NCBI GenBank assembly: GCA_039920285.1
Contig: JBDSDX010000001.1
Span: 600,001-632,000 of the forward strand
Direction: 5' to 3'
From: Candidatus Saccharimonadota bacterium
GTDB taxonomy: Bacteria > Patescibacteriota > Saccharimonadia > Saccharimonadales > Saccharimonadaceae
DNA: 32,000 nt
The notes under the pieces are model-generated. The model saw only the letters and a list, made by a program, of their open reading frames with translations. It did not search any database and was not told the origin of the DNA. The position numbers and the translations under genes were made by a program. Position 1 is the first letter of the stretch. Each line of letters opens with the position of its first letter. Of this stretch, positions 1 to 32,000 are shown piece by piece.

Positions 1-1
1 C

Positions 2-718
2 CTGACGATGCTTGGTTTCCCAGCAACATTACCACCTGACATTGCTGCTAACTTCCAAGTTATCGTTCACCAATACTTCGACTTCTGGAAACCAAGTACA
101 ACAACCCTAATGACACCTGTCTTTGGACTTGGCTCAGCAATTCTGATCGGGCTTGGTCTCTACCGTTTAATCCGGACGCGTGAAACAACACGCAGTTATC
201 TCATTATTATTTGGCTCATTTGTTTAGTGCCAGTAATACTTATCAATCCAAGTTTCACGAGCGTCACATTTTTACCATCAGTCTTATTACTCGCAGCCGG
301 GTTAACGAGCCTTATAGGATATTGGTACCGTTTATTCCCACACAACCCTTACGCACGTGTCACTGGACTCATTCCGTTAGTTATTCTGGTTGTCGTCTTG
401 ATGGGATCTGGGCTCGACCGATTCATCTACGGGTATCACTATGACCCCAACACGGCGGTTAATTTTTCAAAAGATTTAACATTGATTCCAGCCAGCACAA
501 AACTCCTCGTTGTCACCCAAGATGAATTACCGTTTTATCAAGCCGTCTCTCATCACCGCGAGAACCTCAAAGTTGCATTGCAACCAACAGGTAAAACTTT
601 TACTGCAACGCGTGCTGCTAAGAACAATTTCACTGGGTATGTTATCAGTCGAATCGTCACCACAACCTATTCATCCGATAGCGACCGGTTGTATGTCTAT
701 AAAAAGGCCGTACAGTAA
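2..718 (+). CDS. C-terminal part of a polytopic membrane protein; the gene continues upstream of the window (possibly a GT-C/ArnT-PMT-like glycosyltransferase)
   Basis: The frame is open from the window edge, with no stop before the first ATG at 8. Several hydrophobic helices are present (VFGLGSAILIGLGLY, YLIIIWLICLVPVILI, LPSVLLLAAGLTSLIGYWY, GLIPLVILVVVLMG), followed by a soluble tail of about 100 aa. The family guess rests on architecture only. Confidence 0.5.
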   Translation: MTMLGFPATLPPDIAANFQVIVHQYFDFWKPSTTTLMTPVFGLGSAILIGLGLYRLIRTRETTRSYLIIIWLICLVPVILINPSFTSVTFLPSVLLLAAGLTSLIGYWYRLFPHNPYARVTGLIPLVILVVVLMGSGLDRFIYGYHYDPNTAVNFSKDLTLIPASTKLLVVTQDELPFYQAVSHHRENLKVALQPTGKTFTATRAAKNNFTGYVISRIVTTTYSSDSDRLYVYKKAVQ

Positions 719-758
719 CGTATAATTAAGATAGTAAGTAAAGACGGAGTTAAGAATT

Positions 759-1049
759 ATGGCTTTTGACCAAGTAAAGATGTTGAACCAACTGCGCAAA
801 GCGCAAAATGAATTGAAAAAAGAAGTAGTAGAAGTTGAAGCGGGTGATGGTGCTGTCATTGTGCAAATCACGGGTGAAATCAAAATTAAGAAAATCACTA
901 TTGATGCAGAACGAGTTGATGTCGACGACATCGGCGAACTTGAGCACTGGATTGAAATTGCGATTCGCGATGGGCTTGTGAAAGCACAAGAAATCGCTGC
1001 TGAAAAAATGAAGCCTCTTATGGGCGGACTCGGCAACCTAGGACTGTAG
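759..1049 (+). CDS. ybaB: YbaB/EbfC-family nucleoid-associated protein
   Basis: 96 aa. Family-typical pattern: N-terminal MLNQLRKAQNELKK, then EAGDGAVIVQITGEIKIKKITID, then a C-terminal PLMGGLGNLGL tail. It sits directly upstream of recR, the conserved ybaB-recR pairing. SD-like GACGGAG lies about 10 nt upstream. Confidence 0.9.
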   Translation: MAFDQVKMLNQLRKAQNELKKEVVEVEAGDGAVIVQITGEIKIKKITIDAERVDVDDIGELEHWIEIAIRDGLVKAQEIAAEKMKPLMGGLGNLGL

Positions 1050-1051
1050 TC

Positions 1052-1666
1052 GTGGCACGCTTGCTGCCCGTTGCACTCGAAAAACTGATTGATGAACTCG
1101 GCCGTCTGCCGGGTGTCGGTGTACGTACTGCGGAACGGTACGCTTATTTCTTGCTTCGAGCAGACCAGCGCATTAACGACGGGCTGGCTACTGCTATCCA
1201 TGATGTTCACGCACAAGTGAAGACTTGTCCTATCACTTTTGCCCTTATTGATGCTGACGACGACGTATCTGCACTGTATAGTGATCCTGATCGTGACAAA
1301 ACAACGATTGCTGTTGTCGAGGAACCCCTCGACATTGTCGCCCTGGAGCGCACAGGACAGTTTAAAGGCACATACCATGTCTTAGGAGGAGCTATTAGCC
1401 CTATCGATGGTATCGGCCCTGAGCAGCTTCATATCCCTGAATTACTAAAACGCTTAACCGATGACCACGTAAAAGAGGTGATTATCGCCACTAACGCGAG
1501 CGTTGAAGGGGAATCAACTGCACTCTTTTTGCAACGTCACGTGCTCGACGCTCAGATTGATGTCATCATGACTCGACTAGCACGAGGCATACCCGTTGGC
1601 GTTGATCTTGAGTACGCCGATCAAATTACACTCTCACACGCCCTCGAAGGCCGACGAACACTCTAA
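1052..1666 (+). CDS. recR: Recombination protein RecR
   Basis: GTG start 3 nt after the ybaB stop. N-terminal helix-hairpin-helix LIDELGRLPGVGVRTAERYAYFLL. Toprim-like core EEPLDIVALERTGQFKGTYHVLGGAISPIDGIGPEQL ... VKEVIIATNASVEGESTA, and C-terminal LARGIPVGVDLEYAD. Confidence 0.93.
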   Translation: MARLLPVALEKLIDELGRLPGVGVRTAERYAYFLLRADQRINDGLATAIHDVHAQVKTCPITFALIDADDDVSALYSDPDRDKTTIAVVEEPLDIVALERTGQFKGTYHVLGGAISPIDGIGPEQLHIPELLKRLTDDHVKEVIIATNASVEGESTALFLQRHVLDAQIDVIMTRLARGIPVGVDLEYADQITLSHALEGRRTL

Positions 1667-1687
1667 TCTCTGGTACAATAAGACCCA

Positions 1688-2683
1688 ATGTTCGATAATG
1701 CAATTGATCTCATGAAAGCGGCAAAGAAAATTGTCGTGATTCAGGCTGAAAACCCCGACGGTGATTCGCTCGGAAGCGCTTTGGGTCTCGAAGAAATCCT
1801 CAGCGATCTTGGTAAGGTGGTGAGTCTCTACTGTGACGTCGAAACACCGAAATACCTTCGCTATATCAACGGTTGGGACCGTGTGAGTCAAGATTTTGAT
1901 ACTTCGGCTGACCTCGCAATTATTGTCGACACGAGTAGCGAAACCTTAATCGGTAAATCACTTGATCTTCCTGGCGTCCGACATTTCTACGAAACACATC
2001 CCGTTCTTGTCATTGACCACCACAACTTAGTGGAATCGACGATGAGCTTTGAACATACACTTCTCAATGAAGAAGCTGTTGCCACTGGAGAGCTCTTGTA
2101 CTTCCTCGCGAATGAGGCAGGCTGGAACATCAACGCCGCTGGAGCTGAAGCGATGCTTGCAGGTATTCTTTCTGACAGTCTTGGTCTTTCTACCCAAACA
2201 ACCACCCATAAATCATATGAGGCCGCTGCAGGTTTGGTCAAACTCGGAGCAAATCCACATGCGCTCGAATCACGACGACGCGAGTTTATGAAAAAATCTG
2301 CCGAAATCCTCAACTACAAAGGTCGCCTCATTGAACGGATCGAATATTTCCTCGACGGTCGTCTAGCCTTGATCCATATCCCATGGGAAGAAATTCAAGA
2401 ATTTAGCGACCAATATAACCCGAGTGTTCTCGTACTTGATGAAATGCGTCTCGTCGAAGGGGTGCAACTGGCGATTGCTATCAAGACCTATCCTGACGGT
2501 AAATTGACCGGAAAACTTCGCAGCAACGCCCCCATATCCGAACAAGTTGCTGGCTTCTTTGGTGGTGGTGGCCACGCCTATTCTTCAGGCTTCCGCGTCT
2601 ATGAAGAATATGACAAAATGATCCCAGAACTACTAACTGCAACCGATAAGGCATTGACCGACTATGAGTCTTCGATTTCATAA
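1688..2683 (+). CDS. DHH/DHHA1 phosphoesterase (NrnA-like oligoribonuclease/pAp phosphatase)
   Basis: Motifs DGDSLGS, IIVDTS, VIDHH (the DHH motif) and DHHA1 GGGGHAYSSG. At 331 aa the length is typical of NrnA. Confidence 0.85.
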   Translation: MFDNAIDLMKAAKKIVVIQAENPDGDSLGSALGLEEILSDLGKVVSLYCDVETPKYLRYINGWDRVSQDFDTSADLAIIVDTSSETLIGKSLDLPGVRHFYETHPVLVIDHHNLVESTMSFEHTLLNEEAVATGELLYFLANEAGWNINAAGAEAMLAGILSDSLGLSTQTTTHKSYEAAAGLVKLGANPHALESRRREFMKKSAEILNYKGRLIERIEYFLDGRLALIHIPWEEIQEFSDQYNPSVLVLDEMRLVEGVQLAIAIKTYPDGKLTGKLRSNAPISEQVAGFFGGGGHAYSSGFRVYEEYDKMIPELLTATDKALTDYESSIS

Positions 2684-4124
2684 CCAACGAACGAAACAGG
2701 TAGATGAGTTCACTCCTCAAGCAGAGGGTCAAGTCAGCCTCTATACGTGTGGCCCGACCGTATATGACTACCCCCACGTCGGTAACTGGTCTGGCTATGT
2801 ATACTGGGATATTCTCATTCGTGTGCTCCAAGCGAACAATCTCAACGTCACACGTGTGATGAATATCACCGATGTTGGTCACTTGGTAAGCGACGCCGAT
2901 GACGGTGAAGATAAACTCGAAAAAGGCGCTCGTCGTGAGGGCAAAACAGCCTGGGAAATCGCTGCATTTTATACTGATGACTTCATGAAGGGGATCGAAC
3001 GCCTCGGTCTTATTATGCCAACACATATTACGAAAGCGACCGATTACATCGAGCAGCAGCTCGACCTCGTCCGAATACTAAAAGAAAAAGGCTTCACCTA
3101 CGAAATCGACGATGGTATATATTTTGACACTGCAAAATTCCCAAGCTACGATGACTTTGCTGATTTGAATCTTGAAGCTCAAAAAGCTGGCGCACGAGTT
3201 GAGTTCAATCCTGAAAAAAGAAACCACAGCGACTTTGCACTCTGGAAGTTTACCCCAGAAGGTGAAACGCGTGACATGGAGTGGGAAACGCCTGCAGATC
3301 TCATCAACGATAATGAAACACGTCAAGGTTTTCCTGGCTGGCATCTCGAATGCTCAGCTATGGCTATGAGCCTACTCGGTAACACGCTCGATCTTCATAC
3401 GGGTGGCATTGACCATGTTCCTGTTCATCACACCAATGAAATTGCCCAATCTGAAGCGGCAAGCGGCGTTCAATTTAGTAACTACTGGCTTCACAACAAT
3501 CACCTGAAGGTGAACGGTACCAAGATTAGCAAATCTCTCGGAAACGGTATAACACTCGATGACATTGAAGCCAAAGGCTACGATGTGCTCGATTTCCGTT
3601 TGTTTGTTTTGCAGAGTCATTATCGAACTGAGGGTAACTTTACGTACGAAAACCTAGACGCTGCTAAGAACCGCCGCCTTAACTGGCGTAGTGTCGCTGC
3701 ACTCCGGCATCAAACCCACGATACGCTCCGTGATGATAACGAGAAATCAACTGACGAGAAGTCTGTGTCACTCTACGCAGCATCACAAGCCCTTGTCGAA
3801 ACGCTCTCTAACGATCTCGACACACCAGAAGCTTTCAAGATCATTGACGATGCCTTTAGTCGTATTCTTGGTGCATCAGTCGATGATATTCACCAACATG
3901 CTTTCACTGGCTTTATTGAGACTATTGATGAGCTTCTCGGACTCCAACTCATAAAAACCACGCCTGACATTGATGATGATATCAAACGTCTTATTGTTGA
4001 GCGTGAAAGAGCTCGTGACAACAAAGACTGGAGCCAAGCTGATACACTTCGTTCTGAAATAGAAAAGAGCGGCATCACTGTTCGTGATACCGCCAATGGC
4101 TCAATTTGGGAATACGTTGCTTAG
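2664..4124 (+). CDS. cysS: Cysteine--tRNA ligase
   Basis: Class I aaRS signatures: HVGN (HIGH) near the N-terminus and KISKSLGN (KMSKS). Also FPGWHLECSAM and GGIDHVPVHHTNEIAQSEA, typical of CysRS. The start overlaps the upstream gene by 20 nt. Confidence 0.95.
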   Translation: MSLRFHNQRTKQVDEFTPQAEGQVSLYTCGPTVYDYPHVGNWSGYVYWDILIRVLQANNLNVTRVMNITDVGHLVSDADDGEDKLEKGARREGKTAWEIAAFYTDDFMKGIERLGLIMPTHITKATDYIEQQLDLVRILKEKGFTYEIDDGIYFDTAKFPSYDDFADLNLEAQKAGARVEFNPEKRNHSDFALWKFTPEGETRDMEWETPADLINDNETRQGFPGWHLECSAMAMSLLGNTLDLHTGGIDHVPVHHTNEIAQSEAASGVQFSNYWLHNNHLKVNGTKISKSLGNGITLDDIEAKGYDVLDFRLFVLQSHYRTEGNFTYENLDAAKNRRLNWRSVAALRHQTHDTLRDDNEKSTDEKSVSLYAASQALVETLSNDLDTPEAFKIIDDAFSRILGASVDDIHQHAFTGFIETIDELLGLQLIKTTPDIDDDIKRLIVERERARDNKDWSQADTLRSEIEKSGITVRDTANGSIWEYVA

Positions 4125-5230
4125 GCTTTTTCTAATTCTTTCTTAGAAACTTTTTTACTATTACGTTCCATCAAGTGCTCATCAATCAATACTCGGATTG
4201 TGCCAGCGATTGGAATCGCGATAATACCGCCAACCAGTCCAAACATGTACAAACCAACGGTGATCGCGACCAGTACAGCCAAGGCTGAGAGTTCATTCTT
4301 ACGTGCTTGAATGTGTGGTGCGATAAAGTTATTTTCAATCTGCTGATACACGACAAAGTAGATGATGTAGACAAGTGCCGCAGGAATACTACTGAAAGCA
4401 AGTAATGCGGTAATAAACACCGCGCCAATAGTTGACCCGAACATCGGAATCAATGACAAGATAAAGGTGATAGCGACTGTTGGCATTGCGAGGTTAGCTG
4501 GTAGTTCATGGAAGATAAGACTTAGGACGAAGACGGTAAACCCGGCGAGGGTTGCAGCGACAGTCGATACGGTTAGTTGTCCGGTAATGTAACCCTGAAC
4601 GACTCCATAGATTCGACTAATGATGCGTCGGTGCGTCACCATACGAGCTTTATTCTGATACAGAGACCAGATGCGTTCCATCCACATCGGACCTTCGATC
4701 AGCATCAAGAAGGTAAGGACTAACACTAAGAAGAGTGAGATCACGAAGAAGAACAATGAACCAATACCGCTGATGACACTCTGACCAACATTACTTGCCC
4801 AGCCAGCCGCACTGTCTTTAATCGAATTAACTGCACTGTCTACTTGTGGTTGTAGATTGTATTGATCAACAAAACCGCGAAGACCATCCCATGATTTGGT
4901 TGCACTATCAACAAAAGTCGGAAGTGTCTGTGCAAACTTAGCTGTTTGCTGGACAACCGGTGGAATCACGAGGAATATAACGGCACCAAGTAAGATGACG
5001 ATCGCGACGTATGCAATCGCCGTTGCACCAATTCGACTTTTACCAGGGAGTTTTTTTGAAATTCGTGAGACTGGAGCATTCAGGGCGAGAGCCAAGAAAA
5101 GTGAGACGCCAATAATAATAAGTGCGGTACGGGCGTTGTAAGCTAAGTAGACTGCTAATCCCAATCCAATGACGACGAGCCAAAAACGTATAAATGTTCG
5201 CGTATCAATATGTACAGTGCTATTCTTCAT
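4121..5230 (-). CDS. AI-2E family (PerM/YhhT-like) membrane transporter
   Basis: About 8 TM helices and the family-typical C-terminal region NNFIAPHIQARKNELSALAVLVAITVGLYMFGLVGGIIAIPIAG. I prefer the ATG at 5230 (MKNSTVHID) because a TATAAT box at 5238-5243 (minus strand) lies 7 nt upstream. The GTG at 5248 would fall upstream of that -10 box. Confidence 0.85.
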   Translation of the reverse strand: MKNSTVHIDTRTFIRFWLVVIGLGLAVYLAYNARTALIIIGVSLFLALALNAPVSRISKKLPGKSRIGATAIAYVAIVILLGAVIFLVIPPVVQQTAKFAQTLPTFVDSATKSWDGLRGFVDQYNLQPQVDSAVNSIKDSAAGWASNVGQSVISGIGSLFFFVISLFLVLVLTFLMLIEGPMWMERIWSLYQNKARMVTHRRIISRIYGVVQGYITGQLTVSTVAATLAGFTVFVLSLIFHELPANLAMPTVAITFILSLIPMFGSTIGAVFITALLAFSSIPAALVYIIYFVVYQQIENNFIAPHIQARKNELSALAVLVAITVGLYMFGLVGGIIAIPIAGTIRVLIDEHLMERNSKKVSKKELEKA

Positions 5231-5308
5231 GATTCGTATTATACACACAATATCTTGAAAGCAGTACCCTCGACAACATGGTCGTGCTTACGGTATAGTG
5301 TCAGTAGT

Positions 5309-6973
5309 ATGGAACAACTCCTCGGTACACTACATTCGATCTTCAAAGGCGAAATCTTAACCGATGACGCTACCCGTGCTAACTTTAGTCACGATGCGAG
5401 TATTTATGAGTTAGTGCCGCAAGCTGTTTTGGCACCAAAAGATAGCAAGGACATTCAAAACCTCGTCACATTCGTTAATGACAATAAGAAACTTCACCCA
5501 AGTCTTTCGATCACTCCACGAAGTGCAGGCACAGATATGTCTGGCGGCGCAATTGGTGGCTCACTCGTTATCGATATGCTCAAACATTTCAATACCATAG
5601 AAGGTCTCTCGGGAAACCTTCTTCACACTCAACCGGGTGTGTATATGCGTGACATTGATCCACTTTTAGCTGAAAAGAATCTTATGCTCGGTTGTGTCCC
5701 CGCAAGTCGTGCCATCAATACAATCGGTGGTATGGTCGGTAACAATTCTGGCGGTGAACAATCGCTTCGCTACGGCAATACTGAACGCTCGGTTCGCGAA
5801 CTAAAAGTAGTGTTAGCGGATGGTAAAGAATACACCGTGAAACCACTCACCAAGAAAGAGCTTGACGTCAAGCTTAAACAAAAAACTTACGAATCTGAAC
5901 TCTATCGTAAAGTATACGAACTGATCGAGAACAATTACGATCTTGTTAAGAATGCTCGTCCGCATGTCAACAAGAACTCGATGGGCTACAACATATGGAG
6001 TGTCTGGGACCGAGGCACCGGTATTTTCGATCTCACTCGTTTATTTACGGGGAGTCAGGGGACACTCGGTATTATCACTGACATCAAGATCGAAGCCGTC
6101 CCAAAAGCAACACACGAAGGATTATTGCTTGCGTATTTACCATCTTTGAAACATCTTGGAGATATTATTCCTGCAGTTATGAAACATAACCCGTCAACGT
6201 TTGAGGGTTTTGATGATATCACTTTCAATCTCGGCATTCGTTATTTCTCAACGTTTCGAAAACAGCTCGGTATAAAAGAATGGGCCCGCCAACAAGCTCG
6301 GCTCCTAGGTACTGTTGCAAAGTTTAAGGGTCATTTACCTAGCATTCTTCTCATGATTGAGTTTGAAGGTGAGACAAAAGAAGAAGTCTACGAAAAAATT
6401 TCGAAGATGTACGACGCTCTCAAAAAATACAAAATAAAAATGGATATTGAAGGCGACGAATCATCCGATGCCCCGTTTTGGCAAATTCGTCGTGCAGCAT
6501 TGGCACTTCTTCGCAACCGCGTTCATGATAAATATGCATCGCCATTCATCGATGACATGACCGTCCAGCCGAAGCATACGCCTTTGTTTGTGCCTGAGCT
6601 TCGTAAAGTAATCAGAAAATATAAACTCCCTGCCACAATTCAAGGCCACTTCGGTGATGGAAACTTCCACGTTATTCCATTGATGGATATTGCGAGCACG
6701 AAAGATCAGTTGAGACTTGAGCCTGTTATGCGAGAACTCATTCCGATCGTACTGAAATATGGTGGAACGATGGCAGGTGAGCACAACGACGGTATGGTTC
6801 GTGGCCCGTGGTTACCGGCTGTTTTTGGACGCGATATGTATAATATCTTTAAAGCCACAAAAGAAATTTTTGACCCTAACTACATATTTAACCCCCACAA
6901 GAAAACCGATGCGTCGTGGGAATACAGTATGGACCATATTCGTACCAAAAACTCGAATGGTCTTATCAAGTAG
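5309..6973 (+). CDS. FAD-linked oxidase (FAD_binding_4 / GlcD-like dehydrogenase)
   Basis: PCMH-type FAD-binding region: ITPRSAGTDMSGGAIGGSLVID ... GGMVGNNSGGEQSLRYGNTERSVRELKVVLADG ... FTGSQGTLGIITDIKIE. C-terminal GGTMAGEHNDGMVRG. I prefer the start at ATG 5309 (MEQLLG) because TCGACA-18-TATAGT (5270-5299) precedes it. Confidence 0.8.
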   Translation: MEQLLGTLHSIFKGEILTDDATRANFSHDASIYELVPQAVLAPKDSKDIQNLVTFVNDNKKLHPSLSITPRSAGTDMSGGAIGGSLVIDMLKHFNTIEGLSGNLLHTQPGVYMRDIDPLLAEKNLMLGCVPASRAINTIGGMVGNNSGGEQSLRYGNTERSVRELKVVLADGKEYTVKPLTKKELDVKLKQKTYESELYRKVYELIENNYDLVKNARPHVNKNSMGYNIWSVWDRGTGIFDLTRLFTGSQGTLGIITDIKIEAVPKATHEGLLLAYLPSLKHLGDIIPAVMKHNPSTFEGFDDITFNLGIRYFSTFRKQLGIKEWARQQARLLGTVAKFKGHLPSILLMIEFEGETKEEVYEKISKMYDALKKYKIKMDIEGDESSDAPFWQIRRAALALLRNRVHDKYASPFIDDMTVQPKHTPLFVPELRKVIRKYKLPATIQGHFGDGNFHVIPLMDIASTKDQLRLEPVMRELIPIVLKYGGTMAGEHNDGMVRGPWLPAVFGRDMYNIFKATKEIFDPNYIFNPHKKTDASWEYSMDHIRTKNSNGLIK

Positions 6974-6981
6974 TTACCCCT

Positions 6982-7010
6982 TTGACGACTATAGCTAGAT
7001 AATGTATAGT
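6982..7010 (+). promoter_or_regulatory. Sigma-70-type promoter TTGACG-17 nt-TATAGT for the HxlR-family gene
   Basis: TTGACG at 6982-6987 and TATAGT at 7005-7010, with an exact 17-nt spacer. The ATG at 7020 is only 9 nt downstream, giving a near-leaderless transcript. The -10 box lies just after the ORF-track ATG at 7002, so the predicted transcription start falls downstream of that ATG and argues against it. Confidence 0.55.
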
Positions 7011-7019
7011 AATAGGACG

Positions 7020-7340
7020 ATGAACAGCACCGAAAATATTGGCTGCGTCAAAGCAGCAACCAAAATCGTTGGTGACAAATGGACACCCCAATTGCTCCGT
7101 TTCTTTATTAACGAACAAACAGTTCGTTTCTGCCAAATTCAAGATTTAGTTGAAGGCATTAACCCTCGAACACTTTCTGCGCGCCTCGACTCGCTTGAAT
7201 CTGAAGGAATTATTATCAAATCTGCAACAACATCTGAAAGTCGTTGCGAATATAGCCTCACTAAAAAGGGCCGTGACCTCATGCCAATCCTTAAGGATAT
7301 GCAAGTGTGGAGTGATCAATATGCTCCCGTCGCTGCTTAA
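7020..7340 (+). CDS. HxlR-family winged-helix transcriptional regulator
   Basis: CVKAATKIVGDKWTPQLLRFF ... RFCQIQDLVEGINPRTLSARLDSLESEGII ... YSLTKKGRDL matches the HxlR pattern (C-x-GDKW, LS-RL-LE-GI). Confidence 0.85.
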   Translation: MNSTENIGCVKAATKIVGDKWTPQLLRFFINEQTVRFCQIQDLVEGINPRTLSARLDSLESEGIIIKSATTSESRCEYSLTKKGRDLMPILKDMQVWSDQYAPVAA

Positions 7341-7403
7341 GACATTCTTAATATCATCCTAAAATTAAGTATTTTTTAAGGAGCAGAAGCCTATACTGAG
7401 TAT

Positions 7404-8075
7404 ATGAGAGTTCTGATTGTTGAAGATGAACACAAGATTGCCCGTGCTTTGAAAAAAGCGCTCGAGCAAGAGACTTACGCAGTTGACGTCGCCTTTGATG
7501 GTGATGAAGGTCATGCGATGGCGACCACAGAACCCTACGATATTGCGATCATCGATCGCATGATCCCTGGTGAATACGACGGTCTCGGGATCGTAAAAGC
7601 GATGCGCGACGCAAAAGTCCATACACCGGTTCTTTTCTTAAGCGCACTTGGTAGTGTTGCTGAGCGAACTGCTGGTCTCGACGCTGGTGCTGACGATTAT
7701 CTCGTGAAACCATTCGCACTTGAAGAACTATTGGCTCGTGTTCGCGCTCTTCTTCGACGTCCAACTGAACAACAAGCTACTATTCTGTCTATTGGTGACT
7801 TATCGCTAAATACCGTGACCTACAGCGTTGAGCGCGCTGGCACACCGATCCAACTGACAAGCAAAGAATTTGCACTCCTTGAATATCTGCTTCGTAACCC
7901 TGGCCGTCCTCTAAGCAAAGAGGTCATCATTAGCCATGTCTGGGACTACGATGCCGACATACTCCCAAATACTGTTGAAGTCTATATAAAATATTTACGA
8001 AATAAAATTGATATTCCATTCAAAACCGAATTGATTCATACAGTTCGTGGCTTTGGATACAAACTTGAGGCGTAA
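7404..8075 (+). CDS. OmpR/PhoB-family response regulator
   Basis: Receiver domain MRVLIVEDE ... DIAIIDRMIPG ... DDYLVKPF. Winged-helix output LTSKEFALLEYLLRNPGRPLSKEVIISHVW ... VEVYIKYLRNKID ... IHTVRGFGYKL. Confidence 0.92.
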   Translation: MRVLIVEDEHKIARALKKALEQETYAVDVAFDGDEGHAMATTEPYDIAIIDRMIPGEYDGLGIVKAMRDAKVHTPVLFLSALGSVAERTAGLDAGADDYLVKPFALEELLARVRALLRRPTEQQATILSIGDLSLNTVTYSVERAGTPIQLTSKEFALLEYLLRNPGRPLSKEVIISHVWDYDADILPNTVEVYIKYLRNKIDIPFKTELIHTVRGFGYKLEA

Positions 8076-8085
8076 CGCAGTGCAG

Positions 8086-9147
8086 ATGTTTCATTCAGCA
8101 ACTCTCAAGCTCACTGCATGGTATTTAGGTATTATTATGATAATCAGCATCCTTTTCAGTTTCGCTATTTATCAAATCAATTTCCATGAGGTGAATATCC
8201 GTCTTGAAAACCTCGAGAACGGCCTCGTAAGTAACCAAGGTTTTCGGACCGTCATTATAAAAGGTAACGGAAACGAACTTCGTCAAATACAATCAGATCA
8301 AGCTGCCTTACAAATGGTCATGTCACTGCTGTATATTAATATCATTATCCTCGTCGCAGGAGGATTCGGAAGTTATCTTTTAGCTCGTCGGACCCTGAGA
8401 CCAATAGAGGAGGCTCATGAGGCACAAAGCCGTTTTACGAGTGACGCCAGCCATGAGCTCCGTACTCCGCTGACAGTCATCAAAGCCGAGATTGAAGTGT
8501 TATTACGTGATAAGAAAATTGATCCAGATGAAGCGCGTGAACTCATGGTAAGCAACCTCGAAGAAATTGATAAACTTATTCGACTTTCTGAGATGCTTTT
8601 GAATTTATCGCGGCTTGATGAAGACAACCTCGAAAAGAAAACGCTCGATATGCCAGCACTGCTTAATGAAACATTAAAATCGTTTAAAGCATCTCAAAAA
8701 CGATTTGATGTCACAACTCGAAAAAATGCCACCATCTACGGAAACAGCGCTGCTATTTCTGAACTTATAACGATTTTGATTGATAACGCCTTAAAATATA
8801 GTGATCTCAGCTCTCGCATTTCTATTCGTGTATTCCAAAAACAGCGCACCATTGGATGCGAAATTATCAATAACGGACCGACTATTAAAGAGGAAGTGCT
8901 TCCGCATCTCTTTGAACGTTTCTACCGCGGCGACACTTCTCGAACTAATAGCACAAAAAATGGCTACGGCCTCGGGCTGGCGATCGCGAAAAAGATTGTC
9001 GACAATCACGACGGAGAAATTCAGGTTAAAAGTAAAGATAATAAGACGGTTTTCACGTTCTATCTCCCCATTCATAAGACTATCGACATCGAGACAAAAC
9101 CTAAAAATCATAACAATTCGACAGACGGCAAAATTACAACAAAATAA
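8086..9147 (+). CDS. Sensor histidine kinase (HisKA + HATPase_c)
   Basis: Two TM helices flank a short sensor loop. H-box FTSDASHELRTPLT, N-box LIDNALKYS, and G-boxes YRGDTSRT ... GYGLGLAIAKKIV. I prefer the ATG at 8086 (MFHSATLKL), 10 nt after the response-regulator stop, over the overlapping 8047 start. Confidence 0.9.
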   Translation: MFHSATLKLTAWYLGIIMIISILFSFAIYQINFHEVNIRLENLENGLVSNQGFRTVIIKGNGNELRQIQSDQAALQMVMSLLYINIIILVAGGFGSYLLARRTLRPIEEAHEAQSRFTSDASHELRTPLTVIKAEIEVLLRDKKIDPDEARELMVSNLEEIDKLIRLSEMLLNLSRLDEDNLEKKTLDMPALLNETLKSFKASQKRFDVTTRKNATIYGNSAAISELITILIDNALKYSDLSSRISIRVFQKQRTIGCEIINNGPTIKEEVLPHLFERFYRGDTSRTNSTKNGYGLGLAIAKKIVDNHDGEIQVKSKDNKTVFTFYLPIHKTIDIETKPKNHNNSTDGKITTK

Positions 9148-9255
9148 AGTGTTTTTTTAAGAATTAACTCAGGAAGTTAGGCGATACTAATAAACAGTAG
9201 CAGTAATAAAAAGCTACACAAACAAGTGCTTCGCACAAAAGGAGTGAGTGAACAT

Positions 9256-9738
9256 ATGAACACCACCATCACCGCTAAACACAACACTATCCTACTCAGC
9301 AAGAAGGGTATGAAAGAACTACGCAAAGCAATTGCACTACTCGAGCATGACCGACAGTCTGTCATCCGCGGCCTGCACGATATTGATAAAAGCACCGGTC
9401 ACGACGACCGACTAGCCCGCATTGAGCAGCTAGCCCGTCTCGAGGCAATCGAAGCAGAGCTTGTTGATAAGCATCAAACGCTGAACAATGCGAGACTACT
9501 ACCATCTAAGCGTGCTCGTATGAAAGTCGCTATCGGGTCTGTCGTTGATCTCATTGATCAACAGGGTCAGCTCGTTCGCTACACATTAGTTGATACCATC
9601 GAAGCAAACCCAAGTGACGGACGTATTTCAGTCGTCAGTCCACTCGGAAGTAACTTGGTTGGTAAAACGGTGAAAGACATTGTCGAATGGAGTTCTGGAA
9701 TTCAGAACAACACACTGCGCCTCATCCGTATTAACTAA
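9256..9738 (+). CDS. GreA/GreB-family transcript-cleavage-factor-like protein
   Basis: C-terminal FKBP-like domain VAIGSVVDLIDQQGQLVRYTLVDTIEANPSDGRISVVSPLGSNLVGKTVKDIV fits the GreA C-terminal pattern, and the N-terminal half is predicted coiled-coil. ATG 9256 is preceded by AAAGGAG (9238-9244), so I prefer it over GTG 9226. Confidence 0.8.
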   Translation: MNTTITAKHNTILLSKKGMKELRKAIALLEHDRQSVIRGLHDIDKSTGHDDRLARIEQLARLEAIEAELVDKHQTLNNARLLPSKRARMKVAIGSVVDLIDQQGQLVRYTLVDTIEANPSDGRISVVSPLGSNLVGKTVKDIVEWSSGIQNNTLRLIRIN

Positions 9739-9758
9739 TAATCAGCAATAAATATGAA

Positions 9759-9786
9759 TAGCCCCTCATAACGGGGGCTATTTTTG
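9759..9786 (+). terminator. Rho-independent terminator after the GreA-like gene
   Basis: TAGCCCC (9759-9765) pairs with GGGGCTA (9774-9780) across an 8-nt loop, followed by TTTTT (9781-9785). Confidence 0.8.
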
Positions 9787-9793
9787 TTACAAT
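9785..9793 (+). promoter_or_regulatory. Extended -10 element TGtTACAAT for the P-type ATPase gene
   Basis: TGTTACAAT at 9785-9793. ATG 9801 is 7 nt downstream and there is no SD, so a leaderless start is predicted. Confidence 0.45.
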
Positions 9794-9800
9794 AGTGGTA

Positions 9801-12332
9801 ATGCTTTTTTACCATCAGTCGGTTGAGGAAACCTACAATGAATTTCGAAGTGGGGCTGACGGTCTGACTCGTCGAGAAGCTGCAATACGTCTCGAAGATC
9901 ATGGCCCAAATATCATTAAAATCAAAGGTGAACCTCTCTGGCGCATACTGATCGACCCTTTTGCTAATGTCTTTGTTGTGGTGTTGGTCATTGCTGCAGT
10001 TATCAGTTTCGTCCAGCATGCCGCATTTGATGGCTTTATCATTCTCTCAATCATCGTCATTAGCGCCTTAATCTATTATGTTCAGCGTTTTTCGACCGAG
10101 AGAGTCCTGAGGTCACTTCAGAAAAAATCCGCCCAACAGGTAATGGTGAAGAGAGGAGGCGAGACGCTCTATATCGACACTAGTCTTCTCGTACCAGGTG
10201 ATATTGTCACGCTCAGTGAAGGTGACAAAATACCGGCTGATATTCGCCTTACTATTGTCGACTCTCTGCGTGTCGACGAATCCATTCTGACAGGTGAGTC
10301 AGAACCCGTAGAAAAGCATATTGAGACACTTCCAGGCAAAAAAGAAGTGTACGAACAAACAAATATGCTCTTCCAGGGGTCTTTTATCGTATCGGGGCAT
10401 GCAACTGGTATCATTGTTTTCACCGGTAACCAGACTGAGTTTGGTCGTATTGCGGAACTTAGCAAGAAAACCAGTGAGTCATCCAGTAGCCCTGTCCAAA
10501 AGAAGATCGATAAATTAATCATATATGTTGTTGTCGTAGTCGGAATTCTGTCGTTCATTGCATTCATTTTAGCCCTTGTGCGAGGCATTGAACTAAGTGA
10601 GGCCCTCCGCTATGTGATGGCAATGACTGTCTCTGCGGTTCCTGAAGGGTTACCTGTCGCCATTTCTGTGATTCTGGTACTTGGTATGCGTCGCATGACG
10701 GCAAAAAAAGCACTGGTACGCTCAATGCAGGCAATTGAAACAATTGGGGTTATTACCACGATTGCCACTGACAAAACCGGAACACTGACCGAAAATAAAC
10801 TTTCCGTTCAACAAACTTGGCAACCAGAAGGCAATACACACGCCTTACTTGGGGCTGCGTATCGAACCATTACACACCAAGGCGAGCGAGGAAGTGACCC
10901 CCTCGACGCTGCTATCGATATTTTTCTTGATGGTAAACGATCGATTAATCGCAATGGTGATTCGCTGGCCATCCTGCCTTTTGATCACACATATGTCATG
11001 AGTGGCAATGTGTGGGAAGAAAATGGAGCGTACCAACTCGCAGTCAAAGGTGCTCCGGAACAAATCATTGCCCGTAGCCAGCTCACTAAAGCAAGTCAGT
11101 TGGCCGTCGAGGCACAACTCACACACCTCACCTCACAGGGCTATCGAGTCATCGCATTAGCTGTCGCAAAGCTTAAAACACCTATCGGTAGCTTTAAAAT
11201 GATGAAGCCAAATCAAACACTCGAATTCGTCGGTTTTTTGGCCATTGCTGATGCTTTGCGGGCGGGAAGTAAGAAAGCTATCAAAAGTGCCCAACAGGCT
11301 GGTGTCTCTGTCCGTATGATTACTGGTGACCACTTTGAGACCGCTTTTCATATCGGTAAACAGCTCGGGTTAGTGAAAAACCGTGATCAGGTGTTCGATA
11401 GTCGTTTAATCGATGAAATGACCGAACAAGAATTAACTGATCGTATAGAGACGGCTCGTGTTTTTTCTCGTGTCACCCCTGAAAATAAGTTTCGTATTCT
11501 CCAGATATTAAAGAAGAAAGATATTACCGCTATGACTGGTGACGGGGTAAATGACGTCCCAGCCCTCGCGAACGCTCATGTGGGTATCGCGATGGGCAGT
11601 GGATCACAGATTGCCAAGGACGCCGGAGGTATTATCCTTTTGAATGACAACTTCGACAGTATCGTACGCGCCATGAGAGAGGGTCGTATCATCTTTTCAA
11701 ATGTTCGTCGCATGTTGATCTACCTCTTGTCGTCGAATACAGCCGAAGCTCTTATTATGGTCATGGCGCTTGCCATTGGCTTACCTTTGCCTCTGTTACC
11801 GGTCCAAATTCTTTGGATCAACCTCGTCAGTGAAACGGCAGTCGTTATTCCTTTAGGGCTCGAGCCCGGCGAAAAACGTATCATGCGACGAAAACCTGTC
11901 TCGCCAACCGCACCTCTCCTCAGTAAGTACATGGTGTTTCGCATCGGACTCGTTGCACTTACTATGAGCGTCCTTGTCCTCGTGGCATATGCGTACTATC
12001 AGGGTAAATATGGTACTGAATACGGCCAGACTATTGTCTTCACCTTAATTATTGCCTTAGTCTGGGCGAATGCCTTTAATGCCCGTAGTACCTTCGAATC
12101 GGCCTTCTCACGGCTTCGGGTGTGGAGTGGGGCATTCTATATCGGTTTGAGCATTTCAATCCTCCTGCAGGCTCTGGCGGTCTTGGGCCCACTGAGAGGA
12201 GCGCTGCATATCTACCCGATCTCTGCGAACGATCTTATCTTCACGAGTGTCGTTGGGTTTAGTGTGGTCATTCTCGTCGTGGAAATCCATAAATTCTTCG
12301 GTCGTCGTTTCATTGCACATACCGTTAAGTAA
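9801..12332 (+). CDS. P-type cation-transporting ATPase (P2-type, Ca2+/Mg2+-ATPase-like)
   Basis: Cation_ATPase_N-like start (GLTRREAAIRLEDHGPN), TGESEPV, phosphorylation motif ATDKTGTLTEN, MITGDHFETA, hinge TGDGVNDVPALANAHVGIAMG, and about 10 TM helices. The start is ATG 9801, or GTG 9795 two codons earlier. Confidence 0.93.
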   Translation: MLFYHQSVEETYNEFRSGADGLTRREAAIRLEDHGPNIIKIKGEPLWRILIDPFANVFVVVLVIAAVISFVQHAAFDGFIILSIIVISALIYYVQRFSTERVLRSLQKKSAQQVMVKRGGETLYIDTSLLVPGDIVTLSEGDKIPADIRLTIVDSLRVDESILTGESEPVEKHIETLPGKKEVYEQTNMLFQGSFIVSGHATGIIVFTGNQTEFGRIAELSKKTSESSSSPVQKKIDKLIIYVVVVVGILSFIAFILALVRGIELSEALRYVMAMTVSAVPEGLPVAISVILVLGMRRMTAKKALVRSMQAIETIGVITTIATDKTGTLTENKLSVQQTWQPEGNTHALLGAAYRTITHQGERGSDPLDAAIDIFLDGKRSINRNGDSLAILPFDHTYVMSGNVWEENGAYQLAVKGAPEQIIARSQLTKASQLAVEAQLTHLTSQGYRVIALAVAKLKTPIGSFKMMKPNQTLEFVGFLAIADALRAGSKKAIKSAQQAGVSVRMITGDHFETAFHIGKQLGLVKNRDQVFDSRLIDEMTEQELTDRIETARVFSRVTPENKFRILQILKKKDITAMTGDGVNDVPALANAHVGIAMGSGSQIAKDAGGIILLNDNFDSIVRAMREGRIIFSNVRRMLIYLLSSNTAEALIMVMALAIGLPLPLLPVQILWINLVSETAVVIPLGLEPGEKRIMRRKPVSPTAPLLSKYMVFRIGLVALTMSVLVLVAYAYYQGKYGTEYGQTIVFTLIIALVWANAFNARSTFESAFSRLRVWSGAFYIGLSISILLQALAVLGPLRGALHIYPISANDLIFTSVVGFSVVILVVEIHKFFGRRFIAHTVK

Positions 12333-12340
12333 AAGAAATA

Positions 12341-12360
12341 CCCAGGCTCGCAGTCCTGGG
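12341..12360. terminator. Hairpin between convergent genes (likely a terminator, better suited to the minus-strand gene)
   Basis: CCCAGG (12341-12346) pairs with CCTGGG (12355-12360) across an 8-nt loop. On the minus strand it is followed by TATTTCTTTT; on the plus strand only by CATTT. Confidence 0.55.
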
Positions 12361-12386
12361 CATTTAAATGTTCACAGATATACTCC

Positions 12387-12638
12387 TTAAGACATAATGC
12401 TCAAAAGCGTCCAGTTACCTCCGTGGTTGTCGCTGCGAAGACGATAGAACGAGTGGCCATCTGAAAGGGTGATGATCTCAGCTAAGTTCTCTCCTGAACG
12501 GACCAGGCATCGGAGGCCAGCGTCGATAAACTCATAGATTGAGCCACGGAATTCCATGCGACGAGGGTAGGCAGACAAGTCCTTCTTGAACCCCATTCGT
12601 GTGACAGCGATTTCTTCATTGATAGTGATACGATTCAT
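12387..12638 (-). CDS. Hypothetical 83-aa protein
   Basis: Intact ORF with GGAG 9 nt upstream of the ATG (TTGGAGAAAAACTATG) and a downstream hairpin. I recognise no family. Confidence 0.6.
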   Translation of the reverse strand: MNRITINEEIAVTRMGFKKDLSAYPRRMEFRGSIYEFIDAGLRCLVRSGENLAEIITLSDGHSFYRLRSDNHGGNWTLLSIMS

Positions 12639-12668
12639 AGTTTTTCTCCAAAAGGTTATATTTAACGC

Positions 12669-12695
12669 AAAAAGGCTGACAAAAGAGTTATCAGC
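12669..12695 (-). terminator. Terminator-like hairpin inside the 5' leader of the 83-aa gene (possible attenuator)
   Basis: On the minus strand, GCTGA (12695-12691) pairs with TCAGC (12679-12675) across an 11-nt loop that has partial extra pairing. It is followed by C and TTTTT (12673-12669), about 30 nt before the ATG. Confidence 0.35.
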
Positions 12696-12965
12696 GGCGG
12701 ATTTTGGAGGAGTGATTTGGAGAGGGATGGAGAACCGCGTAGATCTCTGTCCTTTTTACCAAATATCACGATTAGAATTGTGCGATTAACAGGGGCGCTT
12801 AGTTTCTAGATTAACCAGTGTGCGTGCTATCGTTGGTGGCTTCATAAGCCTGAGAGTGGAAATCTCTACGAAAGAGAAGTACTCGCATGACTGTTCTTAG
12901 TATACTCCTCCTACTAGCATAGGCGTCAAGCGTTGATCTTTACGAAAAGATAGTGCTTAAGTATA

Positions 12966-12994
12966 TTTACATTTGGTCGTTTTTGTGCTATAAT
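12966..12994 (+). promoter_or_regulatory. Strong sigma-70-type promoter with extended -10 (TTTACA-17-TGcTATAAT) driving the high-GC surface-protein operon
   Basis: TTTACA at 12966-12971 and TATAAT at 12989-12994, with a 17-nt spacer and TG at 12986-12987. The roughly 105-nt leader contains two hairpins (13021-13038 and 13075-13092) and a GAGGAG SD (13096-13101). Confidence 0.65.
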
Positions 12995-13105
12995 GTATTT
13001 TATGCGTGTGAGCTACTATTTGTGGCGTCCACGCCACATTAACAATTAGTAAATTACGCAATCCGCCCCACTACGTATCCTCCATAGGATACAGAGAGGA
13101 GTCCC

Positions 13106-15232
13106 GTGAGGACTTCGCGCAAAAAAGTCGCCTTGAAGGTGACTGGATTAACCCTGGGAGTGTTACTCCTAGGTTCCATGGGGATTTCGGCTGCAAATGC
13201 CTTAACCTCCGATGACCCCGCCACGGACCCTGTGTCCGTCATGGAGGAGACGCTACCGGCGTCCGATCCTGCTCCTGCGACAGACCCGGCTCCTGAGTCA
13301 GGTCCTGTCGGAGAGACACCCAGCGAAGACCTGGTCTCGTCGCCAGTCGACGAGACCACCGACGGCACTGCGCCCGAGGAATCGAAAATGTCACAGTCTG
13401 TGGCAACAGTGGCGGCAAGCATCGGTGTAACCGGTGATCTGCTGCCATGGTCATCCGCAACTAACCAGGCCTCCTACTGGACGGATTACGGTCCGCACGA
13501 TGGAGCGCTCTGCTACAAGCATGACGCGAATGACTCGCCGAACGCACACGGATCGATCACAGACGGTGGAAAAACCGTCACGTTGAACCCCTACGGCGCA
13601 AATTGGCCCGGGGATCACTACGAACTGCTTGTCATCAAAGGCGGCAGTGACTACAACAACGTGATCATCCACCCAGTCGCCGGTGTCGCATACGCATCGC
13701 CGCCGAACTCGTCGGGCAACCAGTCCGACGTGTCACACTGGATCGTCTGCAAGGGCACCACGCCGCCGCCAATCGATGTTTGCAAAAACATCGACGGCAT
13801 TCAGACGCAAGTCCCTGCGGGCTACAACGAAAACTGCGAACCGCCGACCAACGACTGTGTCGCAGGAGCTGGTGAAACCTTCACCGAGAACAACCCGATG
13901 ATCGAGAACGACATGATCGGTAACGCCTCGTACTCGTACGAGAACGGCTATCTGAAAATCGTCACACTTGACGGGAATGCGAAGGTTAACCTCCGGAGTG
14001 GAAACCCGGGCTTCGCGTTGAAGAACGTCGGGACCCTGGACATCCTGGGCTCTAACGTCAGCGGTACAGTCAATGGCCTGGGCCTGAATCTCTACGTCGA
14101 CATGGATGGAGACCTCTCCACCACGAACGATCGAGGGACGATGGTCTTTGAAAAGGTGTACGGTCAGGACCTCTGGGTTCCGACTTCCGCATCGAATGCA
14201 GCTCTGTCTGCAGTCGCGCCTTCCCACACGGGAGGCAACGGATCAGCCAACCACGGCACCATCAACCAGTGGCTCACCAACATCCCGAACGCGTGGGTGA
14301 TGGACTGGGCGCTGAACTACGGTCGTATCGGTGCAACGGAGTGGAATGTGACGAAGGTCGTCATTAACTGCTCCAACTTCACTTACGACCACTACGTGGC
14401 TCCGCCGACACCTGTGTCGCCGAAGCCCACTGGTGATGTTGTCATCAGCTGCGTCAACACAACAGGTTCGGGTTCAAAGGCAGTCATCAACGCCTCAAAC
14501 CCTACACCGGAAGAAGGAACAACGACACCCGCTGTGAATTACAGCGTGACCGTCGATGGAGTCGTGGATCACACCTACGATTTCACCCTGAATCCTGGTG
14601 AAACGTTGTCGCCGCCCATTGAGATCTCCTTCGCGGAGGACTCGGGTAGCCACACCGTTGAACTCTGGTGGATTACCGACGCTATGCGTGAACCGGTCCA
14701 GCTGGACTCGGCGACCGCTGGCAGTGACTGTGCTCCGAACGAGGTAACCGGTACTCCGGGATCCTCGGCAACGCAGACCTGTGGTTCGGTCACGTACACG
14801 TTCTCATTCCCGGCTGTAGAGTTGGGTGAGAACGATTTCATCAAGCCAGTCACGTTCGTGTATACGGACGAGAACGGTGACGTACAAGAAGTCGTGATGA
14901 ACGCTGGTGACGGTGACGTCACCAAGACGGTTACGTACCCCGAGGACAGCCACAGTGGCAGCCTTGTGGTAGAGTTCGGTGAGAAGGGTAAAACCCTCAC
15001 CAAGCTGACCATCGACACTGATTGCCAGACACCGCCACCCCCGCCTCACGGTGGGGTTAACGGTGAAGTCCTGAACGGCCCGCTCATGTGGGTCGCTGGT
15101 GGCGTAGGAGCTGTGGGGCTGGTCGCACTGACCCTCCTCCTGTTCCCCGGCATCATCGGACGCCGCCGCAACTCGAGCCTTGTGCTTGAGGGACCGGCCG
15201 TTACAACCACCGTGGTGAGTGACACCGAGTAA
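13106..15232 (+). CDS. Secreted, membrane/cell-wall-anchored surface protein (708 aa), high-GC
   Basis: GTG start after the GAGGAG SD. Signal peptide MRTSRKKVALKVTGLTLGVLLLGSMGISAANA. Pro/Asp/Thr-rich linker (DPATDP ... DPAPATDPAPESGP). A single CKNIDGIQTQVPAGY-type motif. A poly-Pro stalk (TPPPPPHGG) precedes a C-terminal hydrophobic helix plus RRRN. All antisense ORFs here are high-GC shadow ORFs. Confidence 0.85.
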   Translation: MRTSRKKVALKVTGLTLGVLLLGSMGISAANALTSDDPATDPVSVMEETLPASDPAPATDPAPESGPVGETPSEDLVSSPVDETTDGTAPEESKMSQSVATVAASIGVTGDLLPWSSATNQASYWTDYGPHDGALCYKHDANDSPNAHGSITDGGKTVTLNPYGANWPGDHYELLVIKGGSDYNNVIIHPVAGVAYASPPNSSGNQSDVSHWIVCKGTTPPPIDVCKNIDGIQTQVPAGYNENCEPPTNDCVAGAGETFTENNPMIENDMIGNASYSYENGYLKIVTLDGNAKVNLRSGNPGFALKNVGTLDILGSNVSGTVNGLGLNLYVDMDGDLSTTNDRGTMVFEKVYGQDLWVPTSASNAALSAVAPSHTGGNGSANHGTINQWLTNIPNAWVMDWALNYGRIGATEWNVTKVVINCSNFTYDHYVAPPTPVSPKPTGDVVISCVNTTGSGSKAVINASNPTPEEGTTTPAVNYSVTVDGVVDHTYDFTLNPGETLSPPIEISFAEDSGSHTVELWWITDAMREPVQLDSATAGSDCAPNEVTGTPGSSATQTCGSVTYTFSFPAVELGENDFIKPVTFVYTDENGDVQEVVMNAGDGDVTKTVTYPEDSHSGSLVVEFGEKGKTLTKLTIDTDCQTPPPPPHGGVNGEVLNGPLMWVAGGVGAVGLVALTLLLFPGIIGRRRNSSLVLEGPAVTTTVVSDTE

Positions 15233-15959
15233 GGGTCGCCGCAACGCCATCGTAAGGGTCGTGGCAGGGACTGTCGTAGTAGCGAGTATTTTGACGCTGC
15301 TCTACATGTTTCTGCCACGGCCACCGGTTCCTCGGCAAGTCGTCGTGGAGCCACCGGTGGCCGCGTTGGCACCCGAGGTAGAACCCCCGCTCGACAAAGT
15401 TGTTCCAGCAGGAAAACCTCTAAGGGTACAAATCCCGTCGGTTAGTTTCGACACGGATGCGATCATCCCGAAAGATGAAACAGAGAAGATCAAGGAATGG
15501 TCAACGGAAGACGACAATGCAGCCCATGGGCTGGTCCAACCCGGAGACTACTGGGCATGGTCGCTCGTATACGATACGTCAGTCGCTGGCGGCGGTCTCT
15601 TCGGAACCGATGTCGCGACAACACCTCGCATCGACGGACACACCAGTCCATGGAATAGCAATCCCTTGGGGGCATTCAATGTCCTTCAGTCGGTGGAAGT
15701 TGGCGACGTTGTTGCCATCACTACCGATCAGGGTCTCCTCTGCTACAATGTCAGCATGATTGACCATGTGCTCAAAACCGAACTCGACACGACGTACGAT
15801 AAATACGACAGTGCCAAGATCGAAGAGGACACAGTTCTTCTGCAGTCGTGCGACCGCCCTACATGGTGGTTGGATTGGCTGGCAACAGATAAGAACATCG
15901 TCGTAAAGCTCAAGTTAAACCAGAGCTCGACAAATGCTGGCACCTGCTGGGTTGCGTAA
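15219..15959 (+). CDS. Sortase-like transpeptidase (class E/F-like), membrane-anchored
   Basis: The GTG start overlaps the upstream gene by 14 nt. N-terminal TM (VVAGTVVVASILTLLYMFL) and a Pro-rich linker. LRVQIPSVSFDTDAI resembles the sortase L-x-IP-x-IG-V strand. His in RIDGHTSP; VLQSVEVGDVVAITTDQGLLCYNV; Cys in TVLLQSCDRP (TLxTC-like). I could not place the catalytic Arg confidently. Confidence 0.6.
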   Translation: MTPSKGRRNAIVRVVAGTVVVASILTLLYMFLPRPPVPRQVVVEPPVAALAPEVEPPLDKVVPAGKPLRVQIPSVSFDTDAIIPKDETEKIKEWSTEDDNAAHGLVQPGDYWAWSLVYDTSVAGGGLFGTDVATTPRIDGHTSPWNSNPLGAFNVLQSVEVGDVVAITTDQGLLCYNVSMIDHVLKTELDTTYDKYDSAKIEEDTVLLQSCDRPTWWLDWLATDKNIVVKLKLNQSSTNAGTCWVA

Positions 15960-16052
15960 TATGCTGAAGAAGTGTGGGAGATTCGCTCTCCCTGCTTCGC
16001 ACCGCGCGTAAAAACGTACGGAGTCCGTCACCCTTAGGGGAGATGGATACCT

Positions 16053-16094
16053 GGGCGACCCTGCCTGGCTTTTGCCAGGTGAGGTCGCCCTTTT
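16053..16094 (+). terminator. Compound GC-rich hairpin terminator ending the high-GC island
   Basis: GGGCGACC (16053-16060) pairs with GGTCGCCC (16083-16090). An inner stem CCTGGC (16064-16069) pairs with GCCAGG (16074-16079). TTTT follows at 16091-16094. Confidence 0.75.
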
Positions 16095-16137
16095 AAATTG
16101 GCAAAAAATATAGGATATTTCAGATTTAACCCGGCAT

Positions 16138-16146
16138 TGATACAAT
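16138..16146 (+). promoter_or_regulatory. Extended -10 element TGaTACAAT for the carotenoid operon
   Basis: TGATACAAT at 16138-16146. The ATG of the first gene at 16157 is 10 nt downstream with no clear SD. Confidence 0.45.
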
Positions 16147-16156
16147 AGATGGATAC

Positions 16157-17236
16157 ATGTCAGACCAAGCAACTCATACCCATACAGAGGTTTTAACGTC
16201 ACAACAGGCTAAACAGCTCGTGGACGAATATATGTTAGACTTACTCGCTGACCGAATCGCGCAGGCAAGTGCAGTCCATGGAAACTACAAACGTCTCTGG
16301 GAAGCTATTCAGAATTTATATAGTGCTGGCGGCAAACGTTTACGGCCTTATATGACACTCTTGACGTACCAAGCCTATGCCGATAAACCAGTTGAAAATG
16401 TTCTTCCGGCAGCTGTTGCCCAAGAATTGCTCCATCAAGCCATGCTGATTCACGACGATATTATCGACCGTGATACTGTTCGCTATAATGTAAAGAATAT
16501 CTCAGGCCAGTATCTCGATATATATACAGACCTGGCAGAATCCCGACATTTTGCCGACAGTAGCGCTATCCTCGCAGGTGACTTACTAATATCTGAAGCA
16601 CATATTCAAGTTGCAAAAAGTAACACAGAGCCAAAAATTTTAACGCAAGTACAACAGATCTTAAATCAGGAAGTCTTCCACGTTGTAGGTGGAGAACTCC
16701 TTGATACTGAAGCGAGTTTTTCTCAAGAGAGTATCATTGATCCACTGACAATTGCCGAACAAAAAACAGCAAGTTATTCTTTCGTCGGTCCACTCACAAT
16801 GGGCGCAACACTGGCAGGCGCAGACGAAGTGCAAATAGGACTATTGAAACACTTCGGCACTTCGATTGGCATTGCCTACCAACTACGTGATGACATCATA
16901 GGCATTTTTGGTAATCAAGTAGTGACTGGTAAAAGTAACGAGGGTGATATTCGTGAAGGCAAGCGCACACTTTTGATCGATGAGTTCTATAAACGAGCAA
17001 ACGATGATCAAAAAGCTCAATTTGAAACTACCTTTGGCTCACAGACTGCGACCGATACCGACATACAGACAGTTCGCGAGCTTCTCATTGAAACGGGAGC
17101 TGTTGCCGCTATCGAAACTTGTATCGATTCATATAAACAGCAAACGATCGATCATCTCGCCGAACTATCGATCCCCGAACCATACCGCGAACAATTTAAC
17201 ATTCTCATAGCGCAGAGTTTGGATCGAGAAAGCTAA
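16157..17236 (+). CDS. crtE: Polyprenyl diphosphate synthase (geranylgeranyl-PP synthase-like, CrtE/IdsA)
   Basis: First Asp-rich motif LIHDDIIDRD, second Asp-rich motif QLRDDIIG, GGKRLRP, and a KT-SYSF region. It is the first gene of a crt-type operon. Confidence 0.88.
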   Translation: MSDQATHTHTEVLTSQQAKQLVDEYMLDLLADRIAQASAVHGNYKRLWEAIQNLYSAGGKRLRPYMTLLTYQAYADKPVENVLPAAVAQELLHQAMLIHDDIIDRDTVRYNVKNISGQYLDIYTDLAESRHFADSSAILAGDLLISEAHIQVAKSNTEPKILTQVQQILNQEVFHVVGGELLDTEASFSQESIIDPLTIAEQKTASYSFVGPLTMGATLAGADEVQIGLLKHFGTSIGIAYQLRDDIIGIFGNQVVTGKSNEGDIREGKRTLLIDEFYKRANDDQKAQFETTFGSQTATDTDIQTVRELLIETGAVAAIETCIDSYKQQTIDHLAELSIPEPYREQFNILIAQSLDRES

Positions 17237-18060
17237 TGGAACTCTACGAAAAAGTCAGCTATGCGATTAGTCGTGAATTAACAAATGCTTATTCAACATC
17301 ATTTAGCTTGAGCATGCGATTATTCTCTCCGTCTATTCGAACGCACATCTACGCAATTTATGGCATGGTCCGCATTGCTGATGAAATCGTTGATAGCTAT
17401 AGTGGAGCCGACCAGCGGGAACTTCTCGATACTCTCGAAAAAGAAGTAAAAGCTGCGGTAAAGCGAGGCTATAGTACCAACCCAATCATCCACGCCTATG
17501 CGTTAACCGCACATCGTTTTAGTATTCCTAATAGTTTCGTCACCGCTTTCTTCAAAAGCATGCGCATGGATCTACAGGTTCAGACGTATGATCAAACGAA
17601 GTATGAGACCTATATCTACGGCTCAGCGGAAGTCGTGGGGCTTATGTGCTTGAAAGTGTTCACAGATGACGAAGCATTGTATCTGCAGCTTGAAGACGGT
17701 GCCCGACATCTCGGTGCAGCCTATCAAAAAGTAAATTTCATTCGTGATATTAAAGCTGACCATGAAACCCTGGGTCGTTGGTATTTTCCGTTCAGTTCGT
17801 TTATGACATTTGATGATAAAGTGCGTGGTCGTATCATAAAAGATATCGAAAAAGACTTCGTACTCGCCAAAAGAGCAGCTGCTCAGCTACCGGAGACATC
17901 TCGTCGTGCGGTTGAGCTCAGCATCACGTATTATTCAACATTACTTGAAAAGATTAAGAAGAGCCCAGCATCGCGACTCAAAACACATCGTATCCGTATT
18001 AATAACGCTCACAAAATGAGTCTTTTTATAAAAGTAGGGACATCTCGTCGTGAAGCGTAA
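17236..18060 (+). CDS. crtB: Phytoene synthase
   Basis: Squalene/phytoene synthase pattern: YSTSFSLSMRLF, YAIYGMVRIADEIVD, YIYGSAEVVGLMC, GAAYQKVNFIRDIKAD. The ATG overlaps the crtE stop (TAATG). Confidence 0.9.
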   Translation: MELYEKVSYAISRELTNAYSTSFSLSMRLFSPSIRTHIYAIYGMVRIADEIVDSYSGADQRELLDTLEKEVKAAVKRGYSTNPIIHAYALTAHRFSIPNSFVTAFFKSMRMDLQVQTYDQTKYETYIYGSAEVVGLMCLKVFTDDEALYLQLEDGARHLGAAYQKVNFIRDIKADHETLGRWYFPFSSFMTFDDKVRGRIIKDIEKDFVLAKRAAAQLPETSRRAVELSITYYSTLLEKIKKSPASRLKTHRIRINNAHKMSLFIKVGTSRREA

Positions 18061-19570
18061 GGTTATTATCATCGGTGGCGGTATTGGTGGCTTAGCGACC
18101 GCTAATCTATTACAAAAAGCAGGGTATGACGTGTCTATGTATGAAAAGAATGACCAACTTGGTGGTCGAGCTGGGTTAAAGAAAGCGATGGGTTTTTCAT
18201 TTGATACTGGCCCCTCATGGTACCTTATGCCTGGAGTTTTTAAACAATATTTTGATTTGTTTGGACTGTCAGTCAATAAAGAATTAGGGCTGAAAAAATT
18301 GAAACCAGCTTATAAGGTATTCTATGAATCGCATCAGCCTATCACTATAACTGGTAATCAAAAAACCGACAGCGCGACGTTTGAACGTATCGAGCCGGGT
18401 GCCGGTAAAGCTCTCGCGCGCTACGTTGAAGAGGGGAATCATATCTATCGATTTGCGCTGAAGCACTTTCTCTACACGAACTTCAACCGCCCACTTGATC
18501 TCGTCAAATTGGAAATATTGAGACAGGGTCCGCCAATGCTAAAACTACTTGCTACCTCTGTTCATAGCAGAGTAAAATCCTTTGTTTCGAACCAAGCACT
18601 GCAACAAATACTTGAGTACCCAATGGTGTTCTTAGGTTCATCACCGTTCAAAGCACCAGCAATGTATAGTCTTATGAGCGCACTCGATTTTAAGGAGGGT
18701 GTGTATTATCCAAAAGAGGGAATTTATTCAATTATCCAGTTGCTCGAATGGACTGGCCGCGAGCTTGGTGTGTCGTACAAGCTCAACACTGGTGTCAAAA
18801 GAATTCTTCATAAAAATGGTCACGCCACGGGAATTTTACTTGAAACTGGTGAAAAGATCGACGCAGATATTGTGATCTCCAATGCGGATCTGCACTTCAC
18901 AGAAACAAAACTTCTCAGCGCTTCTGCACGTTCATATCCTGCAGCTTATTGGGGGAAACGAGAGCCAGGTATCTCAGCACTTCTTATCTACCTCGGCATC
19001 AAAGGCTCTTTACCCCAACTCGAACACCACAACCTATTCTTCGTCGACAAATGGAAAGAGAATTTCCGCGCGATCTATAAAACAAAAGAGATTCCGAAGT
19101 CAGCATCACTTTACGTGTGTAAACCTTCAGCAACCGACACGAACGTTGCGCCAAAAGGACATGAAAATGTCTTTGTCCTCGTTCCGCTTCCTGCCGGAGT
19201 CAAAATTTCTAAAATTCAGACCGCCCAACTTACGGAACGTTTTATAGAACAACTATCGACGTCTATCGACCAGCCAGATCTCAAAGATCGTATCGTTTTC
19301 CAGGAAAGCTTTGGCCCTGGTGACTTTGAAACGAAATTCGGTGCCTGGCAGGGAACAGCCCTGGGTGTTTCCCACTTATTAAAACAAAGTGCCTTTTGGC
19401 GTACTCCAAATAAAAGTAAAAAACTTGATAATCTTTTTTACGTTGGTGGAAACACTGTTCCCGGTGTGGGATTACCGATGTGTTTGATTAGCGCAGAACT
19501 TGTCTATAAGCGAATTATGGGTATCAAACGTGGTGGGGCGCTCACAGCAATAGAAAAGGTCACTGACTAG
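18050..19570 (+). CDS. crtI: Phytoene desaturase (CrtI family)
   Basis: N-terminal FAD fold VIIIGGGIGGLATANLLQKAGYDVSMYEKNDQLGGRA, then FDTGPSWYLMP. C-terminal LFYVGGNTVPGVGLPMCLISAELV is typical of CrtI. The start overlaps crtB by 11 nt. Confidence 0.9.
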   Translation: MKRKVIIIGGGIGGLATANLLQKAGYDVSMYEKNDQLGGRAGLKKAMGFSFDTGPSWYLMPGVFKQYFDLFGLSVNKELGLKKLKPAYKVFYESHQPITITGNQKTDSATFERIEPGAGKALARYVEEGNHIYRFALKHFLYTNFNRPLDLVKLEILRQGPPMLKLLATSVHSRVKSFVSNQALQQILEYPMVFLGSSPFKAPAMYSLMSALDFKEGVYYPKEGIYSIIQLLEWTGRELGVSYKLNTGVKRILHKNGHATGILLETGEKIDADIVISNADLHFTETKLLSASARSYPAAYWGKREPGISALLIYLGIKGSLPQLEHHNLFFVDKWKENFRAIYKTKEIPKSASLYVCKPSATDTNVAPKGHENVFVLVPLPAGVKISKIQTAQLTERFIEQLSTSIDQPDLKDRIVFQESFGPGDFETKFGAWQGTALGVSHLLKQSAFWRTPNKSKKLDNLFYVGGNTVPGVGLPMCLISAELVYKRIMGIKRGGALTAIEKVTD

Positions 19571-19878
19571 TGCTGTGGTATTTGATTGGACTCTTGTTCG
19601 CAATTATTTGTTTAATACTCATTGATTGGCGTTACAAACTTGCATTCTTTTTTGATAGCAAACGAACTGCCTTGACACTCTTTGTGGCAATCGGATTATT
19701 CACCGTGTGGGACGTGCTGGGTATTCGTCTTCATATATTTTTTCACGGTGGGTCAGACTTTACGTTACCTATTCGATTGGCGCCAGAATTTCCACTTGAG
19801 GAACTTTTCTTCCTATTCCTTCTGACCTATGTCACGTTAATTGTGTATCGGTTCTTACAAAAAGGTAAAAAAGCATGA
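19570..19878 (+). CDS. Lycopene-cyclase-domain small subunit (CrtYc/CrtYe-like)
   Basis: 102-aa, 3-TM protein. The GTG start shares 1 nt with the crtI stop. Its position and size match heterodimeric carotenoid cyclase subunits, and PLEELFFLFLLTYVTL resembles the P-x-EE motif of the lycopene-cyclase domain. Confidence 0.72.
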   Translation: MLWYLIGLLFAIICLILIDWRYKLAFFFDSKRTALTLFVAIGLFTVWDVLGIRLHIFFHGGSDFTLPIRLAPEFPLEELFFLFLLTYVTLIVYRFLQKGKKA

Positions 19879-20165
19879 CCTACCTTATATTGAATATATT
19901 ATTTCTTGCGACATTGATATTTTTCATTCCAAATACATTTAAAAAACCAACCAAACAGTGGTGGATTCTTCTTGCGGCTGTTCTCTTATTAACCGCTGTC
20001 TTTGACCCCATCATTATTGCGCTTCATATTGTGGCCTATGATCCAACGAACATTCTCGGTATCTATTGGTTTGGCGCACCAATTGAAGATTTCTTTTACG
20101 CACTCTATGCAGTACTATTAATTCCATTAGCATGGCAAAAAATTGGAGCCTCACGTGGTAAATAA
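19875..20165 (+). CDS. Lycopene-cyclase-domain small subunit (CrtYd/CrtYf-like)
   Basis: 96-aa, 3-TM protein with an ATGA overlap with the previous gene. GAPIEDFFYALYAVLLI matches the P-x-E(E/D) cyclase-domain motif. It forms a pair with the preceding subunit. Confidence 0.72.
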   Translation: MTYLILNILFLATLIFFIPNTFKKPTKQWWILLAAVLLLTAVFDPIIIALHIVAYDPTNILGIYWFGAPIEDFFYALYAVLLIPLAWQKIGASRGK

Positions 20166-21000
20166 ATTACTCAAATTGTTCAAAGTCTCTCGTCCTATTT
20201 CATGGATCAATACCGCATATCCATTCTTAGCCGCATATTTAGTTGTCGGAGGTCAGATTGATCTCGTCTTCATATTAGGGAGTATTTTCTTTTTCATCCC
20301 TTATAACATTTTGATGTACGGCATTAATGATGTATTTGATTATGAATCTGATGTCCAAAATCCTCGAAAAGGAACGATTGAAGGAGCGGTTGAATCGAAG
20401 CAATTTCACCCTTACATCATTAAAGCTTCATTAATTTCGACGATTCCATTTGTCATTGCTCTGGCATTTTTAATACCTTGGTATGCAACACTGACACTTC
20501 TCGTCGTGCTATTCTTTGTCGTTGCATACAGTGTCAAAGGGCTGCGTTTTAAAGAAATCCCCGTACTCGATTCAATCACCAGCAGTATGCACTTCATCGG
20601 TCCACTTCTGGTAGCTCTCGCTATTTTTGACTGGCCATCACAAGCTTGGCCAATAGTCATTGCATTCTTTCTATGGGGTATGGCGAGCCATGCATTCGGT
20701 GCTGTTCAAGACATTATTCCTGATCGAAAAGGGAAGTTGAAGTCTATCGCAACCGTACTGGGAGCGCGCATCACTGTTGGCTTCAGCTTCTTACTCTACA
20801 TCGTTAGTTCGATGATCATAAGTATTAATGGCAATGAGATATTTATCGGTATCGTTGGGTTACTCTACGCGCTCAATGTCTTGCCGTACCTACACGTCAG
20901 TGACAAGACATCAGCAACAACCAATAAAGGCTGGCGACGATTCATTTGGATTAATTATATCGTTGGTGCGGTTATCACACTCACGTTACTGTTTGTCTAA
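20143..21000 (+). CDS. UbiA-family prenyltransferase (lycopene-elongase CrtEb/LyeJ-like)
   Basis: UbiA motifs NDVFDYESD (NDxxDxxxD), YSVKGLRFKEIPVLDS, and a second Asp motif VQDIIPDRKGKLKSIA. About 8 TM helices. It is the last gene of the crt operon and overlaps the previous gene. The start is TTG 20143 or GTG 20155. Confidence 0.8.
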   Translation: MEPHVVNKLLKLFKVSRPISWINTAYPFLAAYLVVGGQIDLVFILGSIFFFIPYNILMYGINDVFDYESDVQNPRKGTIEGAVESKQFHPYIIKASLISTIPFVIALAFLIPWYATLTLLVVLFFVVAYSVKGLRFKEIPVLDSITSSMHFIGPLLVALAIFDWPSQAWPIVIAFFLWGMASHAFGAVQDIIPDRKGKLKSIATVLGARITVGFSFLLYIVSSMIISINGNEIFIGIVGLLYALNVLPYLHVSDKTSATTNKGWRRFIWINYIVGAVITLTLLFV

Positions 21001-21003
21001 GAG

Positions 21004-21243
21004 TTAGTTACACTTGGTAATCAAACGAAGGTTTGAGATGTACTGTTCAGGATTCACGGCTGGATGTTCACTGAGATATTTCATGTGTCGATCAACGAAC
21101 AACATATCAAGCGGTGCTGTGATAGGTGAGTACGTCGACTTGGTATTAAAACCAGGATCATCAGCCATTTGTTGCAAAATAACTCGGATTTGTTCAGCCT
21201 GGTCGGATGCCAAGAATGCTTTCATTCGAAGAGAATGTGCCAT
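21004..21243 (-). CDS. Hypothetical 79-aa protein
   Basis: ATG preceded by AAGGAG 9 nt upstream (CAAAGGAGCTCGTTTAAATG on the minus strand). It is convergent with crtEb, with only 3 nt between the stops. I recognise no family. Confidence 0.6.
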   Translation of the reverse strand: MAHSLRMKAFLASDQAEQIRVILQQMADDPGFNTKSTYSPITAPLDMLFVDRHMKYLSEHPAVNPEQYISNLRLITKCN

Positions 21244-21475
21244 TTAAACGAGCTCCTTTGTGTAGTTGGTCGTGCGTCGTTCGTTCGATAGAATCATTGT
21301 GGCCCCTTGTAGATTACTCGCCGAAAGAATTAAGTGCAGTAGCGATAGTAGCGCAACTTAAGAATTTAGCTATATCTAGAATAACATCGTCAGAGGATTT
21401 TGTCCATTTTACAGGGGAGAATTCATTTTTTTGTGGTATGATGGATCAATAGTCTAAAAGATTGGATTAAGAAAC

Positions 21476-21565
21476 ATGGCCAAACACAAGAACTGGCATG
21501 GAGCTGCGCGAAAACGCCTCCTGAAAAAGAAGCTGAAATCATTGAAATTGAAGCTAGAAAAATAG
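21476..21565 (+). CDS. Candidate small ORF: 29-aa Lys/Arg-rich peptide (MAKHKNWHGAARKRLLKKKLKSLKLKLEK). It could instead be an sRNA.
   Basis: Own extended -10 TGgTATGAT (21434-21442) about 35 nt upstream, and a strong terminator overlapping the stop. There is no convincing SD. It resembles the second small ORF at 31847. Confidence 0.3.
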   Translation: MAKHKNWHGAARKRLLKKKLKSLKLKLEK

Positions 21566-21593
21566 GTGCTCAACTGAGTACCTATTTTTATTT
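21561..21593. terminator. Bidirectional rho-independent terminator
   Basis: AATAGGTGCTC (21561-21571) pairs with GAGTACCTATT (21576-21586), including one G-U pair, across a 4-nt loop. It is flanked by an A-run upstream and TTTATTT downstream, and lies between the small ORF and the convergent 156-aa gene. Confidence 0.75.
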
Positions 21594-22062
21594 AGACGCC
21601 GTATCCTTCTCGCTCTAACGCACGTTTGATCGCTTTCTCCTGCTTCTCAACCGCATAGTCGCCGATAGTGGCGGCTAATCTTTTTACACGAGCAATATGT
21701 GCCGTTTCAACGCCTTCACCCGTCACACGCCAATTAAATCCACCCTCGTGTTCAAAAGAAAAGCTAGTGATTGGTTCACGAAAGACTTCAACCGATCCGG
21801 CAAGATAATTCATACCACTGGGGTCTTCTTCATGGTAACTATAGTCATTAATCCAAACTTGAATTGGCCGCCCATCTTGACGTGCAATAAGTAGTTCATC
21901 ATCTTGTCGTGTCAACTCAAGACGAGCAATGGCATTATCCCTATTCGTATGAATATGAGCGATCTGAAGAATATCGCGAAACGTCGGAACACCCAGAGTC
22001 GAAGTCCCAGGTATAATTTTTGATAAGTCAGGAGATGAAAATATCTCTCTTCGATCGGTCAT
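21592..22062 (-). CDS. Hypothetical 156-aa protein
   Basis: Intact ORF bounded by terminators on both sides, with non-repetitive, balanced composition. I recognise no motif. Confidence 0.65.
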   Translation of the reverse strand: MTDRREIFSSPDLSKIIPGTSTLGVPTFRDILQIAHIHTNRDNAIARLELTRQDDELLIARQDGRPIQVWINDYSYHEEDPSGMNYLAGSVEVFREPITSFSFEHEGGFNWRVTGEGVETAHIARVKRLAATIGDYAVEKQEKAIKRALEREGYGV

Positions 22063-22116
22063 AATGAAATATCATAACACCTTAACTTTTCAAAAGCTAA
22101 TGACAAAAGGAAAACA

Positions 22117-22136
22117 CCCCGTCACATTCGACGGGG
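22117..22136 (-). terminator. Rho-independent terminator of the beta-helix gene
   Basis: CCCCGTC (22117-22123) pairs with GACGGGG (22130-22136) across a 6-nt loop. On the minus strand it is followed by TGTTTTCCTTTTGT. Confidence 0.7.
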
Positions 22137-22174
22137 GTTCTCCTATCGAGTGGCGGGGTGTGTGCGTGACACGT

Positions 22175-22768
22175 CTACGAACGACGCAACAGAGACAAGA
22201 AGCTGGGCTTCTTGTCATCAGAGCGAGGTGTGCTCAACTGGACACGCTTGCCGGCCTTGATCGTCTCTCCGGTGTTCAGAGTGACATACCTGTCGATGAT
22301 CACCCGAGGGCCAAGGACGACATCACGACCAAAGGTCGTGTGATCGCCGATCCAGGCATTCCTGGCGATAGTGAGCTTGTCACCGGCGCTGAAGCCCATG
22401 CCAACGAGAACATTGTTCTCGATGCGGCTGTGAGCGCCGATTCTTGCTCCCGATCCAAGGATGACATTGTTGCCGACGATGATGTGGAAGTCCATGAAGG
22501 CATTGCCCTCGAGAACGACGTCGTCGCCGAGAGTTACTTCCGTAAGGATGCTCTTCTCACCGATCTCGGTGCGGTCACCGATGACGACTTCCATGAACTG
22601 GCAGCCGTCCTTGATGATGACATCGTCACCGATGTGAACATCGTCTTTGAACCAGACGTTGCTACCGATCGTGACGCGCTCACCGACAGTGAAGCGTCCG
22701 CCGATCTTCACCTGGACAACGGTGTTGTCAGGGTTGGTGTGGCGATATGTTTCAAGAACTGCAGTCAT
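22175..22768 (-). CDS. Hexapeptide-repeat (left-handed beta-helix) protein, possible acyltransferase; high-GC
   Basis: Almost the whole 197-aa protein is made of imperfect hexapeptide repeats (VTIGSNVWFKDDVHIGDDVIIKDGCQF ... IVGNNVILGSGARIGAHSRIENNVLVGMG ... IARNAWIGDHTTFGRDVVLGPRVIID). I prefer ATG 22768, which has GGGGGA 9 nt upstream and a TTGACT-17-TAATAT promoter at 22858-22830. The longer ORF-track start at 22858 would begin inside that promoter's -35 box. Confidence 0.75.
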   Translation of the reverse strand: MTAVLETYRHTNPDNTVVQVKIGGRFTVGERVTIGSNVWFKDDVHIGDDVIIKDGCQFMEVVIGDRTEIGEKSILTEVTLGDDVVLEGNAFMDFHIIVGNNVILGSGARIGAHSRIENNVLVGMGFSAGDKLTIARNAWIGDHTTFGRDVVLGPRVIIDRYVTLNTGETIKAGKRVQLSTPRSDDKKPSFLSLLRRS

Positions 22769-22829
22769 AATGGAATTCCCCCAAATGTTGCGTGTCGATT
22801 TGTTAAGGCGTAGATGGTCTACGATGTAC

Positions 22830-22858
22830 ATATTACCATAAACGTGATGAAAAGTCAA
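22830..22858 (-). promoter_or_regulatory. Sigma-70-type promoter TTGACT-17-TAATAT for the beta-helix gene
   Basis: On the minus strand, TTGACT lies at 22858-22853 and TAATAT at 22835-22830, with a 17-nt spacer. Confidence 0.55.
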
Positions 22859-22860
22859 TA

Positions 22861-23454
22861 CTAACGCGTGCGTTTAACAGGGGTACCGCGTGTCGTCAGT
22901 TGGCGTGTAATAAGGAATACTGCGAAGATTCCGTTGATCAAGAAAAGTGTTATCGGGTAGAGCGCGGTATTGAGGGTAAACGTATTTAACGCAAATAACG
23001 CTAAAAAGAATTTTGTCCCATTTAGTGCAAAAGTAATTGCAGTTTCTTCGTGAGCATTCTTAAGGGATTTACGAAACGTCGGAATCATTCCAACGATGAA
23101 AATCGTACATGCAAGTATAACAGTGAAGATATCGTTACTATCTTGACCCCAAAGAACAAGTACAACCATTGCGACTGCGAGACACATCCAATCAAGCCGT
23201 GTGATCTTTTTTTCACCATACTTGAACGCAGATAAGAAGATAGCAAAGTCAGCAAAGGCAGCGACGCCTGTCACCCATGCTCCTGGTCCCGCACCGTGTG
23301 CTAGTTGTTGAATACAGATGACTGTATTAAGAGTTCCCCAGACCAACCAAGATATAGCATGAGGTTTAGTTTTTCTTTTGAAAATATCACGAAAGTATAA
23401 GCTGTAGCTGACAATGGCAATGAGAACGGAGATAAGACCGATTAAAGTGGTCAT
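22861..23454 (-). CDS. Hypothetical polytopic membrane protein (about 6 TM)
   Basis: 197 aa and hydrophobic throughout. Its start has a 4-nt ATGA overlap with the upstream gene. No family assigned. Confidence 0.7.
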   Translation of the reverse strand: MTTLIGLISVLIAIVSYSLYFRDIFKRKTKPHAISWLVWGTLNTVICIQQLAHGAGPGAWVTGVAAFADFAIFLSAFKYGEKKITRLDWMCLAVAMVVLVLWGQDSNDIFTVILACTIFIVGMIPTFRKSLKNAHEETAITFALNGTKFFLALFALNTFTLNTALYPITLFLINGIFAVFLITRQLTTRGTPVKRTR

Positions 23455-23987
23455 GCAGACGGTTCTTCTTTGGAGCGTGCTCTGCGAATCACGAGAAGTC
23501 GAATGATGACATAGGTTGTAGTGACAAACGCGGTGACAATAATAGTTGCGATCATTTGATAATACGTTACTGCTGTTTTGAAAACAGGAACGGCCGGGTT
23601 GGATGTTCCGGAGGTTATTTGCGGCGTTAATGTCGGACAGACCAATGTTTCGTCTACAGAAGCACTACTCGGGGCCACATAGGTGGTGCCTGTAGACACA
23701 CAGCCGAGCGTCGTCGCTGGAGTGAGGGACAAACACAAGCTTGGCTGAAAAACACCATTATCTACTGGCTGGACCGACAGGTCGGCACACATCTTTACGT
23801 CGGCGTATTTCTTGACTGTTTCATATTCAGGATGAATGACATTAACGATAAATGGACTGATTAAGAGGTAGGTAATGAGACCAAAAAAAGCCATAGCAAT
23901 TAAAAGCAAAGGCGTGAGTACCCTTGTGATCGCATGTTTCCGCTCATTTCCAGATACAAATATCCAGATATCTTCCATTGAAACCAT
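23451..23987 (-). CDS. Hypothetical bitopic membrane protein with a Cys-containing extracytoplasmic domain
   Basis: N-terminal TM (LTPLLLIAMAFFGLITYLLISPFIV), a middle domain with 4 Cys and Ser/Thr-rich stretches, and a C-terminal TM (MIATIIVTAFVTTTYVIIRLLVI). Its start lies 5 nt after the upstream stop. Confidence 0.62.
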   Translation of the reverse strand: MVSMEDIWIFVSGNERKHAITRVLTPLLLIAMAFFGLITYLLISPFIVNVIHPEYETVKKYADVKMCADLSVQPVDNGVFQPSLCLSLTPATTLGCVSTGTTYVAPSSASVDETLVCPTLTPQITSGTSNPAVPVFKTAVTYYQMIATIIVTAFVTTTYVIIRLLVIRRARSKEEPSA

Positions 23988-23992
23988 ATGCT

Positions 23993-24727
23993 TTATCCTA
24001 GCACGTCAAAGTGATTAAATAGTTCAACCCATTGATGAAGTTTCATCTGTGACGGTTTGATACCCTCAGGGAGGCCTATTTCTTGACGGGGCATCTGGGC
24101 AAATATCTTTGGATCCGAAAATGAACCTTCGATGAACTTACGATACTTGGCCATCTTCTTCAAAGGTATAAATGGCTCATCGCGACGTTTGATTTCAATG
24201 AGTGCAGTATCGACATTCGGGTGAGGGAAATAATCGGTTCGTTTAAGCGGGCGTCGAATGCGTACACCAAAGGTTGGACCAATCATCATACCCAATGCAC
24301 CAGTAAAGCGATCTGAGTTTGGGAGCAATTTATTCGCGAACTGCTTTTGAACAATTAAATAAGCGACAACAGGAGGGTGGGGGTCTTCGGTAATTTTATG
24401 AACAATTGGTGAACTGAGGTGAAAGGGGATATTGGCAAAAATCTTATACGGCTTTGCAGGTAGCTGCATCTCAAGAAAGTCAGCTTCAGTTACAAAGACA
24501 TTTGGATAGCGTTCCATATTTTCGCGGAGCTTTTCGGCCATGCGTGGCTCAAACTCAATCGCCTCAACACGTTTTGCCCGCGTTGAGAGGACTGCAGTGA
24601 TGGCACCGCTCCCAGCTCCAATATCATAGACAACATCGTTTGGTTTAATCGACGTGTGGCCTATAAGCTCTTTAATAAACTCCGGACTTCGAAGGAAATA
24701 CTGTGAATAATGTGAAAGGCGTTTCAT
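23993..24727 (-). CDS. Erm-like rRNA adenine N6-methyltransferase (RsmA/Erm superfamily)
   Basis: 244 aa. SQYFL (QNF-like) start, SAM site DIGAGSGAIT, EFEPRMAEKL, and catalytic PYKIFANIPFHLSSPIVHKI. These parallel ErmC as I recall it (YKIFGNIPYNISTDIIRKI), as do the length, LIVQKQFANKLL and the C-terminal WVELFNHF. RsmA/KsgA is usually longer, with a GNLPYNISTP motif. Confidence 0.78.
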   Translation of the reverse strand: MKRLSHYSQYFLRSPEFIKELIGHTSIKPNDVVYDIGAGSGAITAVLSTRAKRVEAIEFEPRMAEKLRENMERYPNVFVTEADFLEMQLPAKPYKIFANIPFHLSSPIVHKITEDPHPPVVAYLIVQKQFANKLLPNSDRFTGALGMMIGPTFGVRIRRPLKRTDYFPHPNVDTALIEIKRRDEPFIPLKKMAKYRKFIEGSFSDPKIFAQMPRQEIGLPEGIKPSQMKLHQWVELFNHFDVLG

Positions 24728-24773
24728 CTCTGTAGATAAGTATACCGAAAAAGGGAATAAATAGCCCTAAATG

Positions 24774-26486
24774 TTACTCAGTCGTTTTCGCAATCAACTT
24801 TTCTGCATCGAGCATACGCTTGAGGCGCATCACCCCATTTCGAGCTGTGACCATAGAAAGTGTTCGTCCTAACTCATATTGAACAGCAACTGTTCGCCAT
24901 GTGACATGCTCATCAGTAAAATAATAGGCTTTAATAAGCTTCCGTTCGCGGACGCCGATTGTTTCGAGTAGGGCATTCAGGTGATCGTGATCAAGTGTGA
25001 CTAATCCCAGTTTGCTAGCGAGTCGCTCTTCCTTGGTTTGTTTTTCTGGTGGCGTCGCGAACTCACCGTGACCGTATTTACGTGCCATTAAGAGAAGTTC
25101 GGTACGATTACGTGCACCTGTTTTCCTAAAACCTTCAGCTATGTCGTAATGAAGTCGAGAAACATCAACACCAGTCCGTTCTACTAGTTCATCGTCAGTT
25201 AAGTCGAGATTCTGATAAATATATAACCTATCAGTATTAAACGCGTCAGCCATCGGTTTGATCGGCTCAGGGATATTGAATTCATAGCCATGTTCATAGA
25301 GATAAAGCGCTAACTGTCGTCGCTTATCGAGGCCGACACGCTCAAGCATACGACTCACCGCACCGCCGACAGCATCTTTCGATAGACCCGTCACATTCAT
25401 AATCGCTTCCGTATCCTCTAGTAGTAGATGAGGAATGATTTCTCGCTGGAACAACGTAAATACCTTTAAATAATCTGGCGCTTCGTCAACTCTCGGAACC
25501 AGGTTATTAAGTCGAGCCATAATAGCCATTTCTGTACGACTTCGCGCTTTCATTTTCTTTTTTAATAACGTGGTCATGTCATTAATTGCCTGGAATGATG
25601 TGTTGAGTTTTTCGCTGATATCCTCATAACTATAATGTGTCAAAGAAATAACATCGAGTTGTTTATCGGTAAATATAACTCCTTCAGGAAGCGTAGGAAC
25701 ATCAAAAACAATCCCTGCATCGATACAGGCAAGTGCCAATGTCGCCCGGTTCGGGATACTGAACTGATTCTGGACCGTGCGCATTTTCTTATAAAATGTC
25801 GAGATATCCATTCCGGTTTTTTTTTCGACACCAACATTCGGAAGATTAATATACTGTAACCAATCGACATGCGATAACAACACCTCAGCCTGAGTAGGTT
25901 CATTATCTTGATACTGCTTAGCCTTCCGTTCCTCAAGTGAGTCAACTCTCTCGAGTGTTGACATAAACTGGTAGAGCGCCGCCGTTGGCTTTTTTCTATC
26001 TCCGATAAACGCATCGCCATTAGTCCAAGGGAACTCTTTTTGAAAGGCTTGATCAATCAGAAGCGCAGCATATTCTGTGAAAATAGTTGTCGTAGAGCGA
26101 AGATTGTATGTCATCGCCGCCTCAAGGAGCACCGATTCACCAACACTCATCAATTGGTCAAAGTTATCAAACGAGACCGCACGGTACGGATAGGCGAGGG
26201 CTGCAATCATGCCTTTATTCATTGTGACAATATCATCAGCTTTGTCCAAATCTCCACGACGAAGTGCAAACACCGCTTCTTTTTGTTGCGCACGAGAAGG
26301 TGTCTCCTCTTTACTTATTTGTCTTTGGAATCGAATCAGCAGCGCATCGAGTGGATCTTCTTTTGTGACAAAATTGACACGATCAAGATACTTACTCGGC
26401 TTATTGTCATCATCGCTCGACGACTCATATTCTGAAGGTGTCACAGGCATATCATTATCATAATATTCCTTAAAGAACTTGTGCAA
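24774..26486 (-). CDS. Sigma-70 region-2-like protein with four tandem LuxR/GerE-type HTH modules and a terminal sigma region-4-like HTH
   Basis: Residues ~82-150, ADDIVTMNKGMIAALAYPYRAVSFDNFDQLMSVGESVLLEAAMTYNLRSTTTIFTEYAALLIDQAF, fit the sigma-70 r2 pattern. Four modules follow, ending in IPNRATLALACIDAGIV, ARSRTEMAIMARLNNLV, LDKRRQLALYLYEHGY and ARNRTELLLMARKYGH. The final part is RERKLIKAYYF ... VAVQYELGRTLSMVTARNGVMRLKRML. The start is uncertain: TTG 26486 or ATG 26450. Confidence 0.72.
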   Translation of the reverse strand: MHKFFKEYYDNDMPVTPSEYESSSDDDNKPSKYLDRVNFVTKEDPLDALLIRFQRQISKEETPSRAQQKEAVFALRRGDLDKADDIVTMNKGMIAALAYPYRAVSFDNFDQLMSVGESVLLEAAMTYNLRSTTTIFTEYAALLIDQAFQKEFPWTNGDAFIGDRKKPTAALYQFMSTLERVDSLEERKAKQYQDNEPTQAEVLLSHVDWLQYINLPNVGVEKKTGMDISTFYKKMRTVQNQFSIPNRATLALACIDAGIVFDVPTLPEGVIFTDKQLDVISLTHYSYEDISEKLNTSFQAINDMTTLLKKKMKARSRTEMAIMARLNNLVPRVDEAPDYLKVFTLFQREIIPHLLLEDTEAIMNVTGLSKDAVGGAVSRMLERVGLDKRRQLALYLYEHGYEFNIPEPIKPMADAFNTDRLYIYQNLDLTDDELVERTGVDVSRLHYDIAEGFRKTGARNRTELLLMARKYGHGEFATPPEKQTKEERLASKLGLVTLDHDHLNALLETIGVRERKLIKAYYFTDEHVTWRTVAVQYELGRTLSMVTARNGVMRLKRMLDAEKLIAKTTE

Positions 26487-26526
26487 GCATAACTAGTTTT
26501 TACTATGAAAAGAGCTTACGTAAACG

Positions 26527-27213
26527 CTACACTTCAATTTCGAGAAGCATAGGCAAATGATCAGAAATCTCATTCTGAGGAACAATAAAACTCTGACATT
26601 TAATTTTATCGTTAATAAATACATAGTCTGAATAGAGCATTTTTACAGGAAAACGATCCCAGGCAAGACGGTTCCGCGTGGTCTCAATAGCGAAGTCTTT
26701 GATAAGATTTCGATACCCGTGTAGCGCAAACACCTCAATACTCTCTGTCTCAGGGAAGATATTAAAGTCACCGCCAATTACCACTGGTTCTTTTTTATCT
26801 TTGAAAAAATTGATGATTTCACTAGATTGCTCTAACCTTACCGGGCTATCAAGTTTGTTCTTTGGATGTGCGGTTCCGTGAACATTGCAGACATAGGTAG
26901 GCACTCCATTTATCTTCACTTTTGCATATATAGCGAGGCCGCGATCCATCTCACTTGCCATAAGCGTTCCTGATGTCAACACATCAATATCTTTTTTGAT
27001 AAACATCGATTGTGGAAAATTATCTTTATCAGAAAGATATTTGTAATCGCACACTTCTTTATACCCAGACAATACGTCTGCGCAATGATGTTTCATTTCA
27101 TCAGTGGCTTCCTGGAAACAAAAGATATCAGTATCACGAGCTTGCTCTTCAAGATAGGGTAACAACCCCTCCTGCATACTATCACCCCAGACATTTAAGA
27201 ATACGATCTTCAT
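26527..27213 (-). CDS. Endonuclease/exonuclease/phosphatase (EEP) family protein
   Basis: MKIVFLNVW ... IFCFQE ... NVHG ... VVIGGDFN ... SDHLPMLLEI are the EEP catalytic motifs. Extended -10 TGaTATACT (27228-27220, minus strand) lies 6 nt before the ATG. Confidence 0.85.
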   Translation of the reverse strand: MKIVFLNVWGDSMQEGLLPYLEEQARDTDIFCFQEATDEMKHHCADVLSGYKEVCDYKYLSDKDNFPQSMFIKKDIDVLTSGTLMASEMDRGLAIYAKVKINGVPTYVCNVHGTAHPKNKLDSPVRLEQSSEIINFFKDKKEPVVIGGDFNIFPETESIEVFALHGYRNLIKDFAIETTRNRLAWDRFPVKMLYSDYVFINDKIKCQSFIVPQNEISDHLPMLLEIEV

Positions 27214-27244
27214 CGTTATAGTATATCAAACGCGCAGAGAAACA

Positions 27245-27289
27245 CTTCCCAAGCAAAGAGAGACACTTTCATGTCTCTCTTCTGGGAAG
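27245..27289 (-). terminator. Long two-tier hairpin; candidate terminator of the ackA-xfp-heliorhodopsin transcript or of a short RNA
   Basis: The inner 9-bp stem AGAGAGACA (27257-27265) pairs with TGTCTCTCT (27272-27280). The outer stem CTTCCCA (27245-27251) pairs with TGGGAAG (27283-27289). On the minus strand it is followed by TGTTTCTCT. Confidence 0.55.
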
Positions 27290-27405
27290 ATTTGCACCAA
27301 CAGATGTGACCTACGAACTAAATAACTGAGCTGTAACTGAACTATTGAACTTGATCGGTCACACATAATGATTATGTGCTGTATCACTTGATCTTCCTAC
27401 TCAAT

Positions 27406-27434
27406 ATTTTACCAACTCGAATTTGGCTCGTCAA
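27406..27434 (-). promoter_or_regulatory. Candidate promoter TTGACG-17-TAAAAT just downstream of the heliorhodopsin stop
   Basis: On the minus strand, TTGACG lies at 27434-27429 and TAAAAT at 27411-27406, with a 17-nt spacer. It points toward the 27245-27289 hairpin. Confidence 0.4.
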
Positions 27435-27462
27435 CACTTTTTTTGGATATTTTTTGGTGAAT

Positions 27463-28224
27463 CTAGATGAGTGTATTTGCAAAGATTTGCATTGCAAGAG
27501 CTGCTTTAGCGACGAAGCTCAGTACTATATACGCTCTTTCGCCTCGGAGGTAGTTCTTCCATTTTCCTTTTGCGCTGTACTGTTTGTACTGTACGTAAGC
27601 AAAGGTATTAAAGAGCACGAATATTGACACGATAATACCGTAGACAAAGGCTGGTGGAGTGGCGCTTGACGGTGAGTTTGGCGAAAGGACACTAATCAGA
27701 ACGATGATCCATGGAACTATTCCAGCGATACATCCGAAGATGAAGGGGAGCCAGTCGCCATTGCCTGGTTTTGCGTAACGTTCCTGAAGCCAGCCGAAAA
27801 GGATCATCGAAGCATTCACACCGACGATACCAATAAGCGCACCGTAGTTACTAATCCCAGTGATTTGTGCGATCAATAGAATCATCAATGATGAGCTGAC
27901 CGAATATTCGATCCATCGAAAGATATTTATATTTTCACTTAAACCCTTGATATAGCGAGGGAATACTCGTCCTGAAGCAACGAGAAAGTGAAAGAATGAC
28001 GACAGTCCAAGGAACAATGCGACGGCGTACCCTGTACGGATATTAAAGAGTGTAATCGGGTCAGTAAATATGCTTCCGGGAGGACCCGCAAGATACGATG
28101 CTGTGACCGGTAGCGAGAAATCATTAGATAGTAGTAGTACGACACCTGCGAGGATGAGGTGAAAACATCCTGCAATTATATTGAATCTGCGCAGTGAGCT
28201 TGCGGTACTTTTAGGTATATTCAT
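27463..28224 (-). CDS. Heliorhodopsin
   Basis: The 253-aa, 7-TM protein aligns along its whole length with heliorhodopsin 48C12 as I remember it: FNIIAGCFHLILAGVVLLLSNDFSLPVTASYLAGPPG, LFLGLSSFFHFLV, NIFRWIEYSVSSSLMILLIAQI (counterion Glu), GVNASMILFGWLQERY, LPFIFGCIAGIVPWI, FVYGIIVS, and WKNYLRGERAYIVLSFVAKAALAMQIF (Schiff-base Lys). Confidence 0.9.
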   Translation of the reverse strand: MNIPKSTASSLRRFNIIAGCFHLILAGVVLLLSNDFSLPVTASYLAGPPGSIFTDPITLFNIRTGYAVALFLGLSSFFHFLVASGRVFPRYIKGLSENINIFRWIEYSVSSSLMILLIAQITGISNYGALIGIVGVNASMILFGWLQERYAKPGNGDWLPFIFGCIAGIVPWIIVLISVLSPNSPSSATPPAFVYGIIVSIFVLFNTFAYVQYKQYSAKGKWKNYLRGERAYIVLSFVAKAALAMQIFANTLI

Positions 28225-28242
28225 ACCATTACTATACCAGAA

Positions 28243-30609
28243 TTATTGATGCGACCAGTGCTGAATTTCGGGCATATCGACACCGTTCTTATTTATATAA
28301 TTCGTGTGTTCAATCAGCTTCTTGTCCATCAGCTCCTTGAGGTTTTGAGCAGCTTCGCTCGTCAATCCAGCATACTCAATGGCATCAATCACCAAGTGGA
28401 ATCGGTCCATGTCGTTACGGACCGTCATATCAAACGCCGTTGTAATCGAGCCTTCCTCTTTATAGCCACGAACGTGAATATTACGATTGTGTCGCCGATA
28501 GGTAAGGCGGTGAATCAACCAAGGGTACCCATGGAACGCAAACAGTATTTCTTTGTCTTTCGTAAATAACTCGTCATATTCTGGATCACTCATACCGTGA
28601 GGGTGTTCGGTATTTGGCTCAAGTCGCATGAGGTCAACGACATTCACGACGCGAACTTTCAAATCAGGCAAGTACTCTTTCAGGATCGAAGCAGCTGCAA
28701 TAATCTCGAGTGTCGGCACATCCCCAGCACAGACCATGACGATATCAGGATCAGTGACACCTTCAGTACCCGCCCAGTCCCATACACCAATGCCACGAGA
28801 ACAGTGTGCGACCGCATCTTCCATGTTCAACCATTGAGGGCTACCGTGTTTACCGGTAATCGTCAGGTTTATGTAATTACGGCTACGTAAACAGTGGTCC
28901 ATAACCGAGAGAAGTGTATTTGCATCCGGAGGTAAGTAGATTCGAATAATTTCTGACTTTTTATTAACCAGGTGATCAATAAAGCCAGGATCTTGATGAG
29001 TAAACCCGTTGTGGTCTTGTCGCCACACGTGTGATGTGAGTAGGTAATTGAGCGAAGCAATGTCATTGCGCCACGGGAGTTCACTCGCCATCTTGATCCA
29101 CTTTGCGTGCTGAGTTACCATCGAGTCAACAATACGAATGAACGCCTCATAGCTATGGAGTAAGCCGTGACGTCCAGTCAATAGGTAGCCTTCAAGCCAA
29201 CCCTCAGCCTGGTGTTCACTCAGCATTGAGTCCAAAACTGCACCGCGATTTGAGAGGAACTCGTCAGAAGGTTTGACGCGTGCATTCCACTGCCTGTTTG
29301 TTGCCTCTAAAACCGCTTCAAGACGATTGGATACCAATTCATCAGGACCAAATATTCTGAAATTATTATATTTACTATTGAGTGCAATAATATCTCGGAA
29401 ATAGGGACCGGCCGCAAAGACATTTCCCATTTTTGACATATAGCCACGAGCGACTGCGACTTCATACTCACGAAAATCCGGGACATGAAGCTCCTGGAGC
29501 ATATCACCACCATTTGTATGTGGGTTTGAACCCATACGGTGCTTACCAACTGGAGCAAGTTCGGCAAGTTCAGGTAATAAACGTCCGTTACTATCGAAGA
29601 GTTCTTCTGGTCGATAACTCTTGAGCCATGCCTCGAGCTGTTCGACACTGCCCGGGTGAGCTTCGTCGACCGCCATAGGAACTTGGTGTGCTCTAAAGTT
29701 ATTTTCAATCTTTTTGCCATCAATTTCTTTAGGTCCTGTCCATCCTTTCGGAGAAGCGAGGATGATCATCGGCCAGCGGGGACGCGTCGTATCGTTATTA
29801 TCACGTGCATTCGTCTGAATTCGCTTAATCTCGGCAGTCACTTCATCGAGTTTTGTAGCCATCAGTTGGTGCATATCCATCGGATCGTCACCTTCAACAA
29901 AATAAGGATTCCAGCCATAGCCATGGAATAACTGCTCAAGCTCTTCACGTTCAATACGAGCCAAAATTGTTGGGTTACTAATCTTGTAGCCGTTCAAATG
30001 GAGGATAGGGAGCACGGCACCATCAGATTGGGCATTTAAGAATTTATTTGAGTGCCACGCGGTCGCCAGCGGGCCGGTCTCTGCCTCGCCGTCGCCAACC
30101 ACACAGGCGACGATCAAGTCGGGGTTATCAAAGGCGGCACCGAACGCATGACTCAGAGAATACCCCAGTTCACCACCTTCGTGAATTGATCCAGGTACTT
30201 GTGGCGAAACGTGGCTCGACAACCCGCCAGGGAATGATGACATTTTAAAGAGGTTGCGAAGACCATTCTCATCTTGAGTCACTTCAGGATAATACTCACT
30301 GAATGTCCCTTCGAGGTAGACATTTCCAACAATCGCTGGTCCACCATGTCCTGGTCCTGAAATATAGAGCATGTTTAGATTATCTTTTTTAATCACTCGG
30401 TTGAGGTGTGTATAAATAAAGTTTTGGCCTGGTGAGGTTCCCCAGTGTCCGAGAAGTAATTTCTTAACATGTTCAATTTTAAGCGGCTCTTTAAGAAGCG
30501 GATTATCACATAAATAGATCTGTCCAACGGTCACATAGTTGGTTGCGCGCCAATAGGCGTCAATGTTCTTGAGCATCTCTTCTGAGAGTGGGGTATCGCT
30601 CGGACTCAT
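28243..30609 (-). CDS. xfp: Xylulose-5-P/fructose-6-P phosphoketolase
   Basis: 788 aa. N-terminal [29 protein letters not shown], the signature [39 protein letters not shown], and [15 protein letters not shown]. The start overlaps the ackA stop by 4 nt. Confidence 0.95.
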
Positions 30610-31772
30610 ATTGTTTCCTCCTGATGGATATGCTGATAGGCAATCCTGGCTATAACGTTACTTTCATTGGTACTAAACACGTGCACACCCGTCCCACTTC
30701 CATCGACAGAAATCGTCAGTTCGTGTCGATCATTTTTTTCATCATCAATCTGAATACCCAAATATTCCAACCCGTCGCATATGCGTTTTCGAAGTACCGA
30801 CGACTGTTCACCAATACCACCTGAGAATACGAGACTATCGACACCACCTAAACTCGCACTCAAAGCTCCGATGGCTTTTTTGACATCATAACAAAATAGT
30901 TCAACAGCCTCAGCTGATTCTGGGCGAATAGACGCTTCATCAATTAATGTGTGCATATCAGCCGACGAACCAGACACTCCGAGTAAGCCAGATTCATAAT
31001 TAACCATGTGGTTATACTGTTCGATAGTCATGTCGTACTTTTTATGTAAGTACCATACAAGCCCCGTATCAACATCGCCGGACCTCGTACTCATCACCAC
31101 ACCCGAGGCAGGCGTGAGACCCATCGTCGTGTCGATTGGTTTCATATCTTTCGTTGCAGTCAGACTCGCACCGCTTCCAAGATGGGCAAAGATAATGCGT
31201 CCATGAGCCACCACGTCACCAAACTCGTGTTTTACGGCTGACAGTAAGTACTCGTATGAAAGCCCGTGAAACCCATAGCGACGGAGTCCGTCAGATTGAT
31301 ACTGACGAGGAATCGGAAGGAGTTGAGCAATTCGAGGTAAGTCATTATAAAAAGTCGTGTCATAGCAGGCGACATGTCGCACATCGGGAAAACGCGTCAT
31401 CACTACTTCAAGCGCTTTCAGAAACGGCACGGTATGTTCAGGGTCGAGTTTATTATCAGCTTGAAGTCGTTGAATAAAGGAATCATCAATATCTTGTGGG
31501 CCACTTTGGCCTTGGCCACCGTATACAACCCTATAGCCGACCGCCGAAAGAGTCGACGTGTCGATTTTTGTATTCAATTCATCAATAAGTGATTCGATAG
31601 TCTGCTGGTGATCGCCACCGCTTGTTGAAACGGTCGCGAGCGGAGTAATTTCAAAAGATTCATCAATGGATACAACCGCGAGTTTGATACTCGAGGACCC
31701 CACGTTAACCGTCAATATGTTAGTGCTTATTCCCACCGATTCATAATAACAGAGTGGGGCAGATAGATACAC
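30606..31772 (-). CDS. ackA: Acetate kinase
   Basis: [61 protein letters not shown] and FSGGIGEQS are the ASKHA/acetate kinase motifs. The start is uncertain: GTG 31772 lies in the loop of a hairpin (31756-31783), and in-frame GTG 31736 is an alternative. Confidence 0.88.
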
Positions 31773-31811
31773 TGATCTGCCCCAGATAATAAGCAGCTGT
31801 CTATCGATTGT

Positions 31812-31820
31812 TGCTATAAT
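31812..31820 (+). promoter_or_regulatory. Extended -10 element TGcTATAAT
   Basis: TGCTATAAT at 31812-31820, about 27 nt upstream of the GTG of the 23-aa small ORF. Confidence 0.4.
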
Positions 31821-31846
31821 GAAATCATTACACGAAAGGGCGTACT

Positions 31847-31918
31847 GTGTCTAAAGGAACCAACCACAAAAAAGCGGTGAAAAAACCAAAAAAGTCTAAG
31901 GTCATTACCGCTGTTTAA
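31847..31918 (+). CDS. Candidate small ORF: 23-aa Lys-rich peptide (VSKGTNHKKAVKKPKKSKVITAV, GTG start)
   Basis: GAAAGGG SD-like sequence (31834-31840) lies 6 nt before the GTG, with an extended -10 upstream. A downstream 8-bp hairpin pairs AAGATTCA (31942-31949) with TGAATCTT (31967-31974). The N-terminus resembles the 21476 small ORF. Confidence 0.3.
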   Translation: MSKGTNHKKAVKKPKKSKVITAV

Positions 31919-32000
31919 CAGCGAAGTAGAAGTAAACCCAGAAGATTCATGGTCCATAAAGTGTCGTGAATCTTATTTAATACTGATGTATTTAGGAATT

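Follow-up and report, generated by a model that had tools for sequence, protein, structure and literature searches.

The question raised by this locus is whether a GC-rich segment of about 3 kb in a metagenome-assembled genome of a member of the Saccharimonadales, encoding a surface protein and a sortase-like enzyme, is an import from a high-GC actinobacterium, as a sequence-only reading had proposed, or an older feature of the lineage. The window, i.e., the whole 32,000-nucleotide stretch analyzed, had a GC content of 57.0% in 13040-16095 versus 44.4% in the remainder; this segment lay 7.6 standard deviations above the mean, and all other 3-kb stretches of the window were at or below 47.8%. 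Five hand counts of G+C in the earlier reading (39/60, 36/60, 18/60, 19/60 and 26/60) were all exact on recounting, and GC and GC3 values bore out the abrupt step. The 708-aa gene had a GC3 of 0.688 and the sortase-like gene one of 0.607, compared with 0.378 to 0.474 for 21 backbone genes; a divergent 83-aa gene had a value of 0.571. The excess was mostly at synonymous sites, and codon usage followed that of the homologues in Microbacterium, with r = 0.85, as against r = 0.09 for the backbone. Relative synonymous codon usage behaved likewise across Saccharibacterial loci (r = 0.85 to 0.97 with Microbacterium homologues and −0.14 to 0.38 with the respective backbones), and the description of the segment as compositionally foreign is supported for synonymous sites. 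The long antisense shadow open reading frames noted before were present (five, of 108 to 164 aa each). Searches of the window agreed with the reported absence of mobility features: no tRNA was detected, no integrase or transposase domain was found among 26 open reading frames scanned, and the only candidates for flanking direct repeats were chance matches of 14 to 22 nt.

Exactly two overlapping genes were contained in the segment, as had been read previously (13106-15232 and 15219-15959, both on the forward strand), and their 14-nt overlap makes translational coupling of the sortase-like gene probable. The cassette promoter (12966..12994, forward strand) is located in AT-rich DNA and consists of a TTTACA −35 element, a 17-nt spacer and an extended −10 element, TG-n-TATAAT; a consensus scan matched 11 of 12 positions plus the TG, a near-consensus promoter in line with the consensus one originally described. 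The block TTTAC..N..TG.TA.A.T was kept in four other loci (L001, L064, L077 and L079; alignment A7). A ribosome-binding site, AGAGAGGAG, read directly at 13093..13101 (forward strand), lies 4 nt ahead of the GTG start codon. Downstream, a GC-rich structured 3′ untranslated region (15960..16094, forward strand) ends in an intrinsic terminator. Folding of 15957-16110 produced four hairpins with a minimum free energy of −75.6 kcal/mol (z = −7.3 versus shuffles), the last of which (16053-16094, forward strand) is a GC stem, GGGCGACC...GGTCGCCC, followed by TTTT (UUUU in the RNA), a strong terminator in keeping with the compound one proposed earlier. Similar multihairpin 3′ regions were observed at other loci.

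The first gene (13106..15232, forward strand) encodes a secreted modular surface protein of 708 aa, a putative sortase substrate, for which Pfam and NCBIfam gave no match. The NCBI annotation begins 24 codons downstream of the GTG, and the annotated protein consequently lacks the signal peptide; P0001 is identical to the surface protein from residue 25 on. Residues 1 to 32 (13106..13201), comprising RTSRKK, a hydrophobic core and ANA directly before L, would form a signal peptide, as judged from the standard tripartite Sec pattern. An acidic, proline-rich spacer leads to the N-domain (aa 106 to 220; 13421..13765), a conserved beta-rich domain of 115 aa with two invariant cysteines and the motifs HG..TDGGKTVTL, WPGDHWELLV.KGG and VSHWIVCKG. 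This is followed by a cysteine-rich linker and middle domain with likeness to phage proteins (aa 223 to 430; 13772..14395) and by a C-terminal region with a poly-Pro stalk at its end (aa 448 to 691; 14447..15178). The latter region is common to the cassette proteins of Saccharimonadales and shows 37% identity to the L063 substrate across 255 aa (E = 6e-31). GGVNG (aa 649 to 653; 15050..15064), the window form of the proposed sorting motif, lies ahead of a transmembrane helix (aa 662 to 685) and RRRN (aa 686 to 689; together 15089..15172, from the translation); a 19-aa tail after RRRN overlaps the start of the sortase. The hydrophobic and arginine-bearing C-terminal architecture was also found in homologues, while the N-terminal domains differ between lineages; of the two cassette genes, that of the surface protein is the variable one.

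The second gene (15219..15959, forward strand; 246 aa) is confidently predicted from Pfam, AF2, PDB and hhalign comparisons to encode a sortase-fold enzyme, a cysteine transpeptidase of a rare clade. By sequence, the earlier label "sortase-like" was marginal (Pfam Sortase, 25.4 bits versus a gathering score of 26.6, and far under every NCBIfam sortase-class cutoff), but it was solid by structure: the AF2 model had a pLDDT of 92.3 and gave 103 PDB matches at E ≤ 0.001, the best 50 of which were all sortases. The family profile matched 47 PDB sequences, nearly all sortases, over the His-to-Cys span (best value, 4.1e-7), and hhalign aligned H141 to SrtA H120 and C211 to SrtA C184. The protein has an N-terminal membrane anchor (aa 11 to 32) and keeps the catalytic His141 (15639-15641) and Cys211 (15849-15851). 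Relatives were rare (36 among 1.84e9 representatives, with 33 of the 36 matching Pfam Sortase); in an 18-member core family, H141 and R213 (15855-15857), the latter at Cys+2, were invariant and C211 was nearly so. All sortases are said in reviews to use a His-Cys-Arg triad (PMC8225981). In the window enzyme, Asn226 occupies the place expected for the canonical Arg, and in the family the canonical β8 Arg was unalignable, with Asn in its place in at least 90% of relatives. The conservation pattern suggests that the canonical Arg has apparently moved to Cys+2, and Arg213 may accordingly be catalytic. The core clade also has an additional conserved Cys pair (LCYNV...TN[AT]G[ST]C). Close relatives (30 to 46% identity) were all on low-GC, syntenic, Saccharimonadales-type contigs, and none of this clade lay within 10 kb of an actinobacterial N-domain gene; a recognizable actinobacterial import of the sortase was thus not supported.

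A pattern, GG[AIV][NE][TA]G, was defined on five loci and then recovered in five independently fetched ones (L063-L067). When scanned as a regular expression over about 125,000 aa of six-frame open reading frames, all 10 of its hits were in the gene directly upstream of a sortase-like gene, 51 to 61 aa from the C terminus, and it occurred nowhere else among these frames; the spacer between motif and helix was 9 to 27 aa. In slots without a dedicated sortase, the surface protein ended with LAxTG or LPNTG instead. The presence of a dedicated sortase thus correlated perfectly with a non-LPXTG motif in the upstream protein, for about nine lineages, some of them close kin, whose taxonomy was taken from synteny and GC and not from marker genes. 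More-distant sortase relatives likewise adjoin upstream proteins with a transmembrane segment, an Arg tail and other non-LPXTG motifs (GGGADTE in L079, GGQND in L080 and KN[TV]LHD[SA]KTDGF in L070-L076). From these sequence patterns, a private, atypical sortase probably attaches its surface-protein partner to the wall of the cell by way of a nonstandard tag.

The genomic setting was shared by at least 10 other Saccharimonadales assemblies, in which the slot order was P-type ATPase, 83-aa gene, X and carotenoid operon. The series GreA, ATPase, 83-aa gene (reverse), surface protein, sortase and crtE-B-I...UbiA was repeated in L064, and the parts contained in L059-L061, L065-L067, L077, L078 (shorter contigs) and L001/L006 matched that order. 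Position X was filled by the surface protein and sortase-like pair, or by the surface protein alone, in L001, L006, L059-L061, L063-L067, L077 and L078, and the surface gene was GC rich in every slot locus. Proteins flanking the slot were 50 to 72% identical to their window counterparts, and the sortases in it were 34 to 44% identical to the window enzyme. The notion of an island specific to this strain, or recent, was contradicted by these data. The orphan 83-aa gene (12387..12638, reverse strand) accompanied the cassette wherever upstream DNA was available; its product was 73 to 92% identical in L001, L006, L064, L066 and L077 and had no Pfam, NCBIfam or PDB match. It was also present in L079, with a different downstream context. 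Its 5′ leader (12639..12896, reverse strand) is conserved and structured (alignment A7, consensus fold), with compensatory pairs at 18 of 65 and a terminator-like hairpin at 12695-12675; Rfam gave no match for the leader. The leader and the cassette promoter form a common divergent control region, in which the leader may act as an attenuator or resemble a riboswitch.

The domains of the surface protein appear to have separate histories. The N-domain was 63 to 72% identical to proteins of Microbacterium and metagenomes and was found at 53 loci in species-representative genomes, most of them Microbacterium, Demequina or Acidimicrobiia, whose N-domain proteins are LAxTG proteins, and two of them Saccharibacteria. 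In Actinomycetota, N-domain genes had the same GC content as their flanks or genome, while in four Saccharibacterial loci they were 13 to 17 GC points higher. An AF2 model of the domain (pLDDT, 89.6) had no match at E < 0.2 in PDB or BFVD structure searches. A tree of N-domains placed the window clade within a clade that includes Microbacterium and has bootstrap support of 100, and L046 fell elsewhere, which indicates at least two entries. The linker and middle domain were collinear with P0002, from phage contig L004 (42% identity over 321 aa), aa 186 to 341 of which were 42 to 45% identical to Microbacterium phage proteins; aa 326 to 406 of the surface protein were 40.7% identical to a "membrane protein" of phage Nicole72, and the middle domain was also present in IMG/VR contig L082. 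Both domains thus have phage-borne relatives. By these alignments the surface protein is seen as a mosaic of three ancestries, actinobacterial, actinophage and Saccharimonadales cassette, to which the idea of one module from one donor is unfit. The proposed acquisition from high-GC Actinobacteria therefore stood in part: it is favored by the N-domain family, whose members are mostly from Actinomycetota, by synonymous composition and by codon usage, but not as a recent or single-donor import and not for the sortase, with its Saccharimonadales-type relatives.

Taken together, we consider it probable, with appreciable room for other accounts, that the GC-rich 3-kb segment is an operon of two genes, complete in itself, and that it is an old trait shared throughout one group of Saccharimonadales, with a dedicated sortase and motif and with transferred domains. 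Gene 1 would encode a Sec-exported, stalked, modular surface protein and gene 2 a membrane-anchored sortase-fold cysteine transpeptidase, likely coupled to it in translation. After export, the surface protein would be retained in the membrane through its C-terminal helix and charged tail; the dedicated sortase would recognize it and cut at or near GG[AIV][NE][TA]G, forming a thioacyl intermediate on Cys211 with His141 and presumably Arg213 as helpers, and would pass it to the cell wall, so that the N-terminal domains are shown on a Pro-rich stalk. Cleavage at the motif and wall anchoring are deduced from this arrangement, and lineages without the dedicated sortase carry a plain LAxTG signal instead. 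The N-domain at least, and probably the middle domain likewise, would have been acquired from Actinomycetota, or from phages infecting these, in a direction and at a time that we infer from the distributions above. The bacterium, a member of the very small, parasitic Saccharibacteria, likely has actinobacteria as hosts; the likeliest donors of the transferred domains, and plausible hosts, are Microbacterium-like organisms, and the surface protein may have a role in host attachment or mimicry.

A serious though unlikely competitor is a native, vertically inherited locus whose GC richness was made in place, either by GC-biased gene conversion at a hot spot or by selection on mRNA, with the common domains reflecting old ancestry or transfer in the reverse direction. 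The locus was GC rich in every lineage whatever the substrate domains, and substrates without an actinobacterial-type domain (L064, L066, L079 and L080) were so to an equal degree; GC richness alone is therefore no sign of actinobacterial origin. Sortase-gene GC3 was uniform and intermediate (0.59 to 0.64) in 11 loci, N-domain relationships looked vertical, and surface-gene GC3 partly followed the backbone, being 0.69 in a 44% GC genome and 0.88 to 0.905 in genomes of roughly 50% GC. Against this, the N-domain is overwhelmingly actinobacterial, its Saccharibacterial occurrences are sporadic (2 of 53 species-level loci) and belong to no fewer than two positions and clades that are not related to each other, and the N-domain and middle domain are phage borne elsewhere. 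Moreover, GC3 was not raised in highly expressed genes, the sortase gene had no 5′-to-3′ GC3 gradient, although spillover predicts one, and there is no documented mechanism in these organisms for so strong a local bias. For the favored reading, too, an old cassette with unameliorated GC3 of 0.69 to 0.905 is unexpected, which argues for repeated renewal or some local force.

Rather less credible is the suggestion that the sortase does not anchor its partner to the wall, acting instead in pilus-like polymerization (class C) or belonging to a decaying pair in which the protein is merely membrane anchored. Pilin-specific class C sortases and Corynebacterium diphtheriae SrtA were the top structural matches, but Foldseek E values were alike for classes A, C and E. 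Class C was also the commonest weak NCBIfam match of the core family (9 of 18), and one sortase gene adjoining one substrate, as here, is a class C or class B pattern; Pfam and NCBIfam searches, however, found neither a pilin motif nor a CnaB-type domain, and no further pilin gene. In the window motif, GGVNG, the Thr/Ala position, counterpart of the scissile Thr in LPXTG, is missing, and the 19-aa tail is unusually long, so that the window copy could be degenerate and its product only membrane anchored. Decay is countered by the intact His141, Cys211 and Arg213, the unbroken state of both open reading frames and the intact expression signals.

The import of surface protein and sortase together, as a recent one-off island from a high-GC actinobacterium, is very improbable and already largely refuted by the synteny of at least 10 further assemblies with backbone proteins of 50 to 72% identity. 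Its attractions are the sharp GC and GC3 step, the actinobacterial-like codon usage and the N-domain homologues in Microbacterium. However, N-domain divergence among slot-bearing genomes ran parallel to backbone divergence, and the best actinobacterial N-domains (67 to 72% identity) were no closer to the window than the Saccharibacterial copies (75 to 77%); the absence of the sortase clade near actinobacterial loci, the three-ancestry mosaic and the lack of mobility genes, tRNA and flanking repeats also count against it. An assembly or binning chimera joining a high-GC piece of another organism to a low-GC contig has as its sole support the sharp step in a metagenome-assembled genome and deserves practically no credence, since a separate Logan assembly (L081) was 100% identical over 14719-16580, across the 16095 boundary, a GC-rich gene in low-GC flanks recurred in ENA, JGI, NCBI and Logan assemblies, and the AT-rich flank right before the reading frame carries both promoter and ribosome-binding site, the upstream control region being conserved between loci.

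The literature searched yielded no description of the cassette, of the conserved slot, of the motif or of the lasting GC anomaly, which is weak evidence given the incomplete coverage. Among the closest known systems are the actinobacterial class F sortases (NCBIfam NF033748; Propionibacterium acnes SrtF; Actinoplanes SrtF1-4), which share the fold, N-terminal anchor and His/Cys positions and whose physiological roles are still not known (PMC13251363). Class F was the top NCBIfam class for the wider family (22 of 36 members; best E value, 4.5e-18), and distant high-GC relatives have C-[YD]-R as well as N-[IV]-V-V as common motifs. Unlike these enzymes, the window sortase had no class F match at E < 0.01 (5 of 18 core members did), and the core clade has its extra Cys pair and occurs on low-GC Saccharimonadales-type contigs; P. 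acnes SrtF recognizes LPXTG (PMC8225981), whereas the partners of the window clade carry GG[AIV][NE][TA]G 51 to 61 aa from the C terminus. In the class E system, exemplified by Streptomyces SrtE with chaplins, the signal is LAxTG, a hydrophobic segment and RRR (PMC8225981), and the N-domain proteins of Microbacterium and of sortase-less slots end likewise; they have the N-domain and a tripartite C terminus in common with the window protein, which lacks LAxTG; the enzyme beside it does not belong to class E, weak matches to that class being limited to 3 of 18 core sortases. Dedicated non-LPXTG pairs (SrtB/IsdC with NPQTN, class D with LPNTA and the class C pilin sortases) resemble the cassette in that a private substrate with a variant motif adjoins the sortase, and class C enzymes were among the closest structural matches; the window pair differs in sequence clade, motif, a longer motif-to-helix spacer, the apparent position of the canonical Arg at Cys+2 and a context without iron-uptake or pilin genes. 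CPR genomes commonly contain sortases (PMC6744442), and those Saccharibacteria that have been cultivated live as epibionts on Actinobacteria (PMC11623550); an epibiont surface with host-like domains would suit that ecology, as in host-to-epibiont gene transfer in Saccharibacteria and CPR bacteria.

Recounting of the five 60-nt segments that had been counted by hand in the sequence-only reading gave exactly the same G+C values, and the abrupt change in composition described there was borne out at larger scale. The segment from 13040 to 16095, termed the island or cassette, has a GC content of 57.0% compared with 44.4% in the remainder of the window. A 500-nt profile ranged from 0.54 to 0.60 within the island and from 0.37 to 0.51 outside it; the z score of the island was 7.6, and every other 3-kb stretch of the window was at or below 47.8% GC. 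The excess sits mainly at synonymous sites, the GC3 values being 0.688 for the surface-protein gene and 0.607 for the sortase-like gene versus 0.378 to 0.474 for backbone genes. As had been proposed, the island contains two overlapping genes on the + strand, located at 13106 to 15232 (708 aa) and 15219 to 15959 (246 aa) with an overlap of 14 nt, together with five antisense shadow ORFs. The upstream expression signals were also present, with a promoter of the form TTTACA-17-TGnTATAAT at 12966 to 12994 (+ strand) as first described and a ribosome-binding site for the surface gene, AGAGAGGAG, at 13093 to 13101 (+ strand), 4 nt before the GTG at 13106. The GC-rich 3′ untranslated region (UTR) folds into four hairpins (z score of −7.3), the last being a GC stem followed by UUUU at 16053 to 16094. 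Searches at the window detected neither a tRNA nor flanking repeats, nor any mobility gene such as an integrase, and an Rfam search of 12300 to 16400 detected no known RNA. In six related loci (L060, L061, L063, L064, L066 and L067), the first 30 nt past the sortase stop codon contain a conserved block, (T/G)AAGCC(A/G)AAA..C(C)GC, and past it lie several hairpins and a terminator; this block was absent from the 3′ UTR of the window. The carotenoid operon located downstream is served in every locus by a conserved −10 element (TGnTATAGT) of its own.

The designation of the second gene as sortase-like was marginal by sequence. The protein from the window scored 25.4 bits with the Pfam sortase model (PF04203, peptidase C60), below the gathering score of 26.6, while 33 of its 36 relatives matched this model at an E value of ≤0.01 (best E value, 6e-16). 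The NCBIfam class models gave E values of ~0.01 with the window enzyme, the sole class match being to class C with 15.9 bits versus a cut-off of 160, and the class F model (NF033748) did not match this enzyme at an E value of <0.01. When judged by E value (≤0.01) rather than by the class cut-off, class F was matched by 5 of the 18 members of the core clade and by 22 of the 36 members of the wider family, and it is the nearest class for the latter; the 18 core members exhibited no convincing fit to any sortase class. Two relatives of the enzyme were detected among 5.8 billion proteins by a word-index search, and a similar search with the family alignment detected three proteins only, low-complexity words having probably swamped the query. 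When 1.84 billion representatives were searched exhaustively with HMMER, only 36 relatives were detected at an E value of ≤1e-3 and 17 at ≤1e-10.

A phmmer search of the PDB with the single sortase sequence detected nothing. An AlphaFold (AF2) model generated from the alignment of the relatives had a pLDDT of 92.3 and contained the eight-stranded β-barrel of the sortase fold. This model had 103 PDB matches at an E value of ≤0.001, the best 50 of which were sortases throughout, and the TM scores of the PDB matches were 0.47 to 0.68 when normalised to the target. The family profile detected 47 PDB sequences at an E value of ≤1, almost exclusively sortases; in the HMM alignments, GH and TC were placed over the GH and TC of sortases from the PDB, and hhalign paired His141 with His120 of SrtA and Cys211 with Cys184 of SrtA. 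Because of these structural, profile and hhalign comparisons the fold was considered to be settled, and the predicted structure indicates that the second gene encodes a sortase by fold, though an atypical one. His141 is invariant, and at least 90% of the relatives have Cys211. According to reviews, a His-Cys-Arg triad is common to all sortases (PMC8225981). No conserved Arg or Lys was present among the relatives at β8, ∼13 residues past the Cys, and at least 90% of them have Asn226 where the β8 Arg would be expected; the alignments to known or solved sortases all end just past the Cys. R213, an Arg located at Cys+2, does not vary within the core clade, and we infer that this residue may fill the role of the triad Arg.

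The cassette occupies a slot between a P-type ATPase gene with an adjacent 83-aa gene and the carotenoid operon. A surface gene accompanied by a sortase-like gene was found in other loci of this type (L059, L060, L061/62, L063, L064/69, L065 to L067 and L005). In L001/L006 and L078, the surface gene lies directly before the polyprenyl synthase gene with no sortase gene, and the contig of L077 ends just past its surface gene. On a 705-kb scaffold, the gene for the homologous protein P0009 is similarly located between the P-type ATPase and reverse-oriented 83-aa genes and those for polyprenyl synthase, phytoene synthase and desaturase. The slot was occupied in every syntenic locus recovered, all of these loci having been gathered through the cassette genes by look-ups and a metagenome scan. 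As the flanking proteins are only 50 to 72% identical to those of the window and among loci, and the sortases of other loci are 34 to 44% identical to that of the window, these lineages are deeply diverged and the cassette is older than their split. Sortase relatives that are more distant lie elsewhere in two low-GC genomes (L079 and L080), each directly downstream of a GC-rich gene encoding a secreted protein with a transmembrane (TM) helix and Arg tail. In these Patescibacteria-like genomes, the pair at L080:5313-6588 adjoins rpsF-ssb-rpsR-efp and the pair at L079:4548-6702 adjoins carAB; both are sharp GC-rich islands (0.61 to 0.66 versus ∼0.46), with variant substrate motifs of GGQND in L080 and GGGADTE in L079. 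One sister genome has an extra 140-aa ORF with a GC3 of 0.879 inserted between the ATPase and 83-aa genes (L077:5691-6113), so that the hot spot there contains two GC-rich genes. No published description of the cassette was found in a literature search.

The surface protein had been described as secreted, and use of the GTG start at 13106 does provide a complete classical signal peptide (MRTSRKK, a hydrophobic core and ANA-L), as judged by eye. The deposited annotation has a Met25 start (684 aa), which cuts off this signal peptide (window 13106 to 13177); the NCBI copy (P0001, ‘ABIP50_03310’) is identical to the 708-aa protein from residue 25 on. None of the ORFs in the window has an LPXTG, LAXTG, NPQTN or LPXTA motif in its last 60 aa, and the NCBIfam LPXTG-anchor models did not match the surface protein. 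The sequence GGVNG stands in place of an LPXTG-type pentapeptide, with the Thr/Ala position missing, and the hydrophobic segment (aa 662 to 685) is followed by RRRN and an unusually long tail running 19 aa further. Nearly all homologues of this protein end with LAxTG, a hydrophobic segment and RRR, and the occupants of sortase-less Saccharimonadales slots have LASTG (P0009), LAVTG (P0003) or LAMTG (P0004). The putative substrates, encoded upstream of the sortase-like genes, had a shared C terminus in five loci, consisting of a Pro-rich stalk, GG[AIV][NE][TA]G, a spacer of 9 to 27 aa, a TM helix and an Arg-rich tail. The same pattern, mostly with GGANTG, was present in the later-fetched loci L063 to L067. 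A search with this motif of the six-frame ORFs of 15 Saccharimonadales loci (∼125,000 residues) gave 10 matches, all of them in the gene upstream of the sortase, 51 to 61 residues from its end.

A shared ‘LNG’ sequence (VLNGP in the window and LQLNGG in L005) was considered as the signal and was dropped because further loci showed GG[AIV][NE][TA]G to be the constant feature, with LNG, LYG or LFG being only a semi-conserved follower. Distant sortase relatives were also observed on metagenome contigs of 60 to 68% GC (L070 to L076), directly downstream of secreted proteins ending with KN[TV]LHD[SA]KTDGF, a TM helix and an RR tail; the former sequence is apparently another non-LPXTG sorting signal, for class-F-like sortases. 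The simplest reading of these gene pairs is that each sortase has co-evolved with the putative signal of its neighbour.

By its sequence affinities, the surface protein is a mosaic of actinobacterial and phage relationships. The N-domain (aa 106 to 220) is 63 to 72% identical to Microbacterium ‘hypothetical proteins’ and was detected in 53 loci of species-representative genomes, mostly those of Microbacterium, Demequina and Acidimicrobiia, with Saccharibacteria accounting for two. The GC content of the N-domain gene equals that of its flanks in the actinobacterial loci and is 13 to 17 points higher in four Saccharibacterial loci. In a neighbour-joining tree (112 columns, distances computed with numpy), the window copy and other same-slot Saccharimonadales copies fell within a bootstrap-100 clade with Microbacterium sequences, the backbone support being weak beyond this clade. 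The copy in L046 was located elsewhere in the tree, which would imply at least two entries of the N-domain. An AF2 model of this domain (pLDDT of 89.6) had no match below an E value of 0.2 among solved structures in the PDB or viral predicted structures in BFVD. The middle region (aa 120 to 433) is collinear only with P0002 (42% identity), a protein encoded on a 60-kb contig of 63% GC (L004) whose genes match phage families with E values down to 1e-97. Relatives of the middle domain are present in the Microbacterium phages Gina, Teamocil, Megan and Nicole72, and both domains were found on IMG/VR viral contigs. The C-terminal region (aa 448 to 691) resembles only another Saccharimonadales cassette protein, that of L063 (37% identity), and the full-length cassette proteins of L064 and L066 lack the N-domain entirely.

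Secreted proteins with the N-domain and/or the middle domain are carried by phages (L004, the four named phages and the IMG/VR contigs L082 to L085). Those of L004 (P0002) and L083 to L085 end in the sortase signals LALTG, LPETG, LPNTG and LAETG, which would mean that such proteins are anchored by the sortase of the host. One viral contig carrying the family has a GC content of only 41%, and the N-domain family therefore extends past the Actinomycetota. In the Saccharibacteria UBA4215 locus (L006:9230-11038), the first 462 to 491 aa encoded by the slot gene share 90% identity with P0009, after which there is an out-of-frame tail rich in Arg, Gly and Gln without a sorting signal, probably reflecting a frameshift due to an assembly error or a pseudogene.

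The foreign composition of the cassette at synonymous sites (GC3 of 0.69 and 0.61 versus 0.38 to 0.47) extended to codon usage. The relative synonymous codon usage (RSCU) of the window surface gene showed a correlation of 0.85 with that of the Microbacterium homologues and of only 0.09 with that of its own backbone (0.04 for the sortase-like gene). Correlations with the Microbacterium homologues were 0.97 for L077 and 0.93 for L078, and 0.57 to 0.67 for the sortase genes. This codon usage fits a high-GC source. Three candidate explanations can be put forward for how the GC content is kept high: the locus may be renewed repeatedly from host or phage DNA, it may be prone to recombination and undergo GC-biased gene conversion, or selection may act on the transcript. 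The sequence-only reading had favoured horizontal acquisition, and the sequence relationships provide good support for the view that parts of the surface protein came from actinobacteria or phages but not for a recent island from one donor. The best actinobacterial N-domain is 67 to 72% identical, below the 85 to 90% taken as indicative of a recent donor and no closer than the Saccharibacterial copies (75 to 77%), and the best collinear homologue, on the phage contig, is 42% identical. A simple recent import is disfavoured because the slot is ancient, with diverged flanks; because the N-domain identities mirror those of the backbone, the window being an outlier in both; because the GC content is just as high for substrates that lack domains of actinobacterial type; and because the sortase-gene GC3 is flat, at about 0.6, in 11 loci. 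Successive thirds of the sortase gene had GC3 values of 0.59, 0.59 and 0.64 (11 loci), which led to the rejection of GC spill-over from the substrate gene. Adaptation of codons to high expression was excluded as the cause because rpsF, rpsR and efp of L080 have GC3 values of 0.38 to 0.48 versus 0.75 for the substrate. An assembly chimera is very unlikely since a Logan assembly (L081, run SRR26386597) was 100% identical over 14719 to 16580, crossing the downstream boundary, and GC-rich genes within low-GC flanks recurred in ENA, JGI, NCBI and Logan assemblies.

The 83-aa orphan protein (12387 to 12638, minus strand) is 73 to 92% identical across lineages whose other proteins are 50 to 72% identical and had no match in Pfam, NCBIfam or the PDB. 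Its gene is always divergent beside the surface-protein gene, including in L079 despite the different downstream neighbours. The non-coding region between this gene and the cassette promoter (12639 to 12896) is better conserved than the neighbouring proteins and, on the minus strand, reads as a structured leader of ∼260 nt with a putative promoter at ∼12898 to 12928. The leader ends in a terminator hairpin and U-run located 37 nt before the ATG and has a CU-rich block able to pair with the ribosome-binding site. In a consensus of five sequences, 18 of 65 pairs were compensatory compared with 7.4 ± 2.0 in shuffled and 2 to 8 in slid controls. There was no Rfam match for 12639 to 12896, and this leader is a candidate for a new attenuator or riboswitch-like element. 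On the other side of the cassette, the carotenoid cluster (16157 to 21000) encodes polyprenyl synthase, phytoene synthase, desaturase, one or more small lycopene-cyclase-like ORFs and a UbiA prenyltransferase, in an order that is also the layout of actinobacterial C50-carotenoid clusters. The cluster has a backbone-like GC content, is kept in all syntenic Saccharimonadales loci and represents an unexpected metabolism for a reduced epibiont.

The best-supported reading of the island is an old, clade-wide, two-gene surface-display cassette in which a sortase of a rare clade is combined with a sorting motif that is apparently new and with a variable, mosaic, persistently GC-rich substrate gene. 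A more far-reaching proposal, which we regard as improbable, is that the enzymes constitute a new sortase class of Saccharimonadales with the catalytic Arg moved to Cys+2 and a new GG[AIV][NE][TA]G signal replacing LPXTG/LAXTG, and that the single hypervariable surface-protein cassette which they serve in a fixed slot is rebuilt again and again from gene segments of a Microbacterium-like host and of actinophages, so that its GC content stays host-like. The locus would then be a variable attachment locus of an obligate epibiont, fed by host DNA, with the 83-aa gene and leader RNA forming part of the regulatory unit. A role for the surface protein in host attachment or mimicry is plausible because cultivated Saccharibacteria live as epibionts of Actinobacteria (PMC11623550). 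The domain homologies nominate Microbacteriaceae as candidate hosts of this uncultured soil or environmental Saccharimonadales lineage. A gene with a GC3 of 0.7 to 0.9 in genomes of 44 to 50% GC across a deep divergence is also a clean natural test case that could help to tell repeated transfer from host to epibiont apart from GC-biased gene conversion. The sortase clade, whose recognition motif is apparently new, is of interest for sortase enzymology and sortase-based protein ligation tools, and we know of no established roles for class F-like sortases. To our knowledge, little is known of how hosts are recognised and held by Saccharibacteria or other CPR epibionts. Work on attachment by CPR epibionts has so far centred on type IV pili; this locus provides a concrete candidate for host attachment, consisting of a predicted wall-anchored, stalked protein with its own enzyme, and the exposed domains of this protein resemble those of Microbacterium surface proteins and Microbacterium phage proteins.

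Follow-up and report, generated by a model that had tools for sequence, protein, structure and literature searches.

The locus considered here raises two questions, namely, which pigment would be assembled by a compact set of carotenoid genes in a Saccharibacteria genome, and whether that pigment supplies the chromophore of a heliorhodopsin (HeR) encoded nearby. C50 carotenoid genes of Saccharibacteria have already been reported from Lake Baikal (PMC9948471), which is the one earlier report and in which they were read as bacterioruberin genes. The window, that is, the whole 32-kb stretch of DNA that was analysed, leads to a different reading. With a probability of about 0.78, the six translationally coupled genes form a self-contained operon that is resident in the genome of a member of the Saccharimonadales and directs the synthesis of a cyclic C50 carotenoid.

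Organization of the Gene Cluster

Inspection of the open reading frames in the 32-kb window revealed six overlapping ORFs on the plus strand between positions 16157 and 21000 (Table 1). Along the operon they overlap by 1, 11, 1, and 4 nt and finally by 23 or 11 nt, according to whether the UbiA gene is started at TTG 20143 or at GTG 20155. All six translationally coupled genes and overlaps proposed in the first-pass annotation were reproduced, and the overlap of the two cyclase subunit genes comprises the 4 nt ATGA. The TTG start would extend the UbiA product to 285 aa, while an identical NCBI protein (P0001) has 281 aa, which agrees with the GTG start.

Table 1. Features located in the window, with positions counted from its first nucleotide
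Feature	Position	Strand	Basis
Promoter-like site, TTCAGA-16 nt-TACAAT with upstream TG	16119..16146	+	consensus scan; 11 nt before the crtE ATG
crtE-like short-chain polyprenyl (GGPP) synthase, 359 aa	16157..17236	+	PF00348
crtB phytoene synthase, 274 aa	17236..18060	+	PF00494 and synteny; 1-nt overlap with crtE
crtI phytoene desaturase, 506 aa	18050..19570	+	TIGR02734, PF01593, PF13450; 11-nt overlap with crtB
First lycopene-cyclase-domain subunit (CrtYe position), 102 aa, motif PLEE	19570..19878	+	TIGR03462, synteny
Second lycopene-cyclase-domain subunit (CrtYf position), 96 aa, motif PIED	19875..20165	+	PF18916, TIGR03462, positional orthology
crtEb-type UbiA prenyltransferase (lycopene elongase family), 281 aa	20155..21000 (GTG)	+	NF009608, trees
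Heliorhodopsin (context)	27463..28224	-	PF18761, NF038020

The promoter-like site ahead of crtE would yield a leaderless or very short-leader crt transcript, and it constitutes weak evidence because such sites in the region are no commoner than in shuffled sequence. Position 16138, which had earlier been taken as the start of the region, coincides with the extended -10-like element TGATACAAT just 5' of the crtE ATG at 16157. A GC-rich island lies directly upstream of the operon.

Enzyme Families

The gene identities first assigned, including a GGPP-synthase-like enzyme, CrtB, CrtI, two cyclase-domain subunits, and a UbiA protein, are supported by the Pfam and NCBIfam scores. The domain matches of the six products far exceed chance, and the catalytic motifs are intact across all of the operon enzymes. 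The crtE product matches polyprenyl_synt (PF00348, E 3.6e-48) and contains the Asp-rich motifs HDDIIDRD and RDDIIG, the second of which is a DDxxG variant that is also present in actinobacterial syntenic homologues. Among the NCBIfam models, it comes closest to actinobacterial-type polyprenyl synthases and to GGPP_syn, in each case with a score under the equivalog cutoff, so the chain length of its product is assumed. The crtB product was recognized by SQS_PSY (PF00494, E 4.6e-44), and the crtI product, the N-terminus of which bears a GGGIGG FAD-binding motif, by crtI_fam (TIGR02734) with 512.6 bits (cutoff 238.1) as well as by PF01593 and PF13450. The first and second cyclase subunits reach 50.1 and 40.0 bits on CarR_dom (TIGR03462, cutoff 39.4), and the latter also attains 35.5 bits on PF18916 (cutoff 27), both of which are lycopene-cyclase models that do not separate C40 from C50 cyclases.

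The sixth product belongs to the UbiA family (Pfam, E 1.2e-24) and contains both of the conserved motifs NDVFDYESD and QDIIPDR, with N58, D59, D62, D66, D186, and D190 being invariant in alignment A1. Its top NCBIfam model is NF009608 with 380.5 bits (cutoff 217), followed by models scoring 155 and 140, and the LyeJ-type model NF009516 yields 139.7 bits, which is under its cutoff of 205. The identities of NF009608 and NF009516 were calibrated on syntenic actinobacterial and haloarchaeal reference proteins. The syntenic proteins from Aurantimicrobium, Rhodoluna, Glutamicibacter, Arthrobacter, and Kocuria have NF009608 as their top model (402-469 bits), the actinobacterial side of this fit being composed of syntenic homologues rather than the characterised proteins of Corynebacterium glutamicum, Micrococcus luteus, or Dietzia. 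The Halarchaeum prenyltransferase adjoining cruF has NF009516 as its top model (397.5 bits), and the identity of the window protein to haloarchaeal proteins is 27-31%. The names crtEb and crtYe/Yf have been given to the genes of Aurantimicrobium (PMC7734400) and of Rhodoluna/Aquiluna (PMC12422013). Fusions of family members with a lycopene-cyclase domain, with CrtI, or with a GT2 glycosyltransferase were also found, and these fusions tie the subfamily of the window protein to carotenoid chemistry. The protein is thus a member of the CrtEb (lycopene elongase) family of actinobacteria and not of the haloarchaeal LyeJ, MenA/UbiA, or heme-O families.

The elongase-like nature of the sixth gene, as initially proposed, was examined against a grouping with menaquinone or heme-O prenyltransferases, which did not emerge: no MenA or heme-O synthase model among the NCBIfam models matched the protein. 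A quinone prenyltransferase was rejected as well, the scores being 23.3 bits on ubiA_proteo TIGR01474 (cutoff 275), against 380 bits on NF009608, and 23.3 bits on the 4-hydroxybenzoate octaprenyltransferase model NF009526 (cutoff 364).

Distribution, Phylogeny, and Residence in the Genome

The same six-gene order was observed in all 80 loci retrieved by a GTDB scan, which comprise about 23 loci of Saccharibacteria/Patescibacteria and about 57 of Micrococcales, and the arrangement crtE-B-I-Ye-Yf-Eb originally described for the window was recovered in both groups. A small cyclase gene occupies the first-subunit position in all related loci, and crtE is the leading operon gene in 10 loci of Saccharibacteria and in the majority of those of Micrococcales. 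The operon is also represented by over 100 metagenomic proteins with an identity of at least 59%. As regards the expectation that carotenoid synthesis would be unusual in Saccharibacteria, the operon is not restricted to the window genome but occurs in about 23 species genomes of Saccharibacteria/Patescibacteria.

In the tree of concatenated CrtB, CrtI, and Eb, the Saccharibacteria/Patescibacteria and the Micrococcales are reciprocally monophyletic (bootstrap 100 and 99), and the support of the Saccharibacteria clade rises from 78 on Eb alone to 100 on the concatenation. CrtB shows 51-65% identity within Saccharibacteria and 33-44% against Micrococcales. Across 16 Saccharibacteria loci, no conserved non-crt neighbour gene was found beside the operon; one locus (L005) shares an upstream HK-GreA-P-type ATPase synteny with the window operon.

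The GC content (0.37-0.44) and GC3 (0.33-0.42) of the operon match the backbone, and its codon usage lies at a JS distance of 0.092, compared with 0.096 for one half of the backbone against the other, so the backbone-like composition noted at first was confirmed by all three measures. In 11 further loci of Saccharibacteria, the GC content of the operon likewise follows that of its flanks. This agreement with the host backbone argues for an old resident and against contamination. The idea of an artefact, in which an actinobacterial host fragment was assembled or binned into a Saccharibacteria bin, or of a very recent transfer, could draw on the closest non-Saccharibacteria relatives being Micrococcales, the order of the known hosts, and on the GC-rich island right upstream. 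It is essentially refuted by the GC3 and codon usage, by the position of an identical protein on a 795-kb Saccharimonadales contig, by the recovery of the same operon in an independent Logan assembly of SRR26386597, by the separate, fully supported (100%) Saccharibacteria clade with only 47-53% identity to Actinomycetota, and by the upstream synteny common to the window and L005. The guess of a saccharibacterial host proved correct, as an identical protein occurs in a 'Candidatus Saccharimonadales' MAG and not in an ordinary actinobacterium or firmicute.

Relation to Known C50 Clusters and Alternative Products

The operon resembles the decaprenoxanthin cluster crtE-(cg0722)-crtB-crtI-crtYe-crtYf-crtEb of C. 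glutamicum, with which it shares the six enzyme types, their order, and their tight coupling. Related clusters are those of sarcinaxanthin in M. luteus (crtE2, crtYg/Yh) and of C.p.450 in Dietzia (lbtA, lbtBC), and a UbiA-family elongase following two cyclase subunits of about 100 aa is common to all three and to the window. Unlike the C. glutamicum-type clusters, the window operon resides in the reduced genome (about 0.8 Mb) of a host-dependent member of the Saccharibacteria, is devoid of an internal MmpL gene, a divergent MarR-type CrtR, and a nearby glycosyltransferase, and encodes proteins that are 31-53% identical to their Micrococcales homologues and form a separate clade. The C50-type assignment survives on the basis of a CrtEb-type elongase located after two cyclase subunits and preceded by crtE-B-I in the same order.

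An acyclic C50 product, bacterioruberin, made by a route of the LyeJ-CrtD-CruF type as proposed for the Lake Baikal Patescibacteria, is very unlikely here. That proposal concerns the same phylum as the window genome and includes a Saccharibacteria MAG in which lyeJ and crtD homologues lie together, with cruF being distant (PMC9948471); moreover, CrtI matches NF058655, the model for a bifunctional CrtID, with 514 bits, which is under the cutoff of 640. The haloarchaeal and Arthrobacter bacterioruberin clusters (crtD/crtI-lyeJ-cruF) likewise place a UbiA-family C5-elongase beside a CrtI-family desaturase and lead to a C50 end product. In contrast with these clusters, the window harbors two cyclase subunits between crtI and the elongase, which are absent from bacterioruberin clusters such as the Halarchaeum locus, shows no match to the CruF family within its 32 kb, and encodes a UbiA protein that fits the CrtEb-type model and fails the LyeJ-type cutoff. 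It is highly improbable, too, that the small subunits constitute a CrtYc/Yd-type beta-cyclase which furnishes the C40 compound beta-carotene, with the UbiA protein prenylating some other substrate. The cyclase models, being blind to the C40/C50 distinction, leave room for this option, which is opposed by the 11-23-nt overlap of the UbiA gene with the second cyclase gene, by the retention of that position in 80/80 related loci, by the natural fusions of a cyclase domain to UbiA within the family, and by a published phylogeny that places the syntenic Aurantimicrobium cyclases with CrtYe/Yf instead of CrtYc/Yd (PMC7734400).

Heliorhodopsin and the Source of Retinal

The HeR was identified by PF18761 (E 7.8e-90, 242/242 profile positions) and NF038020 (308 bits, cutoff 100), and its last helix carries the retinal-lysine (SxxxK) motif SFVAK, one of the motifs that PMC9166423 gives as common among the HeR of CPR bacteria. 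The gene is encoded on the same strand as xfp, starts 18 nt past the stop codon of the latter, and is located 6.46 kb from the operon end, in agreement with the distance of about 6.5 kb given in the first-pass annotation. As had also been stated there, a retinal-forming enzyme was not visible: the ORFs scanned in the 32-kb window with Pfam and NCBIfam gave no match to Blh/Brp, an RPE65-type oxygenase, or CruF. Elsewhere, the 795-kb genome may encode blh, cruF, a glycosyltransferase, or a type-1 rhodopsin. The functional tie between operon and HeR that this proximity had been taken to imply found no support in conserved linkage, since no HeR was found near the related operons in 12 loci having at least 10 kb downstream (0/12) and no crt genes near the related HeR in 80 HeR loci (0/80). 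Judged from this pattern, the HeR is probably an unrelated neighbour, placed beside the operon by coincidence. The HeR would obtain its retinal externally, either from hosts or from the surrounding community, in line with a proposal made for Saccharibacteria with rhodopsins, and the apoproteins of heliorhodopsin and SacR rapidly take up external retinal (PMC9296517).

The opposite view, in which the operon feeds retinal to the HeR and to any type-1 rhodopsin and makes the cell independent of host retinal, is unlikely. It would operate either through cyclases that also make beta-carotene or through asymmetric cleavage of the cyclic C50 carotenoid by a hypothetical oxygenase, the latter being a hypothesis put forward for Aurantimicrobium minutum (PMC7734400). 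In its favor, A. minutum KNC possesses crtEBI, crtYe/Yf, and crtEb together with a rhodopsin, is free of blh, and contains endogenous retinal according to HPLC-MS/MS (PMC7734400). Synteny with the window operon is shown by the Aurantimicrobium locus L068 and by the further operons of this freshwater group, L029, L054, L058, L067, and L076, and the retinal-lysine motif of the HeR 6.5 kb away is intact. Like A. minutum KNC and Rhodoluna/Aquiluna, which are freshwater Microbacteriaceae, the window combines a retinal protein with a C50-type operon devoid of a recognisable retinal-forming enzyme, here within 32 kb. Unlike the type-1 proton pumps of those bacteria, however, its retinal protein is a heliorhodopsin only, as known from the 32 kb of sequence, and the evidence for endogenous retinal in A. 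minutum is biochemical. The view is further opposed by the lack of an oxygenase candidate in the 32 kb, by the conservation of only the six crt genes at the operon across 16 Saccharibacteria loci, by the unconserved linkage, and by the quick binding of external retinal by both apoproteins. According to a result cited in PMC7734400, retinal had to be supplied exogenously to Rhodoluna lacicola, the gene set of which is the same.

By analogy with A. minutum, which has the same gene set and no blh, operon-bearing Saccharibacteria might supply their own chromophore through cleavage of a C50 or C40 carotenoid to retinal or an analogue by a hypothetical enzyme, which we consider quite unlikely. If true, it would do away with the notion that import of retinal is obligatory for Saccharibacteria with rhodopsins, and it would provide a minimal genome of about 0.8 Mb for a search for the missing retinal-forming enzyme.

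Proposed Biosynthetic Pathway and Physiological Role

We infer the steps leading to the cyclic C50 carotenoid by homology to the C. glutamicum, M. luteus, and Dietzia systems, the pathway logic of which was reportedly also set out by Krubasik (2001), Netzer (2010), and Tao (2007). Following this logic as outlined in PMC3598387 and PMC6393565, CrtE would convert IPP/DMAPP or FPP into GGPP, two molecules of which would be joined by CrtB to form phytoene, and CrtI would desaturate phytoene to lycopene. The CrtEb-type UbiA protein would subsequently attach a DMAPP-derived C5 unit to each end of lycopene to give an acyclic, flavuxanthin-like C50 carotenoid, and the two small membrane subunits would form a heterodimeric cyclase for the closure of the end rings, the type of which (epsilon, gamma, or beta) is not predictable from sequence.

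The description of this synthesis as autonomous was too strong, because a survey of freshwater CPR bacteria detected no isoprenoid steps in these classes beyond those from C10 to C20, and the supply of IPP/DMAPP may be missing in Saccharimonadia (PMC9166423).

The predicted product is most likely a cyclic C50 carotenoid that serves as a membrane pigment or stabiliser. Situated in the membrane, it would act as a photoprotectant, antioxidant, and membrane stabiliser, which would help a cell unable to make its own fatty acids. The occurrence of the operon in locus L017, the assembly of which, 'GW2011_GWC2_48_9', we take to belong to a groundwater MAG series, suggests a light-independent role. The same suggestion arises from the C50 genes of Saccharibacteria collected at a depth of 1600 m in Lake Baikal (PMC9948471).

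The carotenoid operon and its host

The operon in the window is of the textbook C50 carotenoid type and has an unusual host; six forward-strand genes are arranged as crtE-B-I-Ye-Yf-Eb and overlap successively by 1, 11, 1, 4 and then 23 or 11 nt. The ORFs, overlaps and gene families named in the first-pass annotation were reproduced by the ORF coordinates and by Pfam and NCBIfam matches, and the motifs NDVFDYESD and DIIPD, which it had read in the UbiA protein, fall on columns that are invariant among 15 aligned relatives. Every detail of the observation is confirmed. The second Asp-rich motif of the window CrtE is a DDxxG variant, as in the actinobacterial homologues. In the public record the operon proteins are described just as 'prenyltransferase' and similar, and scans for promoters and terminators gave no enrichment over shuffled sequence.

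Features of the window and of related operon-bearing loci (L-numbers)
Locus	Feature	Position	Strand	Match or description
Window	kinase	8047-9147		no PAS domain
Window	GC-rich island	13106-15959		GC 0.55-0.58; GC3 0.61-0.69
Window	crtE, polyprenyl synthase	16157-17236	+	PF00348 E 3.6e-48
Window	crtB, phytoene/squalene synthase	17236-18060	+	PF00494 E 4.6e-44
Window	crtI, CrtI-family desaturase	18050-19570	+	TIGR02734 512.6 bits (cutoff 238.1)
Window	Ye, lycopene-cyclase domain	19570-19878	+	TIGR03462 50.1 bits (cutoff 39.4)
Window	Yf, lycopene-cyclase domain	19875-20165	+	TIGR03462 40.0 bits (cutoff 39.4)
Window	Eb, UbiA prenyltransferase	20143/20155-21000	+	PF01040 E 1.2e-24
Window	hexapeptide-repeat acyltransferase	22175-22858	-	GC3 0.675
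Window	membrane protein	22861-23454	-	197 aa, ~six helices
Window	membrane protein	23451-23987	-	178 aa
Window	570-aa protein	24774-26486	-	weak LuxR/GerE-type matches
Window	heliorhodopsin	27463-28224	-	PF18761 E 7.8e-90; NF038020 308 bits
Window	heliorhodopsin-xfp-ackA	27463-31772	-	
L002	cyclase-elongase fusion	6638-7837		
L044	cyclase-elongase fusion	9689-10861		
L006	PAS kinase, response regulator	12143-15262		
L007	PAS kinase, response regulator	6836-8402		
L009	PAS kinase, response regulator	15365-16897		
L018	PAS kinase, response regulator	12634-15578		
L021	PAS kinase, response regulator	11417-14605		

The backbone-like GC content originally ascribed to the operon is borne out by GC, GC3 and codon usage. 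Its GC (0.37-0.44) and GC3 (0.33-0.42) resemble those of the neighbouring housekeeping genes for CysS, RecR, GreA, phosphoketolase and acetate kinase, and the codon-usage distance between operon and backbone (0.092) is like that between the two halves of the backbone (0.096), which indicates that the operon is compositionally native to a Saccharibacteria host. The guess that the genome is of the Saccharibacteria epibiont type proved right, since an NCBI entry named 'MAG: prenyltransferase [Candidatus Saccharimonadales bacterium]', on a contig of 795,370 bp, matches the UbiA protein at 100% identity. Run SRR26386597, assembled independently by Logan, yielded the operon as well, and composition, contig size, independent assembly and phylogeny rule out contamination.

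Two stretches near the operon deviate in composition. The GC-rich island directly upstream of crtE (backbone GC3 0.34-0.47) codes for a protein of 708 aa, secreted or surface-exposed, which is anchored to the membrane at its C-terminus and matches no family, as well as for one that weakly resembles sortases (PF04203 at 25.4 bits, slightly under the 26.6 cutoff). A 48%-identical homologue, likewise GC-rich (0.66 versus 0.47-0.50), occupies the same place upstream of crtE in the Microsaccharimonas locus L004, and locus L005 shares the upstream ATPase of the window without the island. The second outlier is the acyltransferase gene downstream, whose outlying GC3 suggests a recent acquisition.

Assignment of the UbiA prenyltransferase

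The UbiA protein scored 380.5 bits against the NCBIfam model NF009608 (cutoff 217), followed by 155 for NF010119 and 140 for NF009516, with about 23 bits on the quinone prenyltransferase models and no match to any heme-O model; it thus belongs with the elongases, as first proposed, rather than with the menaquinone or heme-O enzymes. Since the NF models are named merely 'prenyltransferase', they were calibrated with synteny-defined proteins from one plasmid each of Arthrobacter and Halarchaeum and from GTDB loci; the named records among the distant representatives were only 'prenyltransferase' from Agromyces and a Dehalococcoidia MAG, and the 80 loci kept do not comprise the characterised sequences of C. 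glutamicum, M. luteus and Dietzia. The Halarchaeum plasmid has the bacterioruberin layout (crtB, crtI, prenyltransferase and an annotated cruF), and its prenyltransferase was best matched by NF009516 (397.5 bits). NF009608 was the top model for the crtEb-position proteins of Aurantimicrobium, Rhodoluna, Glutamicibacter, Arthrobacter and Kocuria (408-469 bits) and of a second Saccharibacterium (402 bits). The genes of Aurantimicrobium (PMC7734400) and of Rhodoluna/Aquiluna (PMC12422013) have been published as crtEb and crtYe/Yf.

Fusion proteins were also detected. A cyclase-elongase fusion like the LbtBC of Dietzia is present on the Arthrobacter plasmid and in several GTDB loci; L002 and L044 are among the loci that bear a fusion. 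In a library of 1.84 billion proteins, the UbiA domain was joined to a lycopene-cyclase domain (P0121; LbtBC-like fusions of ~390-460 aa), to a CrtI-family desaturase (P0251, 852 aa) and to GT2 glycosyltransferases (P0129, P0130 and P0137, ~530-680 aa). Model calibration, published names and fusions together tie this subfamily to carotenoid chemistry, and by family membership the window protein is a CrtEb-type enzyme with predicted lycopene elongase activity.

Heliorhodopsin and the operon neighbourhood

The heliorhodopsin, which bears the SFVAK retinal-lysine motif, lies 6.46 kb from the operon end, in agreement with the approximate 6.5 kb reported at first. ORFs of at least 100 aa not nested in longer genes, plus a 79-aa ORF adjoining the operon, were scanned against Pfam, and those left without assignment against NCBIfam as well. 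Among these ORFs of the 32-kb window no Blh/Brp dioxygenase, RPE65-type carotenoid oxygenase or CruF was matched, which bears out the earlier remark that no retinal-forming enzyme is visible. A heliorhodopsin was found in none of the 12 other Saccharibacteria operon loci with at least 10 kb on the downstream, heliorhodopsin side, nor in the remaining operon loci. Conversely, none of the six crt genes occurred in 80 metagenomic loci of heliorhodopsin relatives (60-86% identity), about 20 of which extend at least 7 kb on the relevant side. The absence of linkage in both sets implies that the proximity is peculiar to the window genome; it gives no ground for reading the two as one functional unit. 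Most simply, the retinal would be taken from outside: in rhodopsin-encoding Saccharibacteria Jaffe et al. found no blh, and they showed rapid uptake of external retinal by SacR apoproteins, at a rate called comparable to that of heliorhodopsin (PMC9296517).

When all ORFs of 16 Saccharibacteria loci were clustered, no gene other than the six crt genes was conserved beside the operon, and no oxygenase, glycosyltransferase or isomerase (idi) was found there. Five other Saccharibacteria loci (L006, L007, L009, L018 and L021) carry a PAS histidine kinase with a response regulator, whose output domain has no assignment, 1.5-5 kb downstream of crtEb. The LOV flavin motif (GxNCRFL) was not found in these five kinases. 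The window has no PAS kinase downstream of its operon, and its own kinase lies 7 kb upstream. Together with the finding that no MarR/CrtR or MerR/LitR regulator adjoins the window operon, these results led to rejection of a light-sensing regulator.

Proposed pathway and competing readings

The best-supported reading is a cyclic C50 pathway, whose logic is familiar from the M. luteus and Dietzia systems. CrtE would provide GGPP, which CrtB would convert to phytoene and CrtI to lycopene; the CrtEb-type enzyme would then attach a C5 unit to each end of lycopene, and the heterodimeric small-subunit cyclase would close the rings, with decaprenoxanthin-, sarcinaxanthin- and C.p.450-type pigments as candidate products. 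The same logic appears in the C. glutamicum literature (PMC3598387, PMC6393565).

A study of Lake Baikal read the C50 genes of Saccharibacteria as bacterioruberin genes, namely LyeJ-CrtD-CruF (PMC9948471). For the window operon this is improbable, because its UbiA protein fails the LyeJ-type model, the operon includes cyclase subunits and the window has no cruF. A C40 pathway ending in beta-carotene would make use of the same cyclases and is rated less probable still, as the elongase is translationally coupled to them and, in relatives, fused to them. The operon might also feed retinal synthesis through an unrecognised route, given that Aurantimicrobium minutum KNC, with an identical gene set and no blh, contains measurable endogenous retinal; the study proposed that a cyclic C50 carotenoid is cleaved asymmetrically to give it (PMC7734400). 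This route is accorded a low probability, with no candidate enzyme in the 32-kb window and no conserved linkage between heliorhodopsin and operon to set beside that precedent; a connection to the unsolved blh-independent retinal pathway would nevertheless be of high value.

Distribution and history

A pattern scan covering one genome per GTDB species returned at least 589 relatives, the best 80 of which were analysed. About 23 of these came from Saccharibacteria/Patescibacteria assemblies (50-68% identity; one labelled Chloroflexi and one 'uncultured bacterium') and about 57 from Micrococcales (47-53% identity), among them Brevibacterium, Promicromonospora, Glutamicibacter, Rhodoluna, Aquiluna, Aurantimicrobium, Leifsonia, Microbacterium, Arthrobacter, Kocuria and Cellulomonas. 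According to tblastn with the six window proteins, the order crtE-B-I-Ye-Yf-Eb is identical in all sufficiently long loci. A metagenomic protein search added more than 120 proteins of 59-76% identity, several of them named Saccharibacteria and several on contigs of 0.75-0.95 Mb.

In a neighbour-joining tree of the elongases rooted on Halarchaeum, the Saccharibacteria formed a clade (bootstrap 78), and concatenated CrtB, CrtI and Eb (1058 columns, 67 taxa) gave reciprocal monophyly, with support of 100 for Saccharibacteria and 99 for Actinomycetota. Flank and operon GC move together, from 0.43 to 0.54, in 11 other Saccharibacteria loci, and L005 has the upstream HK-GreA-P-type ATPase arrangement in common with the window. 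The closest relatives of the pathway lie in Micrococcales, the order of the known Saccharibacteria hosts, which points to an ancient gene exchange and makes the relationship biologically plausible. We read this pattern as a single old exchange of the whole operon between the Saccharibacteria and Micrococcales lineages, which on the single-outgroup tree may have run in either direction, probably followed by vertical descent within a subset of Saccharibacteria. The locus labelled Chloroflexi bacterium PMG_070 (L010, SEAL01000015.1) carries crtI-Ye-Yf-Eb genes that are 59-62% identical to those of the window and nest within the Saccharibacteria clade; it is probably a mis-binned Saccharibacteria fragment.

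Physiological role and significance

Saccharibacteria, like other CPR bacteria, are regarded as epibionts of minimal metabolism, drawing on their hosts for lipids and cofactors. That a six-gene pathway consuming ten C5 units per molecule has been conserved and vertically maintained shows that some of these bacteria retain a costly membrane-pigment pathway of their own. The pigment most likely acts in the membrane, in photoprotection, as an antioxidant and in rigidity. The operon-bearing assembly L017 ('GW2011_GWC2_48_9') is one that we take to be part of a groundwater MAG series. C50 genes were reported in Saccharibacteria from 1600 m in Lake Baikal, where cold adaptation of membranes was proposed (PMC9948471), and both occurrences speak against a role strictly needing light. 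As to precursors, a freshwater CPR survey found classes other than Gracilibacteria to have C10-C20 isoprenoid steps only, without C5 synthesis (PMC9166423); the literature searched held no clear statement on Saccharibacteria beyond it. If this pattern is valid for the window genome, the operon needs imported IPP/DMAPP or an unrecognised pathway, and 'autonomous' synthesis would be an overstatement.

The literature searched on C50 carotenoid genes in Saccharibacteria contained a single paper, the Baikal study with its different pathway assignment (PMC9948471), whose bacterioruberin reading the putative cyclic C50 assignment refines. The present analysis adds that CrtEb/cyclase assignment, the recurrence of the operon in about 23 species-level genomes among the best 80 relatives, the reciprocal monophyly with Micrococcales and the negative outcome on heliorhodopsin linkage. 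On the content of its 32 kb, the window Saccharibacterium joins a small group with a rhodopsin and a C50 operon and no blh, in one cultured species of which a blh-independent retinal route has been demonstrated (PMC7734400).

Uncultured operon-bearing cells might be found and sorted by a Raman handle, carotenoids giving a strong resonance-Raman signal.

Further features around the heliorhodopsin

The heliorhodopsin gene starts 18 nt past the stop of xfp, which overlaps ackA, so that it may be co-transcribed with these genes, the cell's main source of ATP by fermentation; none of the 80 related heliorhodopsin loci shows this arrangement. Between the operon and the heliorhodopsin, two adjacent membrane proteins had no Pfam or NCBIfam match, and in locus L094 a homologue with 27% identity to the 197-aa one lies 2 kb from the heliorhodopsin. 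We know of no solved Blh structure for comparison. The 570-aa protein has no close family, its helix-turn-helix matches being sub-threshold. The heliorhodopsin relatives (L084-L163) form two sets. One is close (81-86% identity) and lies on seven contigs, some of 187-369 kb at 43-46% GC; the other, a large one of 60-68% identity, is mostly on metagenome contigs at 39-49% GC.
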